Part shown: piece by piece, positions 1 to 64,000 of the stretch
Position numbering within the stretch: the stretch's first letter is position 1
Layout of the letters: every line of letters starts with the position of its first letter
Source: an uncultured Clostridia bacterium
GTDB taxonomy: Bacteria; Bacillota; Clostridia; TANB77; CAG-508
Reading direction: 5' to 3'
Assembly (NCBI GenBank): GCA_944393375.1
Contig: CALXZX010000002.1
Location: 15,487-79,486 of the forward strand
Length of the DNA: 64,000 nucleotides
Position numbers and translations under genes: made by a program
The notes under the pieces: model-generated
The model's database searches: none
Seen by the model: the letters and a program-made list of their open reading frames with translations, nothing else
What the model was told of the DNA's origin: nothing

Positions 1-243
1 AATACAGCAACAATTATTAATTTTAAAGGAAATGTAAAGATAAAAAATAAAAGATTTAATGGATTAAATATTAATGATTATGAAATTGATTGGAAAACAA
101 ATCCATATTTAGAGGATTTTGAAGCAAAAGATGTTTATGAAGCAATGCAATATAAAAATCAACCAATACAAGAAACTTTGAAGAAATTGAAAAGAGACAA
201 TGTAATGATTCAACATTTAAAAGGAGTAAAAACAATAATATAA
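1..243 (+). CDS. 3' end of an unidentified CDS (partial, enters from upstream of the window)
   Basis: Frame 1 is open from base 1 to TAA at 241-243 (80 codons), which is long for such an AT-rich sequence. No recognisable domain. Confidence 0.4.
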   Translation, partial: NTATIINFKGNVKIKNKRFNGLNINDYEIDWKTNPYLEDFEAKDVYEAMQYKNQPIQETLKKLKRDNVMIQHLKGVKTII

Positions 244-447
244 CATTAATTTTTAGAATATACATATTTTAACATTTTTAACTTGATTATAAGGAATTTG
301 TGAAAATCTTAAAAATTTTATCAAATACTTTCCTTTTTTTATAAAATATAATATAATGTAGATATCGATTTTCGACAACTTGAATAAGTAACGAAAATAG
401 AATTTTTACAAAATGAAATTTGTACAAACTGGCAAGGAGGTAAACAT

Positions 448-3084
448 ATGCCAAGTAGTAATAGAAGAAGTAGTGATGAAGATAAAACAAGGAAATATAA
501 TATGAAAAATGCAATAAAAAGAAGAAGACCTAGTACGACAAACAAAAAAGATATGAAATCAACGAAAAGAGTACCAACACAAAATACCAATAGAAAAGGT
601 AAAGGAAAAAAATCAAAAAATAAAGAAGGAAAATTTTCATCAAGACATCCAAAATTAATGATGGCAATTAGAATTTTTATATTATTATTCTTATTATTAT
701 GTGTCATTGGAGCAGGTGTGGTAGCTGGCGTATTTTTTGGACTATTTGGTGACGATTTTGAAATTACCAAAGAAGAATTAACCATTGGTGCTGCTAACTC
801 TGTTATCGTAGACCAAAATGGTGCAGTTATTGCTGAATTAAGTGGTGATGAAAAAAGAAAGATTATTACCCTTGAAGATATGGCAGAGTATTTGCCAAAA
901 GCTTATGTAGCTATGGAAGATGAAAGATTTTATCAACATAATGGTGTAGACTTAAAAAGGACAGCAGGAGCTATATTACAAACTTTATTAGGAAATAGTT
1001 CTTATGGTGGAAGTACGATTACACAACAATTAGTAAAAAATTTAACACAGGATGATGAAAGATCTGGTATAGCAGGTATCATGAGGAAAGTAAGAGAATG
1101 GGCAAAAGCATATCAAGTAGAAAGAATGATATCAAAAGACCAAATCTTAGAATTATATTTAAATATATTGTATGTTGGTGGAGAAGGAAATTTACATGGT
1201 GTTGAATTAGGTGCAGAATACTACTTTAACAAAAGTGCTAAAGACTTAACTCTAGCAGAATGTGCATATATGGCTGGAATTAATAGTTCTCCTAGTAGAT
1301 ATAATCCATTTGATGAAACAAAAGATAATACAGAATTAATAAAAAATCAAACAAAAGTAGCTTTAAATAAAATGAATGAATTAGGATATATTAACAGCCA
1401 AGAAGAATATGATGCAGCAATTGCAGAAGTTGATGCAGGATTAAAATTCCAAAAAGGAGAAATTGCAACCACTTCTTCATATTCATATCATACAGAAGCC
1501 GTTTTAGACCAAGTTATTGACCAAGTTATGGAAGAAAGAGGTTGGTCTCAACAATTGGCAGAAAATTATGTATATAGTAGTGGACTTACTATTTACTCAA
1601 CAGTAGATACCAATATTCAAACACAAATGGAAGAAGAATTTGCCAAAGATAGGTATATCATTACAGGAAAAGAAACTGACAAGACAACAGGAGAGAAAAA
1701 GAATGACCATTCTCAAGCAGCTATGGTTGTTATTGACTATAAAACAGGAAATGTAGTAGGAACTGTTGGAGGATTAGGAGAAAAAACGGAAAGTAGAGGA
1801 CTAAATAGAGCAACACAAAGTGTTAGACAAACTGGTTCTTCTATCAAACCAATAGCTGTTATAGCACCAGCTCTACAAGAAAAAGTGATAACAGCAGCGA
1901 CAGCATATATGGATCAAGAAACAAACTTTGGAGGAAATTATACACCTAAGAATCAAAATGGTAAATTTAGTAATGAATCAGTAAACATAAGATATTTTAT
2001 TGCAAAATCTTTAAATGTACCAGCAGTCAAAATTATGAGAGAATTAACACCAAGTAAATCTATAGAATATTTAAATAAAATGGGACTTAGTCATATTACT
2101 GCAGAACAAGATGCTGATTTGTCTTTAGCATTAGGAGGAACAACCAATGGTGCAACACCATTAGAAATGGCAGCAGCATATGCGTCAATTGCAAATGATG
2201 GTGTATATATTACACCAACTTTCTATACAAAAGTTGTAGATTCTAGTGGTAATACAGTATTAACTCCAAAACAAGAACAAACAAGAGTTATATCAGAACA
2301 AAATGCATATATTGTGAAATCTATATTACAAGAACCAGTAAAATCTGGAGGAACAGCAACTTATTGTGCAATCAGTGGAATGGATGTCGCAGCAAAAACA
2401 GGAACAACAGATGATGATTACGACAGATGGCTTTGTGGATTTACACCATATTATGCAGCAGCATGTTGGTTTGGATATGACCAACCAGAAACAGTGCAGT
2501 ATTCTGGAAATCCGGCAGGTAATATTTGGGATGGTGTTATGACAGCAATTCATAAGGATTTAGCAAATGCAACTTTTACAAGACCAAGTGGTATTGTAGA
2601 GCAAACTGTATGTAGGACAACAGGATGTTTAGCAACAACAGGATGTAATAATAAATATACAGAAATCTTTACACAAGACAATTTACCAGAACAATGTGAG
2701 GGACATGGAAGTCAAACAATTTGTTCTGAATCAGGTTTAGTTGCAACAGAATATTGTGAACAATATTGTGAAGTTAGACAAAACTATTATGGAGCAGTTC
2801 TACCAAAAGAACAATTAGGACTATGGACACCAGTTAGTGGTTCAAGTTCATCAGGAACTAGAATAAATGGAACTTGTACATTACATACAGAACCAAAAGA
2901 AAAAGAGCCTGAAAAACCTGAACCAAATACAAATACAACAAATACAACAAATTCAACAGGGGGAAATACAACAACAGGAAATGGAAATACGACAACAGGT
3001 AATGATAATACAACAACAGGAAACGGAAATACAATAACAGGCAATGATAATACAACTAATGAGAATGGAAATACAACACAATAA
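448..3084 (+). CDS. Class A penicillin-binding protein (bifunctional transglycosylase/transpeptidase, PBP1A-like) with Asn/Thr/Gly-repeat C-terminal tail
   Basis: AAGGAGG RBS at 434-440. Basic N-tail plus a single TM. GT51 motifs EDERFYQHNGVD, GGSTITQQ, RKVREW. Transpeptidase motifs SSIKP (SxxK) and KTGTT. The last ~50 aa are GN(G/D)NTTT repeats. Confidence 0.93.
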   Translation: MPSSNRRSSDEDKTRKYNMKNAIKRRRPSTTNKKDMKSTKRVPTQNTNRKGKGKKSKNKEGKFSSRHPKLMMAIRIFILLFLLLCVIGAGVVAGVFFGLFGDDFEITKEELTIGAANSVIVDQNGAVIAELSGDEKRKIITLEDMAEYLPKAYVAMEDERFYQHNGVDLKRTAGAILQTLLGNSSYGGSTITQQLVKNLTQDDERSGIAGIMRKVREWAKAYQVERMISKDQILELYLNILYVGGEGNLHGVELGAEYYFNKSAKDLTLAECAYMAGINSSPSRYNPFDETKDNTELIKNQTKVALNKMNELGYINSQEEYDAAIAEVDAGLKFQKGEIATTSSYSYHTEAVLDQVIDQVMEERGWSQQLAENYVYSSGLTIYSTVDTNIQTQMEEEFAKDRYIITGKETDKTTGEKKNDHSQAAMVVIDYKTGNVVGTVGGLGEKTESRGLNRATQSVRQTGSSIKPIAVIAPALQEKVITAATAYMDQETNFGGNYTPKNQNGKFSNESVNIRYFIAKSLNVPAVKIMRELTPSKSIEYLNKMGLSHITAEQDADLSLALGGTTNGATPLEMAAAYASIANDGVYITPTFYTKVVDSSGNTVLTPKQEQTRVISEQNAYIVKSILQEPVKSGGTATYCAISGMDVAAKTGTTDDDYDRWLCGFTPYYAAACWFGYDQPETVQYSGNPAGNIWDGVMTAIHKDLANATFTRPSGIVEQTVCRTTGCLATTGCNNKYTEIFTQDNLPEQCEGHGSQTICSESGLVATEYCEQYCEVRQNYYGAVLPKEQLGLWTPVSGSSSSGTRINGTCTLHTEPKEKEPEKPEPNTNTTNTTNSTGGNTTTGNGNTTTGNDNTTTGNGNTITGNDNTTNENGNTTQ

Positions 3085-3102
3085 TAAAAAAGGAGAAAAT
3101 AA

Positions 3103-3135
3103 TTAAGATGTGAAAATCATTTCACATCTTAATTT
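3103..3135 (+). terminator. Hairpin terminator after the PBP gene
   Basis: Perfect 13-bp stem ttaagatgtgaaa / tttcacatcttaa with a 4-nt loop, followed by a short T-run. Confidence 0.6.
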
Positions 3136-3150
3136 AAAAAAGGAGGAAAT

Positions 3151-4548
3151 ATGGATATATATTTATATAATACATTAACAAAAGAAAAAGACTTATTTAA
3201 GCCAATCAATGACAAGGAAGTAAGAATATATTCATGTGGACCAACTGTATATAAAGATGCAACCATTGGAAATATGAGAACAAATATATTTCAAGATGTA
3301 TTAAGAAGAATGTTAAAATATAATGGTTATACAATTAAACATGTCATGAATATAACAGATGTAGGACATTTGGTTTCTGATGGAGATGAAGGAGAAGACA
3401 AAATGATTAAATCAGCTAGAGAAGAACATAAAACACCATTAGAAATAGCAGAACATTATACGAAATTATTTTTTGACGATTTAAAAGACTTAAATATTGA
3501 AATACCTGAAATTATTTGTAAAGCAACAGATTATATTCCAGAAATGCTAGAATATGTAGAAGAACTTGTAGAAAAAGGATATGCGTATGAAACATCTACT
3601 GCTATTTATTTTGATGTTTCTAAATTAGATAAATACCCAGTTTTATCAAATGTAAATGTAGAAGAACAAAAAGCAGGGGCAAGAGTGGATGTAGACCCAG
3701 AAAAAAGAAATCCGTATGATTTTGCTTTATGGATAAAGGCACCTAAAAATCATTTAATGAAATGGGATAGTCCATGGGGACCAAGTTATCCAGGATGGCA
3801 TATTGAATGTTCTGCTATGTCAAGAAAACATTTAGGAGAGCAATTTGATATTCATACAGGGGGAATAGATTTAATACCAACACATCATGAAAATGAAATT
3901 GCACAAAGTAAAGGTGTATGTGGCAAAATACCTGCTAATTATTGGATACATGGAGAATATTTATTAATCAATGGTGGTAAAATGTCAAAAAGTTTAGGAA
4001 ATGTATATTTATTAAAAGACATTAAAGAAAAAGGATATGACCCATTGGTATATAAATTGTTATGCTATACATCTAGTTATAGAAATAAATTAAACTTTAC
4101 ATGGGAAGGAATAGAAGCATCTTCAAAATCATTAGAAAGATTAAGAAATGGTTATCAAGTAAATAAAAATGGAACAGATACTTTAAATGAAGAAGATAAA
4201 AAAGAATTAGATAGATTAGAAAATGAATTCCATAAAGCGATTAATGATGATATGAATATGCCTTTGGCTATGAGTTTTGTATGGGAAGTAATCAAATATT
4301 CAAAAAAATCACCAGAGATTGCAAAATTATTATTAAAATTTGATACAGTATTAGGAATTAAAATTGATAAAGAAGAAACCAATAAAGATATAGAAATTCC
4401 AGAAGATGTCTTAAAACTTGTAGAAGAAAGAAAACAAGCAAGACAAGAAAAAAATTGGGCAGAGTCAGATAGATTAAGAGATGTAATCAAAGAAAAAGGA
4501 TATGAAGTAAAAGATACAAAAGATGGAATGGAAATTCGTGAACTTTAA
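3151..4548 (+). CDS. cysS: Cysteine--tRNA ligase
   Basis: AGGAGG RBS. Class I aaRS with N-terminal CGPTVY...IGN(M)R motif region, WHIECS zinc site and KMSKS loop (GGKMSKSLGN). 465 aa. Confidence 0.95.
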   Translation: MDIYLYNTLTKEKDLFKPINDKEVRIYSCGPTVYKDATIGNMRTNIFQDVLRRMLKYNGYTIKHVMNITDVGHLVSDGDEGEDKMIKSAREEHKTPLEIAEHYTKLFFDDLKDLNIEIPEIICKATDYIPEMLEYVEELVEKGYAYETSTAIYFDVSKLDKYPVLSNVNVEEQKAGARVDVDPEKRNPYDFALWIKAPKNHLMKWDSPWGPSYPGWHIECSAMSRKHLGEQFDIHTGGIDLIPTHHENEIAQSKGVCGKIPANYWIHGEYLLINGGKMSKSLGNVYLLKDIKEKGYDPLVYKLLCYTSSYRNKLNFTWEGIEASSKSLERLRNGYQVNKNGTDTLNEEDKKELDRLENEFHKAINDDMNMPLAMSFVWEVIKYSKKSPEIAKLLLKFDTVLGIKIDKEETNKDIEIPEDVLKLVEERKQARQEKNWAESDRLRDVIKEKGYEVKDTKDGMEIREL

Positions 4549-4576
4549 GGATAGATTCCTTAAAGTTCAATTTTTT
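4540..4576 (+). terminator. Rho-independent terminator of cysS
   Basis: 12-bp stem gaactttaagga / tccttaaagttc, 5-nt loop, then TTTTTT. The stem overlaps the cysS stop codon. Confidence 0.8.
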
Positions 4577-4588
4577 ATATATTATAGC

Positions 4589-4617
4589 TTGTACTTTTGG
4601 CTAACTAGTAATATAAT
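4589..4617 (+). promoter_or_regulatory. Sigma-A-type promoter for galE
   Basis: TTGTAC (4589-4594), 17-nt spacer, TATAAT (4612-4617), about 38 nt upstream of the galE ATG. Confidence 0.55.
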
Positions 4618-4654
4618 ATAAGCGTAAATAATATATAAAGAAAGGAATGATTTT

Positions 4655-5659
4655 ATGGCAATATTATTACCAGGAGGTGCTGGATTTATAGGAAGCCACA
4701 CAGCAGTAGAATTATTAAATGCAGGAAAAGAAATTGTTATTATAGATGATTTTTCTAATAGTAAACCAAGTGTATTAGATGCAATTAAGAAAATAACAGG
4801 AAAAGATTTTAAATTTTATGAAATGAATTATATGGATAGAGAAAAACTAGAAAAAGTTTTTGAAGAAAATGACATAGAAGCAGTTATTAATTTTGCTGGA
4901 TTTAAAGCAGTAGGAGAATCTGTTCAAAAGCCAATTGAATATTATACAAATAATATTTCAGGAGCCTTAGTTGTATTAGACACTATGAGAAAATATAATT
5001 GTAAAACATTTATATTTAGCTCATCAGCAACTGTATATGGAGATCCAGAAACGATTCCAATAACAGAAGAATGTAAAACTGGAGGAACAACAAATCCATA
5101 TGGTACAAGTAAATTATTTATTGAACAAATTTTAAAAGATATTTATCATTCAGACAATACATGGAATATTTGTATATTAAGATATTTTAATCCAGTAGGA
5201 GCACATGAAAGTGGATTAATTGGAGAAGAACCACAAGGAATTCCAAATAATTTAATGCCATATATAGCACGTGTTGCAGCAGGAACTTTACCAGAACTAT
5301 CTGTATTTGGAAATGATTATGATACACCAGATGGAACAGGCGTTAGAGATTATATTCATGTTGTAGATTTGGCAAAAGGACATGTAAAAGCTTTAGAAAA
5401 ATTAGAAAAAGAAGAAGAAGGATTGTATATCTATAACTTAGGAACAGGAAAAGGATATAGTGTATTAGATATGGTAAAAGCCTTTGAAAAAGCAACAGGT
5501 CAAAAAGTACCATATAAAATCACAGCAAGAAGGGAAGGAGATATTGCAACTTGTTATGCAGATCCTCAAAAAGCAAAAGAAGAATTAGGATGGACAGCAG
5601 AAAAAACACTAGAAGATATGTGTTTAGACTCATGGAACTATATTCAAACAACCAAATAG
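4655..5659 (+). CDS. galE: UDP-glucose 4-epimerase
   Basis: NAD-binding GGAGFIGSH near the N-terminus, catalytic S...YxxxK (YGTSK), 334 aa with typical GalE length and layout. Confidence 0.93.
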
Positions 5660-5661
5660 TA

Positions 5662-5753
5662 AAAAAGGGAAATTGGGGACAGACTCATTTTTCCCTTTTT
5701 TTACATCTCAATTTAAAAAGGGAAAAATGAGTCTGTCCCCAATTTCCCTTTTT
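5662..5753. terminator. Long perfect palindrome between convergent galE and crp/fnr genes (bidirectional terminator, REP-like element)
   Basis: The arm aaagggaaattggggacagactcatttttccc (within 5662-5695) is the exact reverse complement of gggaaaaatgagtctgtccccaatttcccttt (within 5720-5753). A/T runs lie on both outer sides. Confidence 0.75.
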
Positions 5754-6384
5754 ATTTATACAACAAAATAATTCGATTTCCAATTTTTTCAATAAAGCCA
5801 TCTTCTTTTAATAGTTTTAATTCTCTCATCATCGCACTTCTATCAACACTTAAATAATCTGCTAAATCAGTTAAAGAAAAAGGTAGCTCAAAAGAAGTAC
5901 TTAATTTCCTAGTAGAAAGTAAAGAAAAATAGCCAAGTAATTTATCTCTAGTAGATCTTTTGGTTAATAATTCAATTCTCATATTTAAATCTGTTACTTT
6001 ATTTAATATGAGTTGTGGTAAATTTTCAGATAAGGTTTGGTGAAATTTACAATTGTTTCTACATTTATGGAAAATATCATCATATATGTAGAAAAGAACT
6101 GTACAATTTGATTTTGCTTCAACTAATAATTCATTATTAGTTGTGATGGTATAAAATACCTCACCAAAAAGAGCATTTTTTGAAAAATGTTCTACAATTG
6201 TTCGATTACCATTTAAGTCATAACGTACCAAATCGGCATTTCCATCTAATAATATACATAATTGATTTCGGTTTTTAATATAAGTTGTAACAACTTCATT
6301 TTTGCTAAAGACTTTTTTTTGCTTTTTTTGACAAGAATTTGAAAAGTCAAGAATAAAGTTTTCTATGTCAAAGTTAGTGTTCAC
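5752..6384 (-). CDS. Crp/Fnr family transcriptional regulator
   Basis: GTG start 7 nt after AAGGAGG. cNMP-binding-like beta-roll N-terminal half and C-terminal HTH (LTDLADYLSVDRSAMMRELKLLKEDGFI). 210 aa. Confidence 0.85.
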   Translation of the reverse strand: MNTNFDIENFILDFSNSCQKKQKKVFSKNEVVTTYIKNRNQLCILLDGNADLVRYDLNGNRTIVEHFSKNALFGEVFYTITTNNELLVEAKSNCTVLFYIYDDIFHKCRNNCKFHQTLSENLPQLILNKVTDLNMRIELLTKRSTRDKLLGYFSLLSTRKLSTSFELPFSLTDLADYLSVDRSAMMRELKLLKEDGFIEKIGNRIILLYK

Positions 6385-6429
6385 GTTTTTTCCTCCTTTT
6401 AAATTACATAAGCATTATACATTAAAAAA

Positions 6430-6443
6430 GTTGCAAAAGCAAC
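6430..6443. promoter_or_regulatory. 5-4-5 palindrome GTTGC-N4-GCAAC overlapping the -35 region of the crp/fnr-family gene promoter (candidate autoregulatory site)
   Basis: The minus strand reads GTTGCTTTTGCAAC-10 nt-TATAAT, then AAGGAGG and the GTG start. Confidence 0.5.
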
Positions 6444-6552
6444 AAAAGGGTAAAAATATTTTTGTAATATTTTTGTAATATATTTGTAATAAAAGAAAAA
6501 TACCTAGAGGTGAAAGAGATTAAGAACTGGGAAAAGTTTTTTTTCATAATGT

Positions 6553-6566
6553 GTTGCTTTTGCAAC
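6553..6566. promoter_or_regulatory. 5-4-5 palindrome GTTGC-N4-GCAAC at class II (about -41) position of the nrdD promoter
   Basis: GTTGCTTTTGCAAC is centred at 6559/6560. TATAAT lies at 6588-6593, so the predicted TSS is near 6600 and the site centre near -41. Confidence 0.55.
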
Positions 6567-6625
6567 GGAAAATAAAAATTGTAGATGTATAATGTAACCA
6601 TACTAATCGAAGGAGGAAATGTAAA

Positions 6626-8752
6626 ATGAAAGTTATTAAGAGGGATGGAAGAGCTGTAGACTATGACAGAGCAAAGATTCAAACAGCAATCGAAAAAGCA
6701 AATCAGGAGGTAAAGCCAAAAGAAAGAGCAACTAAAGAAGATATAAAAGGAATTATTCAATATATAGAAGAATTAAATAAAAAGAGAATGTTAGTTGAAG
6801 ATATCCAAGATATCATTGAAGAAAAATTAATGGAAATTGAAAAATATGAACTAGCTAAAAAATATATTGTATATAGATATACAAGAGCATTAGTCAGAAA
6901 ACAAAATACAACTGATGAAACTATATTAGGATTAATTAGAAATGAAAATAAAGAACTAGCAGAAGAAAACTCAAATAAAAATACATTACTTGCTTCAACA
7001 CAAAGAGATTATATTGCAGGTGAAGTATCAAGAGATTTAACAAGAAGACTATTATTACCAGAAAAAATTGCCAAAGCAGACGCTGATGGAGTTTTACATT
7101 TCCACGACGCCGATTATTTTGTACAACCAATCTTTAACTGTTGTTTAATTAATATAGCAGATATGTTAGATAATGGAACTGTTATGAATGGGAAGATGAT
7201 AGAAAGTCCAAAGAGTTTCCAAGTAGCATGTACAGTTACAACACAAATTATTGCAGCAGTTGCAAGTAACCAATATGGTGGACAATCAGTAGATTTAAAA
7301 CATTTAGGAAAATATTTAAGAAAAAGCTATAATAAATTTAAATCAGAAATAGAGAAAAAATATAAAGGAAAATTGTCTGATAACATAATAGAAGATTTAG
7401 TACAAGATAGATTAAAAGCAGAATTAAAAGCAGGTGTACAAACGATTCAATATCAAATCAATACCTTAATGACAACCAATGGACAATCTCCATTTGTAAC
7501 ATTATTCTTACATCTAGAAGATGGAGACCCATACATTAAAGAAAATGCTATGATTATTGAAGAAGTATTAAGACAAAGATATCAAGGTATTAAAAATGAA
7601 GCAGGTGTATATGTTACACCAGCATTCCCAAAACTAGTATATGTATTAGATGAATGTAACTGCCTAAAAGGTGGAGAATATGACTATTTAACGAAATTAG
7701 CTGTTAAATGTTCAGCAAAGAGAATGTATCCAGATTATATCTCAGCTAAGAAAATGAGAGAAAATTATGAAGGTAATGTATTTAGTCCAATGGGATGTAG
7801 AAGTTTCTTATCACCTTGGAAAGATGAAAATGGAAACTATAAATTTGAAGGAAGATTTAATCAAGGTGTTGTTAGTATCAACTTACCACAAGTAGCCATT
7901 GTGGCAGATGGAGATGAAGATAAATTCTGGAAATTATTAGATGAAAGACTAGAACTATGTAAAGAAGCTTTAATGTGTAGACATTATGCATTACTAGGAA
8001 CACATTCTGATATTAGCCCAATTCACTGGCAATATGGTGCAATTGCAAGATTAGCAAAAGGGGAAAAGATAGATAAATTATTATATGGTGGATATTCAAC
8101 CATTTCATTAGGATATATTGGTATATATGAAATGACAAAAGTAATGAAAGGTGTATCACATACAACACCAGAAGGGCATGACTTTGCAATTAAAGTTATG
8201 AAACATTTAAGAGAAACTGTAGATAGATGGAAAAAAGAAACCAATATTGGATTTGCATTATATGGAACACCAGCAGAAAGCTTATGTTATAAATTTGCTA
8301 GAATTGATAAAGAAAAATTTGGAACAATTAAAGATGTAACAGATAAAGGATATTACACAAATTCATATCATGTAGATGTAAGAGAAAAAATTGATGCATT
8401 TGAAAAACTTGGATTTGAAAGTGAATTCCAAAAAATATCTTCAGGTGGGGCTATTTCATATATTGAAATACCAAATATGCAAAAAAATATTGATGCATTA
8501 GAAACAGCTGTTAAATTTATCTATGATAATATTCAATACGCTGAATTTAATACAAAATCAGATTACTGTCATGTTTGTGGATTTGATGGAGAAATTATCT
8601 TAAATAAAGATAATGAATGGGAATGTCCAAATTGTGGAAATAAAGATCATTCAAAAATGACAGTTGTTAGAAGAACTTGTGGATATTTAGGAGAAAACTT
8701 CTGGAATGCAGGCAAAACAAAAGAAATTAAACAAAGAGTAATGCATTTATAA
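6626..8752 (+). CDS. nrdD: Anaerobic ribonucleoside-triphosphate reductase (class III RNR)
   Basis: AAGGAGGA RBS. N-terminal ATP-cone (MKVIKRDGRAVDYDRAKI). C-terminal Cys4 ribbon (CHVCG...CPNCG) and glycyl-radical motif RRTCGYLG. 708 aa. Confidence 0.96.
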   Translation: MKVIKRDGRAVDYDRAKIQTAIEKANQEVKPKERATKEDIKGIIQYIEELNKKRMLVEDIQDIIEEKLMEIEKYELAKKYIVYRYTRALVRKQNTTDETILGLIRNENKELAEENSNKNTLLASTQRDYIAGEVSRDLTRRLLLPEKIAKADADGVLHFHDADYFVQPIFNCCLINIADMLDNGTVMNGKMIESPKSFQVACTVTTQIIAAVASNQYGGQSVDLKHLGKYLRKSYNKFKSEIEKKYKGKLSDNIIEDLVQDRLKAELKAGVQTIQYQINTLMTTNGQSPFVTLFLHLEDGDPYIKENAMIIEEVLRQRYQGIKNEAGVYVTPAFPKLVYVLDECNCLKGGEYDYLTKLAVKCSAKRMYPDYISAKKMRENYEGNVFSPMGCRSFLSPWKDENGNYKFEGRFNQGVVSINLPQVAIVADGDEDKFWKLLDERLELCKEALMCRHYALLGTHSDISPIHWQYGAIARLAKGEKIDKLLYGGYSTISLGYIGIYEMTKVMKGVSHTTPEGHDFAIKVMKHLRETVDRWKKETNIGFALYGTPAESLCYKFARIDKEKFGTIKDVTDKGYYTNSYHVDVREKIDAFEKLGFESEFQKISSGGAISYIEIPNMQKNIDALETAVKFIYDNIQYAEFNTKSDYCHVCGFDGEIILNKDNEWECPNCGNKDHSKMTVVRRTCGYLGENFWNAGKTKEIKQRVMHL

Positions 8753-8757
8753 TAGAA

Positions 8758-8784
8758 AAGGGAATATCCCAATTCCCTTTTTTA
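8758..8784 (+). terminator. Hairpin with T-run between nrdD and nrdG
   Basis: 8-bp stem aagggaat / attccctt, 6-nt loop, followed by TTTTT. Confidence 0.55.
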
Positions 8785-8899
8785 TTCTCAAAGATAACAA
8801 GGTTCTGGAGAACCTGGTGACAATCTTTGATTGGACGTATACCAGGTAAGCTCCTTATTCCTAATAAAATACAAAAATGGAGAAAAGAGGGAGATAGAT

Positions 8900-9421
8900 A
8901 TGAATTATGCAGATATAAAAAGAGTAGATGTAGCAAATGGAGAAGGGGTTAGAGTATCCGTATTTGTCAGTGGATGTAATCATCATTGTAAAGGATGCTT
9001 TAATGAATGTGCATGGGATTTCAATTATGGTAATAAATTTACAGATGAACAAATAGATCAAGTAATTAATTATTTGGACCATGACTATATTTCAGGACTA
9101 TCTCTTTTAGGAGGAGAGCCTTTAGAAAAGCAAAATCAAGAGGGACTTTTACCATTAGTTAAAAAAGTAAAAGAAAAATTTCCTGATAAAAATATATGGT
9201 GTTATACAGGCTTTGATTTTGAAAAAGATGTTGTCGGAAAAATGGCTCCTAATAATGAAACCACAAAAGAGCTTTTAAAATATATAGATGTAGTGGTAGA
9301 TGGTAAATTTGAAGAAGATAAAAAGGATTTAAGTCTTAGATTTAGAGGTTCTTCAAATCAAAGAATATTAGATGTTCAAGAAAGTTTGAAAGAGCATAGG
9401 CCAGTAGATTTTAAATTATGA
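8900..9421 (+). CDS. nrdG: Anaerobic RNR activating protein (radical SAM)
   Basis: The start is moved from the track ORF start (8831) to the ATG at 8900, which follows AGAGGGAG. N-terminus is MNYADIKRVDVANGEGVRVS. Radical-SAM cluster CNHHCKGC. Confidence 0.9.
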   Translation: MNYADIKRVDVANGEGVRVSVFVSGCNHHCKGCFNECAWDFNYGNKFTDEQIDQVINYLDHDYISGLSLLGGEPLEKQNQEGLLPLVKKVKEKFPDKNIWCYTGFDFEKDVVGKMAPNNETTKELLKYIDVVVDGKFEEDKKDLSLRFRGSSNQRILDVQESLKEHRPVDFKL

Positions 9422-9553
9422 TCAATTGGGACGTTTCTGTTTGAGAGATTTTAAAAGTTCATACAGGAATGTTCTATGTTTATAGGGTTACAATAGATAT
9501 GTTACACTAAAAGTAAAAAAATAAAAATAGGATAACACAAGATATATAGTATA

Positions 9554-9577
9554 AGGACTACTTTTGAAAGTAGTCCT
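9554..9577. terminator. Hairpin downstream of gatD (possible terminator)
   Basis: aggactacttt / aaagtagtcct inverted repeat. No clear U-tract on either strand. Confidence 0.4.
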
Positions 9578-9584
9578 ATTATAT

Positions 9585-10334
9585 TTATTTAGCTATATTT
9601 AAAAATCTATCTAATAATTGTTTTCTACATAAATTTTCAAATTCATCATTTAAAGGCTCTAACATAATATCTTCTTGATATTTTCTATGTAGACAATGTT
9701 TAATGATATAATCTGTTAGTTCTGGATTTTTAGAAAGAAGGGGACCATGTAAATAGGTAGCAATCACATTTTCTTTAAAAAATCCTTCCTCTGTATCACC
9801 AAATTTATTTCCATTTCCAAATAAAACTTTTCCGAAAGGAGTGGGGATGTCATAGGTTTGTCCACCATGATTTTCAAAGCCAATAACTTTTGAATCTTTA
9901 CCATTTAAATTAACATTAAGGACAATATTTCCAATACATCTCTTTTTTCTATCGCTAATGGCTTCTGTATAATATGGAAATATTTCTAAACCAGGAATGA
10001 TATTTCCTTCAACACCTTTATAATATTTACCAAATAATTGGTAGGCTCCACAAATTAGTAAAAAGAATACACCTTCATTTTCAGCTTCTTTAATTTCTTC
10101 TTTGTATTTGATTAAATCTTCTGATAAAATACTTTGCTCATTATCAGCTCCACCACCTGCAAAGATGATATCATAACTTTTAAAATCAGGTTTTTCATCA
10201 CCAATAGAATATCTATCAACAATACAGTTAAATCCACGTTTTTCAAGTCTATATTTTAATACTTGTATATTTCCATAATCACCATATAATTCTAACATAT
10301 CAGGGTATAGGTATAGTATTTTTAATTCTTTCAT
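9585..10334 (-). CDS. gatD: Lipid II isoglutaminyl synthase, glutaminase subunit (CobQ-type GATase)
   Basis: 249 aa. Type-1 GATase with nucleophile Cys in LLICGAYQLFG and a His-containing YLHGPLL. Lies immediately downstream of murT, separated by 11 nt. Confidence 0.85.
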   Translation of the reverse strand: MKELKILYLYPDMLELYGDYGNIQVLKYRLEKRGFNCIVDRYSIGDEKPDFKSYDIIFAGGGADNEQSILSEDLIKYKEEIKEAENEGVFFLLICGAYQLFGKYYKGVEGNIIPGLEIFPYYTEAISDRKKRCIGNIVLNVNLNGKDSKVIGFENHGGQTYDIPTPFGKVLFGNGNKFGDTEEGFFKENVIATYLHGPLLSKNPELTDYIIKHCLHRKYQEDIMLEPLNDEFENLCRKQLLDRFLNIAK

Positions 10335-10345
10335 GATTGATCTCC

Positions 10346-11662
10346 TTATTTTAATTTTAAAATTTCTGTTCTAGTAGGTTGTAAAGAAGTATAATTTGCA
10401 ATAACATATTTTTTAGTTGTATTAGTATATAAAGCCTTTATGGCTTGTTCTAAGTCTAGATAAGCTTCAATTTTATTTGCATCAAATCCGGATGTTTTTA
10501 TTCTAATGGCAATATCGTAACCCCTTGTTCCTGCAGTTACAATTCTTTTTACATTATTTAAATTATCAAAATTAATATCCCAAATCCAAGAGACATCAAA
10601 TCCATCTGCCTTATTATCATTTAAAACAAATAATAATTCTTTTTCTTCATCATCTTCATTTAATAATCGTAAACTGACATTGGCACCAGTTGGATTTTTA
10701 GCTAAGTTTATAATCGTAGGGGCATCTTTAATGACTAATTTTTCTAATCTACCATTATTTAATTCAAAATTTGCTAAAGCTTCTTGCATATATTTTGTAT
10801 CAATATTGTATAAAGAACAACAGCTAATAACAGCAGTGAAATTGTAAATAATATAGATACTATTTGATTTAATTTTATACAAAATATCATCAACTTCAAA
10901 AGTCATTTCATCTAAATTAATATTTTTTGTTTCTTTATAAATTTCATTATCACCATATTCACAATTAGGACAAGTAAACTTTCCAATGTGAGAATATTGA
11001 TAATATTCATATTCCAAACGTGTCTTACAAAATGGACAGAATTTTCCTTCTCCAGCTTCTTTCATATCATCTGTTGCATAAGGATATCTATCAACATGGA
11101 AATAATAGACATTTTTATTATTTGGATTTGCCATTCCTAATCTTGCAACATTAGGGTCATCATTATTTAAAATTAAATTGCCTGTATATGTTTTTAGAAA
11201 ATCATTGATTTTCAAAATTAAGGATTCTACTTCACCATTTCTATCTAATTGGTCTCTAAAGAAATCCAAGATAACCAAAGTATCTAATCGAAAATCTTTA
11301 AATACAACTGGTACATAACCTTCGTCTACTTCGAAAACTAAATAATCAGATTTAACCTTTCCTGTTAAAGTACAGGATTTTAATAAAGTAGAAAGAATAC
11401 CAGTTTCCATATTATTTCCTTCTTTATTACTAATTACCTTTTTTCCAGCAGTTTGAAAAACATATCCGATAGCATTATTTGTCATAGTTTTTCCATTTGT
11501 TGCTGTAACAGCGATAACAGGGCAGTTTACTTTGAAGTATTTAAAAATTTCTGGATTCCAATCAAAAGCAATTTTTCCTAAAAAATTACCTCCATGTTTT
11601 CCAAATAGTTTTAATACAATATTTAATACCTTCATTGCAAGTACAATAAAAAAGTTTTTCAT
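10346..11662 (-). CDS. murT: Lipid II isoglutaminyl synthase, Mur-ligase-like subunit
   Basis: Mur ligase P-loop VTATNGKTMT, Cys4 ribbon CPFC...CPNC typical of MurT, and a DUF1727-like C-terminus. Operon partner of gatD. Confidence 0.88.
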   Translation of the reverse strand: MKNFFIVLAMKVLNIVLKLFGKHGGNFLGKIAFDWNPEIFKYFKVNCPVIAVTATNGKTMTNNAIGYVFQTAGKKVISNKEGNNMETGILSTLLKSCTLTGKVKSDYLVFEVDEGYVPVVFKDFRLDTLVILDFFRDQLDRNGEVESLILKINDFLKTYTGNLILNNDDPNVARLGMANPNNKNVYYFHVDRYPYATDDMKEAGEGKFCPFCKTRLEYEYYQYSHIGKFTCPNCEYGDNEIYKETKNINLDEMTFEVDDILYKIKSNSIYIIYNFTAVISCCSLYNIDTKYMQEALANFELNNGRLEKLVIKDAPTIINLAKNPTGANVSLRLLNEDDEEKELLFVLNDNKADGFDVSWIWDINFDNLNNVKRIVTAGTRGYDIAIRIKTSGFDANKIEAYLDLEQAIKALYTNTTKKYVIANYTSLQPTRTEILKLK

Positions 11663-11765
11663 TTGTCATGCTCCCATCTCTATAAAATTTATATTTGCAT
11701 TATAGCACAACAAAGAAAAAAGATAAAGTTTTCTGAATTTAAAACAATAAAAATGAAAAAATCCC

Positions 11766-11960
11766 TAGAGTTTCTTACTCTAAGAATAATTTATATAAAG
11801 ATAATATCAATAAAGTAGTTATATGTCAATAAAAATATTCTTTATTTGTACAACAAATTTTTATATAAAAATGAAAGTTTTTATAATTATAATCTAAAAC
11901 TATAAATCTATAAATGACAATAGTTAGAAAGATATTATCAATTTCTTAGAGTAAGAAACT
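11766..11960. promoter_or_regulatory. Putative invertible promoter (inverton 1) upstream of surface-protein paralog 1
   Basis: IR-L 11769-11786 (agtttcttactctaagaa) is the exact reverse complement of IR-R 11943-11960 (ttcttagagtaagaaact), 18 bp. The enclosed 156 bp carries TTGACA (11829-11824), 17 nt, TATTAT (11806-11801) on the minus strand, facing away from the gene at 12019. Confidence 0.7.
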
Positions 11961-12018
11961 AAAAGAAAATTAAAAATAGTTTCAAAACAAAAGAAAATGC
12001 AGAAAAGAGGGATAAAAA

Positions 12019-13494
12019 ATGAAAAAACACATACAAAAAAGTAAAATGAAAAATCAAAAAGGAATTACATTATTAGTATTAGTTATTACTATAATAATTT
12101 TATTAATCCTAGCAGGAATTACCATAAGTGCGTTAACAGGAGACAATGGAATTATAGAAAATGCAGGAAAGGCAAAAGAAGAAACAGAAATAGCCAATGA
12201 AAAAGAGATAGTAGAAAAGGCAACCGTACAAGCAATGGGGAATAATAAGTATGGAAATATAGAAGAAGATGAATTGCAAAGTGAGTTAGATAAAGAAACA
12301 GGAGAAGGGAAAACAGATGCAACAGATATAGGAAATGAACTTGAAGTAGTATTTATTGATAGTAATCGATATTATGTAGTTGATAAAGATGGAAATGTAG
12401 GAGAAGCACAAGAGATTATAAAAGATAAAAATCCAGGAGATATTACAATAGGAAAAGATGGAGAAACATTAGATGGAAGTGAAGAACATCCATATGAGAT
12501 AAGGTGTATAGAAGATTTAATAGAATGGTCACAACATTATACTAAATATCAGAATAGTAATATTGTCTTATGTAAAGACTTGAATTTTAAATCTTCACTA
12601 TCTTATGCAGATAGTAAAAGTATGGAATATGGAGACATCAATCAAGATAATACAACAGACAGTCTGATTGAGGAGATGCAAAAAGGAATAGGTTTCACAC
12701 CAATAGCAAATTTTTCAGGGATATTTAATGGGAATCATTTTGGAATTCAGAATATTTATATAGTTAATCATGAAAGTGTAGGACTATTTAGTCAAATAGA
12801 TGGAGCTATAATAAGTGATCTAGATATAAGTGGATATATTGAAAGTACAGAAATTACTAGCATTGCTGGTGGAGCTGGTAGCATAGCAGGAAATATAAGT
12901 GAAGGAAGAAATAAAAAAAGTTATATAGAAAATTGTTCAAATAGTGCTACTATAAAAGGTTTTTTAAACCAAAATTATACAGGAATTGGTGGTATAGTAG
13001 GTAAATCTAACGGGGCAGCTAATATAGTAAATTGTAGTAATAGAGGTACAATAATAAGTGAAGTAGGTACAAAAGTTTATATGGGAGAAAACGCAATAGG
13101 TACTGCGGGAATTTTAGGATATACAAGAGGTAATAAGGCTGATGTCAATATATATAACAGTTATAATATAGGAAATGTTTCATCAAATAAATCATCTTGT
13201 GGAATAATGGGAGGTATATGGGCAGAAGGTTCAATTAATATAGAAAATTGTTTTAATATAGGAGAAGCAAAAATAGGGATTTGTAAAAGTGCAAATAGTA
13301 GTAACAGTATTTACTATTTGGATAGTGCAAGTAGCACAGGAGGAATAACAAATGCAGTTCTTATTACAAAAAATGAATTGTGTAGTGAAGAATTTATTAA
13401 TTTATTAAATGATTATATAGAATCAGGAGAAGATTATAAAACTAAATGGAAAAAATGGAAATTAGGAGAAGAAGGATATCCTATAATTGAATAA
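12019..13494 (+). CDS. Surface protein paralog 1: pilin-like N-terminal hydrophobic module plus GLUG-type beta-helix repeats
   Basis: N-terminus KGITLLVLVITIIILLILAGITISALTGDNGII resembles a class III (prepilin) signal but lacks Glu+5. A conserved ~160-aa module ends at PYEIRCIEDL. The C-terminal half has repeated GG(I/L)(V/I)G...N(C/S)xN.G motifs. Confidence 0.85.
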   Translation: MKKHIQKSKMKNQKGITLLVLVITIIILLILAGITISALTGDNGIIENAGKAKEETEIANEKEIVEKATVQAMGNNKYGNIEEDELQSELDKETGEGKTDATDIGNELEVVFIDSNRYYVVDKDGNVGEAQEIIKDKNPGDITIGKDGETLDGSEEHPYEIRCIEDLIEWSQHYTKYQNSNIVLCKDLNFKSSLSYADSKSMEYGDINQDNTTDSLIEEMQKGIGFTPIANFSGIFNGNHFGIQNIYIVNHESVGLFSQIDGAIISDLDISGYIESTEITSIAGGAGSIAGNISEGRNKKSYIENCSNSATIKGFLNQNYTGIGGIVGKSNGAANIVNCSNRGTIISEVGTKVYMGENAIGTAGILGYTRGNKADVNIYNSYNIGNVSSNKSSCGIMGGIWAEGSINIENCFNIGEAKIGICKSANSSNSIYYLDSASSTGGITNAVLITKNELCSEEFINLLNDYIESGEDYKTKWKKWKLGEEGYPIIE

Positions 13495-13613
13495 GTGGGA
13501 GGAGTTTGAATTTATAACTTGAAAAATAAAATAAAAAAATATATAATACAAAAGACAAATATGTGCTGTTTTCTAATCATTATTAAGAAAAATAGATTAA
13601 TGGAGAAGAATAT

Positions 13614-14414
13614 ATGATATATCTAAATAATGAAAAAAAGATAAATAAATTAAGAGAAAAAATGAATAAAAGTAATATCTATATATTTATGGATTATGAT
13701 AAAACAATTACCTCAAATAAAAGTGAAGATTCATGGGATACTATTGCTAATAGAAAAGTAATGGGAGAAGAACTTGCAAATGGTTTAAATGGATATTATC
13801 AAAAATATGGTCCTATAGAATTAGATTATACTATAAATATAGAAGAAAAAGAAAAATACATAATTGAATGGTATCAAAAATGTATGGAATTATATTATAC
13901 ATATCATCTTACGAAAGAAAAATTAAAACAATGTATTGATAATAGTAATTTAGAATTAAGAAATGGTGTAAAAGATTTTCTTTTTAAGTTATATAAAAAT
14001 AATATACCAGTTATTATATTGTCAGCAGGAATTGGAAATGTGATAGAACAATTTTTGAAAAAGGAAGAATGTTTTTATGATAACATGACAATAATTAGCA
14101 ATTTTATAAAATTTCATGAAAATGGCAAAATGATAAAATTTTCTGATAATATGACTCATACATTAAATAAAAATATAGATAAATTGGGTGACTTGAAAAT
14201 CAAAGAAGAAATGGAAACAAAGGAATATAGAATTGTAATAGGCGATTTAGTTGAAGATATTAACATGATGGGAAATTATCCAGATAATAAAGCTTTAAAA
14301 ATAGGATTTCTAAATACAAATGTTGCTGAGAATCTAGGAATATATATAAAAAATTTTGATATTGTTCTATCTGAAGACAGTAATTTTTATGATATAGAAA
14401 AATATGTAATTTAA
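13614..14414 (+). CDS. HAD-superfamily pyrimidine 5'-nucleotidase, UMPH-1/NT5C3-like
   Basis: DxDxT motif (MDYDKTIT). IPVIILSAGIGNVIEQF, ISNFIKFHENG, GDLVEDINM and KIGFLN...NFDIVLSEDSNF are colinear with my recollection of human NT5C3 (IPVFIFSAGIGDVLEEV, VSNFMDFDETG, GDSQGDLRM, KIGYLN...SYDIVLVQDESL). Confidence 0.8.
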   Translation: MIYLNNEKKINKLREKMNKSNIYIFMDYDKTITSNKSEDSWDTIANRKVMGEELANGLNGYYQKYGPIELDYTINIEEKEKYIIEWYQKCMELYYTYHLTKEKLKQCIDNSNLELRNGVKDFLFKLYKNNIPVIILSAGIGNVIEQFLKKEECFYDNMTIISNFIKFHENGKMIKFSDNMTHTLNKNIDKLGDLKIKEEMETKEYRIVIGDLVEDINMMGNYPDNKALKIGFLNTNVAENLGIYIKNFDIVLSEDSNFYDIEKYVI

Positions 14415-14429
14415 AAAAAGAAGCAAGGA

Positions 14430-14831
14430 CTATCTATCTATGCCCTTGCTATTTTCTGTACAACTATCATCTTGATAATAAAATCTATCAAGTTCATTTT
14501 TTATCAAATTCCATTGGGCTATACAACTTTTATAATCTAATGGAAGAATAAGTGAAGAAAAAGGATTTTCAAGATATATTCTTTCAAATTTTTCTTTACG
14601 AAGTATTTTCTCGAATCTAGGCAACAAAGGACATATAAAAGTTCCTTCTTCACAGACAAAGAAAAGAGGAGAGCTTTTTATAAAAACCCTTTTTTTAGAA
14701 TGTGCTGGCTTTATAATTTTATTAGGAAATCCAGGAACATAATGAGTCTGCATGCCATCTTCTGGTATTTTGAATGCAAAATTTTTTAAATCTTCTAATG
14801 TATATATATTATAATTTATGTTGTAATGCAT
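14430..14831 (-). CDS. Hypothetical protein
   Basis: The start is placed at the ATG at 14831 (MHYNINYN...), which follows AGAGGTG. The longer track ORF (to 14891) lacks an RBS. No recognisable domain. Confidence 0.5.
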   Translation of the reverse strand: MHYNINYNIYTLEDLKNFAFKIPEDGMQTHYVPGFPNKIIKPAHSKKRVFIKSSPLFFVCEEGTFICPLLPRFEKILRKEKFERIYLENPFSSLILPLDYKSCIAQWNLIKNELDRFYYQDDSCTENSKGIDR

Positions 14832-14994
14832 AATAACACCTCTTACAAATATTAACATAAATAGTATACCACATCTATGCGTTTTTTGCAAAGTTTAATA
14901 TAGAAATAAAAAATATATAAATTTTTATAAAAATAAAGTGGATTTTTTAGATATAAATGATATAATACAAAAGATTACGAAAGGAACTGATAAG

Positions 14995-15507
14995 ATGAAC
15001 ATAGAAGAAATACAAAAAAATAATGATAATAAAGAAATTATATTGCAAGCAGTAAAGGAAAATGGAAAAAATTTAGAATTAGCATCAATACAATTACAAG
15101 ATGATAAAGAAGTGGTTATGGAAGCACTAAAACAAGATGGAGAAGCTTTGGAGTTTGCTAGTAAAAGGTTAAAAGGGGATAAAGAAGTCTTAGAACTAGC
15201 AACTAAAACAGCACCTTGGACAATTTGTTACGCATCAGAGGAACTAGCAGGAGACAAAGAAATTATGCTAGAATGTTGTAAACATTATGGACAAGCTCTA
15301 TATTATGCATCTGAAGAATTACGAGATGATAGAGAAGTGGTAAAGGCAGCAGTAGAAAATAAAGGGATTATTATTAAATATGCTAGTAAACGATTAATTG
15401 ATGATAAAGAATTAGCACAAATTGCTGTTAAACAAAATAAACAAGCTTATCATTTTATATCAAATAAATTGAAACAAGATGAAGATATTAAAAAGTTAAT
15501 GGAATAG
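14995..15507 (+). CDS. DUF4116 repeat protein
   Basis: About five tandem ~30-aa repeats of the AVKxNGxALEyASxxLkdDKEvvl type. ATG at 14995 after AAAGGA is preferred over the GTG at 14938. Confidence 0.65.
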   Translation: MNIEEIQKNNDNKEIILQAVKENGKNLELASIQLQDDKEVVMEALKQDGEALEFASKRLKGDKEVLELATKTAPWTICYASEELAGDKEIMLECCKHYGQALYYASEELRDDREVVKAAVENKGIIIKYASKRLIDDKELAQIAVKQNKQAYHFISNKLKQDEDIKKLME

Positions 15508-15624
15508 AAAGTAGTGGTATCAAAAAATGATGCCATTCTTTTCTATATGGGGTTGAAATTTATAATAATATATCTTACAATATATCATAATTAAAAAATA
15601 AAAAACTAGTGAAGGAAGAAAGGA

Positions 15625-16176
15625 ATGAGTTTTATGAGAGTATTGGTTGTATCAGATATTCATGGGTCAGGTGTATATGCTGACAAATTAAAAGAAATTA
15701 TCAAAAAAGAAAAACCAGAAAAAATAATTGTATTGGGAGATTTATATTATCATGGACCTAGAAATCCATTAACAGATGGATATGACCCAATGAAAGTGGC
15801 AAAAGTATTAAATAGTGTAAAAGATAAATTAGAAGTTGTAAGAGGAAACTGTGATGCAGAAGTAGACCAAATGGTTTCTGAATTTGAAATAAAAGAAAAT
15901 ATATTAGAAAGAATTAATGGAAAGAATATGTTTTTTACACATGGACATAAATACAATATAGATAATTTACCACCAGAAGATTTTGATATCATGTTTTATG
16001 GACATTTTCACACATGTTTTATTAAAAAATATGATAATCAATTGTTTGTAAATCCGGGCTCTATTACATTACCAAAAGATAATACACCACATAGTTATGT
16101 TATGATAGAAGAAAAGGATATTATTATAAAAGATGTTGATGAAAATGTGATAGAAGAATATAGATACAAAGAATAG
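15625..16176 (+). CDS. yfcE: YfcE-type metallophosphoesterase (phosphodiesterase)
   Basis: VVSDIHGS, LGDLYYHGPRNPL, VRGNCDAEVDQM, THGH, YGHFH and NPGS are colinear with E. coli YfcE motifs. Confidence 0.85.
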   Translation: MSFMRVLVVSDIHGSGVYADKLKEIIKKEKPEKIIVLGDLYYHGPRNPLTDGYDPMKVAKVLNSVKDKLEVVRGNCDAEVDQMVSEFEIKENILERINGKNMFFTHGHKYNIDNLPPEDFDIMFYGHFHTCFIKKYDNQLFVNPGSITLPKDNTPHSYVMIEEKDIIIKDVDENVIEEYRYKE

Positions 16177-16182
16177 TATCAA

Positions 16183-16250
16183 ATTAGGGACGTTTCTGTT
16201 TGGACATTTTTTAAATTATTTAAAAATGTCCAAACAGAAACGTCCCTAAT
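16183..16250. terminator. Perfect 29-bp-arm palindrome between convergent yfcE-like and mgtA genes (bidirectional terminator, REP-like element)
   Basis: attagggacgtttctgtttggacattttt (16183-16211) is the exact reverse complement of 16222-16250. Confidence 0.8.
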
Positions 16251-16261
16251 TTTCCTTTTGG

Positions 16262-18883
16262 TTAAATCCATTCACCATATTTTTTGATATAAATCTTTTT
16301 AGCAAACATAGCTAAAATACAATATAAGAAAGTTACAATGAAGATTAAAGCAATATCTTCTCCAGCCATTGGAACTAATCCAATAAAGTTTCCTAAAGGT
16401 GTAAATGGTACAATGATTCCTACTAGTATTAATAAGATAGAAGAAAAATATACCATTTTATTTGCATTACTTTGTATAAAAGGTATTTTTGCTGTTCTTA
16501 TAATGTGCATTCCAACTAAGTTTGAAACAATACTGTATGAAAACCAAATTGTTTGGAAAAGTGCAGCTTCTCTAACACCAAAGATAAACCATAAAGATGC
16601 AAATACAATTAAGTCAAAGATTGAGCTAACTGGTCCCATAAATAGCATAAAATGTTTTAAACTTTTTATATCTAATTTTTTAGGTTTTCGTACAATCTCT
16701 GCATCTACATCATCAAAAGGAAGTGTCATTTGTCCAAAGTCATATAATAATCCTTCTACTAATAATTGGATAGGTGTTTCTGGTAAAAATGGTAAAGCAA
16801 TACTTGCGACAATAACAGATAACACTTCTCCAAAATTAAAGCTTGTTGCCATTTTAATATATTTCATTAAGTTTGCAAATGTTTTTCTTCCTTCTGTTAC
16901 ACCATCTAATAAAACATTTAAATCTTTTTCTAGTAAGATAATGTCTGCAGATTCTTTTGCAATATCGACAGCAGTATCTACTGAAATACCAACATCTGAA
17001 TTGGTTAGGGAAGGACTATCATTAATTCCATCACCCATATATCCTACAACATTTCCATCTTCTTTTAATAATCTTACGATTCTGGCTTTTTGAATAGGAG
17101 ATAATTTTGCAAAAATGTTATTTTTTCTGATTAATCTAAGAACAGCTACATCAGATAATTTATCTAATTCACTACCTAAAATAATATGCTTAGATTTGAT
17201 ATTTACTTTGTCACAAATACATTTTGTGACTTCTGCATTATCACCTGTTAAAACAATGACACGAATACCAGCTTTATTCATTTTTTCAACAGCTTCTTTT
17301 GCACTTTCTTTAGGTGGATCTAAGAATCCAATAAAGCCAATTAAAATCATATTTTTTTCATCTTTTACTTCAAAATCATAACCTGGTTCATTATTATATT
17401 TTTTACAAACTGCAATAACTCTTAAACCTTCTTTATTTAAGTTTTTACTAATTCTTTGTATATTTTCTTTAATCTCTTTGGTTAGTGGAGAAACGACACC
17501 TCTATATTCTACTGAAGTAGAAATATTTAAAATTTCTTCCACAGCACCTTTCGTAATTAATTCATCTTTACCTTCTTCATTTTTTACAGCAATAGATAAA
17601 CGTCTACGTGCAAAATCAAAAGGAATTTCATCTAATTTAATGTATTTACTAGTTAATTCAGGCATATTGTATTCAGCTCCACGCTTGATAACAGCTTCAT
17701 CAATATTGCTTCTTAAACCAGTTTGAAGACTTGCGTTTAAATATGCATATTTTAAAACACCAAGATCTTCATCACCTTTTATATCTAAATATTTCTCTAA
17801 AACAATTTTATCTTCTGTTAAAGTTCCTGTTTTGTCTGTACATAAAATGTTCATAGCACCAAAATTTTGAATGGCGTCTAGTTTTTTTACAATTGTTTTT
17901 TTCTTAGACATTTTTACAGCACCTTTTGATAAACAAGAAGATAAAATAACAGGAAGTAGTAAAGGTGTAATCGCAATAGAAATGGCTACTGCAAAAGTAA
18001 AGGCTGTTACAATACTATGTTTTGAGAAGTTAAGGATAAATACAATAGGGATAATAATTAGCATAAACTTAATTAATAATCTACTAATACTTTCAATTCC
18101 TTTTTGAAAAGCTGTTTTTGGTTTACCAGTTGTTAATGTATGAGCAATTTTTCCAAAATACGTAGAATCAGCCGTTTTTATAACAACACCTTTGGCACTA
18201 CCAGAAATAACATTGGTTCCCATAAAACAAATAGTGTCTAGATCAGCTATACTATCTAAGTTTTCAGGATTCATTTCTGTTTCTACTAATTTCTTAACAG
18301 CTTCAGATTCACCTGTTAAAGAAGATTGACCAACATAAAGGTCAGTTGCTTCAATGATTCTTAAGTCGGCTGGAATCATACTACCAGCAGAAAGACTAAC
18401 GACATCACCAAGGGTTACATCTTTTATGGGAATTTGTATTTCTTTACCATCTCTTATGACATGACAAGTTGTAGCAACCAGTTCTTTTAGCTCGTTTGCA
18501 GCTTTATTAGAACGATATTCTTCAAAGAAGTCTAATAAAGTACTAGCAGTTACTAAAATAGCGATAACAATAATATTGGCATAACTAGGTGTTTCGGGTA
18601 GAATAACATCTGTGTAACATAATAACAAAGTAATTCCTAATAAGATTAAATTAAAAGGTGTAAATAAACTTTCAAAAAAGTAATGATACCATCTTTTCGG
18701 CTTTGCCTGTCTAATGATATTTGGTCCTAATTGTTTTAACTTATATTCAGCTTCTTTTGTACTAAGACCATTTTCTTTGATTTTGTATTTTTTTATGAAT
18801 TCATCTTTGGATAATAAACATTCTTGACCATAAAGTTTTGATACGTTTACTTCCTCTTTGGTATTTGCCATGAGTACAATCAT
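16262..18883 (-). CDS. mgtA: Magnesium-translocating P-type ATPase
   Basis: P-type motifs TGES, CTDKTGTLT, MGDGINDSP. N-terminal LS.KEA...L...GPN and PFNLIL are typical of MgtA. The track TTG start at 18928 overlaps an extended -10 (TGgTATAAT, 18922-18914), so translation must start at the ATG at 18883 or 18871. Confidence 0.9.
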   Translation of the reverse strand: MIVLMANTKEEVNVSKLYGQECLLSKDEFIKKYKIKENGLSTKEAEYKLKQLGPNIIRQAKPKRWYHYFFESLFTPFNLILLGITLLLCYTDVILPETPSYANIIVIAILVTASTLLDFFEEYRSNKAANELKELVATTCHVIRDGKEIQIPIKDVTLGDVVSLSAGSMIPADLRIIEATDLYVGQSSLTGESEAVKKLVETEMNPENLDSIADLDTICFMGTNVISGSAKGVVIKTADSTYFGKIAHTLTTGKPKTAFQKGIESISRLLIKFMLIIIPIVFILNFSKHSIVTAFTFAVAISIAITPLLLPVILSSCLSKGAVKMSKKKTIVKKLDAIQNFGAMNILCTDKTGTLTEDKIVLEKYLDIKGDEDLGVLKYAYLNASLQTGLRSNIDEAVIKRGAEYNMPELTSKYIKLDEIPFDFARRRLSIAVKNEEGKDELITKGAVEEILNISTSVEYRGVVSPLTKEIKENIQRISKNLNKEGLRVIAVCKKYNNEPGYDFEVKDEKNMILIGFIGFLDPPKESAKEAVEKMNKAGIRVIVLTGDNAEVTKCICDKVNIKSKHIILGSELDKLSDVAVLRLIRKNNIFAKLSPIQKARIVRLLKEDGNVVGYMGDGINDSPSLTNSDVGISVDTAVDIAKESADIILLEKDLNVLLDGVTEGRKTFANLMKYIKMATSFNFGEVLSVIVASIALPFLPETPIQLLVEGLLYDFGQMTLPFDDVDAEIVRKPKKLDIKSLKHFMLFMGPVSSIFDLIVFASLWFIFGVREAALFQTIWFSYSIVSNLVGMHIIRTAKIPFIQSNANKMVYFSSILLILVGIIVPFTPLGNFIGLVPMAGEDIALIFIVTFLYCILAMFAKKIYIKKYGEWI

Positions 18884-19039
18884 CTTCCTTTCTTTTGTTA
18901 AAATTTCTTTATCATTATACCACAACAAAATAGAAATAAAACAAGTTGATGAAAAAATATGAAAAAATTTTATAATATATTGTAAAAATATAGAAATTTT
19001 GTATATAATGGATTTGAAAATATAGAAGGAGGTATTTTT

Positions 19040-19840
19040 ATGATTTCAGTTAAAAATTTATTTGATAATGATGATGTGAAAATTATTGATAGAAAGGGAA
19101 ATATTTCAGTAGTAGAATTTCAAAGAGATGTTAGTGTTAATAAATTGACAGCCATGTCAGAATATTTTGCTGCCAAAATGAATGTTAAAAGAAGACAAGT
19201 TGTTATTCAATTACAAGGTGATGAATATGTGACTAGTAGTGGAGCAATGCAATGGATGGCTGGAAATATAGAGTCAAAAACAAATGTAAAAGGTGTGGGG
19301 GATTTCCTAGGAAAAGCAATAAAAGGGAGTGTTACAAGTGAGTCAACAGTAAAACCAAAATATCATGGAACAGGATTATTGGCACTAGAACCAACATATA
19401 ACTACATTTTATTAGAAGATGTTGGTACTTGGAATGGTAGTATAGTATTAGAAGATGGTTTATTCTTAGCTTGTGAAGCTAGCTTAAATACAAATGTTGT
19501 TATGAGAAGTAATTTGTCTTCAGCTGTATTAGGTGGAGAAGGATTATTTAATTTAAAATTATCAGGACAAGGAATTGCAGTTCTAGAAAGTCCAGTTCCA
19601 AGAGAAGAACTAATTGAAATAGAATTACAAAATGACCAAATAAAAATTGATGGTAATATGGCAATTGCCTGGTCTGATACATTAGATTTCACAGTAGAAA
19701 AATCTACTAGAAGTTTATTAGGTTCAGCTGTTGCAGGAGAAGGATTTGTAAATGTCTATAGAGGAACAGGGAAAATTTTAATGTCACCAGTAAGACCAGA
19801 AGCTGTAAGCAATATTATGACATATAGACCTAAACAATAA
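19040..19840 (+). CDS. AIM24 (DUF124) family protein
   Basis: GGAGG RBS. Duplicated GEGLF/GEGFV...G.G motifs and overall TIGR00266-like layout. 266 aa. Confidence 0.75.
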   Translation: MISVKNLFDNDDVKIIDRKGNISVVEFQRDVSVNKLTAMSEYFAAKMNVKRRQVVIQLQGDEYVTSSGAMQWMAGNIESKTNVKGVGDFLGKAIKGSVTSESTVKPKYHGTGLLALEPTYNYILLEDVGTWNGSIVLEDGLFLACEASLNTNVVMRSNLSSAVLGGEGLFNLKLSGQGIAVLESPVPREELIEIELQNDQIKIDGNMAIAWSDTLDFTVEKSTRSLLGSAVAGEGFVNVYRGTGKILMSPVRPEAVSNIMTYRPKQ

Positions 19841-19872
19841 AGAAGGATAATATAAAATAAAAAGGTTATGAT

Positions 19873-19910
19873 AAATGTACATAGAATATTTGATTTTATG
19901 TACATTTTTT
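19873..19910 (+). terminator. Rho-independent terminator after the AIM24 gene
   Basis: aaatgtacat / atgtacattt 10-bp stem followed by a T-run. Confidence 0.65.
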
Positions 19911-20050
19911 ATTACTAGTTAAATGTAGGAAATATTGATATATCTATTATTTCCTAATATAAAAGTAATACATAAGAACCAGACTATACAAATTGATAAA
20001 AATATGATACAACTATGATGAAATAAATATACAGAAGAAGGGAGAAATGT

Positions 20051-20833
20051 ATGAATATAGATATGATTATGATATTGGTTATACCATTTTTAGGAACACT
20101 TTTAGGTTCAGCAATGGTATTTTTTATGAAAAAATCCATTCATAAAACAGTAGAAAAATTGTTAATTGGATTTGCAGCAGGTGTGATGATGGCAGCTTCT
20201 ATTTGGTCTTTACTAATGCCATCTATGGAAATGGCAACAGAGCAACACGAAATTTCATGGTTGCCAGCAGTTATTGGATTTTTATTAGGAATTGGTTTTT
20301 TATTGATTTTAGATAGTATCATACCACATTTACATTTACATACAGATAAACCAGAAGGGATTAAAGCAAAAATAAAAGAATCCACTATGCTTGTTTTTGC
20401 TGTAACACTTCATAATATTCCAGAAGGAATGGCTATGGGAGTAACATTAGCAGGAGCTATGATAGGAAATGTTGGAATTAGTCTAGCAGGTGCAATTAGT
20501 TTAGCAATTGGTATAGCGATTCAAAATTTTCCAGAAGGTGCTATCATATCTATGCCATTAAGAAGCCAAGGTATGTCTAAGTTGAAAGCATTTGTGTATG
20601 GAACATTATCTGGAATTGTTGAACCAATTGCGGCTATAATAACAATATTATTAACAAATGCCACTGTACCAATATTACCATATTTATTAGCTTTTGCAGC
20701 AGGAGCTATGATTTATGTCGTAGTAGAAGAATTGATTCCAGAATCACAAGCAGGAGACCATTCAAACATGGGAACAATTGGTGTTGCAATTGGTTTTGTG
20801 ATTATGATGATATTAGATGTGGCGTTAGGATAA
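20051..20833 (+). CDS. ZIP family metal (zinc) transporter
   Basis: Eight predicted TM segments. Signature HNIPEGMAMG and QNFPEGA motifs as in ZupT/GufA. Confidence 0.88.
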   Translation: MNIDMIMILVIPFLGTLLGSAMVFFMKKSIHKTVEKLLIGFAAGVMMAASIWSLLMPSMEMATEQHEISWLPAVIGFLLGIGFLLILDSIIPHLHLHTDKPEGIKAKIKESTMLVFAVTLHNIPEGMAMGVTLAGAMIGNVGISLAGAISLAIGIAIQNFPEGAIISMPLRSQGMSKLKAFVYGTLSGIVEPIAAIITILLTNATVPILPYLLAFAAGAMIYVVVEELIPESQAGDHSNMGTIGVAIGFVIMMILDVALG

Positions 20834-20907
20834 ATTGACATAAATAGTTAAAAATGATAATATATATATATGAACCAAGTAAAAACTTTCAGAAAGGAGA
20901 GGAAAAA

Positions 20908-21363
20908 ATGAGATTAATTAGGAGAAAAAAGAAAGAGACGATGTTAGGGGGGACTCTAACACAACGCCGGATAATAGAGAGGCATCCAGGAATTGAATTA
21001 AAGGCAGAAGAAGCCTTAAAAAAAATGGGAAGGAAAAGACTTGTCGATGAAATCGTACATGACATCAATGTACGAATAAAAAAGACAAATGTCAATCTTC
21101 CCAAGGTTTCTGAATCTATTTTTGATTCAGAGGACAATGAAGACAAAATTCTCTTGATTATAGAGAATGTTATCATGACAACTTTGATTGAAAAAGTTGT
21201 CATGGAGGGAAATGTAAGTTTTGAACAGAAAGTGAAAAACTTACATTTGACAAAAGAAGATTACCAGATCTTTAAGGATAAGATCTGTGATTATGTTTGG
21301 GATTTGATGATGGAACAATTTATAGGTCAAATCCTATTTGAGTCCCCATTTGACTGGGGTTAA
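20908..21363 (+). CDS. Hypothetical protein
   Basis: ATG at 20908 after AAAGGAGAGG is preferred to the track start at 20854. No recognisable domain. Confidence 0.5.
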   Translation: MRLIRRKKKETMLGGTLTQRRIIERHPGIELKAEEALKKMGRKRLVDEIVHDINVRIKKTNVNLPKVSESIFDSEDNEDKILLIIENVIMTTLIEKVVMEGNVSFEQKVKNLHLTKEDYQIFKDKICDYVWDLMMEQFIGQILFESPFDWG

Positions 21364-21584
21364 TATTGACAGCGATAAACTCATTTAAGGAAGGGAGGTC
21401 AGGAGCATTTTGCCAAAGACCTCCTCTCTCCTTTTATATAGATTGAATTTTTTCGTCACAATATGTGTAGATAATAAAAGAGTTATATCGAAACTTTATT
21501 TTTAAAAAAATTTATGGTATGATGAAAAAAATATGTCTAAAAATCAGTTACAAAAGAAAGAAAAATATGAAGAAGGAGTAACAA

Positions 21585-22877
21585 ATGAAAGCAATTGCGA
21601 AATATAAAACGAAAAAGGAAGAAACAAAAGCCAAAAGAAAAAATGCAAAACTATTTCCTATATATAAAATGTTTTCTTGGGATTTACTATTTTTCTATTC
21701 TACACAATATTTGTTTTATACAATGGTAAAGGGAATTTCAGCAGGAGAAATCTTAAAACTAGATGCGTTTTTTCCATTATTTATCATTGTTATGCAATTA
21801 CCAGCAGCAATATGTGCAGATTTTTTAGGAAGGAAAAAAAGTCTAGTGATAGGAAATATCATAATGGTTATATATATCTTATTATTGATTCTGTTACCAG
21901 GAATAATAGGCATTTTTATAGCTAATATTGTATATGCTTTTGGATATAGCTTAAGAGGAATACAAGCAACAAATATATTATATGATCCAACAGCGACAAA
22001 AGGAGGAGAAGGCTTATATCCCAAAATCAATGGAAAAGGAGCAACAGGGTATTATATATTAGATGGAATTGCATCACTAACAGCAGGATATTTATTTGTT
22101 ATTAATGGATATATACCAATGATTATTTGTTTGGTATTTACAATTATAGCAACCATCATTTCAACTAGATTTCAAGATATATATATCAATCAATTAGAGG
22201 AAAATGAAGTTTCGAACAAAATAAAGGAATATAAAGAAGATTTTAAAGTATCTATAAAAAATATTATGACTTCTAAAAGATTAAGAGCTTTACTAATTTT
22301 TATGGGGATATTCAATGCATTTATCACCATAACAGGAACATATAGAGGAAACGTATTGACAGAACTAGAAGTAAGACCAGAAGTATTTTCTATGATAATT
22401 TCTATACTCTCATTTATAGGTGGGATTGCAACAACATTTCAAGATAAGATACATAAAAAGTTCAGAAATAAAACATTTGCTGTATTATCTTTAACCTTTG
22501 TGATAAGTGTGATTATAATGGGAATTTTATTACTTACAGGAAAAAACAACATATTACCAATTATCTTAATCTTACTTTCTGTACGAAATATTACCATGTC
22601 AAATTATTATGTATTATCAGAAAGGTATTCTAAGAACTTTTCAACCCCAAAAACAAGGTCAAGAATTTCCTTTGCCACAGAATTTACCACAAATATCATA
22701 GAAGCAATTGCAGTATTTTTGGCAGGTATGTTATTAGATGCAACCAATATTAGATTTGCAACCATATTTATTGGATTAGCTTTTTTAGTATTATTTGTTT
22801 TAGGATTAGATTATATGAGAACAAGAGTTGGCTTAAAGCCAGAAGAATATGATAAAAAAGATATAGAATTAGAATAA
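21585..22877 (+). CDS. MFS-type transporter (paralog 1 of 3)
   Basis: AGGAG RBS. About 12 hydrophobic segments. MFS loop-like motif DFLGRKKSLVIG between TM2 and TM3. Confidence 0.75.
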   Translation: MKAIAKYKTKKEETKAKRKNAKLFPIYKMFSWDLLFFYSTQYLFYTMVKGISAGEILKLDAFFPLFIIVMQLPAAICADFLGRKKSLVIGNIIMVIYILLLILLPGIIGIFIANIVYAFGYSLRGIQATNILYDPTATKGGEGLYPKINGKGATGYYILDGIASLTAGYLFVINGYIPMIICLVFTIIATIISTRFQDIYINQLEENEVSNKIKEYKEDFKVSIKNIMTSKRLRALLIFMGIFNAFITITGTYRGNVLTELEVRPEVFSMIISILSFIGGIATTFQDKIHKKFRNKTFAVLSLTFVISVIIMGILLLTGKNNILPIILILLSVRNITMSNYYVLSERYSKNFSTPKTRSRISFATEFTTNIIEAIAVFLAGMLLDATNIRFATIFIGLAFLVLFVLGLDYMRTRVGLKPEEYDKKDIELE

Positions 22878-22892
22878 AGGAGCGAGCGTAAA

Positions 22893-23498
22893 ATGAATGA
22901 AAATAAATTTTCAAAAGAAATATATGGAGATGCAGATGGAATCTATATGAGTTGTCCAGAAGTTATAAGTAAACATTTGGCTGAAAAATTAGCTAAGTAT
23001 AAAACTGGTGTAGAATTATGTTGTGCATTAGGAATAACCGTTATCCAGTTGGCAAAAAAACTAGAATATGTTTATGGAATTGATATGGATACAGAAAGGA
23101 TTATATCTGCAAAGAAAAATGCACAATTATATGGTGTTCAAAATAAAACAGAATTTATACAGGGAAATGTTTTAGATGAAATTCTTTTAAAAAGCATACA
23201 AGCAGAAGTTGCCATATTAGACCCAGATTGGAGTGCAGGAAGTAACAAAAAAGAGCATGTAGCAGATTTGGAAATGACACAACCAAGTATGAAGGATATG
23301 TTTTTTAAGGTAAAAAAGAATATAACACATAATCTGGTATTAAGAATTCCGAATACATTTACTTTTGAAACATTAAGCATTCTAGGAAAATGTGAGATTG
23401 AAAACATTATATGGGATAATAGGGTTAGGTTTAAATATGCTTTTTTTGCAGATGATATTGTCGAAAATAGAGAAACAGATGTACAGTTTACGATATAG
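22893..23498 (+). CDS. Class I methyltransferase-fold protein (Tgs1/PF09445-like layout, motif I degenerate)
   Basis: GIDMD..RIISAKKNAQLYGV..KTEFIQGNV...AILDPDWS is colinear with the IDID...A..NA.iYGV..kI.Fi.GD...PPWGG pattern. The Gly-rich SAM loop is replaced by CCALGIT. Confidence 0.4.
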   Translation: MNENKFSKEIYGDADGIYMSCPEVISKHLAEKLAKYKTGVELCCALGITVIQLAKKLEYVYGIDMDTERIISAKKNAQLYGVQNKTEFIQGNVLDEILLKSIQAEVAILDPDWSAGSNKKEHVADLEMTQPSMKDMFFKVKKNITHNLVLRIPNTFTFETLSILGKCEIENIIWDNRVRFKYAFFADDIVENRETDVQFTI

Positions 23499-23532
23499 TG
23501 TTAGATAGATAAAAAATAAAAGGAAGAATGAA

Positions 23533-24759
23533 ATGAAACAAAATATGAAGAAAATAGATAGGAGTATTAAGACATTTCCACTGTTTGCAGCATTTTCATC
23601 AGACTTAATCTTTTTCGTACCAATTGATACCTTATTTTTAACTTTAGTAAAAGGCTTAAGTGCAAGTCAAATAACAGCCATGACAATGGTATCTTTAGCA
23701 GTATGTATTGTCTTACAAAAAGTTATATTGAGAATGGTAGAAAAAATAGGGAATATTAAATCCTTAAAATTAGGAGCATTTATGCTACTAATTGCCTCTG
23801 TAATATTAACATTTGGAAGCTCTTTTACAGCCATGTTAATATATAGATGTTTATATGAAATTGCTTTTATGTTTTTGAATATGTCAAGAATTGTCTTAAA
23901 AAACAATTTAATAGCAATTAATAGACAAGAGGATTATTATAAAATAAGAAACAAAGCCAAAATATTATATTCTATTATCACAATTATAACAGCATTATTA
24001 GCAGGTACATTATTTAATATGAATAATTATTTGCCAATGTATTTATCTATTTTAGTATATATGATTATGTTAGGAATGTCTTTTCTATTTTATGAAGCCA
24101 AATTAGAAAATGATGATACAAAACAAGAAGATGTAAAAAAGAAGAAATTAAAAATAACTTCTACAATTTTCTTGATTATTTTATCAAATGCTGTATTTTA
24201 TTCCATTATAAAAATGGGACAAAACAATAGTAAATTATTTATGCAGTATGATTTTCAAGAATTTCTATCAATAGAAATGGTAACCTATTATATTACAACA
24301 ATTGTATTTTTATCAAGATTAGCCAGATTAGCAGGAAATGTGGTATTTGGAAAATTATATTTAAAAATAAAGGATAAATTAAGTATTCTACTATCTGTAT
24401 TATTAAGTATGGCATTTTTCTTATTAATTTTAGGACATTTCCTAAGTATAGGATTTATATATAAAGTGATTATCATGTCATTAGGATTTTTCTTGATATT
24501 GGCTATTAGAGATTCATTCCAAGTATATATAGAAGATATAGCATTAACCATTGCCAATAAAGAGGAACAACAAGAAATGATGATAGACATTGAAGTATAT
24601 AGAAAAGTAGGAACACTCATTTTAAGTGCAATATTTACACTAATACTTATGAAATTTGAATTAATTGTTATAGAAGGTATACTATGCGTATTAGCAATAA
24701 TAGAAGTAGGAATTAGTTATCAATTAAGTAAAAAACTAGAAAAAGGAAAGAAAACATGA
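23533..24759 (+). CDS. MFS-like membrane protein (paralog 2 of 3)
   Basis: Polytopic. The N-terminal region (FPLFAAFSSDLIFFVPIDTLFLTLVKGLSASQI) is homologous to that of the 21585 product. Confidence 0.65.
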   Translation: MKQNMKKIDRSIKTFPLFAAFSSDLIFFVPIDTLFLTLVKGLSASQITAMTMVSLAVCIVLQKVILRMVEKIGNIKSLKLGAFMLLIASVILTFGSSFTAMLIYRCLYEIAFMFLNMSRIVLKNNLIAINRQEDYYKIRNKAKILYSIITIITALLAGTLFNMNNYLPMYLSILVYMIMLGMSFLFYEAKLENDDTKQEDVKKKKLKITSTIFLIILSNAVFYSIIKMGQNNSKLFMQYDFQEFLSIEMVTYYITTIVFLSRLARLAGNVVFGKLYLKIKDKLSILLSVLLSMAFFLLILGHFLSIGFIYKVIIMSLGFFLILAIRDSFQVYIEDIALTIANKEEQQEMMIDIEVYRKVGTLILSAIFTLILMKFELIVIEGILCVLAIIEVGISYQLSKKLEKGKKT

Positions 24760-25958
24760 GAGAATATAAAAGAGAATCCAATATTATTATTATCATAAAT
24801 GCATTAAGAAAAATTATTGAAATATTTTCAGGTCCATTTTTAACCACATATTTTATAAAAACATCTTTAGAAAGTATTTTAGATATATCCATATATAATA
24901 CATTTTCATATATTGTATTAGCAATTACTTGTTTAATGGTGGGATATATCATAAAAAATAAGTTTAAAATGGCGGCATTTCGAGCAGGTGTCATCATCAA
25001 TTTTATATATATTTTGACGATTATTATTTTAAAGGAAAGGATTATCCAGCATTTGTGGCTATTAGCTATATTGTATGGCCTTTTCTCAGGATTATATTTT
25101 ATGCCGTTTAATTTAATTTTAGGAAATAAAATTAAAAATGAAGATAGGACAGGATATGAAGTAAAAAAAGAAATGATATCTTCCATTATCAATATTGTGA
25201 TACCAATCGTATTAGGCTCTATCATTACGGTTACAAATTATATATTAACAGCAGTTATCATTCTTATACTTTCATTGATACAAATTATTCTTTCTTTTGT
25301 ATTAAAACCACTTGAAGAATCAGGAGAAAAATTTAATATGAAAGGCATGATACAAATTGTAAAAAAGAATAAAGATATCAAAAGAATGATGTTGGCAGAA
25401 TATTTAACAGGAATCAGTGTAAATAATAGTGCATTGGCAACTATAGCTACAATTTTAATTTATAATGCTTTTCAAACAGATTTAAATTTAGGAATTATCA
25501 CCTCTATTTCTTATATCCTACAATTAATTGTTATCTATCTGTATGGAAAAAGATATAAAGGAAAATCAGATAAAAATATTATCATTTTATTATCTATTCT
25601 ACCAATGATAACATTAGGAATGTTTTTACTGTATCCAAATGCTGTTACAGTAATTATCTATAATTTGTATTTTACGATTTTTGTAAATTTGATAGGTATT
25701 ATAAGGTCTGTAAGATTATACAACATTTCCAATAGTGGTGAAATTAATAGAAGCAACCAAGAGGAATTTTGGTCAGTAAGAGAAGTTTGCTTAAATTTAG
25801 GAAGAACAACAGGATTTGTCATTTTATTGATAGTCGGAATAATAGCAAATAATGTAGCTTTAAATATAGTGATGATTATGCTAACCATGATAATTTTGGT
25901 ATTAGGTGTTATTTTAAGCAAAGTAGACAAAAATAAATATGAAAATAAAAAAATATAA
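24756..25958 (+). CDS. MFS-like membrane protein (paralog 3 of 3)
   Basis: Polytopic, 400 aa. ATGA start/stop overlap with the preceding gene suggests translational coupling. Confidence 0.6.
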   Translation: MREYKRESNIIIIINALRKIIEIFSGPFLTTYFIKTSLESILDISIYNTFSYIVLAITCLMVGYIIKNKFKMAAFRAGVIINFIYILTIIILKERIIQHLWLLAILYGLFSGLYFMPFNLILGNKIKNEDRTGYEVKKEMISSIINIVIPIVLGSIITVTNYILTAVIILILSLIQIILSFVLKPLEESGEKFNMKGMIQIVKKNKDIKRMMLAEYLTGISVNNSALATIATILIYNAFQTDLNLGIITSISYILQLIVIYLYGKRYKGKSDKNIIILLSILPMITLGMFLLYPNAVTVIIYNLYFTIFVNLIGIIRSVRLYNISNSGEINRSNQEEFWSVREVCLNLGRTTGFVILLIVGIIANNVALNIVMIMLTMIILVLGVILSKVDKNKYENKKI

Positions 25959-25977
25959 AAGAAGGAGTGTTATTACT

Positions 25978-26628
25978 ATGATAAAAGCAGTGATATTTGA
26001 TATGGATGGAACCATGCTAGATACAGAACATATAAAAGAGGAAGGATTAAAATATGCAGGAAAATGTTTAAATATAAATATAGATAATGCAACTTTAACA
26101 CAAATAAGAGGAACAAATAATAAATGTTTAAAAGAAATATTATGTAATAAGTTTGAAGGATTAGATGTGCAAAAATTATTGGAGATAAGAGAAAAATATG
26201 TTGAAACATATTTTGAAAATCATCCAATAGAAACCAAAAAAGGACTTTTTGAATTATTAGAATTTTTGAAAAATCATGAATATAAAATGGCAGTGGCAAG
26301 TTCTTCTAATTTAGAAGTCATAAAAAAATATTTGGAAAAGGTTGAGGTATTGGATTACTTTGATATAATAATGAGTGGAGATTTGGTAACCAAAGGAAAA
26401 CCAGATCCAGAAATTTATTTAAAATGTTTAGAACAATTAAGCTTATCTAAGGAAGAATGTATAGGTGTTGAGGATACAGCAAATGGCGTTTTATCGATAC
26501 ATAAAGCAGGTATGAAGCCTATCATGATACCAGACTTAGAAGAACCTTCAAAAGAAATAGAACATATTGTATATGCAAAATTAAAATCTTTATTAGATGT
26601 GATTCCATTATTAAAAGAAATACATTAA
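25978..26628 (+). CDS. HAD family hydrolase (beta-phosphoglucomutase/phosphatase-like)
   Basis: ATG at 25978 after GAAGGAG. Motif I IFDMDGTMLDTE, motif II SSS, motif III/IV K...EDTANG. Confidence 0.85.
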   Translation: MIKAVIFDMDGTMLDTEHIKEEGLKYAGKCLNINIDNATLTQIRGTNNKCLKEILCNKFEGLDVQKLLEIREKYVETYFENHPIETKKGLFELLEFLKNHEYKMAVASSSNLEVIKKYLEKVEVLDYFDIIMSGDLVTKGKPDPEIYLKCLEQLSLSKEECIGVEDTANGVLSIHKAGMKPIMIPDLEEPSKEIEHIVYAKLKSLLDVIPLLKEIH

Positions 26629-26647
26629 AATGAAAAGGAGAGGAAAT

Positions 26648-27430
26648 ATGAGAGTATTAGCAATTGGAGATATTGTAGGAGAAAAAGCTGTTGAAACGGT
26701 AAAAGAAAATTTAAAAGAAATAAAAGAAACAAAACAAATTGATTTTGTTATTGCAAATGGAGAAAATGCAAAAAATGGAAATGGATTAGATAAAAATTTA
26801 TTTAACCAATTAATAACTGCAGGTGTAGATGTTATTACAATGGGGAATCATACCTGGGGAGATGAAGAAATTTATCAGTTTATTGAAGATGATAGAATCA
26901 TAAGACCAGGGAATATAACAAAAGGGATACCTGGAAAAGGATACACAATAAAAGAAAAAAATGGACATAAAATAATGGTTATGAATTTAATAGGAAGAAG
27001 AAATATGGAAGGTGTATATTTTTCAGATAATCCATTTATTGAGGCAAATGAAATATTAGAAAGGTATCAAGAAGAAATAAAAATCATATTTGTAGATTTT
27101 CATGCACAATGTACAGGAGAAAAATTTATGCTTGCCTATTATTTAGATGGAAGGGTAAGTGCTGTTTATGGAACACATACACATGTACAAACAGCAAATG
27201 AAACAATTATGCCAAAAGGAACAGGATTTATAACAGATATTGGAATGACAGGACCAATATATTCAGATTTAGGTTGTGATGCCGAAAACTCCTTAAAACG
27301 ATATATAGAAGATAAACCTGTTCAAGATATAGTATCTAATCATGCTATTATGTTAAATGGAGCTATATTTGAAATAGATGAAAATACAGGAAAAACTATA
27401 AATGTAGAAAGGATAAATATTGTTTATTAA
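26648..27430 (+). CDS. ymdB: YmdB-type (TIGR00282) metallophosphoesterase, 2',3'-cyclic-nucleotide phosphodiesterase
   Basis: ATG at 26648 after AAGGAGAGG. MRVLAIGDIVG, ANGENA.NG.GL, GNHTW, DFHA and GTHTHV motifs. Confidence 0.88.
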   Translation: MRVLAIGDIVGEKAVETVKENLKEIKETKQIDFVIANGENAKNGNGLDKNLFNQLITAGVDVITMGNHTWGDEEIYQFIEDDRIIRPGNITKGIPGKGYTIKEKNGHKIMVMNLIGRRNMEGVYFSDNPFIEANEILERYQEEIKIIFVDFHAQCTGEKFMLAYYLDGRVSAVYGTHTHVQTANETIMPKGTGFITDIGMTGPIYSDLGCDAENSLKRYIEDKPVQDIVSNHAIMLNGAIFEIDENTGKTINVERINIVY

Positions 27431-27501
27431 ATAAAAGAAAGGAAAGTTAGTCGTTTTTCGTGGCACTTTGTGCCGAGCGAAGCGACGGAATGGAGGTTTA
27501 T

Positions 27502-28065
27502 ATGAAATTTTATATCATTAGACATGGACAAACTAATTGGAATAAAAAGGGTAAAATTCAAGGAAAGACAGATATTGAATTAAATGAAGAAGGAATTGAA
27601 CAGGCAAAAGAGGCAAGGAAAATTTTAGAGAATTATCCAATTGATATGATAGTAGCTTCTCCCTTAAAAAGAGCTAGAAAAACAGCAGAAATTATAAATG
27701 AAACTAGAAAAGCACCTATTGTGTTTGACAAAGCACTAGAAGAAAGAGGATTTGGGGATTTTGAAGGAAAAATACGAAAAGAAATTCATGATGAGATATT
27801 AGATTCAGAGATATTAGATAATTATAGCCTAAATAAGGAATATAAAGGTGTAGAGACTATACGAAGTTTATGTGATAGAGTGTGGGGATTAATAGAAAAA
27901 TTGAAAAAATCGTATGCAGATAAAAACATTTTGTTAGTAACACATGGAGGTGTCACAAGAGCGATTAGTGGATATTTTAATGGACCAAATGAAAACGGAA
28001 TATTAGAAGATTTAGATTTAAAAAATTGTGAAATCAGAACATATGAAATAAAGGAGGAAAAATAA
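27502..28065 (+). CDS. Histidine phosphatase family protein (phosphoglycerate mutase-like)
   Basis: ATG at 27502 after GGAGG. RHGQTNWN catalytic motif and a downstream THGG motif. Confidence 0.88.
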   Translation: MKFYIIRHGQTNWNKKGKIQGKTDIELNEEGIEQAKEARKILENYPIDMIVASPLKRARKTAEIINETRKAPIVFDKALEERGFGDFEGKIRKEIHDEILDSEILDNYSLNKEYKGVETIRSLCDRVWGLIEKLKKSYADKNILLVTHGGVTRAISGYFNGPNENGILEDLDLKNCEIRTYEIKEEK

Positions 28066-28907
28066 TGCAAGTATTTAATTATCACTCACACACATATAGA
28101 TGTGGACATGCAGATTTAGATTTTACAGATGAAGAATATGTAGAAGCATATATCAAAATGGGATTTAAAAGAATAGCTTTTACAGACCATTGCCCAGAAA
28201 AAAACAAAATAGATAAAAGAAAAAATATGCGTATGGAATATAATCAAAGAAAAGAATATTTAGGAAGTATACAAGTATTAAAAGAAAAGTATGCTGGACA
28301 AATTGAAATTCAAAGTGGCTATGAAGTGGAATATTTACTAGGAGAAGAAGAAAACTTAAAAGAATTAAAAACTGAAACAGATAAATTGATTTTAGGACAG
28401 CATTTTGTTTATGATGATAATAAAAATCTAAAAATACATGGAAAAGATGATTTTTCAGATAAAGAGTTATTAAGATATGCAGAATATATAGAACAAGCCA
28501 TGAAATGCAATATACCTGATATTATTGCACATCCAGATTTGTACATGTTAAAGAGAAAAGAATTTGGAGAAATTGAGGAAGAAGTTGCACACCTTATCTG
28601 TCAAGCTGCTGAAAAATATGGAGTACCTTTAGAGATTAATTTAAACAATATATTTGGAAATACCTATTATGAAAATGAAAAATTAAATCATAAACCAATA
28701 GAAGAACAAAGAAAGAACTTGGGAAAAGTAGTATATCCATGTAAGGAATTTTGGAAGATTGCATCAGAATATGATATACATGTAATATATGGAATAGATA
28801 CTCACCATAGAGGACAAATTGAGTTATTTAATGAATTTGTGGAATTATCAAATGAAATTATAGGAAAAGATGTAATAGAAAAATTGAATTTTATAGATAT
28901 GAAGTAA
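28065..28907 (+). CDS. PHP-domain phosphatase (HisJ-type histidinol-phosphatase family)
   Basis: N-terminal YHSHTYRCGHA, FTDHCP and HPD motifs. ATG overlaps the upstream stop (TAATG). Confidence 0.8.
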   Translation: MQVFNYHSHTYRCGHADLDFTDEEYVEAYIKMGFKRIAFTDHCPEKNKIDKRKNMRMEYNQRKEYLGSIQVLKEKYAGQIEIQSGYEVEYLLGEEENLKELKTETDKLILGQHFVYDDNKNLKIHGKDDFSDKELLRYAEYIEQAMKCNIPDIIAHPDLYMLKRKEFGEIEEEVAHLICQAAEKYGVPLEINLNNIFGNTYYENEKLNHKPIEEQRKNLGKVVYPCKEFWKIASEYDIHVIYGIDTHHRGQIELFNEFVELSNEIIGKDVIEKLNFIDMK

Positions 28908-28919
28908 AGGAAGAAAAAT

Positions 28920-29015
28920 ATGTTAGCAAATAAGTTAAATTATGGAGATACTATAGGTGTTGTCGGAGTATCAAACAGTATTTCTAATAGGAAAGAATTA
29001 ATACAGTATTATTAG
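28920..29015 (+). pseudogene. 31-codon remnant resembling the N-terminus of an LD-carboxypeptidase (S66)-type gene
   Basis: MLANKLNYGDTIGVVGVSNSI... resembles the L.kGDtIGivaPS start of S66 peptidases, then runs into a stop. Weak evidence. Confidence 0.25.
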
Positions 29016-29395
29016 TAAAGGAAAAAGAAGATATTCCAGATGAGAAAATTTTAAAAATTATGGAAGATATTGGTGCAACGCCATTATTAGATAGATTAGA
29101 AAATGGTTTAGATGAGATGGTAACTGTCAATAAATTATCAAAAGGAGAATTACAAATTATTGCATTTATCAGAGCAATTGTTCATAAAGCCAATATTTAT
29201 ATCTTTGATGAACCTACTTCTAATATTGATTTAAGAACAGAAAAAATGATTCAAAGTATTATTGATAAAATTTCAAAAACAAGTACAGTCATTATCATTG
29301 CACATAGATTAGCAACTATACAAAATGTAGATAAGATTTTAAAAGTAGAAAATGGAAAAGTAAAGGAATATTCTGAAAAAGAATTTGTAAAATAA
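28991..29395 (+). pseudogene. 3' fragment of an ABC exporter ATP-binding gene (lacks TMD and Walker A)
   Basis: The frame is open from 28991. It encodes only the region from upstream of the signature motif (LSKGELQ, cf. LSGGQ) through Walker B (IYIFDEPTSNID) and the H-loop (IIAHR). No upstream Walker A or membrane domain is present. Confidence 0.7.
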
Positions 29396-29417
29396 TAAAA
29401 AGAAATGGTGAGGTATT

Positions 29418-30086
29418 ATGAATACATGTCATATTAAATATTGTGGAAAAGATAAAAATGGGATAGATAGATATTGGTGTTTAACCCATAAAGATATTGC
29501 ATCAGATACAGAAGGAAATCAATTAAAAGAGTGTCTATGTAACTATAAAGAAATATATGATAATAAAATAAAGATAGAGCCCCAAAATATAGACAGTATA
29601 AAAGTAACATATAAAAATGTTTTAGAAGAAATAAAACCAAATATTTACTTAAATCAAAAGGAAGAAAATCATGCTTTAGAAATAAAGGACAGTATATTAG
29701 ATTTTAAAGACATTGGTGGGCTTATGATTTCAAAATTAAATGGCATCAAATTAATACCATCTTATTGTTCTTATTGTGGCAAGCCACATACAGATGATGG
29801 AATATTTGCATATACACCACATGCAAAACACTTATGTCAATATTGTGGCTATTTTTATAATGTAGAAAAAGCCAATATTGGAAATGAATTTGCTTTATTC
29901 TTTGATGTTCCAGACATAACTTTAGAAGAAGGAATCGTAGAAATAGAAGATACATTATGCTTAGAATATGATATTTTAAAAGGAACACTACTTACAAATG
30001 GGAAGAATGTAAATAAAGTGAAAGCGAAAGGAAAAATCATATATCTTAAAACATATTTAAATGAATTGTTTAAAGATGAATATTAG
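29418..30086 (+). CDS. Hypothetical Cys-rich (zinc-ribbon-like) protein
   Basis: GGTGAGG RBS. CxxxxC..C N-terminal cluster and CSYCG...CQYCG pairs. No family recognised. Confidence 0.55.
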   Translation: MNTCHIKYCGKDKNGIDRYWCLTHKDIASDTEGNQLKECLCNYKEIYDNKIKIEPQNIDSIKVTYKNVLEEIKPNIYLNQKEENHALEIKDSILDFKDIGGLMISKLNGIKLIPSYCSYCGKPHTDDGIFAYTPHAKHLCQYCGYFYNVEKANIGNEFALFFDVPDITLEEGIVEIEDTLCLEYDILKGTLLTNGKNVNKVKAKGKIIYLKTYLNELFKDEY

Positions 30087-30273
30087 ACATATAAGAAGAT
30101 ACAATAAAAAAGTTGTAATAAATAATTTAGAATTGATGGAAAATTTGGATATAAAAAGTAAGTAAAAATTATTGACAACAATATTTTTTTGAATAATAAT
30201 AAAAAGTAGCAAAAAACAAAAATATGAATTAATAAACAAAATTATAAAAAATAAAACGAAAGAAGATGGATTA

Positions 30274-31185
30274 ATGATGAAAGATTATTTTGGATATCAA
30301 GGAAAAGTTTGTGTTGTAACAGGAGCATCTAGTGGAATGGGGGAAGCGACAGCTAGAATGCTTGTAGATTTAGGAGCAAAAGTTTATGCAATTGATATGA
30401 ATGAATGTAAAGTAGAAGGAATTACAAAATTTATACAATGTAACTTAGCAAAGAAAGAAGAAATAGATGAAGTATTCAATAAAATTCCAGAACATATTGA
30501 TTCATTTTTCGGTGTTGCTGGACTTTCTGGTTCAAAAACAGATTATAGAACAACGTTTGATTGTAACTATACAGCAAATATGTATATGACTTTACATTAT
30601 TTGAAAAATAGAATGGAGAAAGGTTCTAGTATTGTTTTTTGCACTTCGACAGCAGGATTAGAATGGAAGAAATTTAAAAGAGAACAAAACAAAGTCGTAC
30701 ATAGCAAAACTTGGGAAGAAGTTCAAGAAGTAACGAAAAAATTGGCTTCATCTGCACCTGCAACATTTGCATATATGTATTCTAAAAGATGTTTATCTCA
30801 ATTTATATGTGAGCAATCAGTAGAATTTGCAAAAATGGGAATCAGAATGAATAATGTATTGCCAGCATCAACAGATACAGGAATGAAACAAGAGTTCCAA
30901 GATATGGTAGGAAGTGAAGAAGGATTAATCGCACAAGCAGGATTAGCTGGAAGACTTGCAACATCAGAAGAAATGGCAGGTCCAATGGTATTTTTGAATT
31001 CTGATATGGCATCATTTGTATCTGGACTAGAAATGGTAGTTGACTATACAGATACTTGTTTAAAAGTTTTAGGAAAGAAGAAAAATCTAGAAGCAGTATC
31101 AGCAACAAACCCAATCATTTGTGCACTTGCGAAAAAGATGTTAAATAAATCAGCTAAAAATGCATTAAATTCAGGAAATGAGTAA
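30274..31185 (+). CDS. SDR family oxidoreductase
   Basis: TGASSGMG cofactor motif and catalytic YxxSK (YMYSK). 303 aa. Confidence 0.85.
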   Translation: MMKDYFGYQGKVCVVTGASSGMGEATARMLVDLGAKVYAIDMNECKVEGITKFIQCNLAKKEEIDEVFNKIPEHIDSFFGVAGLSGSKTDYRTTFDCNYTANMYMTLHYLKNRMEKGSSIVFCTSTAGLEWKKFKREQNKVVHSKTWEEVQEVTKKLASSAPATFAYMYSKRCLSQFICEQSVEFAKMGIRMNNVLPASTDTGMKQEFQDMVGSEEGLIAQAGLAGRLATSEEMAGPMVFLNSDMASFVSGLEMVVDYTDTCLKVLGKKKNLEAVSATNPIICALAKKMLNKSAKNALNSGNE

Positions 31186-31451
31186 GGAATACATCTATTG
31201 CATTGTTTCTATGACTTGTACTCCTGCATGGAACGAAGAACAGCATAAATTCGTTCAATAACAATATGCAAATATCATTATTAGAGTAAAGATAAAAGAG
31301 ATGTGGATTTGTTTATTGAAAATTTAGATGTCATTCTAAAACAAGATTAGTTTAAAATAAAGTGAACCAAAATTATTAGGAAAAAGTTTAATAATAAGAG
31401 TGCACTTTATTTTTAAACTATTTTTTTTTGCTAAAAACTATAAAAATGTAT

Positions 31452-31464
31452 TGACACGGTGTCA
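31452..31464. promoter_or_regulatory. Perfect palindrome TGACAC-G-GTGTCA upstream of the aldo/keto reductase-TetR unit (candidate operator)
   Basis: Seen directly in the sequence, 25 nt upstream of the AKR ATG. A TetR-family gene lies immediately downstream of the AKR. Confidence 0.4.
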
Positions 31465-31488
31465 GAAAAAGGAAAGGTGGTTATAATT

Positions 31489-32424
31489 ATGGATTTACCA
31501 AAAATAGCCTTAGGAGCTTGGGCATGGGGAAATGATGGAACATTTGGAGTTAATTATACAGAAAAAGATTTAAAAAAAGTATTTGATGAAGGAATGAAAA
31601 ACGGATTTAATTTATGGGATACAGCTTACGCTTATGGAATGGGACAAAGTGAAAAAGTATTAGGAGATTTTATAAAAAATTATGATAGAGACAAAATAAT
31701 CATTTCAGACAAATTTACCCCACAATGTGAAGATGGGACACCAGAAGCTATGCAAAATATGCTAAATAATAGTATGAAACTATTAAATACAGATTATATT
31801 GATATATATTGGATTCATAATCCAATGGATGTAGAAAAATATACACCTATGTTAGCACCATTATATAAGAAAGGATTAATTAAATCTGTAGGTGTATCAA
31901 ATCATAATTTACAAGAATTAAAAAGAGCACAAGAAATTTTAGGTAAAGATGGAATAAAGATTTCAGCAGTACAAAATCATTATAGTTTATTAAATAGATC
32001 AAGTGAAACTTCAGGGATATTAGATTATTGTAAAGAAAATGATATTATATTTTTCTCTTATATGGTACTTGAACAAGGTGCCTTAACAGGGAATTTTGAC
32101 AAAAATCATCCATTTCCAGAAGGTTCCGATAGAGCAAATAGTTATAATGATAAATTAGAAAAATTAGAAAAATTAGAAAAATTGAATAAGGTATTAAATG
32201 AAGTAGCACAAAAACATAATACAAAAATTCCAGTTATAGCAACTGCATGGGCCATTAATAAAGGAACATTACCAATTATAGGTGTAACAAAAGTAAATCA
32301 TGTTTTAGATGCAAAAGAAGCTTGCAATATTGTATTAACAGATAGTGAAATAAAATATCTTGAGGATACAGCAGATAAACTTGGAGTATCTACAATAAGA
32401 TATTGGGAAAAAGAAATGAAATAG
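31489..32424 (+). CDS. Aldo/keto reductase
   Basis: ATG at 31489 after AGGTGG; the track GTG start at 31459 falls inside the palindrome. GAWAWG, LWDTAYAYG and GVSNH motifs. Confidence 0.88.
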   Translation: MDLPKIALGAWAWGNDGTFGVNYTEKDLKKVFDEGMKNGFNLWDTAYAYGMGQSEKVLGDFIKNYDRDKIIISDKFTPQCEDGTPEAMQNMLNNSMKLLNTDYIDIYWIHNPMDVEKYTPMLAPLYKKGLIKSVGVSNHNLQELKRAQEILGKDGIKISAVQNHYSLLNRSSETSGILDYCKENDIIFFSYMVLEQGALTGNFDKNHPFPEGSDRANSYNDKLEKLEKLEKLNKVLNEVAQKHNTKIPVIATAWAINKGTLPIIGVTKVNHVLDAKEACNIVLTDSEIKYLEDTADKLGVSTIRYWEKEMK

Positions 32425-32440
32425 AAAAGGAGAAAACAAA

Positions 32441-33049
32441 ATGGCTAAAGAAATAGTTGACATTAGAAAAGAAGAAATAATAAAAGCTTGTGAAAAGCTT
32501 TATAAAAAGGAAAATTTCAAAGATATAGCAATAAAACATATTGGAGAGGAAACTTCATTTTCTCGTACATCTATATATAATTATTTTCATACAAAGGAAG
32601 AAATATTTTTAGCCCTTTTCCAAAGGGAATATGAAATATGGATTGATGATCTTAATAAAATGTATGATGAAAATGAAAAATTATCAAAAGAAGAATTTGC
32701 AAGTGCTTTAGCACACACTATTGAAAAAAGACCGACATTATTAAAATTGCTATCAATGAATATGTATGACATGGAAGAAAATAGTAGAATGGAAGTTTTA
32801 ATAGAATTCAAAAAAGCTTATGGCGATTCAATTAAAACTGTAAAAAAATGTCTTGATAAATTTTATACTATTATGAATGAGAAAGAAAAAGAAGAATTTT
32901 TATTTTCATTTTTTCCTTTTATGTATGGAATATATCCATATACGTTTGTAACAGATAAACAAAGGAAATCTATGGAAAAAGCAGAAGTGCCATTTGAGTA
33001 TATGACAATATATGAACTTGCTTATAAAGGAATATTAAAATTATTATAA
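32441..33049 (+). CDS. TetR/AcrR family transcriptional regulator
   Basis: N-terminal HTH (FKDIAIKHIGEETSFSRTSIYNYFHTKEEIF), 202 aa. Confidence 0.88.
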   Translation: MAKEIVDIRKEEIIKACEKLYKKENFKDIAIKHIGEETSFSRTSIYNYFHTKEEIFLALFQREYEIWIDDLNKMYDENEKLSKEEFASALAHTIEKRPTLLKLLSMNMYDMEENSRMEVLIEFKKAYGDSIKTVKKCLDKFYTIMNEKEKEEFLFSFFPFMYGIYPYTFVTDKQRKSMEKAEVPFEYMTIYELAYKGILKLL

Positions 33050-33069
33050 ATAAAAAAGGAGGATTTTCT

Positions 33070-33603
33070 ATGAAAATAGTAATACTTACAGGAAGTTATA
33101 ATTTGCACGGAACATCAAATACATTAGTTGATGAATTTATAAGAGGAGCAAAAGAAAATGGTAATGAAATTATAAGATTTGATACAGCCCATTTAGATAT
33201 ACATCCATGCATTGGATGTAATCATTGTGGAATGGATGGAGACTGTGTATTTAAAGATGATATGGTTAAAATATTAGATAGTATAGAGGAAGCAGATATG
33301 TTAGTTTTGGCAACACCAGTTTACTATTTTGCAATGACAGCTCCATTAAAAGCTACAATAGATAGATTTTATTCTAGAACAGGAAGAATAAGCAGTAAAA
33401 GACTAAGAACAGCATTTATTATGACTTGTTGGAATACAGATGATTCAACAGTAGAGCCTTTAATTGTACATTATAAAAAGTTAGTAAGTTATATGCATTA
33501 CCAAGATGAAGGAATGATTGTTGGAAAAGGATGTGGAACAGTAGGTATGATTCCAGAACATTTTTATGAAGATGCTTATCAATTAGGAAAAAAGATAAAA
33601 TAA
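33070..33603 (+). CDS. Flavodoxin-like fold FMN reductase / iron-sulfur flavoprotein-like protein
   Basis: MKIVILTGS...GTS start. Cys cluster CIGCNHCGMDGDC and PVYYF motif as in Isf/NADPH-dependent FMN reductases. Confidence 0.75.
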   Translation: MKIVILTGSYNLHGTSNTLVDEFIRGAKENGNEIIRFDTAHLDIHPCIGCNHCGMDGDCVFKDDMVKILDSIEEADMLVLATPVYYFAMTAPLKATIDRFYSRTGRISSKRLRTAFIMTCWNTDDSTVEPLIVHYKKLVSYMHYQDEGMIVGKGCGTVGMIPEHFYEDAYQLGKKIK

Positions 33604-33653
33604 AAATAATCTGGCTATTAGAATTAAAAAATATATTAAGTGGAGGAAAGGTT

Positions 33654-34709
33654 ATGAACAGAAAAGTAGTAGCTTTGATAGTCGCAATTTTTATTGTAGT
33701 TATTATAGTAGGAGTAATTTTTCCTATAAGCAATAGGGAAAATAGTAGAACAAACAATTCTTCAAGTGGTGAAACTATAAATAATACTGTAGAAGTAGGA
33801 GAAGATAGATTAGTTTTCATTAATGGTGGAAGTTTTGAAATGGGAAGTCCAGAAACAGAAATGCAAAGAGAAACAGACGAAACTCAGCATGAAGTAACAG
33901 TAAGTGATTTTTATATAGGAAAATATGAAGTAACACAAAGTGAATATGAAGAAGTGATGGGAGAAAATCCAAGTAATTTTTCCGGAGATAACTTACCAGT
34001 TGAAAATGTTACTTGGTATGATGCTATTGAATATTGTAACAAATTAAGTGAAAGGGAAGAATTAACACCAGTTTACACAATAGATGGAGAAAATGTAAGT
34101 TGGGATAGATCAGCAAATGGATATAGATTACCAACAGAAGCAGAATGGGAATATGCAGCAAGAGCAGAAACAACAACACCTTTTAATACAGAAAATTCTA
34201 TAAGTGATGAAGAAGCGAAGAACAGTGAAAATATATTAATAGCATATTTTTCTTGGAGTGGAAATACGGAAAATGCAGCTGAAATTATCCAAGGAAAAAC
34301 AGGAGCAGATGTTATTGAATTAAATCCAGTAGAACCTTATTCATCAAATTATAATGAGGTTTTAGATCAAGCACAAGAAGATATGAATCATGATGCAAGA
34401 CCAGAACTTGCAAACCATGTAGACAATATGGAACAATATGACACAATACTTTTAGGTTATCCTAATTGGTGGGCAACAATTCCAATGCCAATAGCAAGTT
34501 TTTTAGAAGAATATGATTTTAGTGGAAAGACAATCATCCCATTTTGCAGTCATGGAGGAGGAGGATTTGGACAAAGTATAACAGACATATCAAAACTTGC
34601 TCCAAATTCTAAGATTGGTGAAGGACTAAGCATACATTATTCAGGAGGTTCTGGTTTAGAAAATGATATATCAGATTGGTTAAGTAATAATGGAATAGAA
34701 GAACAATAA
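33654..34709 (+). CDS. Membrane-anchored fusion: truncated FGE/SUMF1-type domain plus Flavodoxin_4-type domain
   Basis: N-terminal TM (VVALIVAIFIVVIIVGVIF). FGE-family N-terminal half (GGSFEMGSP...VTWYDAIEYCN...LPTEAEWEYAAR) stops before the usual C-terminal half. It is followed by LIAYFSWSGNTE...YPNWW...FCSHGGGG, a flavodoxin-like domain. Confidence 0.7.
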   Translation: MNRKVVALIVAIFIVVIIVGVIFPISNRENSRTNNSSSGETINNTVEVGEDRLVFINGGSFEMGSPETEMQRETDETQHEVTVSDFYIGKYEVTQSEYEEVMGENPSNFSGDNLPVENVTWYDAIEYCNKLSEREELTPVYTIDGENVSWDRSANGYRLPTEAEWEYAARAETTTPFNTENSISDEEAKNSENILIAYFSWSGNTENAAEIIQGKTGADVIELNPVEPYSSNYNEVLDQAQEDMNHDARPELANHVDNMEQYDTILLGYPNWWATIPMPIASFLEEYDFSGKTIIPFCSHGGGGFGQSITDISKLAPNSKIGEGLSIHYSGGSGLENDISDWLSNNGIEEQ

Positions 34710-34723
34710 AAAGGAGTATTTCT

Positions 34724-35392
34724 ATGAATAAGAAATTCAGAATAATATTAGATATTGTGATGACCATATTGTTTATTATATTAATGGGATATTATGTAAC
34801 AGATAATGAAGTACACGAAATATTAGGAACAATTACCTTTGTATTATTTATTATTCATAATATTTTAAATATAAAATGGTATAAAGGAATATTTAAAGGA
34901 AAACATAATTTTCAAAGAATATTTCACATTATGATTAATTTGTTATTATTTATCGCAATGTTAGGAATGATGATAAGTGGAATCATGATTTCAGCTGATG
35001 TATTTGCATTTTTAGATATTCCTACAACTATGTTTGGAAGAAGATTACATATGTTATCAACTTCATGGGGATTTATTTTAATGGCAATTCATGTAGGACT
35101 TCATATAAATGCTTTAATGAATAAATTAAATGCAAAGATGAAAAATAGTACCTTTGAATATGTATATTATTTTATATTGACTATTTTAGCAGGACTAGGA
35201 ATATACGCATTTATAAATTTAAAAGTGTGGGAAGATATGTTTTTATTAAATGATTTTAAGTTTTTCGACTATGAACAAAGTTCAATAGTATTTTATTTAA
35301 AATATTTATCTATATTAATTTTTATAGCACTTGTTATTTATATTATTTTTTCTTTAGTAAGAAAAGTAAAAAATAAAAAAATTAATAATTAA
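34724..35392 (+). CDS. DUF4405-like integral membrane protein
   Basis: Six hydrophobic segments with conserved His residues (HEILG, IIHNILN, HIMIN, HVGLH), a layout typical of DUF4405. Confidence 0.6.
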   Translation: MNKKFRIILDIVMTILFIILMGYYVTDNEVHEILGTITFVLFIIHNILNIKWYKGIFKGKHNFQRIFHIMINLLLFIAMLGMMISGIMISADVFAFLDIPTTMFGRRLHMLSTSWGFILMAIHVGLHINALMNKLNAKMKNSTFEYVYYFILTILAGLGIYAFINLKVWEDMFLLNDFKFFDYEQSSIVFYLKYLSILIFIALVIYIIFSLVRKVKNKKINN

Positions 35393-35399
35393 GGAGGAA

Positions 35400-35945
35400 A
35401 TGAAAATGCAAAAAAATATAGGTTCAAAATTAGCGTTATATCCAATGCCATTATTGGTAATAGGAGCAATGGTAGATGGAAAAGTAAATTGGCTTTTAGC
35501 AGGACATAGTGGAATCATAGGACATGACAGAGTAATGGTAAGTTTAGTAAAAACTCATTATACAAATAAAGGAATTAAAGATACAAAAACATTATCTATT
35601 AATATAGTAAGCGAAGAAATGTTAAAAAAGGCAGATTATGTAGGTAGTGTAAGTGGAAGTAAGCAAGATAAATCAGATGTATTTGAATATCATATAGGAG
35701 AAGCAGGAGCACCAATTATAAATGATGCACCAGTTGTTATGGAATGTAAAGTAGAAGATAATTATGAAACAGATAATTTTGATAACTTTATAATGTCAAT
35801 TGAAAATACTTATGTTCAAGAAGAAAACTTAGATAAAAATGGAAAAATAGATTATACAAAATTTAGTCCAGTATTGTTTGAATTTCCAAATTACACATAT
35901 TTAAAAACAGGAGATACCATTGGAAATTGTTTAAGATTAGATTAG
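35400..35945 (+). CDS. Flavin reductase-like domain protein
   Basis: LYPMPLLVIGA...NWLLAGH is typical of FMN-binding split-barrel flavin reductases. The start could be 35400 or 35406. Confidence 0.75.
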   Translation: MKMQKNIGSKLALYPMPLLVIGAMVDGKVNWLLAGHSGIIGHDRVMVSLVKTHYTNKGIKDTKTLSINIVSEEMLKKADYVGSVSGSKQDKSDVFEYHIGEAGAPIINDAPVVMECKVEDNYETDNFDNFIMSIENTYVQEENLDKNGKIDYTKFSPVLFEFPNYTYLKTGDTIGNCLRLD

Positions 35946-36042
35946 ATTGAAAAATAATTACAATTTTGACGTCGTCAAACTTCGTTTAAAATTTAATTCT
36001 TTTCCAACCAGATTTGAGATTTAAGAAAGGAAAGTGAAAAAT

Positions 36043-36729
36043 ATGAATAAAAAAGTAATTGTTTTAATAGCTTTAATCTTAATAATAGCAGTAATTGCTA
36101 TAGTTGTAGGAATTAATTTAGCAGGAAATAATGAAAGTACAAATACACTACAAAATCAAGCAAGTAGTGAAAGTCAAGAAGAAAATCAAGAAGTTGCAAG
36201 CAATGAAAATCAAACAAATACAGAAGAAAATCAAAATAATCAAGAAAGCGGAAGTGGAAATGTATTAGTTGTATATTTCTCACATACAGGAAATACAGAG
36301 AATGTTGCAAACTTTATACATGAAGCAGTAGGTGGAGATATAGTTAAATTAGAAACAGAAGAACCATACACTGATAATTATAATGATTTATTAGACATAG
36401 CACAAAATGAACAAAATGAAAATGCTAGACCGCTATTGAGTACACAGATAGATAACATAGAAGATTATGACACTATCTTTTTAGGATACCCAATTTGGTG
36501 GGGAGATATGCCAATGGCATTATATACATTTTTAGATGAATATGATTTATCAGGAAAAACAATAGCACCATTTACTACAAGTGGAGGTTCAGGATTATCA
36601 GGCACACCAAGTAATATAGAAGATGAAGAACCAAATGCAACTGTAACAGAGGGATTAGCAGTAAGAGATAGTAATAGTGAAAATTCACAAAGTGCAGTTA
36701 ATGAATGGCTATCTGAAATAGGATTTTAA
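36043..36729 (+). CDS. Membrane-anchored Flavodoxin_4-type protein
   Basis: ATG at 36043. N-terminal TM, Q/N/E-rich linker, then VVYFSHTGNTE...YPIWWGDMP...FTTSGGSG, paralogous to the C-terminal half of the 33654 product. Confidence 0.75.
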   Translation: MNKKVIVLIALILIIAVIAIVVGINLAGNNESTNTLQNQASSESQEENQEVASNENQTNTEENQNNQESGSGNVLVVYFSHTGNTENVANFIHEAVGGDIVKLETEEPYTDNYNDLLDIAQNEQNENARPLLSTQIDNIEDYDTIFLGYPIWWGDMPMALYTFLDEYDLSGKTIAPFTTSGGSGLSGTPSNIEDEEPNATVTEGLAVRDSNSENSQSAVNEWLSEIGF

Positions 36730-36740
36730 GGAGAAGATAA

Positions 36741-37337
36741 ATGAGAAAAGTTATTTTGATCATAATTGTATTGATTATAGTAATTGGTATGATAGCAGGT
36801 ATTGTATATTTTAACTCTAGACAAAATGAAGACATAGAAAAAAATAATAGATTGAGTCAAGAATTTATACAAAATAATAGTAACAATGATGTGACAGAGA
36901 ACACGATAAATAATGATAATACTACTAATCTAAATGAAACTCAAAATTCACAAAGTGAAGGGGAAGAAGTAAATATGGAAAATGCAAGAATAAAACTAAC
37001 AGTCAATGGAAATGAAATATTTGTAAGATTAGTTGATAATGTAGCGAGCAGGGAATTTTTAGAAATGTTACCACTAACATTAACATTTGAAGATTTCAAT
37101 AATACAGAAAAAATTGCAACATTACCAAGTGAGTTATCAACAGAAGGATTACCTTCTGGTTACACACCTGTGGTAGGAGACTTTTCATATTATGCACCAT
37201 GGGGAAATATATCCGTATTTTATGAAGATTTTAGATATTCTAATTCTTTATATAAATTAGGAACAATAGAATCTGGAACAGAAATACTTGGAAATATAAA
37301 TGGTGATTTTGAAGTTATTATTGAAAGAGTTAATTAG
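36741..37337 (+). CDS. Membrane-anchored cyclophilin-like fold protein
   Basis: N-terminal TM plus N-rich linker, then LTVNGNEIFVRLVDN.ASREFLEMLPLTL...GDFSYYAPWGNISVFY, typical of the cyclophilin-like family often found next to Flavodoxin_4 genes. Confidence 0.65.
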   Translation: MRKVILIIIVLIIVIGMIAGIVYFNSRQNEDIEKNNRLSQEFIQNNSNNDVTENTINNDNTTNLNETQNSQSEGEEVNMENARIKLTVNGNEIFVRLVDNVASREFLEMLPLTLTFEDFNNTEKIATLPSELSTEGLPSGYTPVVGDFSYYAPWGNISVFYEDFRYSNSLYKLGTIESGTEILGNINGDFEVIIERVN

Positions 37338-37353
37338 AAAGAGGGAAAGCAAT

Positions 37354-38316
37354 ATGGAATATATAAAATTAGGAAATACAAATATTGAGATATCAAGATT
37401 ATGTATGGGTTGTATGAGCTTTGGAGATCCAGAAAGTAATATGCATGCTTGGACACTAAATCCAGAAGAAACAGAAAAAATAGTAAAGAAATCATTAGAT
37501 TTAGGAATTAATTTTTTTGATACAGCCAATTGTTATTCTGCAGGAACAAGTGAAGAATATCTTGGACTAGCATTAAAAAATAATATAGCTAGAAATAAAG
37601 TAGTTATAGCAACAAAAGTGTATTTTAACGAAGGTCACTTATCAAAAGAAGCCATACCAAGAGAAGTGGAGGGTTCTTTAAAAAGACTTGGAACAGATTG
37701 TATAGATTTACTAATTATCCATAGATTTGATTATGGAACACCAATAGAAGAAACAATGGAGGCATTGGATAAAGTTGTTAAATCAGGAAAAGTAAGAGCA
37801 ATTGGGGCATCAGCTATGTATGGATATCAGTTTGCAAAAATGCAATATATAGCAGAAAAAAATAATTGGACAAAATTTGTATCAATGCAAAATCATTATA
37901 ATCTTTTATATAGAGAAGATGAAAGAGAATTAATACCAATATGTGATGATATGAATGTGTCAAGAACATCATATAGTCCATTAGCAGGTGGCAGACTTTC
38001 TCGTCCTACTTGGTCAGCAGATACATTAAGAAGTAAAACAGATAAAGCAGCAGCCAATAAATATGATTCTACAAAAGATATGGATATGGAAATTGTAAAA
38101 AGAGTAGATGAACTAGCTAAAAAGAAGAATGTATCAATGACACAAATAGCTTTAGCTTGGCAATTAGCAAAAGGAGTAGCATCTCCAATTATTGGAGTAA
38201 CAAAAGAAAAATATTTAGATGATGCAGTAGGAGCATTTAATGTTAAATTATCAAAACAAGATATTGATTATTTAGAGGAATTATATGTGCCTCATAAAGT
38301 AGTAGGAGCATTATAA
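37354..38316 (+). CDS. Aldo/keto reductase
   Basis: ATG at 37354 after AGAGGGAAAG. MEYIKLGNT...ISRLCMGCMSFG, FFDTANCY and GASAM motifs. Confidence 0.88.
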   Translation: MEYIKLGNTNIEISRLCMGCMSFGDPESNMHAWTLNPEETEKIVKKSLDLGINFFDTANCYSAGTSEEYLGLALKNNIARNKVVIATKVYFNEGHLSKEAIPREVEGSLKRLGTDCIDLLIIHRFDYGTPIEETMEALDKVVKSGKVRAIGASAMYGYQFAKMQYIAEKNNWTKFVSMQNHYNLLYREDERELIPICDDMNVSRTSYSPLAGGRLSRPTWSADTLRSKTDKAAANKYDSTKDMDMEIVKRVDELAKKKNVSMTQIALAWQLAKGVASPIIGVTKEKYLDDAVGAFNVKLSKQDIDYLEELYVPHKVVGAL

Positions 38317-38343
38317 TCATTAAAATTAGGGAGTGTGTTAATT

Positions 38344-38637
38344 ATGAGTTTAACAATTAATATTTATTATACAGGAGAAAATGGAAATGCAAGAAAATTT
38401 GCAAAAGAAATGGTAGAAAAAGGAGTCGTAGATAGAGTAAGAGCAGAAGAAGGAAATAAGAAATATGAATATTTCTTCCCAATGGATGATCCTGAAACAG
38501 TCTTACTAATAGATAGATGGGAAAGTGAGGAAGCTTTAGATGTACATCATAAATCTCCTATGATGAAAGAAATAGCAGATTTAAGAGATAAATATCATCT
38601 TCACATGAAAGTTGAACAATTTGTAGAAAGAAAGTAA
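38344..38637 (+). CDS. Antibiotic biosynthesis monooxygenase (ABM) family protein
   Basis: ATG at 38344 after AGGGAG. About 97 aa, ferredoxin-like, with the LIDRWESEEALDVHHKSP motif as in YgiN-type quinol monooxygenases. Confidence 0.7.
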   Translation: MSLTINIYYTGENGNARKFAKEMVEKGVVDRVRAEEGNKKYEYFFPMDDPETVLLIDRWESEEALDVHHKSPMMKEIADLRDKYHLHMKVEQFVERK

Positions 38638-38716
38638 AAAAATTTTTCTTTATAATAAAAGAATATAAAATTTATTGCTTGGGGAAAGAAATAATATAAG
38701 AGATTCATATGTTTAA

Positions 38717-38766
38717 GAAAATTATTTTGTACCATTATAGGTAGTACAAAGTAATTTTCTTTTTTT
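38717..38766 (+). terminator. Rho-independent terminator ending the flavoprotein/AKR cluster
   Basis: 16-bp stem (one mismatch) agaaaattattttgtac / gtacaaagtaattttct followed by TTTTTT. Confidence 0.75.
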
Positions 38767-38989
38767 ATGTTACATGATAGTAAATTACAGTTTCAAAATA
38801 AGAGGCAATTATAAAATATATAATAATAGTTGATAATATGCAAGATTTGGGGAGTGAAACATAAAAATATTTTAGAAAATACTACACAAAACAGAAAAAC
38901 TATGATAAAATATTTTAGAATTAATAAATTACTGAGATATCATTAGATTGAATATAAAGCAATCTTAAAATAATAAAGGAGGAATTAAA

Positions 38990-39709
38990 ATGTCAGGACA
39001 TTCAAAGTGGCACAACATACAAGCCAAAAAAGGAAAAGCAGATGCAGCAAGAGGAAAAATATTTACAAAATTAGGAAGAGAATTACTAATTGCTGTTAAA
39101 GAAGGTGGACCAGATCCTGCAGGAAATTCAAAATTAAAAAATGTTATTGCAAAATGTAAGGCAGCAAATATGCCAAATGATACAATCAATAATGCCATTA
39201 GAAAAGCATCAACAAGTAATGAAAATTATGAAGAAATTACATATGAAGGATATGGACCAAACGGAGTAGCCGTTATTGTAGAAGCATCAACAGATAATAA
39301 AAATAGAACAGCAGCAGATGTTAGACACGTATTTGATAAAGCAGGAGGAAACTTAGGAACAACTGGTTGTGTATCATATATGTTTAATAAAAAAGGTGTT
39401 ATTGTGATTGAAAAAGAAGCAACATCTATGAGTGAAGATGATTTGATGATGTTAGCATTAGAAGCAGGAGCAGAAGACTTTTCATCAGAAGAAGAAGTGT
39501 ATGAAATTACAACAGACCCATCAGATTTTACAGCTGTTCGTGAAAAATTGGAAGAAGCAGGATTAGAATTCTTACAAGCAGAAGTTCAAATGGTACCAAC
39601 AACTACTGTAAAACTAGATGAAAAAGGAACAGAAAAAATGGAAAGATTAATTGAAAACCTAGAAGATTTAGATGATGTTTCAAATATTTATCATAACTGG
39701 GAAGAATAA
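38990..39709 (+). CDS. yebC: YebC/PmpR family DNA-binding transcriptional regulator
   Basis: AGGAGG RBS. Hallmark N-terminus [27 protein letters not shown]. 239 aa. Confidence 0.95.
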
Positions 39710-39817
39710 AAGAAAAATAGATAAATGACAGTAGGAATACAGTTATTTATCTATTTATGTTATGAGAAGTATCATACTTAAAATTTATTAGAGCATATTG
39801 CTCGAATGGAGGTTTTT

Positions 39818-41767
39818 ATGGGACAAAAGAAAAGTAAAAGTTTGTTAATAACAGTTATTGTTTTATTAATTATTATTTTAATTTTAGTAGGCGTTATAGC
39901 ATATTTATATTTTTTCACAGATATGTTTAAAAGTAATAAACAGTTATTTTTCAAATATACTTCACAGATTATGCAAAGTGAAGATGGATTTATAGATAAT
40001 CAGTTAATGCAATATTTTCAAAAAAAGGATAGCACAAGTTATGAAAATAATGGAGAAATAACATTTGATGTATCTATTCCCAATATGGAAGATGATTTAG
40101 AATTGGCTAATCATTTTAATATTACTTTTTCAGGAAAAGAAGATCCTAATAATTCAAAATTAGAAAAAGAGATTAGTCTCAACTATTCAGATAGTGTCAA
40201 TTTTCCATTAACATATAGAAAAACAAATAACATAACAGGAATTCAAACCCAATATATTGGAAGTAGTTTTGTAGCTATTAGAAATGATGAAGAAATTTCT
40301 GGATTAACAGATATAAATAATTTATTAAAATTACAAAATATAGCGTTTTCTAATGAAGAAATACAAAATCTGAAAACAACTTATTTTGATAATATATTAA
40401 ATACATTAGAAGATAGCAAGTTTTCTACATTAACTGAGGGGAATTTAACAGGATATAGATTAACATTAACAGGTGAAGAATTCAAAAATACATTGGTTCA
40501 AATCTTAAATGTATTAAAAACAGATGCTAATACAATGCATAAAATAAACGAGATCTTGCAAGGGATAGGAATCGATACACAATTAAATGAAGATTCTATA
40601 GATACGCTAATAGAAAGTATTAATGATTGGGAATTAAATGATAATATTGAAATGACTGTATATGCCACAGGAGGAAAACTATATAGAGTTGATATAGGAA
40701 CAGCTGGAAATACATTAACAATAAATAGAGAAGGAAACGGTCAAGAAGTAACATATACTATGTCTTTGAATGTGACAGAACAAAATGCAAGTGCAGTATT
40801 TACAGCTAAATATTCTGGATTAAATTCAGATAATGTAACTGAAACATATGAACTAACATTAGAAGGAAAGTATGGAGAAACTAATGTAGTAGAAAAATCA
40901 GATAATACACAAGATACATTAGATATTTCAAGTGAGAGAGAAACAATTGAGTCATTAATGACAACTGTTCAAGCAAATAAAATAGCAGCAGGAGAAGATA
41001 GTACCCAAATCAGTGATACAGATGTAGAAGAAGAATTATCATCAGGAGAAAATGAAATCTATACAGATATGCGTTTAGAAAGAGAAACAGATACAACATT
41101 TAGTATTACATTTGTTAGTACAGGAGACAAATTTGTCATAGATAACACAGGAAAAATTGTTGAAGAACCAGAAGAAACTTCAACAAATGAAACTACAACA
41201 AATGCATCAGAAAATACGACCAGCCATAATACATATAATATGACAAATAATGTACAATTTAAAAATGGAGTACAAATAGAAGATTTAACAGAAGAAAATG
41301 CAGTTATTTTAAATGATAAAGATAATGAATATGTTAGCAATTTGATGAATGCTATACAACAAAGAATGGTAGAAGTCAATCAAGTGCAAATGGAAGAATT
41401 AGGCGTATCAGAAGATCAAAATCCAATTCAATATCTAATACCAGCATTTTTATTAACAAACGGAACAAATGCAGAAATAGATGAACAGGCAGTAAATGCT
41501 TTTAATGCAAAATTTGAACTATATGAAAGTACAAATACAAAAGGAGCAACAGTGAAAGGGTTATTAACAACTATACAAAATAATAATGAGACAGAAGGAA
41601 ATAACAAAATAGAAGAAATCAATATGGATGGCGAAGAATATGAAGTAAATGAACAAAATATTACCTTATTAAAAAGTAGCATTAATGTAGATGACGCATA
41701 CAGGGTAGAATTCGAAAAAGATATTAACACAGGACTAATTTATAGGGCAGTTATTAATAAACGTTAG
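39818..41767 (+). CDS. Hypothetical membrane-anchored protein
   Basis: ATG at 39818 after GGAGG. One N-terminal TM (LLITVIVLLIIILILVGVIAYLYFF), then ~620 aa of N/E/T-rich sequence with no recognised domain. Confidence 0.6.
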   Translation: MGQKKSKSLLITVIVLLIIILILVGVIAYLYFFTDMFKSNKQLFFKYTSQIMQSEDGFIDNQLMQYFQKKDSTSYENNGEITFDVSIPNMEDDLELANHFNITFSGKEDPNNSKLEKEISLNYSDSVNFPLTYRKTNNITGIQTQYIGSSFVAIRNDEEISGLTDINNLLKLQNIAFSNEEIQNLKTTYFDNILNTLEDSKFSTLTEGNLTGYRLTLTGEEFKNTLVQILNVLKTDANTMHKINEILQGIGIDTQLNEDSIDTLIESINDWELNDNIEMTVYATGGKLYRVDIGTAGNTLTINREGNGQEVTYTMSLNVTEQNASAVFTAKYSGLNSDNVTETYELTLEGKYGETNVVEKSDNTQDTLDISSERETIESLMTTVQANKIAAGEDSTQISDTDVEEELSSGENEIYTDMRLERETDTTFSITFVSTGDKFVIDNTGKIVEEPEETSTNETTTNASENTTSHNTYNMTNNVQFKNGVQIEDLTEENAVILNDKDNEYVSNLMNAIQQRMVEVNQVQMEELGVSEDQNPIQYLIPAFLLTNGTNAEIDEQAVNAFNAKFELYESTNTKGATVKGLLTTIQNNNETEGNNKIEEINMDGEEYEVNEQNITLLKSSINVDDAYRVEFEKDINTGLIYRAVINKR

Positions 41768-41845
41768 GGACGTGCCAAATCGTTCAATTTTTGAACGATT
41801 TGACCTGTCCCCAATGTTCAAAAATTGAACGAAAGGGACAGACCT
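41764..41845. repeat. Composite REP-like palindromic element (GGGAC-type) at the 3' end of the 39818 gene
   Basis: gggacgtgcc-aaatcgttcaatttttgaacgattt-gacctgtcccc forms nested inverted repeats. It is followed by a second copy, gttcaaaaattgaac, and by gggacagacc. Confidence 0.55.
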
Positions 41846-41871
41846 TATAATAATTTAGAAAAAATAGAAGG

Positions 41872-41911
41872 GTAAGACTTACAATTAAAGCGTGAGTCTT
41901 ACTTTTTTTTT
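41872..41911 (+). terminator. Rho-independent terminator
   Basis: gtaagact / agtcttac stem followed by a 9-nt T-run. Confidence 0.75.
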
Positions 41912-42060
41912 GTATTTATAAAAGAAACATTCATGTAAGTAATCAAATAAAGGCATAACCTAAAAAATAGTAATAAATCAAGTATACCAGAATATATATA
42001 TTATTGGGGTATAAGTAAAACAAATAAAATCCTAAAATTATATGACAAAAGGAGTGAAAA

Positions 42061-42930
42061 ATGGAAAAGCTTTTAGAAATTGTTAAGTTTTTTCCAATGA
42101 ATTTATCCAATATTCTATATAATACAATCATTTCCAATAATAAAATAAAAGATGAATTGCAAGAAATCAGAATTAGAATTGATAGACCACTAATCTTAAA
42201 ACTTAGAGATAAAGAATTAATTGTGGAATATAAAATTACACAAAATGAAATATTACAAATTGTGGAGAGATTATGTGAAAATTCTATTTATGCGTATAAA
42301 AAACAATTATGTGAAGGATATATTACCATAAGAGGAGGACATAGAGTAGGGATAACAGGAACAGTAGTTGTAGAAAATGGAGAAATTATCAATATGAAAT
42401 ATATAACCAGTTTAAATTTTAGAATTGCTAGAGAAGTTCTAAATTGTAGTAATCGAATTATTGGACAAGTTGTTGACATCAAAAATCAAACAATTTTTAA
42501 TACATTAATTGTTTCGCCACCAGGAAAGGGAAAAACGACAATCTTAAGAGATTTAATTAGAAATTTAAGTAATGGAATTAGTGGGATAAATTTTAAGGGA
42601 AAAACTTGTGGAGTGGTAGATGAAAGAGGAGAAATTGCAGCTATGTATAGAGGTATTCCACAAAATGATGTTGGGATTCGAACAGATATTATTGATAATG
42701 TGTCAAAGGCAAAAGGAATCAAAATATTAATTAGGACAATGGCACCAGAAATTATTGCTTGTGATGAAATTGGAGGAAATGAGGATATACAAGCAATAGA
42801 AGAAGCTATGTTATCTGGTGTAAAGGGGGTATTTACTATGCATGGAAAAAGTATCGAAGATGTACATAGTAATCAATATATAAAAAAATTAATAGATAAA
42901 AAAATAATTGAGAAAATTATTTTTATATAG
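42061..42930 (+). CDS. spoIIIAA: Stage III sporulation protein AA (ATPase)
   Basis: Walker A SPPGKGKTT and Walker B IIACDEIG. First gene of an eight-gene colinear spoIIIA operon. Confidence 0.92.
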   Translation: MEKLLEIVKFFPMNLSNILYNTIISNNKIKDELQEIRIRIDRPLILKLRDKELIVEYKITQNEILQIVERLCENSIYAYKKQLCEGYITIRGGHRVGITGTVVVENGEIINMKYITSLNFRIAREVLNCSNRIIGQVVDIKNQTIFNTLIVSPPGKGKTTILRDLIRNLSNGISGINFKGKTCGVVDERGEIAAMYRGIPQNDVGIRTDIIDNVSKAKGIKILIRTMAPEIIACDEIGGNEDIQAIEEAMLSGVKGVFTMHGKSIEDVHSNQYIKKLIDKKIIEKIIFI

Positions 42931-42995
42931 TTCTAAAAGAAAAAAAGGTGAATATACTATATAAAAATATTAAATAAAAGGACAAGGTGTATGAT

Positions 42996-43505
42996 ATGCA
43001 AGTGATTAAGTGTTTTATGCTATTATTAGTATTTATTGCATCCAGTTTTATTGGAAGATGTATAGCAAAAAAATATTCTTATCGATTAGAAGAATTAGAA
43101 GAAATGAAAAATATCTTAAATATTTTTAAATCAAAAATTAGATTTACATATGAACCCATTCCAGAAATATTTAAAGAAATTGCAAGTAATGCAAAAGAAA
43201 ATATAGCACAAATTTTTGAAAAAGCTACAAGAAATATGCAAAATTTTAGTGCAGGAGAAGCTTGGGAAAATGCAGTACAAACAAGTGAAACAAATTTTAC
43301 TAATGAAGATATACATGTATTATTGATGCTTTCTAAAATGTTAGGACAAACAGATGTTGAAGGACAAATTAGCCAGATAGAAATTACAGAAAATTTTTTA
43401 GAAAAACAAATCAAAGAAGCGCAACAAGAAAAAAATAAAAATGAAAAATTATATCGTAAGCTTGGAACAACGATAGGATTAGCAATTGTTATCATTTTAA
43501 TTTAG
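42996..43505 (+). CDS. spoIIIAB: Stage III sporulation protein AB
   Basis: Operon position. N-terminal TM and C-terminal TM with a GspF-like helical core. ATG at 42996 is preferred over the GTG at 42987. Confidence 0.85.
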   Translation: MQVIKCFMLLLVFIASSFIGRCIAKKYSYRLEELEEMKNILNIFKSKIRFTYEPIPEIFKEIASNAKENIAQIFEKATRNMQNFSAGEAWENAVQTSETNFTNEDIHVLLMLSKMLGQTDVEGQISQIEITENFLEKQIKEAQQEKNKNEKLYRKLGTTIGLAIVIILI

Positions 43506-43525
43506 AAAAAAAGGAGAAGAAGATA

Positions 43526-43720
43526 ATGGATATCAATTTGTTATTTAGGATAGCAGCAATTGGTATATTAGTTGCTGTTTTACATCAAGTACTGGTAAGA
43601 GCGGGGAGAGAAGACCAAGCAATGATGACTACTTTAGCAGGATTAATTATTGTTCTAACCATGGTGATAAGAGAAATTAGTGATTTATTTGATACAGTAA
43701 GAACTATATTTGATTTGTAA
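43526..43720 (+). CDS. spoIIIAC: Stage III sporulation protein AC
   Basis: 64 aa, two TM segments, with the typical sequence LFRIAAIGILVAVL..VL..AGREDQA. Confidence 0.9.
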   Translation: MDINLLFRIAAIGILVAVLHQVLVRAGREDQAMMTTLAGLIIVLTMVIREISDLFDTVRTIFDL

Positions 43721-43740
43721 ATTTTGAGAATAAAAGGAAT

Positions 43741-44133
43741 ATGCTAATGGAGATTATTAGAATTATAGGAATTGGATTAATTGCATTGATTATTATCATA
43801 TTATTAAAACAATATAAACCAGAATTTGCAATATATATTAGTTTATTAACAGGAGCACTTATATTACTTCTATTAACAGATCAATTATCAGGAATTGTAA
43901 ATTTAATACAATCAATTGCAGGAAAAGCCAATATCAATAGTCAATTTTTATCTTTGCTAATTAAAATAACAGGAATTGCCTTTCTTTCAGAATTTGCGGT
44001 TAGTATATGTAGAGATTCAGGAGAAGGTGCCATTGCTAGTAAAATAGAGTTAGGAAGTAAAATCATCATCATTTCTATGTCTATTCCTATCATATCTAGT
44101 TTGTTAGAAATTATATTGCAAATTTTGCCTTAA
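43741..44133 (+). CDS. spoIIIAD: Stage III sporulation protein AD
   Basis: 130 aa polytopic protein with ...LLKQYKPEFA... and GEGAIASKIELGSK, typical of SpoIIIAD. Operon position. Confidence 0.9.
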   Translation: MLMEIIRIIGIGLIALIIIILLKQYKPEFAIYISLLTGALILLLLTDQLSGIVNLIQSIAGKANINSQFLSLLIKITGIAFLSEFAVSICRDSGEGAIASKIELGSKIIIISMSIPIISSLLEIILQILP

Positions 44134-44178
44134 ATACTAAGGAAAAACAACAAAGTTTACAAAAGATAAGGAGGCAAA

Positions 44179-45330
44179 ATGAAAAAAATTATATATATTT
44201 TAATAATTGTTATTTCCTTTTTATATTTTACAATGCCAACTGCAATTGCTGATGAAGAAGAAACATTAGAAGAACAACAAGAAGAATTTGGAATTAGTGA
44301 ATTTATTGAACAAGCAGATGAATATTCAGGTGAATTTTTTGAAGACATAGATATGAATGAAATTCTTGAAAATGCAATAAAAGGAGAAGTGGATAATCAA
44401 ACATTATTCAAAAAAGTACTTGATGTATTAGGGGGAGAACTGGTAGATGGTTTAACAGTATTAGGAAGTATATTAGCCATTGTGGTTATACACAGTATCT
44501 TAAAATCTGTCAGTGAAAGTTTAGAAAATGACACCATTTCGAAACTGATTTACTATGTTCAATACATATTAATTGTTACAATTGTTATGATGAACTTTTC
44601 TGATATTGTACAAGTTGTAAAAGATACCTGTAACAATTTAATTGGGTTTATGAATATATTAATTCCTTTACTCATTTCACTGATGATATATACAGGAAGT
44701 ATTACAACAAGTGGTGTATTAGAACCTATTATATTATTCTTAATCAATTTTATAGGAAATATTATACAAACCCTTATTATTCCAATCGTATTAATTTTTA
44801 CAAGCCTCATTGTGATATCTAAAATTTCAGATAATGTACAAATAGATAAATTATCGAAATTCTTAAAATCAGGGGTTGTGTGGTTTTTCGGAATTATTCT
44901 TACTATTTTTGTAGCAGTTATTTCGTTAGAAGGAACACTTTCCAGTAGTGTAGATGGAATTACTGCTAAAACAACAAAGGCAGTTGTTAGTTCAGCAATA
45001 CCAGTAGTAGGAAAAATCCTAGGAGATGCAGTAGATACGGTCTTGGGTTGTGGCATTATTTTAAAAAACGCAGTAGGTGTTATTGGAATTATTATTGCAA
45101 TAGGAATTTGCATCATACCAATCTTAAAATTAGGAATCTTTACAATAGCATATAAGTTCATGTCGGCAATCTGTCAACCAATAGCAGATAAAAATATAAC
45201 CAGTTTATTAGACCAAATAGGAGATGTATATAAAATCTTTCTAGCAATTTTATGCTCTGTATCAGTTATGCTAATTGTTGGCACAGCTTTAGTGGTTAAG
45301 ATATCCAATACAGGAATGATGTATAGATAG
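44179..45330 (+). CDS. spoIIIAE: Stage III sporulation protein AE
   Basis: Signal/TM, acidic region, then a polytopic permease-like domain. Operon position. Confidence 0.9.
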   Translation: MKKIIYILIIVISFLYFTMPTAIADEEETLEEQQEEFGISEFIEQADEYSGEFFEDIDMNEILENAIKGEVDNQTLFKKVLDVLGGELVDGLTVLGSILAIVVIHSILKSVSESLENDTISKLIYYVQYILIVTIVMMNFSDIVQVVKDTCNNLIGFMNILIPLLISLMIYTGSITTSGVLEPIILFLINFIGNIIQTLIIPIVLIFTSLIVISKISDNVQIDKLSKFLKSGVVWFFGIILTIFVAVISLEGTLSSSVDGITAKTTKAVVSSAIPVVGKILGDAVDTVLGCGIILKNAVGVIGIIIAIGICIIPILKLGIFTIAYKFMSAICQPIADKNITSLLDQIGDVYKIFLAILCSVSVMLIVGTALVVKISNTGMMYR

Positions 45331-45338
45331 GGGAAGTT

Positions 45339-45989
45339 ATGATAGAGTTTTTAAGTAGTTGGGCAAAAGGTTTGGGATTGGCCATTATTGTCATATCCAT
45401 CTTGGAAATGTTATTACCTAATAATAAAACAAAAAAATATGTCAGAATGGTATTTGGTATATATATTATATTTAATATCTTGTCACCATTTATCAATAAT
45501 AAAGATATATTAGATGTAAGTTCTTATGATTTAAATGAATATATTGGTGATTATACAACCAATCAAACAAATGAAGAACAAACTTCTGTAAATAGTCGAA
45601 TAGAAGAAATCTATATAGAAGAATTAGAAAAAGATATTACTAAAAAAATAGAAGACTCAGGGTATCAAGTTACGACCTGTAATGTGTATGCAACATTATC
45701 TAGCCAAAATGAAGAAAATTATATAGAAGAAATTGTTTTAACAGTTGAAAAAAATGAACAGCAAGAAAATACAGAAGAAAATGAACAACAAGAAGAAACT
45801 ATCGAAGATAAACTGGTCGAAGAAATACAAAAAATAAAACCAGTCAATACAACCGTTGGGAAAATAAATAAAATAGATAAGGAACAAGATGATAGTAAAC
45901 AAAATATAAGTAATAGTGATATTCAAAAGATAAAAAAGTTCTTAAAAGAAGAATATGGAGTTGAGGAAACATGTTTAAAGATAAATTAA
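45339..45989 (+). CDS. spoIIIAF: Stage III sporulation protein AF
   Basis: N-terminus MIEFLSSWAKGLGLAIIVISILEMLLPNNKTKKYVRMVFG is typical of SpoIIIAF. Confidence 0.88.
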   Translation: MIEFLSSWAKGLGLAIIVISILEMLLPNNKTKKYVRMVFGIYIIFNILSPFINNKDILDVSSYDLNEYIGDYTTNQTNEEQTSVNSRIEEIYIEELEKDITKKIEDSGYQVTTCNVYATLSSQNEENYIEEIVLTVEKNEQQENTEENEQQEETIEDKLVEEIQKIKPVNTTVGKINKIDKEQDDSKQNISNSDIQKIKKFLKEEYGVEETCLKIN

Positions 45990-46591
45990 AAGGATTAATC
46001 AATCCAGAAGATGGGAATAAGAATAATAAAAAGAAAATAGAAAATTTGATATTTTTTGTTGTCATATTAATTGTTACAATTGTTATCATAAATATTATAT
46101 GGAATGGAGATAAAGATAGTAGTAATGATAAGGGAGTGCAAAACGATACTTCAAAACAATTAGCCAATAGCAATACATCTTCATTAGAAGTATCAAGTAA
46201 TAGCACTAATGAATTGGAAGTAAAATTAGAAGAAATCTTATCAAAGATTCAAGGAGTAGGAGAAGTAAAAGTATTTATCAATTATTCAGAATCTAGTGAA
46301 ATTATTCCTATGTATAATGAAAGTACCCAAACCAGTAATACAGAAGAAACAGACACATCAGGAGGAACAAGAACAATAGAAGAAACAGATTCACAAAAAG
46401 AAATTATTTATGAAGAAAGTGATGAAGGGAAAACAGTCATCACACAAAAAGTAGTAGAACCACAAATACAAGGTGCTATTATTACAGCAAAAGGAGCTGA
46501 AAATGCAGAAGTAAAAACAAGTATTATACAAGCAGTAGAAGCAGTAACAGGTCTAGCAACACATAAAATACAAGTTTTTGAAATGAATTAA
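45971..46591 (+). CDS. spoIIIAG: Stage III sporulation protein AG
   Basis: TM followed by an EscJ/PrgK-like ring domain (VKVFINYSES...IQGAIITAKGA...V.AVTGL..HKI.V). Confidence 0.88.
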   Translation: MFKDKLKGLINPEDGNKNNKKKIENLIFFVVILIVTIVIINIIWNGDKDSSNDKGVQNDTSKQLANSNTSSLEVSSNSTNELEVKLEEILSKIQGVGEVKVFINYSESSEIIPMYNESTQTSNTEETDTSGGTRTIEETDSQKEIIYEESDEGKTVITQKVVEPQIQGAIITAKGAENAEVKTSIIQAVEAVTGLATHKIQVFEMN

Positions 46592-46640
46592 TGTCCAAAA
46601 AGAAGCATCTCTAATTGGATATAGGAAAGGAAGTAAGTTT

Positions 46641-47312
46641 ATGAAAATAATGAAGGGTTTATTGAAGAAAAATCAGGTAATTATTTATGTTATTGCTCTA
46701 ATGCTAGTGACTGCTGGATATTTAAATTATACTACCAATACGGCAGAACAAGTATCAGCACAGACAGCCATGGAAATGGAGGCAAATGATGATATGCAAA
46801 TTGCTGATATTGGAGATGCTACATTGGTAAGTAGCGAAGCAGTTAATAAAAATGAAGTAGAAGAAAATGCAATAGAAAATACAACAAATGCAACTGCAAA
46901 TATGACACAAAATACCAATACAACGGAAAATAATACAGCAACACAAACAAGTGCAACAGTAACAACAGATGAATATTTTACAAAATCAAAATTAGAAAGA
47001 GATACCATGTATTCACAAATGATAGAAAGTTATGAAAATGTATTAAATAGTAGTAATAGCTTAGAGACGCAAAAACAAAGTGCAACAGAAGAAATTAAAA
47101 AAATTAATGATACAAAAAACAGTATTATGATATGTGAGAACTTAATAAGTACCAAGGGATTTAACAACAATATTATTTTTGTAAATGGAGATAGTATTAG
47201 TGTCATTATTGGAGTAGAACAGTTACAACAAGAAGAAGTGGCACAAATACAAAATATTATTTCTAGAGAATTAAATGCAGAAATTGAAAATATACATATA
47301 TCAACAAAATAG
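46641..47312 (+). CDS. spoIIIAH: Stage III sporulation protein AH
   Basis: The KNQVIIYVIALMLVTAGYLNY anchor and the C-terminal domain (FVNGDSISVII) are typical of SpoIIIAH. Last gene of the operon. Confidence 0.88.
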   Translation: MKIMKGLLKKNQVIIYVIALMLVTAGYLNYTTNTAEQVSAQTAMEMEANDDMQIADIGDATLVSSEAVNKNEVEENAIENTTNATANMTQNTNTTENNTATQTSATVTTDEYFTKSKLERDTMYSQMIESYENVLNSSNSLETQKQSATEEIKKINDTKNSIMICENLISTKGFNNNIIFVNGDSISVIIGVEQLQQEEVAQIQNIISRELNAEIENIHISTK

Positions 47313-47314
47313 GA

Positions 47315-47360
47315 AAATAGCTTAAGAATATTTTATTTATTGAATATTCTTAAGCTATTT
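47315..47360. terminator. Bidirectional hairpin between convergent spoIIIAH and the XRE gene
   Basis: Perfect 18-bp arms aaatagcttaagaatatt / aatattcttaagctattt. The right arm overlaps the 3' end of the XRE gene. Confidence 0.7.
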
Positions 47361-47556
47361 TATTGGCCATTATTCTTATGTATTCGCCTAATTCTTCATC
47401 CGTTAATTCTAATTCTAAAATTAGGTTTTTCAGAACATCTCGTCTAGGTAAATCTTCTTCATTATCAATTCGTATATATTGTCTTAAGCTAATTCCTAGT
47501 ATTTCAGACATTTTTTCTTGTGTATATTTTTTTGCCTTTCTTTTTTCTTTTATCAT
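47350..47556 (-). CDS. XRE family helix-turn-helix transcriptional regulator (68 aa)
   Basis: The YTQEKMSEILGISLRQYIRIDN HTH is typical of Cro/C1-type regulators. Confidence 0.8.
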   Translation of the reverse strand: MIKEKRKAKKYTQEKMSEILGISLRQYIRIDNEEDLPRRDVLKNLILELELTDEELGEYIRIMANKIA

Positions 47557-47615
47557 AACATCACCCTAAACTAATGTTTAAAGTAATTATTACACAAAAG
47601 AAGTAATTGTTGTAT

Positions 47616-47630
47616 TGACATTTAATGTCA
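47616..47630. promoter_or_regulatory. Palindrome TGACA-N5-TGTCA upstream of the XRE gene (candidate operator)
   Basis: tgacatttaatgtca lies 60 nt upstream of the XRE start codon, between that gene and inverton 2. Confidence 0.35.
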
Positions 47631-47679
47631 GCATAAAAATATATAAAATATTTTTTAATCATTTAAAGATAAAAAAGCC

Positions 47680-47874
47680 TTAGAGTTTTTTACTCTAAGA
47701 AAGATTAATATAAGTTAATCATAACAATAAAATAGTGAAATGTCAATAAAATTTAATTGAATAAAATAGTGAATGTTTTAAGGAGAAATAATAAAAATTC
47801 AAAAAATGAAATAGAAGAAAATAAAGTAATATTAATACTTATGGAATTTTCATAATTTCTTAGAGTAAAAAAAT
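47680..47874. promoter_or_regulatory. Putative invertible promoter (inverton 2) upstream of the BspA-LRR paralog
   Basis: IR-L 47686-47702 (ttttttactctaagaaa) is the exact reverse complement of IR-R 47856-47872 (tttcttagagtaaaaaa), 17 bp. The segment carries TTGACA (47746-47741), 17 nt, TATGAT (47723-47718) on the minus strand, facing away from the gene at 47899. Confidence 0.7.
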
Positions 47875-47898
47875 AATGGAAACCAAAGGAGAGAAATT

Positions 47899-50010
47899 AT
47901 GAAAACTAAAGAAAATAGAAAAAATAGGGGAATTACTTTAATTGCCCTAGTTATCACCATTATAGTGTTACTAATTTTAGCAGGAATCACAATAGGAGCG
48001 ATAACAGGAGATAATGGTATTATACAAAATGCATTAAGTGCAAAAGAACAAACAGAAATTGCAAATGAAAGAGAAATTGTAGAAGAAGCAACTGTTCAAG
48101 CCATGGGAAAGAATAAAAGAGGAAACATTGTAAAAGATGAATTGCAAGAAGAATTAGATAAAATAACAGGAGAAGGAAAAACCATTGTAACAGAAGATAA
48201 AGAAGAACTAGGATATTTTGTAAAGTTTGTAGACAGTGGAAGAATCTATAAAGTTAGTATAGATGGAGATGTACAATATTTAGGAAAAGAAAATGAATTA
48301 ATCACACAAGCAGATATTATAGCAAATCCAGAAAGTAATACAACAGCAGAGCTAATACAACAAGTAGATTTAACAGTAAAAACACCAATTGAAATAGAAG
48401 GAGCAGAGTATTCATTAGTATATGCATGGAACCAAGATAAAGAAAATGCACCAGAAGATACAAAATTCTTAGAAACAAACTTAATAGGAGAAGGAAGAAT
48501 CAGAACGACAACGGTATATAGTAGTGATACAGTAGGAGGAGACTATTACTTGTGGGTAAGAATTGTGGTAGGAGATATAGAAAGAGAAGCATGTTTTGGA
48601 CCATATGCAATAAAAGATTATACAACTTTAGTATCTGTTGATTGGAATGGTGGTTTAGCAGAAGGAGGATTTTTAGGAAATAGTGAAGTACCAAGAGGAA
48701 AAATACAAAATATTGATATAATTACATCATTAGAGGGACATAGTGTAGATGATGAAAAAACCTGGGATGTATCAGATGGAAATAAAGGAATGTATTTAGC
48801 ATGGTATGAAGTAAATGAGAATGGATATTATGATGTAACGATTGCAGGAAATGGAGGAATTGTTGCAAATAGTTATTCAACATATTTATTTAAAAATATA
48901 GGTTCTGGTGTGGAAAATCAAGAAGTAACAATAACAGGGTTAGAATATTTAGACACAGGGTTAGTAACGAATATGTATTCAATGTTTGAAAATTGTAAAG
49001 CAGAAGAAATAGATGTGAGCCAATTTAATACAGAAAAAGTTACATCCATGTCATCAATGTTTTCAAGTTGTAGTAATATAGAAAGTTTGAATGTAAGTAA
49101 TTTTAAAACAGAGAATGTAACAAGTATGTATCAGATGTTTGATGGATGTAGTAGTTTAACAGAATTAGATTTAACGAATTTTAATACAAGTAATGTAACG
49201 AATATGGAAGGTATGTTTTTGAACTGTAAAGCAACAAGTATATACTTAAGTGGTTTTGATACAAAAAATGTAGCAAATATGCTAAATATGTTTAATGGTT
49301 GTTCTGTAACAAGCCTGGATGTAAGCCATTTTAACACAAGTAATGTAACAAATATGCAGGGAATGTTTGCTAATTGTAAAGTACAGAGTTTAGATTTAAC
49401 GAGTTTTAATACAAGTAAAGTAACAACTATGTGGACTATGTTTCAAGGGTGTCAAGCAACTAATATTGATGTGAGTAGTTTTGACACGAGTAGTGTATTA
49501 TATATGAGAGAAATGTTTGCATCGTGTAGAGCAACAGATTTAGATTTATCTAATTTTGATACAAGCAATGTAACAAATATGTATAGAATGTTTATGAGTT
49601 GTAGAGCAACAAATATAGATGTAAGCAATTTTGACATAAGTAACGTAACATATACTATGGATGGAATGTTCCGAGATTGTTCAAATTTAGTAAAATTAGA
49701 TGCAAGTAGTTTTACAATGCCCAAAACAACATCTGTAGAGTGGATGTTTGGAGGTTGTCAAAAAATAGAACAAATAGACCTTAAAAATTTTGAGGTAAAG
49801 GAAGGAACCAATATTAATCAGATGTTTTACAACTGCCGAAGTTTAGAAAAATTAGATATTAGAAAATTTGATATAACAAAGACAACTGGATATAGTAATT
49901 ACTGGATATATCCTGTACCAACAACATGTAGTATTATTGTAAATCAAAGCATGAAAGATTGGTTTACAGAAAACCTTCCAAATTATACAAATGTAACAAT
50001 AGGAAATTAG
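47899..50010 (+). CDS. Surface protein paralog 2: pilin-like N-terminal module plus BspA/DUF285-type leucine-rich repeats
   Basis: N-terminus RGITLIALVITIIVLLILAGITIGAITGDNGII is homologous to the other five paralogs. The C-terminal half has about 12 tandem ~24-aa repeats (F(N/D)TSNVTNMxxMFxxCxxxxLDLSN). Confidence 0.88.
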   Translation: MKTKENRKNRGITLIALVITIIVLLILAGITIGAITGDNGIIQNALSAKEQTEIANEREIVEEATVQAMGKNKRGNIVKDELQEELDKITGEGKTIVTEDKEELGYFVKFVDSGRIYKVSIDGDVQYLGKENELITQADIIANPESNTTAELIQQVDLTVKTPIEIEGAEYSLVYAWNQDKENAPEDTKFLETNLIGEGRIRTTTVYSSDTVGGDYYLWVRIVVGDIEREACFGPYAIKDYTTLVSVDWNGGLAEGGFLGNSEVPRGKIQNIDIITSLEGHSVDDEKTWDVSDGNKGMYLAWYEVNENGYYDVTIAGNGGIVANSYSTYLFKNIGSGVENQEVTITGLEYLDTGLVTNMYSMFENCKAEEIDVSQFNTEKVTSMSSMFSSCSNIESLNVSNFKTENVTSMYQMFDGCSSLTELDLTNFNTSNVTNMEGMFLNCKATSIYLSGFDTKNVANMLNMFNGCSVTSLDVSHFNTSNVTNMQGMFANCKVQSLDLTSFNTSKVTTMWTMFQGCQATNIDVSSFDTSSVLYMREMFASCRATDLDLSNFDTSNVTNMYRMFMSCRATNIDVSNFDISNVTYTMDGMFRDCSNLVKLDASSFTMPKTTSVEWMFGGCQKIEQIDLKNFEVKEGTNINQMFYNCRSLEKLDIRKFDITKTTGYSNYWIYPVPTTCSIIVNQSMKDWFTENLPNYTNVTIGN

Positions 50011-50050
50011 AAAAGTTCCATAAATTTAAGATTAGCATAGGAGGAGAAAT

Positions 50051-50668
50051 ATGCCAGAAAAAAAGAAAAAAATAATCATAGGAGCAAGCATAGCAGGAAT
50101 TGTGCTATTGCTTGTCATACTAATCGTTGTAATATCAAATAATAAAAAAGTAGAAGAAAATACAGAAATATTAGAAAATGCAGATTTATCAGAACTAATA
50201 AATGTGGAAAATATAGAAAGTTTACCATATGAAACTGAAGAAACAAAAGAAGAAATATCATCAAAATATATAACAGGAAGAAATAAATATGAGATAAAAG
50301 CAAATGTACAAGCAGGAGAAACAGAAGGAAAGTTAATTTATGCAAGTGGTACACAAAATCTAAACATATATAAAACAGAATATACATTAAACAAATATGA
50401 AGATAAAACAACAAAAGTAAGGAATATTATGCAAGAATTTGAAATGTTGTGTGAAGGATATATGGAAATAACAGAAGATGCATATAAAGAAACAGAGCAG
50501 TTATATGGAGAAAGTAGTGCAGACTTTGAACTACCAGTAGAAGAAAGTATATATACTGAAGGAAGGTTATACAGTAAAACATATAAGAGTGAAGAAAATG
50601 AATATGACATAAATTTTTATAGACAAGACAACAAGATTATATGTGAGTTTGTAAGAGTATATAGATAA
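50051..50668 (+). CDS. Hypothetical membrane-anchored protein
   Basis: GGAGGAG RBS and one N-terminal TM. No recognised domain. Probably cotranscribed with 47899-50010. Confidence 0.55.
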   Translation: MPEKKKKIIIGASIAGIVLLLVILIVVISNNKKVEENTEILENADLSELINVENIESLPYETEETKEEISSKYITGRNKYEIKANVQAGETEGKLIYASGTQNLNIYKTEYTLNKYEDKTTKVRNIMQEFEMLCEGYMEITEDAYKETEQLYGESSADFELPVEESIYTEGRLYSKTYKSEENEYDINFYRQDNKIICEFVRVYR

Positions 50669-50672
50669 TTAC

Positions 50673-50718
50673 TGACCACCTATCCTAGCTTGAAAAAAAT
50701 AAAAAATAAATATATAAT
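50673..50718 (+). promoter_or_regulatory. accC promoter with upstream conserved motif
   Basis: TGACCACCTATCCTAG (50673-50688) abuts TTGAAA (50690-50695), 17 nt, TATAAT (50713-50718). The same arrangement precedes accD. Confidence 0.55.
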
Positions 50719-50730
50719 ATATAAGGTATA

Positions 50731-50758
50731 AAAGACAGTATATAAGCTGTCTTTTTTT
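50731..50758 (+). terminator. Hairpin with T-run between the accC promoter and the accC RBS
   Basis: aaagacag / ctgtcttt stem followed by TTTTT. It may terminate the upstream gene or act as a leader attenuator. Confidence 0.5.
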
Positions 50759-50811
50759 AAGAGAATATAGAAAAATATAAAAATAAAGTATCTTTCGTAG
50801 GAGGAATTTTC

Positions 50812-52155
50812 ATGTTAAAAAAAGTATTAATTGCCAATAGAGGAGAAATTGCAGTTAGAATTATCAGAGCTTGTAGAGAAATGGGAATTAGAACCGTTGC
50901 AATTTATTCAGAAGCAGATAAAAATGCCTTACATGTACAATTAGCAGATGAAGCCATTTGTGTAGGTCCAGCACCATCTAATAAAAGTTATTTAAATGTA
51001 AAAGCCATATTAGAAGCAGCATGCTTAACAGGTGCAGATAGTATTCACCCAGGATTTGGATTCTTATCAGAAAATCCAAATTTTGCAAAAATTTGTCAAG
51101 AAACAGGAATCAAATTTATTGGACCTGACTATAAACTAATCGAATTGTTGGGAAATAAATCAAGAGCAAAAGAAACGATGAAAAGAGCAGGAGTTCCAGT
51201 TGTACCTGGTTCAGATGGATTAATTTATTCAAAAGAACAAGCAGTCAACTTAGCAGAACAAATTAAATATCCTGTTATGTTAAAAGCATCAGCAGGTGGT
51301 GGAGGAAGGGGTATTAGAGTTGCCTATTCTAAAGAAGAACTAGAAAAAGAATATGATATTGTGAAACAAGAAGCTAAAGTATCTTTTAATGATGATAGTT
51401 TATACTTAGAAAAATTTGTAGAAAATCCAAGACATGTGGAAATTCAAATATTAGCAGATGAGCATGGAAACTGTATCCATTTAGGAGAAAGAGATTGCTC
51501 AGTACAAAGAAGAAATCAAAAAGTATTAGAAGAAACACCAAGTGGTATATTAGATGAAGAAACTAGAAAGAAAATGGGAGAAGTAGCAGTAAAGGCAGTA
51601 AAAGAAATTGGTTATTCTAATGCAGGAACAATTGAATTTTTAGTTGACAAAAATAAAGATTTCTATTTCATGGAAATGAATACAAGAATACAAGTAGAAC
51701 ATCCTGTAACAGAAATGGTAACGGGTGTAGATATCATAAAAGAACAAATAAAAATTGCAAGTGGGGAAGAATTAACATATAAACAAGAAGATATTAAATT
51801 TGATGGACATTCTATGGAAGTAAGAATTAATGCAGAAAATCCAGATAAAAACTTTATGCCATGTCCAGGAACAATAACAGGGTTACATCTTCCAGGAGGA
51901 AATGGTATAAGAGTAGATACTGCTATATATAGTGGATATACAGTTCCACCTACATATGATTCTATGCTTGCAAAATTAATTGTTCATGGAAAAAATAGAG
52001 AAGAATCTATTGCAAAAATGAAAAGTGCTGTGGCAGAATTTGTTGTAGAAGGAATCACAACCAATATAGACTTTTTACTAAAAATATTAGAAAATGAAAA
52101 CTTCAAAACAAACAATTATGATACATCTTTTATCAAAAAAGAACTTAATATGTAA
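50812..52155 (+). CDS. accC: Acetyl-CoA carboxylase, biotin carboxylase subunit
   Basis: MLKKVLIANRGEIAVRIIRAC start. ATP-grasp GGGGRG loop. EMNTRIQVEHPVTE motif. 447 aa. Confidence 0.96.
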   Translation: MLKKVLIANRGEIAVRIIRACREMGIRTVAIYSEADKNALHVQLADEAICVGPAPSNKSYLNVKAILEAACLTGADSIHPGFGFLSENPNFAKICQETGIKFIGPDYKLIELLGNKSRAKETMKRAGVPVVPGSDGLIYSKEQAVNLAEQIKYPVMLKASAGGGGRGIRVAYSKEELEKEYDIVKQEAKVSFNDDSLYLEKFVENPRHVEIQILADEHGNCIHLGERDCSVQRRNQKVLEETPSGILDEETRKKMGEVAVKAVKEIGYSNAGTIEFLVDKNKDFYFMEMNTRIQVEHPVTEMVTGVDIIKEQIKIASGEELTYKQEDIKFDGHSMEVRINAENPDKNFMPCPGTITGLHLPGGNGIRVDTAIYSGYTVPPTYDSMLAKLIVHGKNREESIAKMKSAVAEFVVEGITTNIDFLLKILENENFKTNNYDTSFIKKELNM

Positions 52156-52199
52156 CAGAAAAAGAAATTAGCAATAATAATGCTAATTTCTTTTTCTGT
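52156..52199 (+). terminator. Strong hairpin after accC
   Basis: Near-perfect ~18-bp arms (one unpaired T) acagaaaaagaaattagca / tgctaatttctttttctgt. Confidence 0.65.
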
Positions 52200-52230
52200 C
52201 TATTGATTTTATCAGCTTTTAACAAAAAAT

Positions 52231-52275
52231 TGACTACTTATCCTAGTTGAAATAAATTGAAAATACATATATAAT
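52231..52275 (+). promoter_or_regulatory. accD promoter with the same upstream conserved motif
   Basis: TGACTACTTATCCTAG (52231-52246) abuts TTGAAA (52247-52252), 17 nt, TATAAT (52270-52275). Confidence 0.55.
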
Positions 52276-52303
52276 AACAAAGATATAAAAGGAGGGAAAT
52301 ACC

Positions 52304-53149
52304 TTGGTAATAGACAAAGTAAAAAAGGTAAACGAAAAGGAAGAAAAGAGAGTCAAGAATGAAAAAGCTTCAGATATGATGATTGGAAAATGGGTAAAAT
52401 GTGATAAATGTAAAGAAATCATCTATAAAGATGATTTACACCAAAATTTGAGTGTATGTCCGAACTGTGGAAAACATTTTAGATTATCATCAAGAAGAAG
52501 AATTAAACAAATTGCAGATGAAGGAACGTTTAAAGAAATTGGTGGAGATATTCACACAAAAGATCCATTAAATTTTAAAGGATATATGAAAAAAGTAGAA
52601 ATGTTAAAAGAAAAAACAAAAATAGAGGAAGCTGTAAAATGTGGTACATGTGAAATAGAAGGAGAAAAAGCAGTTTTGGCTGTTATGGATGGAAACTTTT
52701 TAATGGGAAGTATGGGATCAGCAGTAGGAGAAAGAATTACACTCGCAATTGAAACAGCAGCTAAAAAGAAATTGCCATTAATTATATTCTGTGTATCAGG
52801 TGGTGCTAGAATGCAAGAAGGTATGATATCTCTAATGCAAATGGCGAAAACATCAAGTGCACTTACCAAATTAGATAAAGCAGGACAATTATATATATCT
52901 GTCTTAACAGACCCAACAACAGGTGGTGTAACAGCAAGTTTTGCAAGCTTAGGAGATATCATTTTGGCAGAACCACATGCATTAATTGGATTTGCAGGAC
53001 CAAGGGTTATAGAACAAACGATTAATCAAAAATTACCAGAAGGATTCCAAAGTTCAGAATTTTTGTTAGAACATGGATTTATTGATAAAATAGTAGAAAG
53101 AAAAGATATGAAATCAACAATTGCAAAATTAATCAGACTACACAAATAA
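52304..53149 (+). CDS. accD: Acetyl-CoA carboxylase carboxyltransferase beta subunit
   Basis: TTG start 7 nt after AAGGAGGG. Zn ribbon CDKC...[12 protein letters not shown] motif. Confidence 0.92.
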
Positions 53150-53165
53150 AAAAGGAGGAAGAAAT

Positions 53166-53957
53166 ATGGCGAAAATAACAGCATGGGATAGAGTGATGTT
53201 AGCAAGAAAAATGAATAGACCAAAAGCATTAGACTATATCAATGGACTATTTGATGATTTTATGGAATTACATGGTGACAGAAATTTCGGAGATGATAAA
53301 GCAATTGTTGGGGGAATTGCAACATTTGATGGTATGCCAGTCACTGTAATAGGAGAACAAAAAGGAAAAAAAGCAAAAGAAAATATGGAAAGAAATTTTG
53401 GAATGCCAAATCCAGAAGGATATAGAAAAGCATTACGATTAATGAAACAAGCAGAGAAATTCAATAGACCAATTATCACCTTTATTGATACACCTGGTGC
53501 ATATCCTGGAATGGGAGCAGAAGAAAGAGGTCAAGGTGAAGCAATTGCTAGAAATCTATTTGAGATGTCAAAACTAGAAGTACCAATCATTTGTATTGTT
53601 ATTGGAGAAGGTTCTAGTGGTGGTGCATTGGCAATCGCTGTGGGAGATAGAATTGCTATGTTAGAAAATGCAGTATATTCCATCTTATCACCAGAAGGAT
53701 TTGCTAGTATCTTATATAAAGATTCAAGTAAAGCAAAAGAAGCAGCAGAAGATATGAAGTCTACTGCTAAAGATTTAAAAGATTTTGGAATCATTGACAA
53801 AATTATAAAAGAACCAGAAGGTGGTGCACAAGAAGATATGGAAATGGTTCTAAAAGAATTAAAATCATACATTAAAAAAAGTTTAAAGGAATTAAACACA
53901 TTATCTAAAAAAGAATTAGTAGAAAACAGATATGAAAAATTTAGAACAATGTGTTAA
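53166..53957 (+). CDS. accA: Acetyl-CoA carboxylase carboxyltransferase alpha subunit
   Basis: [30 protein letters not shown] and [10 protein letters not shown] motifs. Confidence 0.95.
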
Positions 53958-54117
53958 GATGGGCACATAATGTAATAAAATTATAGAAAATAATTAATAA
54001 AATAAATACAAGTAACATAAATATTAGAAAAGGACATATACAATAAAAAATCAATGTATATTTTATACAAGGTGTTTTAAATACAAATATAAAAAGTAAA
54101 TAAGGGAGGAATTTAAA

Positions 54118-54888
54118 ATGTTATTAGAAGGTAAAAAAGTAGTAATTATGGGAGTAAGAAACAAATGGAGTATTGCATGGGGAGCAACACAATCAGCTTA
54201 TGAACAAGGAGCAGAAGTTATTTGTACTTGTTCAGCAGATAGTGTAGATAAAGTAAAAGATTTAGTAAAAGATATGCCAAGAGCAAGTGTTTATGTATGT
54301 AATGATGTAAGTAAAGATGAAGATATAGATAAATGCTTAGAAGAAATAAAAAATGATCATGGAAAAATCGATGGATTATTACATGCCATTGCACATGCTA
54401 ACACAGAAGATTTAAGAAATGATTTCATTTTAACATCAAGAGATGGTTATGCACATGCACAAGATGTAAGTGCTTATTCATTAGTTGCTATTGTTAGAAT
54501 GGCAAGAGAAAAAGAAATGTTAAATGAAGGAGCAAGCATTGTTGCATATACATATTATGGATCAGAAAAAGCAATTGAAGGATACAATGTTATGGGAGTT
54601 GCTAAAGCAGCATTAGAAGCAAGCATTAGATATTTGGCAAGAGATTTAGGAAAAGATGGATATAGAATTAATGGAATTTCAGCAGGACCAATCAAAACAT
54701 TATCAGCTAAAGGAATTAAAGACTTTGGTTCAATATTAGATATTGTTGAAGAAAGAGCACCATTACATAAAAATGTTACTATCAATCAAGTTGGAAATGC
54801 TACTGCATTTTTATTTAGTGATATGTCAAGTGCCATTACTGGAGAAATTATTCATGTAGATAATGGTTTCTCAACTGTTGGTGTATAA
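54118..54888 (+). CDS. fabI: Enoyl-[acyl-carrier-protein] reductase (NADH), FabI type
   Basis: GGGAGG RBS. GKK.VIMGV.N..SIAWG start. Catalytic Y-x6-K (YNVMGVAKAAL). 256 aa. Confidence 0.92.
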   Translation: MLLEGKKVVIMGVRNKWSIAWGATQSAYEQGAEVICTCSADSVDKVKDLVKDMPRASVYVCNDVSKDEDIDKCLEEIKNDHGKIDGLLHAIAHANTEDLRNDFILTSRDGYAHAQDVSAYSLVAIVRMAREKEMLNEGASIVAYTYYGSEKAIEGYNVMGVAKAALEASIRYLARDLGKDGYRINGISAGPIKTLSAKGIKDFGSILDIVEERAPLHKNVTINQVGNATAFLFSDMSSAITGEIIHVDNGFSTVGV

Positions 54889-55019
54889 TCTATATATGAA
54901 TGCTATTTGAGAATTTAATAATTTTGATGATTCTAATAGAAAAATTACTTTATATCGAAAAGGTATAGAGTAATTTTTGCTTTTATGATAAAATAAGAAA
55001 AAACTTAGGAGAAAAAGAA

Positions 55020-55439
55020 ATGGTATTATTAAAAATATTAGCAGGATTAATTATTTATATATTGATTTGTGTAATAATTGGATTGATCAAATTTAAAGAA
55101 AAGCCAAAAAAATATATCATGTCAACATTGTCTATGATATTTAATGGCTTTATGGGATTTATGGATACCATATTTTTTATATTATTTTATATGTTTTTTT
55201 CAAATCAACCTAAAGGAAGTGCATATTATGTACCAGAAAGTGAAGAAAGTTTAAATGCAATGATAGGAATGTTTCTTTTAATTGTATATTTGTTAATATT
55301 ACTACCGATTAATATATATATGAAACGAAAAGGAAAAATTAGCACAAAAGTATATATAATAATGAGTGTATTGGCAACATTAGTGGGATTAGGAATTTAT
55401 TGGATTTGGATAGGAACACAATTTACCAAAATATTTTAA
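55020..55439 (+). CDS. Hypothetical small membrane protein
   Basis: Four hydrophobic segments and an AGGAG RBS. No family recognised. Confidence 0.55.
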   Translation: MVLLKILAGLIIYILICVIIGLIKFKEKPKKYIMSTLSMIFNGFMGFMDTIFFILFYMFFSNQPKGSAYYVPESEESLNAMIGMFLLIVYLLILLPINIYMKRKGKISTKVYIIMSVLATLVGLGIYWIWIGTQFTKIF

Positions 55440-55460
55440 TAAAAAACAACTAAAAAAAGT

Positions 55461-55654
55461 CCTAGAGTTAAGTACTCTAGAACTTTTTTAATACCTTGAT
55501 TATACCAATAAATATAATAGATATCAACAAAAAATAGAAAATAAAATGACAAAATTTATTAATTGGAAAATAGAAAATAAAAAAGAACAAAGACAGTAAA
55601 AAGGCTAAATAATGCATAAAATCCAACTTTCTATATTTCTTAGAGTACTTAACT
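55461..55654. promoter_or_regulatory. Putative invertible promoter (inverton 3)
   Basis: IR-L core 55466-55479 (agttaagtactcta) is the exact reverse complement of IR-R 55641-55654 (tagagtacttaact), 14 bp. The flanking GAA/TTC extends it with a 1-nt bulge. The segment carries TTGATA (55527-55522), 17 nt, TATAAT (55504-55499) on the minus strand. Confidence 0.65.
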
Positions 55655-55683
55655 AAAAGAAAGTATAGAAGGGAGAAGATAAA

Positions 55684-57219
55684 ATGCAAAAGATAAGGAA
55701 AGAACAGGGAATTACATTATTAGCATTAGTAATTACTATTATTATATTATTAATCTTAGCAGGAATCACAATAAGTGCTATTACAGGGGACAATGGAATC
55801 ATAGGAAATGCAGGACAAGCAAAAGAGGAAACAGAGATTGCCAATGAAAAAGAAATTATAGAAAAAGCGACTGTACAAGCAATGGGAAATAATAAATATG
55901 GGAACATAGAAGAAAGTGAATTACAAGAACAATTAGATAAAGAAACAGGAGAAGAAAAAACAGAAGTATTAAATGTCGAAGATGAATTTGAAGTTGTATT
56001 TCATGAAAGTAACAGATATTATACAGTAGATAAAGATGGAAATGTACAAGGTGCCTATGAAATCATAGAAGATAAATATCCGGGAGATATTACTGTTGGA
56101 AAAGATGGAGAAACATTATATGGAAGTGAAGAAAAACCATATGAAATCTGGTGTATAGAAGATTTAATGGAATGGTCTAAAAACTATAGTCAATATATGA
56201 ACGCATATATAAAGTTATGTACTAATTTAAACTTTAAATCAGAATTATCATATGCAAATAGTGAAACAAAAGACTATGGAGATGTGAATCAAGATGGAAA
56301 TACAGATAGTTTAATAAAAGAATTACAAAGTAGAGAAGGATTTAAAGCAATACAACAATTTTCAGGTAATTTTGATGGTGATGAAAATATAATCAGTAAT
56401 TTATATATTTCTAAACAGGACAATGCAGGTCTCATCTTATCTTTAAATAATGCTAATTTCAAGAATATTACAATAAAAGGAGAAATATATAGCCAAAGTA
56501 ATAATGCCGGAATTATTTCTCAAGGAGGAAATAGTCAAATTGAAAATATTATAAGTGATGTTAAGATATATGGTGGCGTAGCAGCAGGAATAATAGGAAG
56601 ATGTACAGCTCAATTAAACATAAAGGATTGCGTGAACTTGGGAAATATAGAATCAACGTCAGCAGTAGGTGGAGTTTGTGGAGACCAGTTTACAGGAGAA
56701 ATGTTAAATTGTATAAATGAAGGAACAATAAAATCTAGCGCAAGTGGAAATTATGGTGTAGGAGGATTATGTGGAAATACTGGCAGTAATAATACAGAAA
56801 GTACACAAATAAAAAATTGTATAAATAGTGGAACAATTATATATGATGGAAATAAAAGTGTATGGTATTTTGGTGGAGCAGGTGGAATAACAGGATTAAA
56901 TCGACAAACATTGATTATACAAAACTGTGTGAATACAGGAAAAATACAATCTACCTCTTATGTAGGTGCTATATGTGGAATGGATCTTATATATTGGCAA
57001 AGCCAAGAAACATATGAATTAACCAATTCATTCATGTTAGATAATGTGGAGAGAGTAACAGGAAGTAATAATGCAGAAACAGAAATTACAGTATTTAAAA
57101 TCGAAGATGTTCTAGATGTAGCTACAAGTTTAAATCAATATATAAATAATAATAAATTAACAGAACAAGGTTGGAAATTATGGAAAATAGAAAATGATAA
57201 TAAATTAACATTAGAATAA
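55684..57219 (+). CDS. Surface protein paralog 3: pilin-like N-terminal module plus GLUG-type beta-helix repeats
   Basis: GGGAGAAG RBS. MQKIRKEQGITLLALVITIIILLILAGITISAITGDNGIIGNAG start. Constant module runs to PYEIWCIEDL (55684-56166). C-terminal GG(V/L)CG/AGGITG repeats. Confidence 0.88.
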   Translation: MQKIRKEQGITLLALVITIIILLILAGITISAITGDNGIIGNAGQAKEETEIANEKEIIEKATVQAMGNNKYGNIEESELQEQLDKETGEEKTEVLNVEDEFEVVFHESNRYYTVDKDGNVQGAYEIIEDKYPGDITVGKDGETLYGSEEKPYEIWCIEDLMEWSKNYSQYMNAYIKLCTNLNFKSELSYANSETKDYGDVNQDGNTDSLIKELQSREGFKAIQQFSGNFDGDENIISNLYISKQDNAGLILSLNNANFKNITIKGEIYSQSNNAGIISQGGNSQIENIISDVKIYGGVAAGIIGRCTAQLNIKDCVNLGNIESTSAVGGVCGDQFTGEMLNCINEGTIKSSASGNYGVGGLCGNTGSNNTESTQIKNCINSGTIIYDGNKSVWYFGGAGGITGLNRQTLIIQNCVNTGKIQSTSYVGAICGMDLIYWQSQETYELTNSFMLDNVERVTGSNNAETEITVFKIEDVLDVATSLNQYINNNKLTEQGWKLWKIENDNKLTLE

Positions 57220-57242
57220 AATATATAAAAAATAAAAATAAA

Positions 57243-57445
57243 TTCATTGAGTTAGATACTCAATGAATTTTTTACTAAAAAGATTATACCATAATTGTAA
57301 AGAAAATCAAGCATTTAAAAAGATATTTAATATAATAATTAGTAATTAAAAAAGTAATAAAATAAAATGAAAAGGTAGTTAAAAATGCACATATTTTCAT
57401 AAAAAAAGTCCTTTTTAATTTTCATTAAGTATCTAACTTAATGAA
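57243..57445. promoter_or_regulatory. Putative invertible promoter (inverton 4)
   Basis: The reverse complement of IR-L 57243-57267 (ttcattgagttagatactcaatgaa) matches IR-R 57421-57445 (ttcattaagtatctaacttaatgaa) at 23/25 positions. The loop sequences ttagata and tatctaa are mutual reverse complements. The segment carries TTGATT (57310-57305), 16 nt, TATAAT (57288-57283) on the minus strand. Confidence 0.7.
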
Positions 57446-57464
57446 AAAGAAAGGGGCAAGAAAA

Positions 57465-59066
57465 ATGCAAAAGATAAGGAAAGAACAGGGAATTACACTA
57501 TTAGCATTAGTTATAACCATCATTGTGTTATTAATCTTAGCAGGAATCACAATAAGTGCGATAACAGGAGATAATGGAATCATAGGAAATGCAGGTCAAG
57601 CAAAAGAAGAAACAGAGATTGCCAATGAAAAAGAAATTGTAGAGAAAGCAACTGTACAAGCAATGGGAAATAATAAATATGGGAACATAGAAGAAAGTGA
57701 ATTACAAGAACAGCTAAATAAGGAAACAGAGGAAGGAAAAACAGAAGTATCAGATGTCGAAGATGAATTTGAAGTTGTATTTCATGAAAGTAATAGATAT
57801 TATACAGTAGATAAAGATGGAAATGTACAAGGTGCCTATGAAATCATAGAAGACAAATATCCAGGAGATATCACAGTTGGAAAAGATGGAAATACATTAG
57901 ATGGAAGTGAAGAAAAACCGTATGAGATTTGGTGTATAGAAGATTTATGTGCATTTTCAAACGAAGTAAATAAAGGAACAACATTTTGGAGCAAATATGT
58001 AAAATTAATGAGAAATTTAAATTTTAATTCAAATCTTTCTTATGTAAACGGAAACATATCTGTAGATGGGAATATTCAAAGTTGTCAATCAATCGAGGAA
58101 TTAAAGAAGTTATTAACAGAAAATGAAGGATTTTATCCTATTGGAAATTCATATTCATCAACAGCTGCAATTTTTAGGGGAATTTTTGATGGAAATAATA
58201 AGACTATAAAAAAAATATATATTAATAGACCCAATAATGTGGTAGGATTATTCGGAACAACATCCAATGATACCGATAATAATATTATTATTAAAAATTT
58301 ATCTATTTCTGGAAATATGACCGGAAGTACTGTTGGTAGTATATTTGCTGATGTTAGAACTTATGATAGGGATAATAAAGATTCTTTTATAAAAATTGAA
58401 AATTGCACAAGTGACATAAATATAGAAGGAGATGTGACAGGGGGATTTATTGGAATTAATAATGCTTCTTCTACAGGAAAATTGATTATTGCCAATTGTA
58501 TAAATAATGGAACAATAAATGGCAAAAGTTATGTTGGTGGCATTTTAGGATATAATTATAATAATACTAAAATAATTAACTGTTATAATTCAGGAAACAT
58601 AGAAGGAGAGTCGGATGTAGGAGGAATTGTTGGACATGATGAAAGGCAATCTAATATAATAAATACATATAATTTAGGAAATGTGACATCTAATTCGAAT
58701 GCTGGAGGAATAATAGGCTGGTCAGGATGGGCAGAAAAAAGTATAGAAAATTGTTATAATATGGGAAGAATATCAGGAAGTACTGTAGGTGGAATTATTG
58801 GAGGATTAAATATAAGTAATGAATTGCTAACTACTCAAAATTGTTATTATTTAAATAAAAATATTTCAAAAGGAACTGGAAGTTGGAATGGTGGAGGAGA
58901 ATCTCAAGAAGATATTAATGGTATTTCTGATACTGAAATGAAATCAACTGAAATATTAGAAAAACTCAATAATTATGTAACAGAAAATATAACAATAGAA
59001 GGTGTTGTGTTGAAAAAATGGATAGTAGGAGAGGATGGATATCCAATTTTTGAAAAAAATATATAA
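57465..59066 (+). CDS. Surface protein paralog 4: pilin-like N-terminal module plus GLUG-type beta-helix repeats
   Basis: The ATG at 57465 (after AAAGGGG) aligns with the MQKIRKEQGITLLAL start of paralogs 3 and 6. The track start at 57441 lies inside IR-R. The C-terminal ~110 aa are shared with paralog 5. Confidence 0.88.
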   Translation: MQKIRKEQGITLLALVITIIVLLILAGITISAITGDNGIIGNAGQAKEETEIANEKEIVEKATVQAMGNNKYGNIEESELQEQLNKETEEGKTEVSDVEDEFEVVFHESNRYYTVDKDGNVQGAYEIIEDKYPGDITVGKDGNTLDGSEEKPYEIWCIEDLCAFSNEVNKGTTFWSKYVKLMRNLNFNSNLSYVNGNISVDGNIQSCQSIEELKKLLTENEGFYPIGNSYSSTAAIFRGIFDGNNKTIKKIYINRPNNVVGLFGTTSNDTDNNIIIKNLSISGNMTGSTVGSIFADVRTYDRDNKDSFIKIENCTSDINIEGDVTGGFIGINNASSTGKLIIANCINNGTINGKSYVGGILGYNYNNTKIINCYNSGNIEGESDVGGIVGHDERQSNIINTYNLGNVTSNSNAGGIIGWSGWAEKSIENCYNMGRISGSTVGGIIGGLNISNELLTTQNCYYLNKNISKGTGSWNGGGESQEDINGISDTEMKSTEILEKLNNYVTENITIEGVVLKKWIVGEDGYPIFEKNI

Positions 59067-59074
59067 AAAAATAT

Positions 59075-59276
59075 CGTTAAGTTAATTACTTAACGATTGA
59101 AAACTAAATATATAATACCAATAAAAAATAGTAAAGTCAATAGATAAGGAGAGATATACAAGAAAAGAAAAATAGAATAGAAAACAACAAAAAATGAAAA
59201 GCAGAAATGATTTGTTTTATAGTAAAATCAAATCATTCCTGCTTTTTTATATATACCTTAAGTAATTAACTAAAAG
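59075..59276. promoter_or_regulatory. Putative invertible promoter (inverton 5)
   Basis: The reverse complement of IR-L 59075-59095 (cgttaagttaattacttaacg) matches IR-R 59256-59276 (ccttaagtaattaactaaaag) at 18/21, with a perfect 14-bp core. The segment carries TTGACT (59140-59135), 17 nt, TATTAT (59117-59112) on the minus strand. An internal plus-strand terminator lies at 59201-59248. Confidence 0.7.
59201..59248 (+). terminator. Intrinsic terminator inside inverton 5, just upstream of IR-R
   Basis: gcagaaatgattt / aaatcattcctgc, a 13-bp stem with one mismatch, followed by TTTTTT. Confidence 0.65.
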
Positions 59277-59331
59277 AAAATGAAAAAATGATGAAATACA
59301 TGAGAAAATAAAAAGAAAAGAGGTATAACGT

Positions 59332-60987
59332 ATGAGATTCAAAAGAGAAAACAAACGAGAAGCAGGAATTACATTATTAGCATTAGTTATAACCATCATT
59401 GTATTATTAATATTAGCAGGAATTATAATAAGTGCTATTACAGGGGACAATGGAATCATAGGAAATGCAGGTCAAGCAAAAGAAGAAACAGAGATTGCAA
59501 ATGAAAAAGAAATTGTAGAGAAAGCAACTGTACAAGCAATGGGAAATAATAAATATGGGAACATAGAAGAAAGTGAATTACAAGAACAATTAGATAAAGA
59601 AACGGATACTGGAAAAACAGAAGTATCAGATGTGGAAGATGAATTTGAAGTTGTATTTCATGAAAGTAACAGATATTACACAGTAGATAAAGATGGAAAT
59701 GTAGATGGTGCCTATGAAATTATAGAAGATAAACATCCAGGAGATATTACGCTTGGAAAAGATGGAGAAACATTAGATGGAAGTGAAGAAAAACCATATG
59801 AGATTTGGTGTATAGAAGACTTAGTAGCTTTTTCGAATATGGTAAATGGAGAAGGGATTAGGTTAGAAAATGGCGAGCCCAAACAAATAAGAAGTACAAA
59901 TAGTTTTTCTTTAAAATATGTTGTTTTAAAAACAAATCTTAATTTTAAATCAAAATTATCATATCAAAATAGTGAAAGAACGGACTTTGGAGATATTAAT
60001 GGAAATGAAAATGATGGAAATACATTGATGAATGAAATGACAACAGAAAATGGATTTAAACCAATAGGAATGGTTGAAAATACAGGCTTCGGTGGTGTTT
60101 TTGATGGTCAAAATTATTGGATAAAAGAAATGTATATCCATAGAGAAGATAGAGGAGTAGGTCTATTTACTAAAATAGACAATGTAAATAGTGTAGTTAT
60201 AAAAAATTTGAGAATATCAGGAGAAATGGCAGGAAACTCTGGCGGAGGTGTAGTAGGGACGGTATCTTTGGTTTTTAGAGGGAACAATATAATGATACAA
60301 AATTGTATAAATTATGTAAATATTAAAACTACGGTTTCGGCAGGAGGAATTGTTGGCAGTCGTGGATCTGGTGGATCAGATAAGACTTTAATGATTGCTG
60401 ATTGTATAAACTATGGAGAAATTGAAGGACAAAATTTCTCGGGTGGAATTATTGGACTAGCATATGAAACTACAAAAATTATTAATTGCTGTAATATAGG
60501 AAAAATAGTAAGTAAAGATAAAAATGAAGCATATGGAGGAGCGGGTGGAATTATTGGAACTAGTATGTTTAAAGTTAATATTATTAATGCATATAATTTT
60601 GGAAATGTAGAAGCTGAAAAAAATGCAGGAGGTATTTTAGGATATTCTTATTGGGCAGAAAAGAGTATAGAAAATTGTTATAATATAGGGAAAATATCAG
60701 GAGATACTGTAGGTGGAATTATAGGAACATTGACACTAAGTAATGAATTGTTAGCAACACAAAACTGTTACTATTTAAACACAAATATTTCAAAAGGATT
60801 TGGTAGTTGGAATTCTAGTGCAGAAGCATTAGAAGATGTACAAGGTCTTACAGATACAGAAATGAAATCAACGGAAGTATTAGAGAAACTCAATAATTAT
60901 GTAACAGAGAATATAACAATGGAAGGTATTGTATTGAAAAAATGGATAGTAGGAGAGGATGGATATCCTGGATTTGATAATAACTAA
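59332..60987 (+). CDS. Surface protein paralog 5: pilin-like N-terminal module plus GLUG-type beta-helix repeats
   Basis: AGAGG RBS. MRFKRENKREAGITLLALVITIIVLLILAGIIISAITGDNGII start. Constant module to PYEIWCIEDL (ends 59823). GG(I/V)(I/V)G...NC(Y/I)N.G repeats. Confidence 0.88.
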   Translation: MRFKRENKREAGITLLALVITIIVLLILAGIIISAITGDNGIIGNAGQAKEETEIANEKEIVEKATVQAMGNNKYGNIEESELQEQLDKETDTGKTEVSDVEDEFEVVFHESNRYYTVDKDGNVDGAYEIIEDKHPGDITLGKDGETLDGSEEKPYEIWCIEDLVAFSNMVNGEGIRLENGEPKQIRSTNSFSLKYVVLKTNLNFKSKLSYQNSERTDFGDINGNENDGNTLMNEMTTENGFKPIGMVENTGFGGVFDGQNYWIKEMYIHREDRGVGLFTKIDNVNSVVIKNLRISGEMAGNSGGGVVGTVSLVFRGNNIMIQNCINYVNIKTTVSAGGIVGSRGSGGSDKTLMIADCINYGEIEGQNFSGGIIGLAYETTKIINCCNIGKIVSKDKNEAYGGAGGIIGTSMFKVNIINAYNFGNVEAEKNAGGILGYSYWAEKSIENCYNIGKISGDTVGGIIGTLTLSNELLATQNCYYLNTNISKGFGSWNSSAEALEDVQGLTDTEMKSTEVLEKLNNYVTENITMEGIVLKKWIVGEDGYPGFDNN

Positions 60988-61054
60988 TCATAAAGTTAAA
61001 ATTTAAATTACTCAATAGAAAATATATTTGTTAAATTAATGAATTAAATATTGC

Positions 61055-61106
61055 AAAATCTCTAATTGTGTTGTAAAATAATGGAAATGCAATTAGAGAT
61101 TTTTTT
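61055..61106 (+). terminator. Rho-independent terminator after paralog 5
   Basis: 14-bp stem aaaatctctaattg / caattagagatttt followed by a T-run. Confidence 0.7.
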
Positions 61107-61440
61107 GTTTTATTCATAAAGTTTTATTGTTAATTAAAAAAGAGTTTTGTTTAATGAGATTTATATCAAAAAATTAAAAAAATAAATAATCTAACGATTC
61201 AAGTATTTTTAAAATGTTAAAAAGTATTAATAAAATTATTTTTCAAAAATTATTTTGTGATTTAAATAGAGTTTAATTCTGAAGTTTTAAATTTGTATTT
61301 GTTGATTTTTTATATCTGAATTTATATCTGAAACATTCCAGTTTTTATATATTTATTTTTCATGTAAAAAATAAATGGTAATTGTTGTGAGTACAAAATA
61401 TCTCTAATGTATTTATAGATAAAGAAAAGTCAACTTTTTG

Positions 61441-61469
61441 TTGAATATGCAATAAAAATTTGATAGAAT
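61441..61469 (+). promoter_or_regulatory. Sigma-A-type promoter of the Rpn-like gene
   Basis: TTGAAT (61441-61446), 17 nt, TAGAAT (61464-61469). AAAGGAG RBS before the ATG at 61485. Confidence 0.55.
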
Positions 61470-61484
61470 GAAAGGAGAAGATAA

Positions 61485-62369
61485 ATGAGTAATTTAAACA
61501 AATTAAAAGAAGTAGATATGCTACCATTATCAAATGATTATGTATTCAAAAGAATATTTGGAAAAGGTGGAAATGAAAGAATATTAAAAAGCTTACTAGA
61601 AGCAATTTTAAAAATTAGTATACAAAAAATAGAAGTAAAAAATCCGGAAATACCAAAAGAAGCAATTGATGAAAAATTAAGCATCTTAGATATCAAAGCA
61701 GAAATAAATGAAAATACCATTATAGATGTTGAATTACAAGTAGGAAATACAACGGCCTTAGAAAGAAGATTAGTAGTATATAATGCAAAACTAATAGCAG
61801 GAGAAATAAAAGTATCAGAAAAATATCAAAAGGCAAAAGATACAATTGTGATATGTATTATAAATGATAATGTTGTAAGACGAAATGCATATTTAAGTTT
61901 AGCCATGTTAAAATATGAAAAAACAGAAGAAATCAGATATGTCAATATGGGATATGGAAAAGAAGAAGAATATTTAACAGACATGGTAAAATACTATATC
62001 ATAGAATTACCAAAGTTTAAGAAAAAGAAACCAAAGGTAGCAGATTTACTAGAAAAATGGTTATATGTGATTGGGGGAGATAGAAAAATGATGGAAGAAT
62101 GCAAAAAAGAAAATGAAGAAATCAAAGAAGCAGTAGAACAATTAACACAAATGAGTGCAGATGAATACGAAAGAGAACTATATGAAATTAGGGAAAGAAG
62201 TAGATTAACTTATAACACAGAAATGTATGAAGCAAGAAGGAAAGGATTAGAAGAAGGGAAGACTGAAGAAAGAAAAGAAATTGCTAAGAAAATGAAAGAA
62301 AAAGGTACAGATATTACATATATAATCGAGATAACAGGTTTAACTGAAGAAGAAATTAAAGCATTGTAA
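61485..62369 (+). CDS. Rpn / PD-(D/E)XK (PDDEXK_2, TIGR01784 'putative transposase or invertase') family nuclease
   Basis: N-terminal L..SNDYVFKRIFG motif. D...E.Q nuclease core (LSILDIKAEINENTIIDVELQ). Charged helical C-terminus ending in an HTH-like KGTDITYIIEITGLTEEEIKAL, as is typical of this family. Confidence 0.75.
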   Translation: MSNLNKLKEVDMLPLSNDYVFKRIFGKGGNERILKSLLEAILKISIQKIEVKNPEIPKEAIDEKLSILDIKAEINENTIIDVELQVGNTTALERRLVVYNAKLIAGEIKVSEKYQKAKDTIVICIINDNVVRRNAYLSLAMLKYEKTEEIRYVNMGYGKEEEYLTDMVKYYIIELPKFKKKKPKVADLLEKWLYVIGGDRKMMEECKKENEEIKEAVEQLTQMSADEYERELYEIRERSRLTYNTEMYEARRKGLEEGKTEERKEIAKKMKEKGTDITYIIEITGLTEEEIKAL

Positions 62370-62418
62370 TTTATTTATAAGTATCATTAAAGAAATAATT
62401 TTTCAGAACATAAAAAAT

Positions 62419-62618
62419 CGTTAAGTCAGATACTTAACGATATAAAACTAAAAATATAATATCAATAAAAAATAGTAAAGTCAATAGATAGAAAGAATGA
62501 AAATAAAGAATTAAAATTCATAAAGAAAATAAAAAACAAAAAGTAGAAAAAACTTGTAATAGTGTTACAATAAGTAATTTCTGCTTTTTTCTTTTTACCT
62601 TAAGTATCTGACTTAATG
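62419..62618. promoter_or_regulatory. Putative invertible promoter (inverton 6)
   Basis: The reverse complement of IR-L 62419-62439 (cgttaagtcagatacttaacg) matches IR-R 62598-62618 (ccttaagtatctgacttaatg) at 19/21, with a perfect 17-bp core. The segment carries TTGACT (62484-62479), 17 nt, TATTAT (62461-62456) on the minus strand. An internal terminator-like hairpin plus T-run lies at 62542-62590. Confidence 0.7.
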
Positions 62619-62640
62619 AAAAAGGAAAGGAGTAGGAAAA

Positions 62641-64000
62641 ATGCAAAAGATAAGGAAAGAACAAGGAATTACACTATTAGCATTAGTTATAACCATCATT
62701 GTATTATTAATATTAGCAGGAATTACAATAAGTGCGATAACAGGAGATAATGGAATCATAGGAAATGCAGGTAAAGCAAAAGAAGAAACAGAGATTGCAA
62801 ATGAAAAAGAAATTGTAGAGAAAGCAACTGTACAAGTAATGGGAAATAATAAATATGGGAACATAGAAGAAAGTGAATTACAAGAACAATTAGATAAAGA
62901 AACGGATACTGGAAAAACAGAAGTATCAGATGTCGGAGATGAATTTGAAGTTGTATTTCATGAAAGTAATCGATACTATACAGTAGATAAAGATGGAAAT
63001 GTAGAAGGTGCTTATGAAATTGTAGAAGATGAATATCCAGGAGATATTACAGTTGGAAAAGATGGAGAGACATTAGATGGAAGCGAAGGAAAACCATATG
63101 AGATTTGGTGTATAGAAGATTTAGTAGAATGGTCACAAAATTATAGAAACTATCAAAATTCTTATATAGAATTGAAAAGAACATTAAATTTTAAATCAAG
63201 ATTGTCTTATATAAACGGAAAAATGTTAAATTGCAATTCAATAGAAGAATTAAGAAATTTATTAACAAATACTTCTGGAAGTGGATTTACACCAATTACT
63301 AATTTTTATGGTACTTTTGATGGGAAGAACTTTGAAATACAAAATATTTATGAAAATGTATCAGGAAAAGCAGGTTTTTTTGCAGATGCTGCTGGGACAA
63401 TAAAAAATTTAAAAATATCGGGAAATATTATTTCAAATGATGGATATGCGGGTGGAATTGTAAGTAATTTAGGAGAAACATTAAACATTAGTAACTGCAT
63501 TAATTACTGTAACGTTACTGCAAATGCAGAAATACATACCAATCCTGGTAATGTTGATGTTCGTGGAACTGCAGGAGGAATTGTAGGAAAATGTGTAGGA
63601 AATGTTATCATTAAGGATTGTGCAAATGAAGGAAATATATATGGAACAAATGAAACGGGAGGAATAGTAGGATTTCAATATGTTTCTAATATCACAATTT
63701 TAAATTGTTATAATGATGGAATGATAAATGGGGAAAGTGATACAGGAGGAATCATTGGTAGAACATTGGCATCAACTGTGCAAATATATAATTGTTATAA
63801 CATAGGAAATATTTCTGGAAGTGTTACTGGAGGATTAATGGGAAATAGAGGTTCTAATGATAAAATAGAGATAAAAAATTGTTATAATTATTCAGAAATT
63901 AAAGGAAGTAAATATCAAGGAGAAATTATTGGATTTAATTGGGCATATGATACAGAAACATCTCCTACAATAGAAAATGTATTTTATACAAATCAAACAA
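62641..64000 (+). CDS. Surface protein paralog 6 (partial, runs off the window end): pilin-like N-terminal module plus GLUG-type beta-helix repeats
   Basis: ATG at 62641 after AAAGGAG. MQKIRKEQGITLLALVITIIVLLILAGITISAITGDNGII start. The frame stays open to base 64000. It is absent from the ORF track only because no stop falls within the window. Confidence 0.85.
   Translation, partial: MQKIRKEQGITLLALVITIIVLLILAGITISAITGDNGIIGNAGKAKEETEIANEKEIVEKATVQVMGNNKYGNIEESELQEQLDKETDTGKTEVSDVGDEFEVVFHESNRYYTVDKDGNVEGAYEIVEDEYPGDITVGKDGETLDGSEGKPYEIWCIEDLVEWSQNYRNYQNSYIELKRTLNFKSRLSYINGKMLNCNSIEELRNLLTNTSGSGFTPITNFYGTFDGKNFEIQNIYENVSGKAGFFADAAGTIKNLKISGNIISNDGYAGGIVSNLGETLNISNCINYCNVTANAEIHTNPGNVDVRGTAGGIVGKCVGNVIIKDCANEGNIYGTNETGGIVGFQYVSNITILNCYNDGMINGESDTGGIIGRTLASTVQIYNCYNIGNISGSVTGGLMGNRGSNDKIEIKNCYNYSEIKGSKYQGEIIGFNWAYDTETSPTIENVFYTNQT

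Follow-up and report, generated by a model that had tools for sequence, protein, structure and literature searches.

Six paralogous genes (p1 to p6) begin with a common 5' segment and continue into different C-terminal parts, which raises two questions: what the common segment encodes, and how its sequence has been kept alike. In the window, i.e. the whole 64-kb stretch of DNA that was analysed, all six are genuine open reading frames on the plus strand, and p1 lies 43 kb from the tandem array p3-p6 (Table 1). The segment is probably the 5' "carrier" cassette of a very large multigene family of cell-surface proteins in a lineage of uncultured, spore-forming gut Clostridia. p6, which the window cuts short, has a full length of 510 amino acids in locus L001, and p5 has a 105-nt in-frame deletion (60234-60339) in one strain variant. 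The start of p4 is likely at 57465, and P0121 begins at the second methionine. The antisense open reading frames at 55653-55907 and 62613-62864 are judged to be by-products of conserved AT-rich sequence.

Table 1. Features of the paralog family in the window (positions are counted from its first nucleotide).
Feature	Position	Strand	Remarks
p1	12019-13494	+	Stands alone; cassette ends at 12519; takes no part in the conversion
p2	47899-50010	+	Signal and alpha/beta module (to ~48276) followed by unrelated leucine-rich repeats (DUF285/PARCEL domain)
p3	55684-57219	+	Cassette 55684-56166, variable part 56167-57219
Constant 5' cassette of p3	55684-56166	+	Residues 1-161; 90-95% nucleotide identity to p4-p6; breakpoint 56166
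Basic leader MQKIRKEQ ending in Gly9	55684-55710	+	Putative class III cleavage site G|ITL
Near-invariant hydrophobic helix ITLLALVITIIILLILAGITISAI	55711-55782	+	Lowest-entropy long segment; in-register weak pilin matches
TGDNG break, two helices, four-stranded antiparallel sheet	55783-56061	+	Residues 34-126; common to p2-type proteins
Linker PGDITVGKDG...GSEEKPYEIWCIEDL	56062-56166	+	Leads into the start of the beta-helix domain; conversion tracts end here
Variable GLUG-type beta-helix part of p3	56167-57219	+	Fold inferred from the p4 model
p4	57441-59066	+	Start probably at 57465; cassette ends at 57947; beta-helix of the GLUG type
C-terminal cap module of p4	58652-59044	+	Common to p5 (60576-60968); 82% over 395 nt
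p5	59332-60987	+	Cassette to 59823
Rpn/YhgA-like PD-(D/E)XK nuclease ("transposase") gene	61485-62369	+	Inside the array; Pfam PDDEXK_2, 151.5 bits
Small hairpin TTAAGTATCTGACTTAA	62593-62622	+	Immediately precedes the p6 ribosome-binding site
p6	62641-64000 (cut by window end)	+	Cassette to 63123

The first-pass annotation had described a sharply bounded cassette shared by all paralogs, about 90% identical over the first ~480 nt of p3-p6 and more diverged in p1 and p2, with an abrupt loss of similarity after the CIEDL codons. The measured identities agree: from the GITL to the CIEDL codons, nucleotide identity is 90-95% within p3-p6 and 82-83% between p1 and the others (91% between the p1 cassette and that of its ortholog), while p2 reaches 72-78%, limited to the first ~270-380 nt. 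The 3' edge is equally clear, as identity among p3-p6 drops to ~50% past the CIEDL codons, and maximum chi-square breakpoints fall at 56166/57947 (p3-p4), 56166/59823 (p3-p5), 57947/63123 (p4-p6), 59827/63127 (p5-p6) and 12519/57947 (p1-p4), each of them unmatched in 200 permutations; the similarity extends beyond CIEDL by 23 nt in the pair p3 and p6, 36 nt in p1 and p6 and ~130 nt in p1 and p3. The sharpness does not hold at the 5' edge, where ~245 nt of upstream sequence is common to p3 and p4 and ~55 nt to p4 and p6, and the leader codons of p5 are its own. The complete cassette is found in p1 and p3-p6 and not in every paralog, since the similarity of p2 to the others ends after the first ~115 residues (breakpoints 48162-48276) and covers the signal and the alpha/beta module only.

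From its N-terminus, the product of the cassette consists of a short basic leader with a final glycine, a near-invariant hydrophobic helix of ~25 residues, a small alpha/beta module and a linker whose last residues, PYEIWCIEDL (entropy 0.69 bits), are the N-cap motif of the downstream domain. Diverse C-terminal modules are attached behind it. AlphaFold2 predicts a helix at residues 12-34 and gives pLDDT values of 85-94 over residues 34-126 (helices 39-69 and 77-88, strands 93-126), so that the secondary-structure order is helix, helix, short helix and four consecutive strands; a further helix (158-169) runs into the beta-helix in the model. The hydrophobic helix has an entropy of 0.93 bits, compared with 1.8-2.2 bits in the globular part. 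Among the relatives the shared boundaries are nested, lying at mature residue ~150 in 80 members, ~113 in 10 and ~45 in 2-3. Pfam and NCBIfam contain no model for this N-terminal module, the family has no name, and a Foldseek search of the cassette model against the PDB returned nothing significant (best E 0.4).

Behind the cassette, p1 and p3-p6 are predicted to carry a GLUG right-handed beta-helix and p2 carries DUF285/PARCEL repeats, while relatives are assigned other domains, the module types being diverse and including FGE-like ones. In p4 the Glug motif scores above cutoff (PF07581, 25.2 bits versus 20.5; p1, 14.9 bits, is below it), and the protein has a right-handed beta-helix fold in its AlphaFold2 model (pLDDT 90; Foldseek match 3n6z, E 6.7e-9, TM 0.62), which also matches the N-domains of IgA1 proteases. 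For p2, the scores are 220.8 bits with Pfam DUF285 (PF03382, cutoff 25) and 255 bits with NCBIfam PARCEL (TIGR02167, cutoff 30). The C-terminal module reported earlier as common to p4 and p5 is recovered (Table 1), and the identity of this cap tail is 0.75-0.89 across the subfamily irrespective of orthology.

The constant N-terminus may be a degenerate class III (type IV prepilin-like) signal which lacks Glu5. The claim that alanine or valine takes the place of Glu+5 is borne out in the 99 members compared, where position +5 is Ala in 71, Val in 27 and Ser in one, and never Glu, while position +1 is Ile in 95 and Val in 4, and never Phe; a set of 136 family representatives gives the same picture at both positions. 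In ~126 aligned representatives, Gly-1 is present in 94% (Ala in 5%), Ile+1 in 96%, Thr+2 in 100% and Lys or Arg at -2 in 73%, and the leaders are mostly 4-19 residues long; those of the six paralogs have 9-15 residues and end in QG, KG, RG or AG. The N-terminus thus has the short basic leader ending in Gly-1 of a class III signal and, in ITLLALVITIIILLILAGITISAI, the ~20 hydrophobic residues right after the cleavage site (alpha1N), and it does not have Glu+5 or the usual Phe/Met+1. A PDB sequence profile favours the prepilin-like reading, as four of its six weak matches are pilin N-termini, in which KG|FTLIEL is aligned to KG|ITLIAL (best E 0.013).

The prepilin-like reading suggested by the first-pass annotation is a plausible lead: the invariant Gly-Ile-Thr and the weak in-register pilin matches stand in its favour, and the order of helices and strands in the AlphaFold2 model would fit a pilin, in which a long alpha1 packs on an antiparallel beta-sheet, while the N_methyl profile proposed as a check (PF07963) scores 13.2-18.2 bits in all six paralogs, below the cutoff of 21.2, and Foldseek gives no significant pilin (PilA5 in the PDB is at rank 33 with E 1.9). 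In NCBIfam, the prepilin N-terminal model (TIGR02532-type) is not among the matches at E <= 0.1, and neither p3-p6 nor the A24 peptidase described below has a match.

The annotation had also named the lack of a prepilin peptidase in the genome as evidence that would refute such a signal. The lineage does not lack one, since a stand-alone A24 peptidase is conserved in the sister MAG CALXKD (L034:4202-4966, Pfam 70.2 bits). It recurs with 80-94% identity on many contigs, where its context is a housekeeping one, matches the Peptidase_A24 model alone in Pfam, without the N-terminal Cys-rich domain, and is linked to family genes in one case only; the 64-kb window contains no A24 peptidase. Motif scans for pilus assembly machinery (T4P/Com/Tad ATPases of the PilB/ComGA/TadA kind, PilC platform) and canonical Glu5 pilins found none in the window and 1.12 Mb of lineage loci, an estimated 10-15% of any one genome. 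The canonical motif picked up SpoIIAB-like proteins and others unrelated to pilins, and the matches resembling ATPases were FtsK/SpoIIIE-like. Scans for sortase and LPxTG motifs gave nothing on family members.

It is quite conceivable that the N-terminus has nothing to do with pilins and is a plain Sec signal whose strong conservation is a by-product of gene conversion, a reading that leaves the conversion itself unchanged. Signal peptidase I would then cut the protein close to ...ISA|ITG or ...LTG|DNG, or the signal would stay uncleaved as a signal-anchor. The n-region, the h-region of ~19-25 residues, the glycine at -6 and the I-S-A follow the layout of Gram-positive signal peptides, the conserved (I/L)-T-G|D is a possible signal peptidase I site, and the absence of Glu5, the N_methyl scores below cutoff, the lack of a significant pilin match in Foldseek and the absence of pilus machinery from the 1.12 Mb scanned all suit this reading. 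However, the ISA site is not conserved, because its -1 position is M, L, V, I or R in 48 of the 131 representatives, and the h-region here runs uninterrupted for 24-25 residues, which is long for a cleaved signal. It is moreover better conserved than the globular domain, even across 50%-identity clusters and in proteins with unrelated downstream parts, which is unusual for Sec signals, and conservation reaches 94-100% for the Gly-Ile-Thr where the n- and h-regions meet.

If the N-terminus is instead a class III signal, the A24 peptidase of the lineage would cleave it after the glycine, and the mature protein would retain the hydrophobic helix, which would anchor it in a membrane or filament in the manner of modular or tip pilins. 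A bolder and rather unlikely extension is that [K/R]-G|ITL(I/L)(A/V)LVITIIVLLILAG defines a new Glu5-less class of A24 substrates in gut Clostridia, a pilin-derived carrier for dozens of interchangeable adhesin modules per genome (GLUG beta-helix, PARCEL repeats, FGE-like and others). These might then be displayed on the tip of a putative filament or as peptidase-processed membrane anchors, and conversion, possibly promoted by the adjoining Rpn-like nuclease genes, would keep the repertoire compatible with the machinery.

As to how the segment has been kept alike, the cassettes of p3-p6 have, with high confidence, been homogenised by repeated intragenomic gene conversion. Between these paralogs, dS is 0.18-0.40 in the cassette (dN/dS 0.09-0.18) and ~0.9-1.3 downstream, i.e. 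synonymous divergence is 3-5 times lower in the cassette. Between orthologs from different MAGs the relation is reversed, cassette dS exceeding that of the rest of the gene in seven of eight pairs and by up to 8-fold (for example 0.354 vs 0.051, 0.177 vs 0.022 and 0.471 vs 0.147). Quartet sites favouring orthology, genome and other groupings number 6:16:2, 4:25:4 and 10:10:3 in the array cassettes, and 145:21:8, 187:6:5 and 337:1:0 in the rest of the gene, so that the cassettes group by genome and the remainder by orthology, as expected under concerted evolution of the segment. The nearest cassette comes from the same genome in 26 of 59 members (4.4 expected), whereas the nearest C-terminal part does so in 3 of 59. 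The conversion tracts stop at the CIEDL codons, the point where homology ends, and the beta-helix parts beyond them are separate orthologous lineages under weaker constraint than the cassette; that of p3 has ~30% amino acid identity to its paralogs in the window and 90% to its ortholog in MAG CALXLP.

Cassette exchange had been proposed for the family as a whole. It applies to the tandem array p3-p6, and "all paralogs" is an overstatement, because p1 follows orthology (27:2:2). The case for conversion rests on the between-genome comparisons, because tests of mosaicism inside the cassette are weak: the longest concordant tracts are marginal (p ~0.014, uncorrected, in two of six pairs), and a PHI-like neighbour test on the cassette alone is non-significant (p = 0.54). 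The events are not very recent, because dS between paralog cassettes is not near zero.

These comparisons also bear on three other origins of the pattern. It is improbable that one cassette was recently fused, several times independently, onto old and diverged C-terminal genes with no ongoing conversion; the nested module boundaries and the many C-terminal types do show past shuffling in the family, but the fusions predate the species splits, because the combinations of cassette and C-terminus are already shared with orthologs from other MAGs; even so, the cassettes cluster with those of their own genome, and between orthologs they have diverged more than the remainder of the gene. An explanation by selection alone, in which the N-terminal module is essential and under strong purifying selection and no recombination takes place, is highly improbable. 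It accords with the low dN/dS of the cassette (0.07-0.18), but selection at the protein level can neither give a 3-5-fold lower synonymous divergence between paralogs, nor push that between orthologs above the rest of the gene, nor make cassettes group by genome, and Rfam finds no nucleotide-level element in the ~460 nt. An assembly artefact, in which collapsed or chimerised repeats create false identity and breakpoints, is scarcely credible, for although the lineage is known from metagenomes only and a few relatives in the databases (P0091, P0101) have a chimeric or truncated look, the locus is present in four independent metagenome assemblies at 99.2-99.9% identity (the whole p3-p6 array in two of them), the 63 sites at which cassettes differ follow consistent patterns, and the same architecture recurs in 17 MAGs.

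Gene conversion in the array may have a driver nearby. Copies of the Rpn-like nuclease adjoin family genes in 11 other loci, and this recurrence makes the nuclease a testable candidate for promoting recombination. Hairpins similar to that upstream of p6 are found at 57419-57448 (p4) and ~59259 (p5), and the hairpin pattern has five matches in the window against 0.7 expected, a number reached in 1 of 100 shuffles. An RNA element in the conserved DNA was considered and dropped, as Rfam has no match anywhere in the window. A phage origin was likewise set aside, as the cassette had no tblastn match in 50,697 phage records, no relative turned up among the IMG/VR viral contigs scanned, and PHROGs gave noise only (E 0.002-0.004).

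The family extends far beyond this locus. A profile search retrieved 30,253 cluster representatives at E <= 0.001, 761 of them at E <= 1e-30, and genomes of uncultured Clostridia from chicken and human guts carry many copies each, with 21 family open reading frames in MAG CALXKD within the flanks sampled. The N-terminal peptides do not occur as literal strings in the 8 million papers searched, and a broader look through the literature for similar families in Firmicutes gave nothing relevant. The locus is a clear example, from bacteria, of concerted evolution limited to one segment, in which a constant module is homogenised while ligand-binding modules diverge as stable orthologs. One constant export or anchoring module would serve many variable binding modules, and a commensal could thus keep a broad adhesin repertoire compatible with a single machinery. 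Should the N-terminus truly be processed by a prepilin peptidase, the definition of the bacterial class III signal, for which current tools key on Phe1 and Glu5, would be widened, and thousands of proteins would be added to the modular-pilin concept.

Among known systems, the cassette resembles the modular type IV pilins, typified by PilB and PilC of Streptococcus sanguinis, in which IPR012902 is joined to an extra domain (PMC8179133, PMC9934059). In both, a short leader with a final glycine and a hydrophobic helix belong to a small N-terminal module, which a short linker joins to a bulky ligand-binding module, and GLUG is already catalogued as such a second module (IPR012902-IPR011493; PMC9934059, PMC8179133). 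The present family differs in lacking Glu5 and Phe1, in N_methyl scores below cutoff, in having many copies per genome instead of one or two, and in lying outside any pil operon, with no assembly machinery found in the 1.12 Mb scanned. Pilins without Glu5 are documented (PMC9934059, PMC8179133), and the tip pilins, such as the GspK/PilK-type "K" subunit and PilA of S. sanguinis, are bulky, Glu5-less and equipped with a degenerate class III signal that standard tools miss (PMC9934059). Such tip pilins are, however, single-copy and encoded in minor-pilin operons, whereas this family is a dispersed and tandem multigene one, and the cassette gave no structural match to them in Foldseek.

In archaea, class III signals also occur on non-pilin proteins, such as the sugar-binding proteins of Sulfolobus processed by PibD, and share with the present signal the [K/R]-G followed by a hydrophobic residue, the absence of Glu5 and the large extracellular protein behind. 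The A24 peptidase of the lineage, with its Peptidase_A24 model alone, is likewise similar to the peptidase-only enzymes of the PibD/FlaK/TadV type. Here, however, the host is bacterial, the processing is putative and the sequence relationship shown is confined to the signal. The variable part of p4 is akin to GLUG proteins (PF07581) such as BACOVA_03286 (PDB 3n6z) and the N-terminal domains of streptococcal IgA1 proteases, except that a protease domain is absent here and the N-terminal carrier has no counterpart in those structures. In Neisseria opa and pilE/pilS and in Mycoplasma vlp, vsp and vsa, a conserved 5' region is kept by gene conversion. Silent cassettes, invertible elements and obvious phase-variation tracts like theirs were not seen here on a non-systematic inspection, and every family copy is complete with a start codon, a ribosome-binding site and a terminator of its own; the constant 5' end with its signal, the variable 3' part, the tandem arrays and the concerted evolution are common to these families and the one described here.

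The cassettes of the tandem genes p3–p6 share 90–95% DNA identity from the glycine of GITL to the CIEDL codons, that of the isolated p1 shares 82–83% with them, and the similarity of p2 is limited to approximately the first 270–380 nt. Maximum chi-square breakpoints are located at 56166/57947, 56166/59823, 57947/63123, 59827/63127 and 12519/57947, where identity falls from ~0.9 on the left to ~0.5 on the right, and the observed statistic was reached in none of 200 permutations; similarity extends past the breakpoint in p3–p6 (23 nt), p1–p6 (36 nt) and p1–p3 (~130 nt). p4 and p5 also possess a common tail (82% over 395 nt). The mosaic described in the first-pass annotation is confirmed in all its descriptive points. 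At the 5′ end the boundary is ragged, with ~245 nt of upstream DNA common to p3 and p4 and ~55 nt to p4 and p6, and p5 carries leader codons of its own.

The locus was recovered in independent assemblies at 99.2–99.9% identity, and the array is thus no assembly artefact. The remaining window carries housekeeping genes of a spore-forming Clostridia bacterium (spoIIIA genes, acetyl-CoA carboxylase genes and fabI), and related sequences all come from MAGs of chicken and human gut labelled uncultured Clostridia or Eubacteriales. In a strain from another sample (L002), p5 has an in-frame deletion shortening it from 551 to 514 aa, probably the loss of one β-helix rung, with 99.7–99.9% identity to the window elsewhere; a region upstream of p3 is unalignable between the two (both flanks >99.6% identical), which may be an indel or replacement in the p3 promoter region. 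The antisense ORFs over the p3 and p6 cassettes are most likely a by-product of conserved AT-rich sequence.

Positions of the paralogs and neighbouring features in the window
Feature	Position	Strand	Remark
p1	12019-13494	+	491 aa
DUF4116 repeat protein	14938-15507		233 bits; uncharacterised
DUF6583 protein	39806-41767		653 aa; membrane-anchored, uncharacterised
p2	47899-50010	+	703 aa
Unalignable with L002	55482-55637		~155 nt
Antisense ORF, p3 cassette	55653-55907	-	83-84 aa
p3	55684-57219	+	511 aa
Hairpin upstream of p4	57419-57448
p4	57441-59066	+	541 aa; second Met at 57465 favoured as start by gene callers and p3/p6 alignment
Inverse hairpin 3′ of p4	59073-59097		terminator-like
Hairpin upstream of p5	~59259-59273
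p5	59332-60987	+	551 aa
p5 deletion in L002	60234-60339		105 nt
Rpn/YhgA-like gene	61485-62369		between p5 and p6
Inverse hairpin 3′ of rpn gene	62417-62441		terminator-like
Hairpin upstream of p6	62593-62622
Antisense ORF, p6 cassette	62613-62864	-	83-84 aa
p6	62641 to window end	+	510 aa in longer contig L001

That the cassette and the remaining gene differ in history is shown along three independent lines. Firstly, dS between paralogs of the window is 0.18–0.40 in the cassette and ~0.9–1.3 (saturated) downstream, and purifying selection on the protein (cassette dN/dS 0.09–0.18) cannot alone account for such low values. Secondly, in a set of 59 complete family members (17 MAGs plus the window), 26 cassettes have their nearest neighbour in their own genome (4.4 expected by chance), compared with only 3 C-terminal parts. 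By C-terminal part, the orthologs are found in the MAGs CALXLP (L005 for p3, 90% aa; L029 for p6, 98%) and CALXKD (L017 for p5, 82%; L014 for p4, 70%; L010 for p1, 86%), whereas same-genome paralogs share ~30% identity there. Thirdly, the order is reversed between orthologs, where cassette dS exceeds that of the remaining gene in seven of eight pairs (e.g. 0.354/0.051, 0.416/0.148, 0.177/0.022 and 0.471/0.147) and dN/dS is 0.17–0.59 in the variable parts versus 0.07–0.13 in the cassette. In agreement, quartet site counts (orthology:genome:other; W, window; LP, CALXLP; KD, CALXKD) are 337:1:0 in the rest of the gene and 10:10:3 in the cassette for Wp3,LP5/Wp6,LP29, 145:21:8 and 6:16:2 for Wp4,KD14/Wp5,KD17b, and 187:6:5 and 4:25:4 for Wp5,KD17b/Wp6,KD17c.

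The array cassettes thus evolve in concert via gene conversion, whose tracts stop at the CIEDL codons, where sequence homology ends. Exchange or conversion had been suggested among the family members, but the p1 cassette too follows orthology (Wp1,KD10/Wp5,KD17b: 300:4:3 in the rest, 27:2:2 in the cassette), which confines conversion to the tandem array. Tests within the cassette are weak, with 63 polymorphic sites, two incompatible site patterns occurring nine and six times (ten and six with leader codons included), long concordant tracts in two of six cassette pairs (p ~0.014, uncorrected) and a PHI-like test giving p = 0.54, and the conclusion was therefore rested on the between-genome evidence.

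In AlphaFold models (cassette pLDDT 85; full-length p4 pLDDT 90, pTM 0.86), a hydrophobic helix (residues 8/12–34) is predicted to break at TGDNG, followed by helices (39–69 and 77–88), four consecutive β-strands (93–126), an extended linker and a helix (158–169) leading into a long right-handed β-helix. The latter matches a Bacteroides GLUG-domain protein (PDB 3n6z; Foldseek E 6.7e-9) and the N-terminal domains of streptococcal IgA1 proteases, and p4 passes the Pfam GLUG cutoff; PYEIWCIEDL thus caps the variable domain at its N-terminal side and does not stand as a boundary by itself. In the family at large, the common part ends at three nested points of the mature protein, at residue ~150 (CIEDL; 80 members), ~113 (sheet end; 10 members, p2 type) and ~45 (signal plus TGxNGI; 2–3 members). 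The modules behind it include GLUG β-helices, DUF285/PARCEL repeats, several parts without a Pfam match and, both sub-threshold, an FGE-sulfatase-like and a Big_2 domain, and the N-terminal module thus behaves as a general carrier. A cassette profile retrieved 30,253 cluster representatives at E ≤ 0.001 (15,012 at E ≤ 1e-10 and 761 at E ≤ 1e-30), with no informative name among the hits inspected. Many relatives (P0021, P0022, P0042, P0009 and P0030) are 130–185-aa ORFs within long contigs which stop soon past the cassette and resemble frameshifted family genes, P0042 matching the first ~125 residues of a 587-aa gene in locus L034; such ORFs may represent pseudogenes, errors of assembly or an on/off switch.

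The N-terminus is a candidate prepilin-like signal, a reading whose probability falls just short of even. Among 136 representatives of different 50%-identity clusters, conservation reaches 94% for Gly-1, 73% for Lys/Arg at -2, 96% for Ile+1 and 100% for Thr+2, with leaders mostly of 4–19 residues. No long segment is more conserved than the hydrophobic helix (entropy 0.93 bits versus 1.8–2.2 bits in the globular part), as would be expected of a part that stays functional after maturation rather than of a Sec signal that is discarded. Proteins whose downstream parts are unrelated also bear this type of N-terminus. The only PDB sequence matches are six weak ones (E 0.013–1.8), of which type IV pilin N-termini in the pilin register (KG↓FTLIEL versus KG↓ITLIAL) make up four, and Pfam N_methyl scores 13–18 bits in all six paralogs; the predicted order of secondary-structure elements would be compatible with a pilin. 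Glu5-less pilins overlooked by standard tools exist, and adhesive modules are found grafted onto modular pilins, one such architecture being pilin-GLUG (PMC9934059, PMC8179133). Also in favour, a sister MAG encodes an A24 family peptidase (Pfam 70 bits) that recurs on many contigs at 80–94% identity, with the neighbourhood tsaD/phosphoesterase/HAD/peptidase/pepP/efp; Pfam detected no N-terminal Cys-rich domain in it. On the other side, the N_methyl scores lie below the cutoff, no NCBIfam prepilin N-terminal model is among the hits, Glu5 and Phe1 are absent from every family member, and Foldseek returned no pilin. A scan of 1.12 Mb of lineage DNA, covering only a fraction of each genome, turned up no pilus ATPase or canonical pilin. 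As the paralogs fall short of a defining profile and lack Glu5, they are not established members of the pilin family.

Alternatively, the N-terminus may be an ordinary Sec signal or anchor, to which we give roughly two chances in five. The conserved (I/L)-T-G↓D site could be cut by signal peptidase I; the ISA↓ site is poorly conserved, its -1 residue being M/L/V/I/R in 48 of 131 representatives. A hydrophobic stretch of 24–25 residues would more likely be an anchor than a cleaved signal.

In locus L084, ~5 kb ahead of the A24 peptidase, three small proteins adjoin a 517-aa GITL-type protein (648–1238, 1537–2091, 2104–2772 and 3064–4617), all without Pfam or NCBIfam matches, and the N-termini of two of the small proteins are reminiscent of SipW-dependent TasA/camelysin-type signals.

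The gene between p5 and p6 encodes an Rpn/YhgA-like PD-(D/E)XK nuclease ("transposase"). Copies 77–93% identical lie ~300–750 nt from family genes in eight other loci of six MAGs, and three more distant copies (30–34%) likewise adjoin family genes (in all, L012, L014, L017, L020, L025, L041, L042, L055, L064, L079 and L081). In E. coli, Rpn proteins stimulate recombination independent of RecA (PMC5350276), and toxic antiphage nucleases are known among them (PMC10400941); the gene between p5 and p6 is a candidate for driving the exchange or duplication of cassettes. Upstream of the p4, p5 and p6 start codons, at ~20–40 nt, lies a small hairpin, TTAAGTA(TC/AT)T(A/G)ACTTAA, which in inverse copies also follows p4 and the rpn gene; the window has five matches versus 0.7 expected (five reached in 1 of 100 shuffles). 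The hairpin might serve in regulation, in stabilising the mRNA or as a REP-like element.

The family thus consists of a constant N-terminal carrier, homogenised through gene conversion inside the tandem array, fused to variable surface modules which pass down as orthologs under weaker constraint. The carrier may have to stay matched to a shared partner (a peptidase, an export/assembly system or an anchor), and this matching, together with the homology needed for recombination, would keep the block sharp, while the β-helix and repeat modules might bind different ligands. The concerted evolution is solid but familiar in type. Among the closest known systems, Neisseria and Mycoplasma surface-gene families are alike in the concerted evolution of a constant 5′ end. 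Archaeal class III signals on non-pilin proteins compare through a signal lacking Glu5 and a peptidase-only enzyme, and modular and Glu5-less tip pilins through architecture and signal.

Follow-up and report, generated by a model that had tools for sequence, protein, structure and literature searches.

Two palindromic repeats lie close together upstream of a surface-protein gene in the 64-kb (64,000-nt) stretch of clostridial DNA analysed here, hereafter the window. The question is whether they are hairpins that happen to look alike or the two recombination sites of a DNA switch. A first-pass annotation had taken the region 57236–57470 for an inverton, and a flipped copy of the segment in a public metagenome contig upholds that claim. 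We conclude that 57243–57445 is very probably a promoter inverton, which by site-specific recombination turns the surface-protein gene at 57465–59066 ON and OFF. As such, it is a well-supported new case of an already known class.

Repeats, flipped copies and promoter

The elements of the locus are as follows.

55684–57219, plus strand: upstream paralogue of 511 aa, found on five public contigs
57243–57267: IR-L, left recombination site, TTCATTGAGTTAGATACTCAATGAA, with a TTAGATA centre between the 9-bp inverted half-sites TTCATTGAG and CTCAATGAA
57250–57260: family core of IR-L, AGTTAGATACT, within the left recombination site
57268–57420: invertible segment, 153 nt between the repeats (flip of ~178 bp)
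57283–57310, minus strand: predicted sigma-70-type promoter with extended -10, TTGATT-16 nt-TG-n-TATAAT, facing IR-L (OFF)
57421–57445: IR-R, right recombination site, TTCATTAAGTATCTAACTTAATGAA, laid out TTCATTAAG TATCTAA CTTAATGAA
57428–57438: core of IR-R, AGTATCTAACT
57450–57456 and 57465–57467, plus strand: Shine-Dalgarno sequence AAAGGGG and the real start codon, ATG
57465–59066, plus strand: gene under control, encoding a surface protein of 533 aa that has a GLUG motif and begins with a pilin-like hydrophobic N-terminus (GITLLALVITIIVLLILAG)

IR-L and IR-R, 25 nt each and 153 nt apart, are complementary at 23 of 25 positions (92%), as had been claimed, and bound a small intergenic segment in the manner of a promoter inverton. 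Each arm is a perfect 9+7+9 palindrome with an asymmetric centre. The two differences between them, G/A and C/T, fall at mirror positions, and TTAGATA, the 7-nt centre of IR-L, is the reverse complement of its counterpart TATCTAA in IR-R; the earlier argument that such centres betoken a true inverted-repeat relationship holds. The 25-mer occurs at just these two places in the window when up to three mismatches are allowed, and nowhere in 100 dinucleotide-preserving shuffles. The best explanation of the palindromy is a pair of inverted half-sites for the recombinase with an asymmetric crossover spacer between them, as in lox and FRT, a layout under which RNA folding need not be invoked to account for it.

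The opposite orientation exists in nature. In a public metagenome contig (L002; ENA ERZ28614198), the segment is flipped and the hybrid site is TTCATTGAG-TTAGATA-CTTAATGAA. The contig reads ...TTCATTGAGTTAGATACTTAATGAA|AATTAAAAAGGACTTTTTTTATGAAAATATGTGCATT, that is, the outer part of IR-L, the spacer and the inner half of IR-R, joined to the exact reverse complement of window positions 57384–57420. It is the one public contig in which the 57243 switch was seen flipped, and it ends inside the cassette. The hybrid places the crossover inside AGTTAGATACT; both hybrid sites after inversion are of the G.T type, as in this contig, and another contig (L005) ends within the spacer. For a sister switch at 55.46 kb, the whole flip is internal to a 14-kb contig (L001), where a 189-bp block matches at 100% identity in reverse orientation (BLAST) and the switch is ON; the same hybrid sites, together with an ON-oriented promoter, are present in an orthologous MAG locus (L018). 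Thus, both orientations occur in natural populations, for the 57243 switch as for its sister. Mapping crossovers from flipped molecules had been proposed in the first-pass annotation, whose claim hinged on inversion being detected. The natural hybrids of the two switches now confine the exchange to the 11-bp core and, since it falls inside both cores, ~178 bp are flipped.

One could still suppose that the arms are independent Rho-independent terminators or REP-like palindromes, alike by chance, that no inversion takes place and that the flip is an assembly artefact. Indeed, both arms fold well alone (IR-L at -14.3 kcal/mol on the plus strand and -14.8 on the minus strand, z about -5.2 to -5.3 against shuffles; IR-R in its own context at -21.4 kcal/mol, z -5.6), IR-L scores as a terminator, and the flipped contig stops after 85 nt. 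However, the junction in that contig, a G..T site followed by the reverse-complemented interior, is absent from the OFF arrangement. Furthermore, the 25-bp repeat is shorter than the k-mers usual in metagenome assemblers, so misassembly should not create such a junction. The sister switch adds a complete flip inside its contig, partner spacers are complementary in 67 of 69 pairs across 37 spacer sequences, and right sites lack U-tracts. We regard this explanation as effectively refuted.

As to the inverton, the predicted promoter at 57283–57310 matches the consensus at 10 of 12 positions in addition to the TG, with a predicted transcription start at ~57276. It lies inside the segment and, judged from its sequence, would face the gene in a single orientation, as the promoter of an inverton does. 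In the window it is aimed away from the gene, so the 57243 switch reads as OFF here, and the first job of IR-L would then be to stop the OFF-state transcript. The first-pass annotation is silent on a promoter pointing away from the gene at this switch.

Sister switches, spacers and the recombinase

Five further switches were recognized in the window.

11761–11968: OFF switch ahead of the pilin-like gene 12019–13494, with spacer TTCTT in the cores at 11769 and 11950
47678–47874: left palindrome CCTTAGAGTTTTTTACTCTAAG; upstream of the DUF285/PARCEL-repeat gene 47899–50010
55458–55662: cores AGTTAAGTACT at 55466 and AGTACTTAACT at 55644; OFF here, flipped (ON) in L001
59072–59279: OFF switch ahead of the gene 59332–60987, with spacer TAATT in the cores at 59080 and 59261
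62416–62621: OFF switch ahead of the gene starting at 62641, with spacer CAGAT in the cores at 62424 and 62603

The switch at 47678 has a degenerate right core in which AAT replaces ACT (AGTAAAAAAAT), and its promoter, read by eye, runs leftward (OFF). All six switches of the AGT-N5-ACT type in the window appear to be OFF. Across the window and 83 related loci, the family comprises 87 switches, 66 of them non-redundant (62 OFF, 4 ON), each built of AGT-N5-ACT cores ~178 nt apart. The predicted family promoter, TTGACx-17-TGxTATxAT, starts no closer and no farther than 20–24 nt from the core in almost every one of the 87 switches, and no block of the segment consensus is better conserved. The window holds at least six switches, and loci from a single MAG hold up to ~20. 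Each switch has one target, a gene for a pilin-like protein with DUF285/PARCEL or GLUG domains, and the switches belong to an uncultured, spore-forming lineage of Clostridia from bird, chicken and human (Hadza) guts. No AGT-N5-ACT pair was found in 785 kb of unrelated control loci; these were metagenome-collection matches to the candidate recombinase, relatives at ≤41% identity, and are useful solely as a negative control. A metagenome-collection scan returned no match to the exact site of the 57243 switch, and literature searches found no description of the AGT-N5-ACT family. The sites are easy to read, having conserved half-sites, matched spacers specific to each switch and one site recruited as a predicted terminator; a search of metagenomes for AGT-N5-ACT pairs ~178 nt apart should find and score such switches.

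The half-sites measure 9–11 bp, with the family consensus TTTCTTAGAGT / ACTCTAAGAAA, and enclose 37 different spacers. Partners are exactly complementary in the spacer in 67 of the 69 real pairs and mismatched in two; either spacer identity is not absolute or those two switches are locked. In a 93.6% identical orthologue (L006), both partner spacers have changed together, TAGAT to CAGAT and ATCTA to ATCTG. These pairs, this orthologue and the natural hybrids agree with an overlap that is identical in the partners and within which exchange occurs. Strict uniqueness of spacers within a genome is ruled out by MAG BRZ_IE__bin33, in whose loci CAGAT, TAAGT and TAAAT occur twice each.

The layout of the sites also bears on the enzyme. 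Two inverted elements flank 5 variable bases inside an invariant AGT..ACT, as in a tyrosine-recombinase core site, and the dyad axis passes through a base. The odd-length central region fits the 7-bp overlap of tyrosine recombinases, for which the AGT..ACT layout leaves room as T-N5-A. Alternatively, a real switch might depend on a Hin/Gin/Mpi-type serine invertase that cuts a central 2-bp overlap. Such an enzyme would have precedent in the master serine invertases, e.g. Mpi, that govern many Bacteroides promoter inversions (PMC5903667), and the tyrosine recombinase is a candidate by adjacency. However, the centre is odd-length in all 66 sites, the dyad axis of every one running through the middle base of the 5-nt spacer. 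For a serine recombinase, whose staggered cut of 2 bp is centred on the dyad, the centre would have to be of even length. Moreover, tyrosine recombinase genes adjoin family members in two divergent lineages, and no serine recombinase was detected among 1,751 ORFs of the window and loci (~1.06 Mb; phmmer with an approximate Hin query), which is a weak negative. A serine enzyme is therefore improbable.

The enzyme is most probably a tyrosine recombinase acting in trans and encoded outside the window, with a candidate linked by adjacency in related genomes. Pfam scans of ~50 ORFs in the window revealed no recombinase. A 310-aa Phage_integrase-family gene directly adjoins family switches in L010, L024, L052 and L084–L089, and in L180 a 61%-identical homologue adjoins a similarly built switch in the ON state. 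The candidate gene contains a poly-T tract of apparently variable length. Two other proteins were not taken to be the invertase. ORF 61485–62369 encodes an Rpn/PD-(D/E)XK nuclease-type protein, which is not a known invertase. A 293-aa tyrosine recombinase in L015, L024, L030 and L071 looks like the housekeeping XerD and is a less likely candidate; in L030 it follows a 212-aa membrane ORF, presumably spoIIM.

The left site as a predicted terminator, and the start of the gene

IR-L had been described as a terminator and IR-R as having no U-tract, and the sequence agrees with both descriptions. With AAAAATAAA before it and TTTTTT after it, IR-L has the stable stem-loop and U-tract of a predicted intrinsic terminator. 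The terminator scan flagged it on the minus strand only (13 pairs, tail ATTTTTATTT); on the plus strand T6 is present, and half of the T-run is able to pair with the A-run that lies upstream. A and T predominate in the stem, where G-C accounts for 3 of 13 pairs. Across the family, a T-tract (≥6 T within the first 10 nt beyond the stem) follows 92% of left sites on the minus strand and 50% on the plus strand, and none of the 66 right sites on the plus strand. IR-R, which is followed by AAAAAG, does not have the make-up of an intrinsic terminator. No part of the window matched an Rfam family at gathering score. By its sequence, the left site would end transcription from the OFF promoter in every switch and, in about half of them, that of the upstream gene as well.

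The first-pass annotation further held that compensatory changes keep the arms foldable. This stands for the left site, where the family covariation score is 0.291 against 0.112 for shuffled sites and at most 0.117 for slid partners, with 83.5% of hairpin cells paired against 71.9% when shuffled. It fails for the right site, whose score of 0.131 is on a par with the slid controls (up to 0.128), so the perfect palindrome of IR-R in the 57243 switch is an exception within the family. The ON-state hybrid configurations show no covariation either, their pairing being close to that of the permuted control.

Strong covariation in the left-site stem raises the idea that the hairpins are folded single-stranded DNA substrates, as are integron attC sites or IS200/IS605 ends. 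This would account for palindromic arms kept by compensatory changes, and both arms of the 57243 switch are perfect palindromes. However, with covariation absent at right sites and in ON-state hybrids, foldability is not needed at both partners. In addition, the left-site stem is coupled to U-tracts, as is characteristic of terminators, and conserved half-sites with exchange in a matched spacer are in keeping with double-stranded core sites of the ordinary kind. We consider a single-stranded substrate very unlikely.

For the promoter inverton, the following mode of action is proposed. IR-L and IR-R would be lox-like core sites with inverted recombinase half-sites around the 5-nt asymmetric spacer in AGT-N5-ACT. 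Strand exchange would take place within the 11-bp core and require matching spacers and, the sites being inverted, recombination would flip the ~178-bp cassette. In the OFF state, the single strong extended -10 promoter would fire leftward and its transcript would reach IR-L after ~10 nt, where the 12–13-bp hairpin and U-tract should terminate it, sparing the upstream gene antisense transcription. On the plus strand, the U-tract of IR-L in this switch probably also ends the upstream 55684–57219 transcript. In the ON state, the promoter would sit ~22 nt from IR-R and fire through it into the gene. The transcript, with IR-R now part of its 5' UTR, would pass a weaker G.U hybrid hairpin without a U-tract and lead to the Shine-Dalgarno sequence and the ATG at 57465.

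This start differs from the annotated one, an ATG at 57441 that does lie inside IR-R, as had been pointed out, and that has no Shine-Dalgarno sequence; a look-up of the 541-aa ORF beginning there returned no record. The proposal that translation truly starts at 57465 agrees with the Shine-Dalgarno sequence, with the N-terminus MQKIRKEQGITLL common to the paralogue at 55684 and with the orthologue in L001, which is called from the equivalent position. Contig L099 carries exactly the 533-aa protein that begins at 57465, in which Pfam recognizes Glug (E 1.9e-05). Start codons called within IR-R, e.g. 57441, are wrong.

Orientation-specific sequestering of the Shine-Dalgarno sequence was considered as a family feature and rejected: its accessibility was 0.44 in OFF and 0.73 in ON RNA before length matching, and 0.45 versus 0.41 (p = 0.54) with leaders of equal length. 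In the OFF context of the 57243 switch itself, GUCCUUUUU is predicted to pair with AAAGAAAGGGGC in a hairpin of -21.4 kcal/mol.

Relation to known systems

fimS of E. coli, the switch of type 1 fimbriae, is worked by the tyrosine recombinases FimB and FimE. Like the 57243 switch, it is a short intergenic promoter cassette of a surface-structure gene, with short inverted repeats and site-specific flipping between ON and OFF (its size and layout are mentioned in PMC5903667). It differs in being one switch only, whose repeats are 9 bp long and whose recombinase genes lie next to it. The Clostridia family, by comparison, has dozens of switches per genome with common half-sites and an individual spacer in each, a left site that is a predicted terminator hairpin, and no recombinase close by in the window.

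The RecV switches of Clostridioides difficile (cwpV/Cdi1, flgB/Cdi4, Cdi2–7) are likewise from Clostridia. The invertible segment of flgB, at ~150 bp, is similar in size to the 57243 cassette. cwpV works by an orientation-dependent terminator, with its promoter outside the invertible segment, which is not the arrangement here, where the conserved promoter lies inside. In C. difficile one tyrosine recombinase, encoded elsewhere, serves several small invertible segments upstream of surface and motility genes, and the inverted repeats are mostly unrelated to one another (PMC5903667). The present family instead has one site consensus, the promoter inside and a recombination site that doubles as predicted terminator.

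In Bacteroides fragilis, the master recombinase Mpi produces combinatorial surface diversity through genome-wide promoter inversions (PMC5903667, PMC10403206). The resemblance lies in many scattered promoter inversions, each at one surface-variation locus and mostly OFF. Mpi, however, is a serine recombinase of a different phylum that acts on polysaccharide operons, whereas in the Clostridia family the odd central spacer and the neighbouring genes point to a tyrosine recombinase, and single pilin-like-protein genes are the targets. On this reading, an uncultured lineage of gut Clostridia varies its surface through promoter inversion at a scale so far documented mainly in Bacteroides.

Inverted binding elements around an asymmetric spacer are also the plan of the heterospecific Cre-lox variants (lox511, lox2272) and of FRT variants. 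In these, partner spacers must be identical, sites with differing spacers do not cross-react, and inverted sites give inversion. Whereas those variants are engineered, the spacers of the Clostridia family are natural, 37 among 66 switches, and offer a natural test case of spacer identity keeping many sites of one recombinase from cross-reacting. Since spacers recur within one genome, orthogonality is not strict or depends also on the half-sites.

A bolder reading, which we put forward tentatively and hold to be rather less probable than otherwise, is a two-tier contingency. Dozens of private cassettes would be flipped by one dedicated tyrosine invertase whose own frame is switched by its poly-T tract: T9 would be in frame, and T10 or T11 would cut the product short of its catalytic HxxR and Tyr residues. 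Common half-sites with individual 5-nt spacers would serve as natural 'heterospecific lox' addresses that prevent recombination across switches, and each left site would also be the terminator that silences the OFF promoter. If so, loss of the invertase frame would freeze the current pattern of surface proteins.

Finally, the vsa, vpma and vsp systems of Mycoplasma, with Xer-like recombinases (PMC2268961), resemble the family in that a tyrosine recombinase adjoins a variable multigene family of surface proteins, which likewise have DUF285/PARCEL-type repeats. There, a single promoter is moved among silent genes via identical sites, whereas in the Clostridia family each gene has a private invertible promoter.

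Repeats, promoter and natural inversion of the 57.25-kb switch

The switch lies between two genes encoding paralogous proteins and comprises two repeats and an internal promoter:

57243-57267, IR-L, left inverted repeat, TTCATTGAGTTAGATACTCAATGAA
57421-57445, IR-R, right inverted repeat, TTCATTAAGTATCTAACTTAATGAA
57310..57283, minus strand, sigma-70-type promoter with extended -10 (TTGATT-16-TG-n-TATAAT), predicted from sequence

The two repeats, with 153 nt in between, are complementary at 23 of 25 positions, and both differences occupy mirror positions. When the 25-mer was searched with up to three mismatches, the whole window held two sites, IR-L and IR-R, and none of 100 shuffles gave a match. 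Each repeat is palindromic (9+7+9), the 7-nt centres are mutual reverse complements, and both hairpins fold far better than shuffled sequence (z about -5). The first-pass annotation had described the 23/25 match, the complementary centres and the mirror-placed differences, all of which we see in the sequence. It had also placed the annotated ATG at 57441 within IR-R and the conserved start at 57465. The latter is backed by a Shine-Dalgarno sequence (AAAGGGG), by the N-terminus MQKIRKEQGITLL common to the paralogues, and by the gene caller, which starts the gene at the equivalent ATG in an orthologous contig.

Since the promoter faces IR-L and points away from the controlled gene, the state seen in the window is OFF; the remaining switches in the window are likewise OFF-oriented, the one at 47.7 kb as judged by eye. 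Inversion would bring the -10 element to about 22 nt from IR-R, with transcription starting about 14 nt ahead of the core.

To find natural variants, the exact protein of the upstream gene (55684-57219) was looked up in public assemblies, yielding five contigs. In one of these, L002 (ENA ERZ28614198), the upstream gene is followed by AAATTCATTGAGTTAGATACTTAATGAA|AATTAAAAAGGACTTTTTTTATGAAAATATGTGCATT, that is, the IR-L outer half, the spacer, the IR-R inner half and the exact reverse complement of window 57384-57420. The G..T hybrid site, expected from strand exchange inside the centre, had been foretold before inspection. The window and contigs L001, L003, L004 and L099 carry the opposite orientation, and contig L005 stops within the spacer, as contigs typically do when an assembly breaks at a heterogeneous site. 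At 55.46 kb, the sister switch is fully flipped within a 14-kb contig of L001, where BLAST aligns a 189-bp block at 100% identity in reverse orientation; an orthologous MAG locus (L018) has hybrid sites identical to those of L001 and an ON-oriented promoter. Misassembly is not a credible source of these arrangements, because the hybrid junctions hold sequence missing from the other orientation and the repeat is shorter than the k-mers usual for assemblers. Taken together, the hybrid sites of both switches confine the crossover to the 11-bp core, AGT-N5-ACT. Thus, inversion, on whose detection the earlier reading had been staked, is confirmed by natural variants.

A switch family with partner-matched spacers

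The conserved N-terminal domain was used as a query against species-representative genomes and retrieved 78 loci. These come from about 15 MAGs, individual genomes having many paralogues. A switch was scored where two AGT-N5-ACT cores lay 60-400 nt from each other, their spacers were complementary and their flanks resembled each other. This rule matched 87 switches (66 non-redundant) in the window and loci; unrelated control loci, 785 kb in all, gave no match. The core-to-core distance is 142-194 nt, mainly 177-182. The half-sites are conserved (TTTCTTAGAGT / ACTCTAAGAAA), the right outer half being mostly ACTAAAAGAAA, and the spacers take 37 distinct forms. When the spacer match was not required in the search, exact complementarity was still found in 67 of 69 real pairs. 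At the orthologous switch of L006, a 93.6%-identical genome, the spacers read CAGAT/ATCTG as against TAGAT/ATCTA, both partners having changed in concert. Mismatched partners were seen in L016 (528/706, CAGAT with ATTTA, two bases) and L022 (858/1036, CAGAT with ATTTG, one base); these two may be locked, or may have arisen when different switches recombined with each other.

The family promoter, TTGACT-17-TGnTATTAT, is the best-conserved internal block, and its -10 element ends 20-24 nt from the core that it faces. In the consensus assemblies, the OFF orientation accounts for 62 switches and the ON orientation for 4.

Six such structures occur in the window, at about 11.77, 47.68, 55.46, 57.25, 59.08 and 62.42 kb, the one at 57.25 kb being the fourth. 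The protein encoded directly downstream of each has a hydrophobic, pilin-like N-terminus (GITLLALVITIIVLLILAG, matching N_methyl weakly) and a C-terminal part that varies (DUF285/PARCEL repeats, GLUG motif, or no match). The remaining genes are housekeeping ones (penicillin-binding protein, cysS, nrdDG, murT, spoIIIA, accBCDA, fabI-like). The host lineage consists of uncultured, spore-forming, low-G+C Clostridia, with MAGs from wild-bird, chicken and Hadza gut samples.

At 47678-47874, upstream of a DUF285/PARCEL gene, the right core of the switch is mutated (AGTAAAAAAAT replacing ...ACT) and its T5/A5 spacer looks symmetric; this switch may have lost the ability to invert. Just upstream (47350-47556, minus strand) is a small, divergent gene of the XRE-type HTH class. 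An Rpn-family PD-(D/E)XK 'recombination-promoting nuclease/putative transposase' gene (61485-62369) is inserted between two family genes, and its stop codon precedes the following switch's left site by 49 nt. Two long palindromes (39 and 34 nt, perfect or nearly so), with a common GGGAC...GTCCC-type core, lie between convergent genes at 5662-5753 and 16181-16252; they are probably strong bidirectional terminators with no relation to the switches.

Hairpins as recombination sites and as probable terminators

Read from sequence, two inverted half-sites around an asymmetric centre correspond to the core-site layout of lox, FRT and dif. This layout is sufficient by itself to make the repeats palindromic and their loops mutually complementary. 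Comparison across the family brings in a further layer, confined to the left site. At the left site in the OFF state, 83.5% of cells in the 13-pair stem form standard pairs (shuffled partners, 71.9%), and the covariation score is 0.291, against 0.112 for shuffled partners and at most 0.117 when slid by 1-3 columns; 114 cells are altered on both sides and seven positions show several pair types. At the right site the corresponding values are 77.0% against 74.0%, and 0.131 against 0.096 (shuffled) and up to 0.128 (slid), with no excess over the slid controls. ON-state hybrids built in silico pair at about the permuted level. Compensatory change that keeps the arms foldable, as first claimed for both repeats, thus holds for IR-L and not for IR-R.

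The flanks also differ between the two sites. IR-L has an A-run 5' and T6 3', and across the family at least six T in the 10 nt after the left stem are found in 92% of switches on the minus strand and 50% on the plus strand. AAAAAG directly follows IR-R, which was rightly said to have no U-tract, and the plus-strand tract is found after 0% of right stems. Together, the left-only covariation and the U-tract pattern support selection of the left site as a terminator, and the same comparisons support a right site built for read-through. The predicted terminator would always act towards the OFF promoter and, in about half of the switches, also towards the upstream gene. The 57.25-kb switch, for whose IR-L a bidirectional terminator had been proposed, belongs to that half.

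In the OFF state the predicted stability is -14 kcal/mol for IR-L and -21 for IR-R when its flanks in that state are included. Inversion would turn the two sites into G.U hybrids on the plus strand, with a predicted value of about -10 kcal/mol. In the OFF arrangement (57405-57457), cassette sequence GUCCUUUUU is pairable with AAAGAAAGGGGC, which contains the Shine-Dalgarno sequence, extending the IR-R hairpin (-21.4 kcal/mol). As a family trait, such orientation-specific pairing was rejected, being lost once leader length was equalised. The perfect palindrome of IR-R, unusual for the family, is kept in orthologues L006 and L017.

Candidate recombinase and relation to known switches

No recombinase was found among the genes of the window. 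We ran phmmer over 1,751 ORFs of the window and loci, the queries being a Hin sequence and L030's XerD-like protein. The Hin query gave no serine recombinase among these ORFs. One match, a 293-aa tyrosine recombinase, is probably the housekeeping XerD. A second tyrosine recombinase (310 aa, Phage_int_SAM_3 + Phage_integrase), also present in L084-L098, lies directly 3' of family genes in three MAGs:

L010, 11955-12885, candidate recombinase
L024, 19285-20216, candidate recombinase
L052, 4105-5035, candidate recombinase

Its close homologues in public data (77-92% identical) comprise the 310-aa form and a truncated form of 227-244 aa, both common. A poly-T tract at gene offset 671 is in frame as T9, and T10 or T11 shifts the frame ahead of the catalytic HxxR and Tyr; within one lineage, L090-L092 have T9 and L024 has T11. 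This suggests, at sequence level, a candidate invertase under slipped-strand or transcriptional-slippage control.

In L084-L089 the candidate gene lies 3' of a GLUG-type family gene, whose inverton is also found in L084 and L085, the contigs reaching far enough. In a different lineage (L180), a 61%-identical homologue is followed at once by an ON-state switch built like the others (AGT-AATTA-ACT, 178 nt) and a pilin-like gene. The dyad axis runs through an odd-length centre, from which we infer a closer fit to a tyrosine enzyme (7-bp overlap) than to a serine invertase (2-bp overlap). The case that the candidate acts on the switches is circumstantial.

Functionally, the 57.25-kb switch is of the same kind as the promoter invertons fimS, the Mpi-controlled promoters of Bacteroides and the C. 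difficile switches that depend on RecV (PMC5903667); recombinase identity excepted, every defining feature that sequence can test is present. A cwpV-type switch is ruled out by the promoter within the cassette. The 57.25-kb switch and its family differ from these promoter invertons in that many switches combine one half-site consensus with spacers that are individual and matched between partners, the left recombination site is predicted to double as terminator of the OFF promoter, the targets are a family of pilin-like surface proteins, and the candidate invertase may be slippage-controlled. Our literature search found no description of an AGT-N5-ACT switch family. We regard its site grammar as instructive, and the recombinase lead as interesting yet unproven.

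About 150-390 nt 5' of the recombinase start in L093-L098 (e.g. L093 5750-5900), a perfect inverted repeat of ~34 bp was seen by eye (GTCAAGTCGGTTTTGCCTGCTAAGCAATATATAA and its complement) in the interval from murT to the recombinase gene, its arms enclosing roughly 100-130 bp. Contig L091 begins within this element. No flipped copy was seen; this may be an invertible element of another kind, or simply a long hairpin. In related genomes the recombinase gene directly follows murT (L094 5614-6001); the syntenic window segment 11663-12018 holds an inverton, followed by a pilin-like gene (12019-13494), and no recombinase. The murT locus is rearranged between lineages.

Follow-up and report, generated by a model that had tools for sequence, protein, structure and literature searches.

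The window (the whole 64,000-nt stretch of DNA analysed here) is ordinary chromosome of a spore-forming Clostridia bacterium with 28% G+C. It carries six invertible promoter switches (invertons), all assembled in the OFF orientation, and six phase-variable genes (Table 1). The encoded proteins share a pilin-like N-terminal segment, K/QGITLLALVITIIxLLILAG; the first ∼ 150 residues are ∼ 90% identical in four of them and the C-terminal parts differ (GLUG-like or DUF285/PARCEL repeats). Most of these proteins have no Pfam or NCBIfam family. The inverton at 47678 controls a 703-aa DUF285/PARCEL-repeat protein, and a divergent gene for a 66-aa protein of the XRE helix-turn-helix type lies just upstream of it.

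Inverton 5 occupies the gap 59075–59331, which separates paralog 4 (stop codon at 59066) from paralog 5 (start codon at 59332). The parts of the inverton follow one another as left inverted repeat (IR-L), minus-strand promoter, A-rich spacer, hairpin with six T residues (T6) and right inverted repeat (IR-R), after which come the ribosome-binding site and the ATG. IR-L begins 7 nt past the paralog 4 stop codon and is a perfect palindrome with a 10-bp stem. On the plus strand TGAAAACT comes next, so that the IR-L hairpin lacks a U-tract there, in agreement with the original prediction; on the minus strand the hairpin runs into ATTTTTTT, and the two together are predicted to stop the minus-strand transcripts of the OFF-oriented promoter. 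The promoter, a consensus match, points away from paralog 5 in this assembly, which is the OFF state. IR-R has a degenerate outer half-site and only a weak hairpin with no T-run, so that the promoter can read through it when ON. At both inverton 5 and inverton 6 we find flanking inverted repeats upstream of a gene, an internal promoter motif and, on public contigs, both orientations.

Table 1. Invertons, phase-variable genes and features of invertons 5 and 6, in positions of the window.
Feature	Position	Strand	Details
Inverton 1	11763-11966		OFF; core TTCTT
Phase-variable gene	12019-13494		pilin-like N-terminal segment
XRE-type helix-turn-helix gene	47362-47559	-	66 aa
Inverton 2	47678-47880		OFF; core TTTTT
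Phase-variable gene	47899-50010		pilin-like N-terminal segment
Inverton 3	55460-55660		OFF; core TAAGT
Phase-variable gene	55684-57219		pilin-like N-terminal segment
Inverton 4	57244-57444		OFF; core TAGAT
Paralog 4 (phase-variable)	57465-59066	+	ORF and Pfam Glug match; pilin-like N-terminus, GLUG-motif surface-protein region
Inverton 5	59074-59277		OFF; core TAATT
IR-L, inverton 5	59073-59097 (site-pair scan: 59074-59096)		recombination site; TCGTTAAGT, core TAATT, ACTTAACGA
Promoter, inverton 5	59112-59140	-	TTGACT, 17 nt, TG-n-TATTAT
Hairpin element, inverton 5	59197-59248	+	A-tract, hairpin G59201 to C59242, T6 at 59243-59248
IR-R, inverton 5	59255-59277		ACCTTAAGT, core AATTA, ACTAAAAGA
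Paralog 5 (phase-variable)	59332-60987	+	controlled by inverton 5; pilin-like N-terminal segment
Rpn-family gene	61485-62369		between paralogs 5 and 6
Inverton 6	62418-62619		OFF; core CAGAT
IR-L, inverton 6	62418-62440		TCGTTAAGT, core CAGAT, ACTTAACGA; T-run on minus strand only
Promoter, inverton 6	62456-62484	-	TTGACT, 17 nt, TG-n-TATTAT; OFF in this assembly
Hairpin, inverton 6	about 62538-62589, element to 62596	+	interior loops; then T6CT5
IR-R, inverton 6	62597-62619		ACCTTAAGT, core ATCTG, ACTTAATGA
Paralog 6 (phase-variable)	62641-64000	+	runs past the window end; pilin-like N-terminal segment

Using the conserved N-terminal domain of the paralogs as query, we retrieved 70 loci from uncultured gut Clostridia MAGs, and a site-pair scan identified 54 invertons of the same build, six of them from the window and the other 48 from the MAG loci. 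The proteins of this family continue from the pilin-like segment into GLUG, DUF285 or PARCEL-repeat regions. The promoter (TTGACT, 17 nt, TG-n-TATTAT) stands in a fixed place next to one repeat and matches the consensus in 54/54 invertons. IR-L is a near-perfect palindrome across the family, with a T-run on its outer minus-strand side, and IR-R has a degenerate outer half-site with no T-run; the mean hairpin energies are −9.6 kcal/mol (IR-L) and −4.6 kcal/mol (IR-R), and IR-L is the more stable in 49/54. In 48/54 invertons IR-L is a predicted minus-strand terminator directly downstream (about 15 nt) of the OFF-facing promoter. A metagenome-wide scan with the promoter pattern of the subfamily, run on a collection that holds little of this lineage, returned eight matches, one of them a family member (L080, OFF); the other seven were discarded as unrelated AT-rich sequences, most of them promoter-like.

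The recombination sites consist of two half-sites around an asymmetric 5-bp core, an arrangement that suggests a tyrosine recombinase. The cores differ among all six invertons of the window, and loci from one MAG mostly differ in core or half-site; distinct cores would keep different switches from recombining. A Pfam search of 40 of the window's 57 ORFs with a length of 150 aa or more, together with motif scans that covered the window and every locus, gave no recombinase in the window or the locus flanks, and the invertase gene may lie elsewhere in the genome.

The segments of invertons 5 and 6 invert in nature. Among public contigs that encode an unchanged paralog 5 protein, L071, L072, L073 and L075 (the last retrieved via the paralog 4 protein) have inverton 5 OFF, base for base as in the window, and L074 has it ON. 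L074 is a partial contig that starts inside the inverton, 137 nt before the gene; its promoter points into paralog 5, and its right-hand site, ATCGTTAAGT, AATTA, ACTAAAAG, is exactly what a crossover at the 5-bp core predicts. The complete ON form of inverton 6 was found in L087, where the upstream Rpn-family protein is identical. Its IR-L reads TCGTTAAGT, CAGAT, ACTTAAGGT, the right half having become ACTTAAGGT-type on inversion, and its IR-R reads TCGTTAAGT, ATCTG, ACTTAATGA; the reverse-complemented hairpin follows directly after IR-L (AAAAAAGCAGAAATTGC...CTAC, then TTTTTGTTTTTT) and the promoter stands at the right end. Two of the 48 related invertons of species-representative MAGs were likewise assembled ON (L004 and L022). 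A number of contigs start or end in or beside an inverton (L074, L003, L004, L005, L011, L016, L035, L041 and L049), an effect that would be expected of mixed orientations in the sequenced population.

The original prediction placed a plus-strand terminator, a hairpin with a 13-bp stem plus TTTTTT at 59201–59248, inside segment 5 just before IR-R. The hairpin is there. Its stem has 14 positions, with 13 Watson–Crick pairs, one A.C mismatch and five G–C pairs; an AU-rich extension lies above and AAAA/UUUU pairs lie below. T6 adjoins the stem directly on its 3′ side, and the hairpin ends about 10 nt before IR-R. A repeat search gave arms at 59197–59218 and 59225–59246 with 91% complementarity. 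As RNA, the plus strand of 59190–59255 folds with −20.5 kcal/mol versus −5.9 ± 2.2 kcal/mol for shuffles (z −6.7; 0/200 shuffles as good), and the minus-strand form of the hairpin reaches −23.4 kcal/mol (z −9.7) and is followed by UUUUCAUUUUUU. A simple terminator scan of the window did not list the hairpin, probably because a T.T mismatch near the loop leaves an unbroken loop-side stem too short for the rule of a 3–8 nt loop; we do not read this miss as evidence against the hairpin. The AU-richness of the stem was counted against reading it as a terminator. A stable stem-loop with G–C pairs, an adjoining 3′ U-tract and a structure that is kept over sequence (see below) are features of intrinsic terminators, and intrinsic termination is predicted at this hairpin. 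Nothing terminator-like lies between the paralog 4 stop codon and the hairpin, which is thus the first place where paralog 4 transcripts could end; these are the transcripts that it would stop.

Inverton 6 has an equivalent element, and the left parts of segments 5 and 6 are homologous, both as foreseen; they are nearly identical, and the shared stretch corresponds to the minus-strand promoter. The hairpin of inverton 6 is weaker than that of inverton 5 (−14.9 kcal/mol, z −3.9; 68.7 bits with the covariance model described below), and its reverse form is no better than shuffles (z −1.5). The copy in L087 is weaker still (z about −2.5 to −2.8); compared with 62538–62596 of the window, its upper-stem differences are not compensatory; lower stem, A-tract and T-tract are all preserved. 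The gene upstream of inverton 6 is co-directional and encodes an Rpn-family PD-(D/E)XK ‘recombination-promoting nuclease/putative transposase’; several assemblies have the gene in the corresponding place, coding for an unchanged protein. We considered and rejected it as the invertase, as it is not a known invertase type.

Among the 54 invertons examined (window and gut MAGs), the hairpin and its T-run occupy about positions 97–150 of the ∼ 156-nt segment in 13 OFF copies (inverton 5, inverton 6, L002, L012, L013, L015, L021, L031, L033, L037, L045, L046 and L055), and in the ON copy L004 the hairpin lies at the mirrored position, 10–55. Covariation was assessed on 16 homologous hairpin regions, aligned with MAFFT (not fitted to structure), over the 14-pair stem. 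Paired cells make up 81.5%, compared with 38–46% (maximum 45.5%) when the partner column is slid by 1–3 positions. Changes on both sides are found in 8/14 pairs (25 cells), and 0/500 shuffles reach the observed covariation score. The stem sequence varies and the flanking A and T columns are almost invariant in the 16 homologues; the position of the hairpin is conserved across at least seven sequence clusters, with compensatory changes.

From this alignment we built a covariance model, which located further family copies in L016, L017, L080 and L087. The model also matches terminator-like hairpins at ordinary gene ends of the window, one at 5652–5754, between convergent genes ending at 5659 and 5752, the other at 41848–41917, following a gene that ends at 41767. 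Thus, the hairpin element looks like the ordinary two-way terminators of this organism. At two gene ends (5660–5755 and 41760–41845) a GGGGACAGAC / GTCTGTCCCC motif sits within long palindromes; it has three matches versus 0.6 expected and may be a small repeated palindromic element. In the Rfam scan of 55000–64000 no family reaches threshold, and the only hit, of the hairpin with the model of a microRNA precursor (24.9 bits versus a threshold of 90), was set aside as chance. We also rejected a 5′ UTR regulatory RNA, since the hairpin lies upstream of the promoter when ON and the promoter faces away from it when OFF, and a mobile-element insertion, since the segment length (about 155 nt) is the same whether or not the hairpin is present.

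The plus-strand terminators of OFF invertons are unevenly distributed. In class A (n = 23) the IR-L hairpin is followed by a T-run, class B (n = 14) has the internal hairpin with its T-run and class C (n = 17) has no plus-strand terminator. The internal hairpin is present only where IR-L has no plus-strand T-run, the two kinds being found together in 0/54 invertons. The upstream gene, counted where an ORF of at least 100 aa allowed a judgement, is co-directional versus divergent in 17/5 invertons of class A, 11/2 of class B and 3/10 of class C. Co-directional upstream genes accompany 28/35 invertons with any plus-strand terminator versus 3/13 without. The Fisher p values (9e-5 for the mutual exclusion, 5e-4 per inverton for the association with gene direction, and 0.017 for the latter after collapsing invertons > 85% identical into 34 clusters) are indicative only, as related loci are not independent. 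On these sequence data, the distribution and the co-directional neighbours support a role in insulation. L013 and L055 carry the internal hairpin yet follow a divergent gene, so that their plus-strand terminator has no obvious use; here the element may have been inherited with the cassette and not kept by local need.

Every segment was then inverted in silico, following the recombination geometry verified by L074 and L087. The IR-L junction terminator of class A, which includes window invertons 3 and 4 (55460–55490 and 57244–57275) and 21 related loci, is lost in nearly all cases, because the T-run after IR-L is part of the segment and leaves the junction when the segment flips. Class A is predicted to be an OFF-only junction terminator, the principle that has been proposed for cwpV (see below). 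In class B, 12/14 copies keep a predicted plus-strand terminator, 26–84 nt after the IR-L start. Since an A-tract and a T-tract flank it on opposite sides, the inverted element again presents a hairpin and T-run on the plus strand; in inverted inverton 5, the more stable of its two forms comes to lie just after IR-L. A terminator that turns over with its segment, while the transcripts to be stopped keep arriving from the same side, needs to be symmetric; that of invertons 5 and 6 is. As the plus strand of the whole segment is rich in A, composition and not selection may account for part of the reverse-side T-run. In the other inverton type, minus-strand hairpins are weak (−6 to −11 kcal/mol) and within the range of shuffled sequences.

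These results divide the original prediction, which held that the hairpin ends plus-strand transcription in the OFF orientation, keeping read-through from paralog 4 out of paralog 5, and becomes inert after inversion. Insulation of the OFF gene from paralog 4 is supported by the inversion, the covariation and the distribution, with termination itself being a prediction; that it should be specific to the OFF state is not supported. Likewise, the claim that the inverted element is harmless agrees with its position, since it lies upstream of the promoter when ON (as in the L087 copy) and is harmless to its own promoter there, but it is still a predicted plus-strand terminator. An element that insulates in the OFF state only is, in our view, an unlikely reading. 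The OFF-orientation form does score higher with the hairpin model for most copies (80.9 versus 51.7 bits for inverton 5) and folds better in L012, L031, L033, L045 and L046, and the reverse form of inverton 6 does not exceed its shuffles. However, in inverton 5 the reverse form is the stronger of the two, most copies keep the predicted terminator after inversion, and the internal-hairpin invertons do not use the OFF-only design that their sister type has.

The anatomy of the element, its inversion, its covarying conservation, its position in both states and its non-random distribution lead us to propose that the hairpin and T-run are probably a bidirectional intrinsic (Rho-independent) terminator, which in either state insulates the switch and brings the upstream mRNA to an end. 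Termination by RNA polymerase at the hairpin, its efficiency and the activity of the promoter we infer from these features. Plus-strand transcripts coming from the co-directional neighbour upstream, which is paralog 4 at inverton 5 and the Rpn-family gene at inverton 6, would meet no other terminator. In the OFF state, read-through would end at the hairpin, about 10 nt before IR-R, and the promoter of the neighbour would not drive the silent gene. When the switch is ON, the flipped element just after IR-L would again present a hairpin and U-run, upstream transcripts would still end there and the gene would be driven by its own promoter only. The OFF-oriented promoter would fire leftwards into IR-L, whose minus-strand hairpin and T-run would cap those transcripts. 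With incoming transcripts and those of the OFF promoter both stopped, each switch would be self-insulated and tandem paralogs could be ON or OFF independently.

Accessory-protein sites occur inside invertible switches, for example in E. coli fimS, and the hairpin could in principle be such a site: a DNA palindrome (bound by the invertase or an architectural protein, or extruded as a cruciform) that sets the frequency or direction of inversion and does not act as an RNA terminator. That the hairpin lies within the invertible DNA and keeps a constant spacing to IR-R would fit, and the Pfam and motif scans found no invertase whose binding needs could speak against such a site. We nevertheless consider this very improbable. 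A protein site would conserve specific bases, whereas the stem sequences vary freely with pairing kept, and the conserved parts are the flanking A- and T-tracts; moreover, sister invertons with related sites and the same promoter do without the hairpin, and one of them (L022) was found ON. A chance AT-rich palindrome or functionless leftover is the least credible reading of all: at the G+C content of this genome weak hairpins with T-runs are common, and the copy in inverton 6 is degenerate and differs from strain to strain, but the folding z-scores of both forms of the inverton 5 hairpin (−6.7 and −9.7), the positional conservation with compensatory changes and the non-random distribution relative to IR-L type and upstream gene direction all stand against it.

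If the bidirectional terminator is extended to the whole lineage, its invertons might tentatively be regarded as fully self-insulated cassettes, with an IR-L terminator for the OFF promoter, a block to incoming transcripts that is either an OFF-only junction or a two-way internal element (the subfamily of invertons 5 and 6), and individual cores for independent flipping. We offer this as a speculation with less than even chances. If true, the mRNA of an upstream paralog would end inside its neighbour's switch, and the state of switch n would alter the 3′ UTR of gene n−1 by roughly 90 nt, possibly with an effect on stability.

Among the closest precedents is cwpV of Clostridioides difficile, where DNA inverts upstream of a surface-protein gene and an intrinsic terminator associated with the left repeat (stem-loop and poly-U) prevents transcription when the switch is OFF (Emerson et al. 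2009, PMC2784873). The systems are alike in the inversion upstream of a Clostridia surface-protein gene and in the use of an intrinsic terminator; the sister invertons at 55460 and 57244 resemble cwpV in that the segment gives the IR-L hairpin its T-run only when OFF. In cwpV, however, the DNA that inverts does not include the promoter, and switching is done by the terminator itself, whereas the promoter of invertons 5 and 6 lies inside, and their terminator is predicted to act on a neighbour's transcripts, from the interior of the segment and not from a junction, in both orientations. The fimS/fimE system, as far as it is described in PMC2784873, which cites a 2005 study, has a Rho-dependent, orientation-specific terminator for fimE in the invertible element. 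On that description, both are invertible promoter elements that also carry a terminator for the transcript of the upstream gene; the fim terminator regulates a recombinase, whereas that of invertons 5 and 6 would be intrinsic and orientation-independent and the upstream gene is a paralog or unrelated. The Mycoplasma penetrans mpl (P35) family (Horino et al. 2003, as summarised in PMC2268961) consists of numerous paralogous genes for surface proteins, some of them in tandem, and each is considered to be switched independently by an invertible promoter next to it. From this summary, the overall logic of the array is similar (six invertons in the window, 54 with the MAG loci) and the organism, the proteins and the recombination sites are different. 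Ordinary bidirectional intrinsic terminators have the same anatomy of A-tract, hairpin and T-tract but do not lie in invertible DNA; in invertons 5 and 6 the two-way symmetry lets the element face a transcript of fixed direction in either state. In a full-text literature search we did not find a bidirectional terminator described within an invertible element, and terminators figure in a recent inverton survey solely as a subject for future work.

For tandem phase-variable genes, independent switching needs an OFF gene that receives no leak from an ON neighbour, and this family shows two natural solutions to the insulation problem side by side. The two-way terminator offers compact natural parts for recombinase-based genetic circuits. 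It also gives testable design rules by which inverton states are read from metagenomes, where the orientation of the promoter alone may not predict expression unless insulation is considered. The invertons belong to a large, apparently undescribed family of phase-variable surface proteins in uncultured gut Clostridia.

Follow-up and report, generated by a model that had tools for sequence, protein, structure and literature searches.

A very probable promoter-inversion phase switch, found in both orientations, closes a paralog array in an uncultured gut Clostridia bacterium

Results

Positions 62419-62618 of the window, the whole 64,000-nt stretch of DNA analysed here, very probably constitute a promoter-inversion phase switch (inverton) for the surface-protein gene that starts at nucleotide 62641. 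Both orientations of this very locus, referred to as inverton 6, occur in nature, and inverton 6 is a real promoter-inversion unit. Switches of this kind are known; the lineage is new for them, and the anatomy is distinctive. The following features of the locus are relevant:

61485..62369, plus strand: upstream neighbour, PD-(D/E)XK 'Rpn/transposase_31-like' (PDDEXK_2), 151.5 bits
62407..62441, minus strand: putative OFF-state trap, from a terminator scan and fold energy
62419..62439, unstranded: left, gene-distal recombination site, CGTTAAGT + centre CAGAT + ACTTAACG
62432..62605, unstranded: invertible segment of 174 nt, from the left inner arm to the right inner arm
62484-62456, minus strand: predicted sigma-70-type promoter, TTGACT-17-TATTAT with a TG extended -10
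62598..62618, unstranded: right, gene-proximal recombination site, CCTTAAGT + ATCTG + ACTTAATG
62627..62632, plus strand: Shine-Dalgarno sequence AAGGAG, 8 nt 5' of the ATG at 62641
62641..64000, plus strand: paralog 6, first 453 codons of 510 aa, from the open reading frame, the family and an AF2 model

Architecture of the switch

As a previous sequence-only reading of this DNA had described, the left repeat (CGTTAAGTCAGATACTTAACG, 62419-62439) and the right repeat (CCTTAAGTATCTGACTTAATG, 62598-62618) are complementary at 19 of 21 positions and share a perfect 17-bp core. The core, TTAAGTCAGATACTTAA, spans 62421-62437 and 62600-62616. The two sites start 179 nt apart and bracket, as inverted repeats, a short segment upstream of gene 62641. 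Matches to the core with at most three mismatches occur five times in the 64-kb window, compared with a mean of 0.85 in shuffled sequences, and none of 100 shuffles reaches five. Each repeat is itself palindromic (8 nt, 5 nt, 8 nt), a property on which the previous reading was silent for inverton 6. In the left site, a perfect 8+8 palindrome encloses the asymmetric 5-nt centre CAGAT, whose reverse complement, ATCTG, forms the centre of the right site. The two inverted 8-nt half-sites of each site follow the consensus YTTAAGT or CTTAGAGT. Since only the asymmetric centre reveals relative orientation, it is the comparison of CAGAT with ATCTG that makes the mutual inversion of the sites readable. 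The point of crossover falls at some position inside the 17-nt cores, which are identical.

The minus-strand promoter proposed in the previous reading was recovered at the same position and carries, in addition, a TG extension; 10 of its 12 consensus positions are matched besides this TG. In the source assembly it is directed away from gene 62641, which corresponds to the OFF state. Read on the minus strand, the left site contains a hairpin of 10 bp with U6 immediately after it, an arrangement that resembles an intrinsic terminator. The OFF transcript is predicted to start ~10 nt upstream of this hairpin, whose fold energy is -10.4 kcal/mol (z -2.6); left sites account for four of the five terminator-like matches in the region. 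An ON transcript would encounter a hairpin without a U-run at the proximal site, with the ribosome-binding site next.

From these motif and fold predictions of promoter and terminator activity, we propose the following mechanism. Two lox/FRT-like sites in inverted orientation would delimit a 174-nt segment with a single strong promoter of the extended -10 type close to one of its ends. In the OFF state, the promoter would fire away from the gene and the transcript would meet the distal hairpin and its U-run after ~10 nt. Strand exchange by a site-specific recombinase inside the identical 17-nt cores would turn the promoter to face the gene; the resulting transcript should pass the proximal hairpin and reach the Shine-Dalgarno sequence, and the 510-aa protein would be made. 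The same design appears to be placed upstream of at least 22 paralogs in the 1.54-Mb genome, where nearly every switch has a 5-nt centre of its own, identical between partner sites, which should confine recombination to partners.

Both orientations of the locus in public assemblies

We located the inverton 6 locus in seven independent assemblies. It is OFF in six of them (the window, L009, L015/L146, L016, L017 and L148) and ON in one, L018 (Logan SRR34436985), where the promoter is directed toward the gene. The left flank of L018 is identical to that of the window (308/308), and its 174-nt segment matches the window at 168 of 174 positions as the reverse complement, compared with 65 of 174 when read directly. 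With the outer arm unchanged, the inner half-sites have traded places, exactly as predicted for a crossover in the core. The interior of the L018 segment is nearest to that of inverton 6 (168), the best paralogous inverton reaching only 143. With six differences within the 174-nt segment, the ON allele belongs to a slightly different strain. We also considered an origin of the L018 allele by exchange with the inverton at C12:11942, which has the same CAGAT centre, and rejected it, as both the arms and the interior of L018 match inverton 6.

In ENA ERZ16268126 scaffold_3824, a sister switch (55461-55659) stands in the flipped orientation, with its interior identical as the reverse complement (173/173) and both flanks identical (108/108 and 150/150); the remaining three switches on this scaffold are OFF. 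With zero substitutions over the 431 nt of segment and flanks, this flip must be very recent. The opposite orientation of the same locus in L018, together with the exact flip of this sister, substantiates the previous assignment of inverton 6 as an invertible-promoter unit.

The ON allele was reached only via a look-up with the upstream Rpn-like protein, which retrieved orthologous loci. An exact-protein look-up with the 510-aa product returned one other contig only, in the OFF state, and when JGI metagenome contigs were scanned for the left site of this inverton, 0 matches resulted. The evidence for inversion consists of natural variants between assemblies, that is, of consensus sequences rather than reads, and they suggest that switching may also take place within populations.

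Target gene and predicted protein

The open reading frame that starts with ATG at 62641 remains open through 63999, which agrees with the previous description of a gene open to the window end and yields 453 aa within the window. It terminates with TAA at window-equivalent position 64173, 173 bases beyond the window, and encodes 510 aa with neither a frameshift, a premature stop nor an in-frame CGG. Products of 510 aa are encoded at the same locus in three other metagenome assemblies, L009 (exact match), L015 and L016. A frameshift or stop immediately downstream, which according to the sequence-only reading would have exposed a pseudogene, is absent, and paralog 6 is a genuine, intact gene.

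The family N-terminal module was likewise found as described and comprises ~160 aa that are 90-93% identical to three tandem neighbours. The proposed GLUG-type repeats stand at the level of the predicted fold, which matches GLUG-bearing beta-helices, but fall below the Pfam Glug cut-off in sequence. A Pfam and NCBIfam search with the whole 510-aa protein retrieved no significant family, including no match to Pfam Glug (PF07581). A 117-aa piece of paralog 6 scores 18.2 bits against a gathering cut-off of 20.5, and the paralog at 57441 scores 25.2 bits, above the cut-off.

The AF2 model of the 510-aa protein (pLDDT 87.3) contains helices at residues 8-25, 30-34 and 39-69 and strands within residues 93-126 (4-strand sheet). 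Judged from this secondary-structure layout, a long N-terminal helix on a 4-strand sheet, the N-terminal part is predicted to adopt a pilin-like fold. The best Foldseek match in the PDB is 3n6z (E 4.3e-10, TM 0.61 normalised to target), with IgA1 proteases next. The C-terminal ~220 residues of the model superpose on the GLUG beta-helix of IgA1 proteases (PDB 3n6z, 6xja and 7uvl) with E values of 4.3e-10 to 2e-3; unlike these proteases, the target, itself below the Pfam Glug cut-off, has only 510 aa and no M26 protease domain. The pilin-associated family N_methyl (PF07963) reaches 13.4 bits, with a cut-off of 21.2, and the sequence G|ITLLA deviates from the class III signal motif in having Ala at the expected Glu+5. 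A Peptidase_A24 (prepilin peptidase) gene is located at C3:38813-39151, near another paralog. The 510-aa protein is presumably located on the cell surface or in a type IV filament.

End of the array

The inverton 6 unit is the last of the array. Beyond paralog 6 come a T-box leader (94.1 bits) and then ileS, a gene order that is the same in two other assemblies, and a search for further site pairs downstream of paralog 6, carried to the contig end, found none. The expectation that the array would continue beyond the window was therefore not borne out. An exact-protein look-up of the downstream ileS product returned no record. On the upstream side, the PDDEXK_2 gene sits between paralogs 5 and 6, as part of the genomic context and outside the switch.

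A genome-wide family of switches

The genome contains 241 AGT-N5-ACT sites, which form 29 pairs at distances of 100-300 nt. Reverse-complementary centres are found in 22 of these 29 pairs, where ~0.03 would be expected, and directly matching centres in none; in the remaining seven pairs, 3-5 of the five centre positions are mismatched. We describe this statistic as non-circular. Mismatches between partners affect 0 of 110 centre positions, as opposed to 60 of 220 outer-arm positions. The 22 switches use 19 distinct centres. Since CAGAT is the centre both of inverton 6 and of a second inverton, at C12:11942, the privacy of the centres is not absolute.

In all 22 strict switches the promoter occupies the same position, ~50 nt from the distal site, and in 21 of them it is directed away from the family gene, in the OFF state. 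Beside the 22nd, no family gene is called, and its direction was therefore left out of the OFF count. Related species contribute 57 further pairs with 29 distinct centres, of which 53 are OFF and 4 are ON, the ON copies lying at different loci in different genomes. The ON state is rare in consensus assemblies, given 21/21 gene-assigned switches OFF here and 53/57 OFF in relatives. Across species, more than 75 units retain the same site architecture, a spacing of 162-194 nt, the promoter position and perfectly matched centres, while the arms drift. At least 22 switches in 1.54 Mb correspond to a density of ~1 per 70 kb.

Candidate recombinase and alternative explanations

The most likely invertase is a tyrosine recombinase of ~310 aa encoded on contig C26, directly downstream of a paralog with its own inverton. 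It is the genome's only tyrosine recombinase that is neither Xer-like nor phage-sized. Its match to the NCBIfam 'tyrosine-type DNA invertase' is weak (34 bits, cut-off 221). A frameshift at a T10 run splits the gene, which is out of frame in most relatives too; relatives with T9 carry an in-frame form. Of the PF00589 catalytic set R..HxxR..H..Y, the HxxR, H and Y motifs are found in the second open reading frame. Either slippage would be needed for the product, or another enzyme acts. Four-base CGGN recoding was considered and rejected for this locus: paralog 6 contains no in-frame CGG, and on our reading no CGG comes into frame at the recombinase frameshift so as to restore the frame downstream. 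The sites, 8-5-8 in layout, have two inverted arms around an asymmetric centre identical between partners, as do sites of the lox, FRT and dif type, and tyrosine-type chemistry is the most likely one here. Characterised tyrosine recombinases use an overlap of 6-8 nt with staggered cuts at the overlap edges. The variable centre measures 5 nt and is shorter than such an overlap; it reaches 7 nt if the invariant T and A that flank it are included.

That the switch is real and is flipped by an enzyme other than the C26 recombinase is unlikely, though of the alternatives it deserves most weight. Candidates would be an XerD-like protein (293 aa, C26), an XerC-like protein (327 aa, C19), a 534-aa integrase (C9) or an enzyme missing from this 92%-complete MAG. 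The frameshift, here and in most relatives, speaks for such an enzyme, but the two halves of the C26 candidate stay open and are 87-94% identical across species, which indicates selection on it. Orthologs of the candidate occur in 12 of 14 related genomes with invertons, as opposed to 3 of 10 with none seen in the sampled loci, a set of 24 genomes that were reached through related loci since evenly drawn family-level genomes proved too distant. In several genomes the gene adjoins a paralog, as its orthologs often do. The two inverton-bearing genomes in which no ortholog was found would favour another enzyme; both are MAGs and so may be incomplete. In layout the sites resemble dif, two arms enclosing a short centre, and in some mycoplasmas phase variation is the work of Xer-type enzymes (PMC2268961), but the XerD-like gene lies in an ordinary housekeeping context, beside a spoIIM-like gene. 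Inversion by a serine invertase of the Hin/Gin/Mpi type instead of a tyrosine recombinase appears highly improbable. Global serine invertases, such as Mpi of Bacteroides fragilis, govern many promoter invertons (as cited in PMC2268961), but the single serine recombinase of this genome is a large one of 528 aa (C28), a small invertase being absent, and the odd-length centre places the symmetry axis on a base and not on a serine-cut central dinucleotide.

The remaining alternatives dispense with a programmed switch. The inversions could be rare accidents of RecA-type recombination between short inverted repeats that became fixed per strain, as orientation differences are seen between samples only, the inverton 6 ON allele comes from a diverged strain and most copies are OFF. 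We regard this as very unlikely, however: 17-21 bp is a very short repeat length for homologous recombination, the more than 75 conserved units keep their matched centres while their arms drift, the flip at 55461 is very recent, and the loci of the ON copies differ from genome to genome. We give almost no credence to the possibility that the paired hairpins are ordinary terminators or attenuators in a duplicated intergenic region and that the flipped contigs are assembly artefacts. The palindromic nature of each site, the predominance of left sites among the terminator-like matches and the capacity of repeats to confuse assemblers would be in keeping with it, but the asymmetric centres are inverted and not direct (22 vs 0), and exact arm swaps are found in two independent assemblies from different pipelines. 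In addition, the repeats are shorter than the assembly k-mers (Logan k=31), and a flipped contig therefore needs junction-spanning reads. We thus retain a programmed promoter inversion, most likely catalysed by the C26 tyrosine recombinase.

Discussion

Combining these observations, we tentatively put forward a joint reading that we rate at somewhat less than even chances. One tyrosine recombinase would serve at least 22 invertons that are insulated from each other by their own 5-nt centres (19 in the 1.5-Mb genome), and the distal site of each switch would double as the OFF terminator. The recombinase would be throttled by the conserved out-of-frame T10/T11 run, bypassed by transcriptional or DNA slippage, and switching would consequently be rare, with most cells displaying one or a few pilin-borne beta-helix proteins.

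The lineage is known mainly from bird-gut and other animal-gut MAGs. A full-text literature search for phase variation in this uncultured, genome-reduced gut Clostridia lineage found none, and inverton 6 provides direct evidence of flipping in it. If the private centres confine recombination, the genome holds a natural collection of mutually orthogonal sites for one enzyme, which would benefit synthetic biology and help to explain how genomes with many invertons escape self-scrambling. For annotation, the gene is to be treated as intact, the array as ending at ileS, and the orientation of the segment is expected to differ between assemblies.

Several known systems share parts of this anatomy. 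In Cre-lox and FLP-FRT, inverted arms surround an asymmetric spacer that requires identity between partners, and heterospecific spacers (lox511, lox2272) are mutually incompatible. The sites described here likewise have inverted binding arms around an asymmetric spacer identical between partners. Unlike the engineered spacer sets of lox and FRT with their 13-8-13 layout, the 19 centres found here are apparently natural and follow an 8-5-8 layout, and we infer their incompatibility.

The E. coli fimS element is a single 314-bp switch with 9-bp repeats and dedicated adjacent tyrosine recombinases, FimB and FimE. In both systems a pilus or adhesin gene is preceded by a short promoter segment that inverted repeats enclose and whose orientation sets ON or OFF; the tyrosine-recombinase type is probably also shared, the candidate here being below the NCBIfam 'tyrosine-type DNA invertase' cut-off. 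In contrast to fimS, at least 22 switches of ~180 bp would here be served by a single candidate recombinase in trans. In Clostridioides difficile, one tyrosine recombinase, RecV, acts in trans on several elements (the cwpV and flgB switches); the switches number fewer than 10, their repeats are dissimilar, and the cwpV promoter lies outside the invertible element. Membership in the Clostridia, a presumed tyrosine recombinase in trans and a putative orientation-dependent terminator liken the present system to the RecV switches; it differs in having at least 22 switches with the promoter inside the segment. The invertons of B. fragilis offer a further parallel, with one recombinase, many dispersed promoter invertons and a remodelled gut-commensal surface, but Mpi is a serine recombinase, whereas a small serine invertase is absent here.

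The closest analogy in scale may be the mpl (P35) lipoprotein family of Mycoplasma penetrans, which, according to the summary in PMC2268961 of Horino et al. 2003, has 38 members, most of which possess an invertible promoter of their own that tyrosine recombinases flip. The two systems appear alike in combining a small AT-rich genome with dozens of surface-protein paralogs, both tandem and dispersed, in giving each gene its own short promoter inverton, and in relying on a recombinase in trans that is encoded near family genes. They differ in the cargo, here a pilin-like N-terminus with a beta-helix instead of a lipoprotein, in the host, here an uncultured gut Clostridia bacterium, and in the sites, here full lox-like palindromes with a private 5-nt centre. 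Comparable to that of M. penetrans, an outlay of at least 22 switches is a large investment in surface variation for a 1.54-Mb genome.

Inversion of inverton 6

The putative invertible promoter segment inverton 6 (62432–62605, 174 nt) lies upstream of gene 62641, the sixth paralog of the window array, between two sites for which the sequence-only reading had claimed inverted repeats. We recovered both the repeats, with complementarity at 19/21 positions and a perfect 17-bp core, and the claimed promoter, which also carries a TG extended −10 element.

Sites and promoter of inverton 6 (window positions)
62419–62439, left (gene-distal) site, reads CGTTAAGTCAGATACTTAACG
62598–62618, right (gene-proximal) site, reads CCTTAAGTATCTGACTTAATG
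62484–62456, minus strand, promoter TTGACT-17-TATTAT

The 17-bp core, located at 62421–62437 in the left site, has five matches in the window when up to three mismatches are allowed; 0.85 would be expected, 0 of 100 shuffles reach five, and the remaining matches are sites of neighbouring units. Both repeats are palindromic in themselves (8 nt + 5 nt + 8 nt), so that two copies score as inverted whatever their orientation. Only the asymmetric 5-nt centres between the 8-nt arms, CAGAT in the left site and ATCTG in the right one, show that the sites are truly inverted to one another.

Inversion was sought as natural variation in orthologous contigs from other assemblies, retrieved via exact proteins of neighbouring genes. 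Inverton 6 has the window orientation in five of these (L009, L015/L146, L016, L017 and L148); a segment fixed in one orientation is nevertheless not what we found, since it is reversed in Logan contig SRR34436985_100255 (L018). There, the left flank is identical to the window (308/308), and the 174-nt interior matches at 168/174 positions as reverse complement vs 65/174 in direct reading. The L018 sites read CGTTAAGTCAGATACTTAAGG and CGTTAAGTATCTGACTTAATG, with outer arms retained and inner arms swapped, as a crossover within the 17-nt core predicts. An exchange with the inverton on contig C12, which has the same centre, was considered as the origin of L018 and rejected, because the interior is best matched by inverton 6 (168) and by paralogous invertons at 143 positions at most. 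The sister unit 55461–55659 is likewise flipped in ENA ERZ16268126 scaffold_3824 (interior 173/173 as reverse complement, flanks 108/108 and 150/150), where the other three units are unflipped. Since the repeats are shorter than the assembly k-mers, the flipped contigs require junction-spanning reads.

Gene 62641 and the end of the array

The reading frame from 62641, preceded by AAGGAG 8 nt upstream of the ATG, is indeed open to position 64000. The window corresponds to positions 15487–79486 of contig C2 in the source assembly (1.54 Mb, 48 contigs, 28% GC), and this contig extends 4 kb further, allowing the gene end to be inspected: a TAA at window-equivalent 64173 terminates a 510-aa product with no internal stops and no in-frame CGG. 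A product of this length is called at the same locus in three further metagenome assemblies, of which L009 was obtained by exact protein match, and the entries for L015 and L016 list 510 residues. The array had been expected to continue beyond the window; instead, the sixth paralog is followed directly by a T-box leader and ileS (1064 aa).

Feature downstream of gene 62641
64289–64521 (window-equivalent; L001:3776–4008), T-box leader (RF00230), 94.1 bits, upstream of ileS

A search of the rest of contig C2 for further site pairs returned none, and in two other assemblies the gene order is identical (paralog, Rpn-like gene, inverton 6, 510-aa gene, ileS). With an intact gene end, T-box leader and ileS next, and no more site pairs, gene 62641 is not a pseudogene and the array stops here.

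Structure of the encoded protein

An AF2 model built from a 38-sequence alignment (pLDDT 87.3, pTM 0.85) has a long helical N-terminal region (H8–25, H30–34, H39–69) followed by a four-strand sheet at residues 93–126, a layout that the model suggests to be pilin-like. N_methyl stays under its cut-off (13.4 vs 21.2), with Ala at the expected Glu+5. Residues 225–445 form a beta-helix, for which the top PDB match is 3n6z (putative IgA1 protease fragment, Bacteroides ovatus; E 4.3e-10); the beta-helix of streptococcal IgA1 proteases is also among the best PDB matches, and the 510-aa protein contains no protease domain. The proposed GLUG-type repeats thus stand as a fold matching IgA1-protease-type structures and fall short as a Pfam assignment, Glug scoring 18.2 vs a cut-off of 20.5 bits (fragment); the paralog at 57441 scores over the cut-off.

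Paralog 47899–50010 combines the family N-terminal module and an inverton with a DUF285/BspA-like leucine-rich-repeat C-terminus (220.8 bits) and has no GLUG-type beta-helix, so the pilin-like module would be a carrier of varied cargo domains. A prepilin peptidase (Peptidase_A24, 73 bits) is encoded at C3:38813–39151 (L145), about 1 kb downstream of the paralog starting at C3:36110.

Switches in the genome and its relatives

With the N-terminal module as tblastn query, at least about 25 paralogs were found on many contigs, most with a like site pair upstream, 153–169 nt apart in a generic exact-repeat search. A strict scan yielded 241 AGT-N5-ACT sites and 29 pairs spaced 100–300 nt; centres are reverse-complementary in 22 pairs, vs about 0.03 expected, and direct-matching in none. 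The remaining seven pairs differ at 3–5 of 5 centre positions and are unrelated in sequence. Across the 22 real pairs, mismatches amount to 0/110 at centre positions and 60/220 at the five outermost positions of the arms, and 19 distinct centres are used. An extended −10 promoter is present in all 22 switches and begins roughly 50 nt from one end. A family gene could be assigned to 21 of them; here the end near the promoter is the gene-distal site, and the promoter faces away from the gene (OFF). For the remaining switch, at C5:68593, no adjacent family gene is called, and it was left out of this count.

Related genomes, MAGs assigned to uncultured Clostridia or 'Eubacteriales' (BRZ_* bins and samples from chicken and Hadza; loci L020–L099), contributed 57 further pairs whose centres are identical, plus two pairs whose centres differ, at one position in the first and at two in the second. 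The number of distinct centres is 29. By promoter direction, 53/57 are OFF and 4/57 face the gene (ON). Provided that the family is expressed at all, only a minority of cells would have any given gene ON, or else expression would be rare in these samples.

Inverton 6 and the inverton at C12:11942–12133 have the centre CAGAT and most of their arms in common, and two more centres are each used twice (C1/C10 and C7/C26). Judged from sequence, such invertons could recombine with one another, giving large rearrangements. At the related loci L034 and L038, the centres of partner sites differ at one to two positions and an arm is of the 'flipped-type'; these may be relics of inter-inverton exchange.

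Proposed switching mechanism

In the OFF state, the predicted transcript would reach the distal site within about 10 nt and form a 10-bp hairpin followed by U6; of five terminator-like matches in a scan of 55300–64000, four are distal sites on the minus strand. In the ON state, as in L018, the transcript would pass the proximal-site hairpin, after which it reads GAAAAAGGAAAGGAG in place of U residues, and then the start codon. The distal site would in this manner double as an OFF-state terminator, which we infer to be a distinctive feature. As in tyrosine-recombinase core sites, two inverted arms flank an asymmetric centre that is matched between partners; the variable part is 5 nt, or 7 nt counting the invariant flanking T and A. 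Because partner centres match, private centres would keep the switches from recombining with each other.

Candidate recombinase

Recombinase candidates in the genome
XerD-like gene, 293 aa
XerC-like gene, 327 aa
Integrase, 534 aa
Large serine recombinase, one in genome
C26:8131–9061 of the source MAG (L100:1629–2562), minus strand, tyrosine recombinase of about 310 aa, immediately downstream of a paralog with its own inverton

Orthologs of the C26 recombinase (L121–L144, L152–L154) are present in 15 of 24 related genomes searched, namely in 12/14 with invertons seen vs 3/10 with none seen, and several adjoin a paralog. On balance, we favour this gene as the probable invertase of these switches. 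It is broken into frames of 235 and 90 aa at a T10 run. A run of 10 or 11, out of frame, recurs in nine other species and three same-species assemblies; a run of 9 is in frame in one species, as is a run of 10 in a second with different sequence context. Restoring the frame takes −1 nt in some orthologs and +1 nt in others, and more distant orthologs are without the run. Since its length varies between 9 and 11 and yet both halves remain open and 87–94% identical across relatives, a recombinase gene that depends on slippage (transcriptional or slipped-strand) or is phase-variable fits the pattern better than a dead gene.

Relation to known systems

The nearest known system is the mpl family of Mycoplasma penetrans, described as comprising 38 genes for surface proteins; most of these have an invertible promoter to themselves, and recombinase genes lie nearby (PMC2268961). 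fimS, the Mpi-controlled promoters of Bacteroides and the RecV switches of C. difficile are also close. A full-text literature search found no description of such a switch system in this lineage. The switch type is already known, and its private centres, the distal site as terminator and the frameshifted recombinase would be what distinguishes this case.

Additional observations

Within the paralog array, 61485–62369 encodes a PD-(D/E)XK 'Rpn/transposase_31-like' protein (PDDEXK_2, 151.5 bits), identical in at least five other assemblies. The roughly 500 nt upstream of the gene (60988–61484) are non-coding and contain no inverton. Rpn-type nucleases promote recombination, and this gene might therefore play a part in the gene conversion observed between the paralogs. 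Contig C48 (2648 bases) has 66% GC vs 26–30% in the rest of the genome and is probably a binning contaminant.
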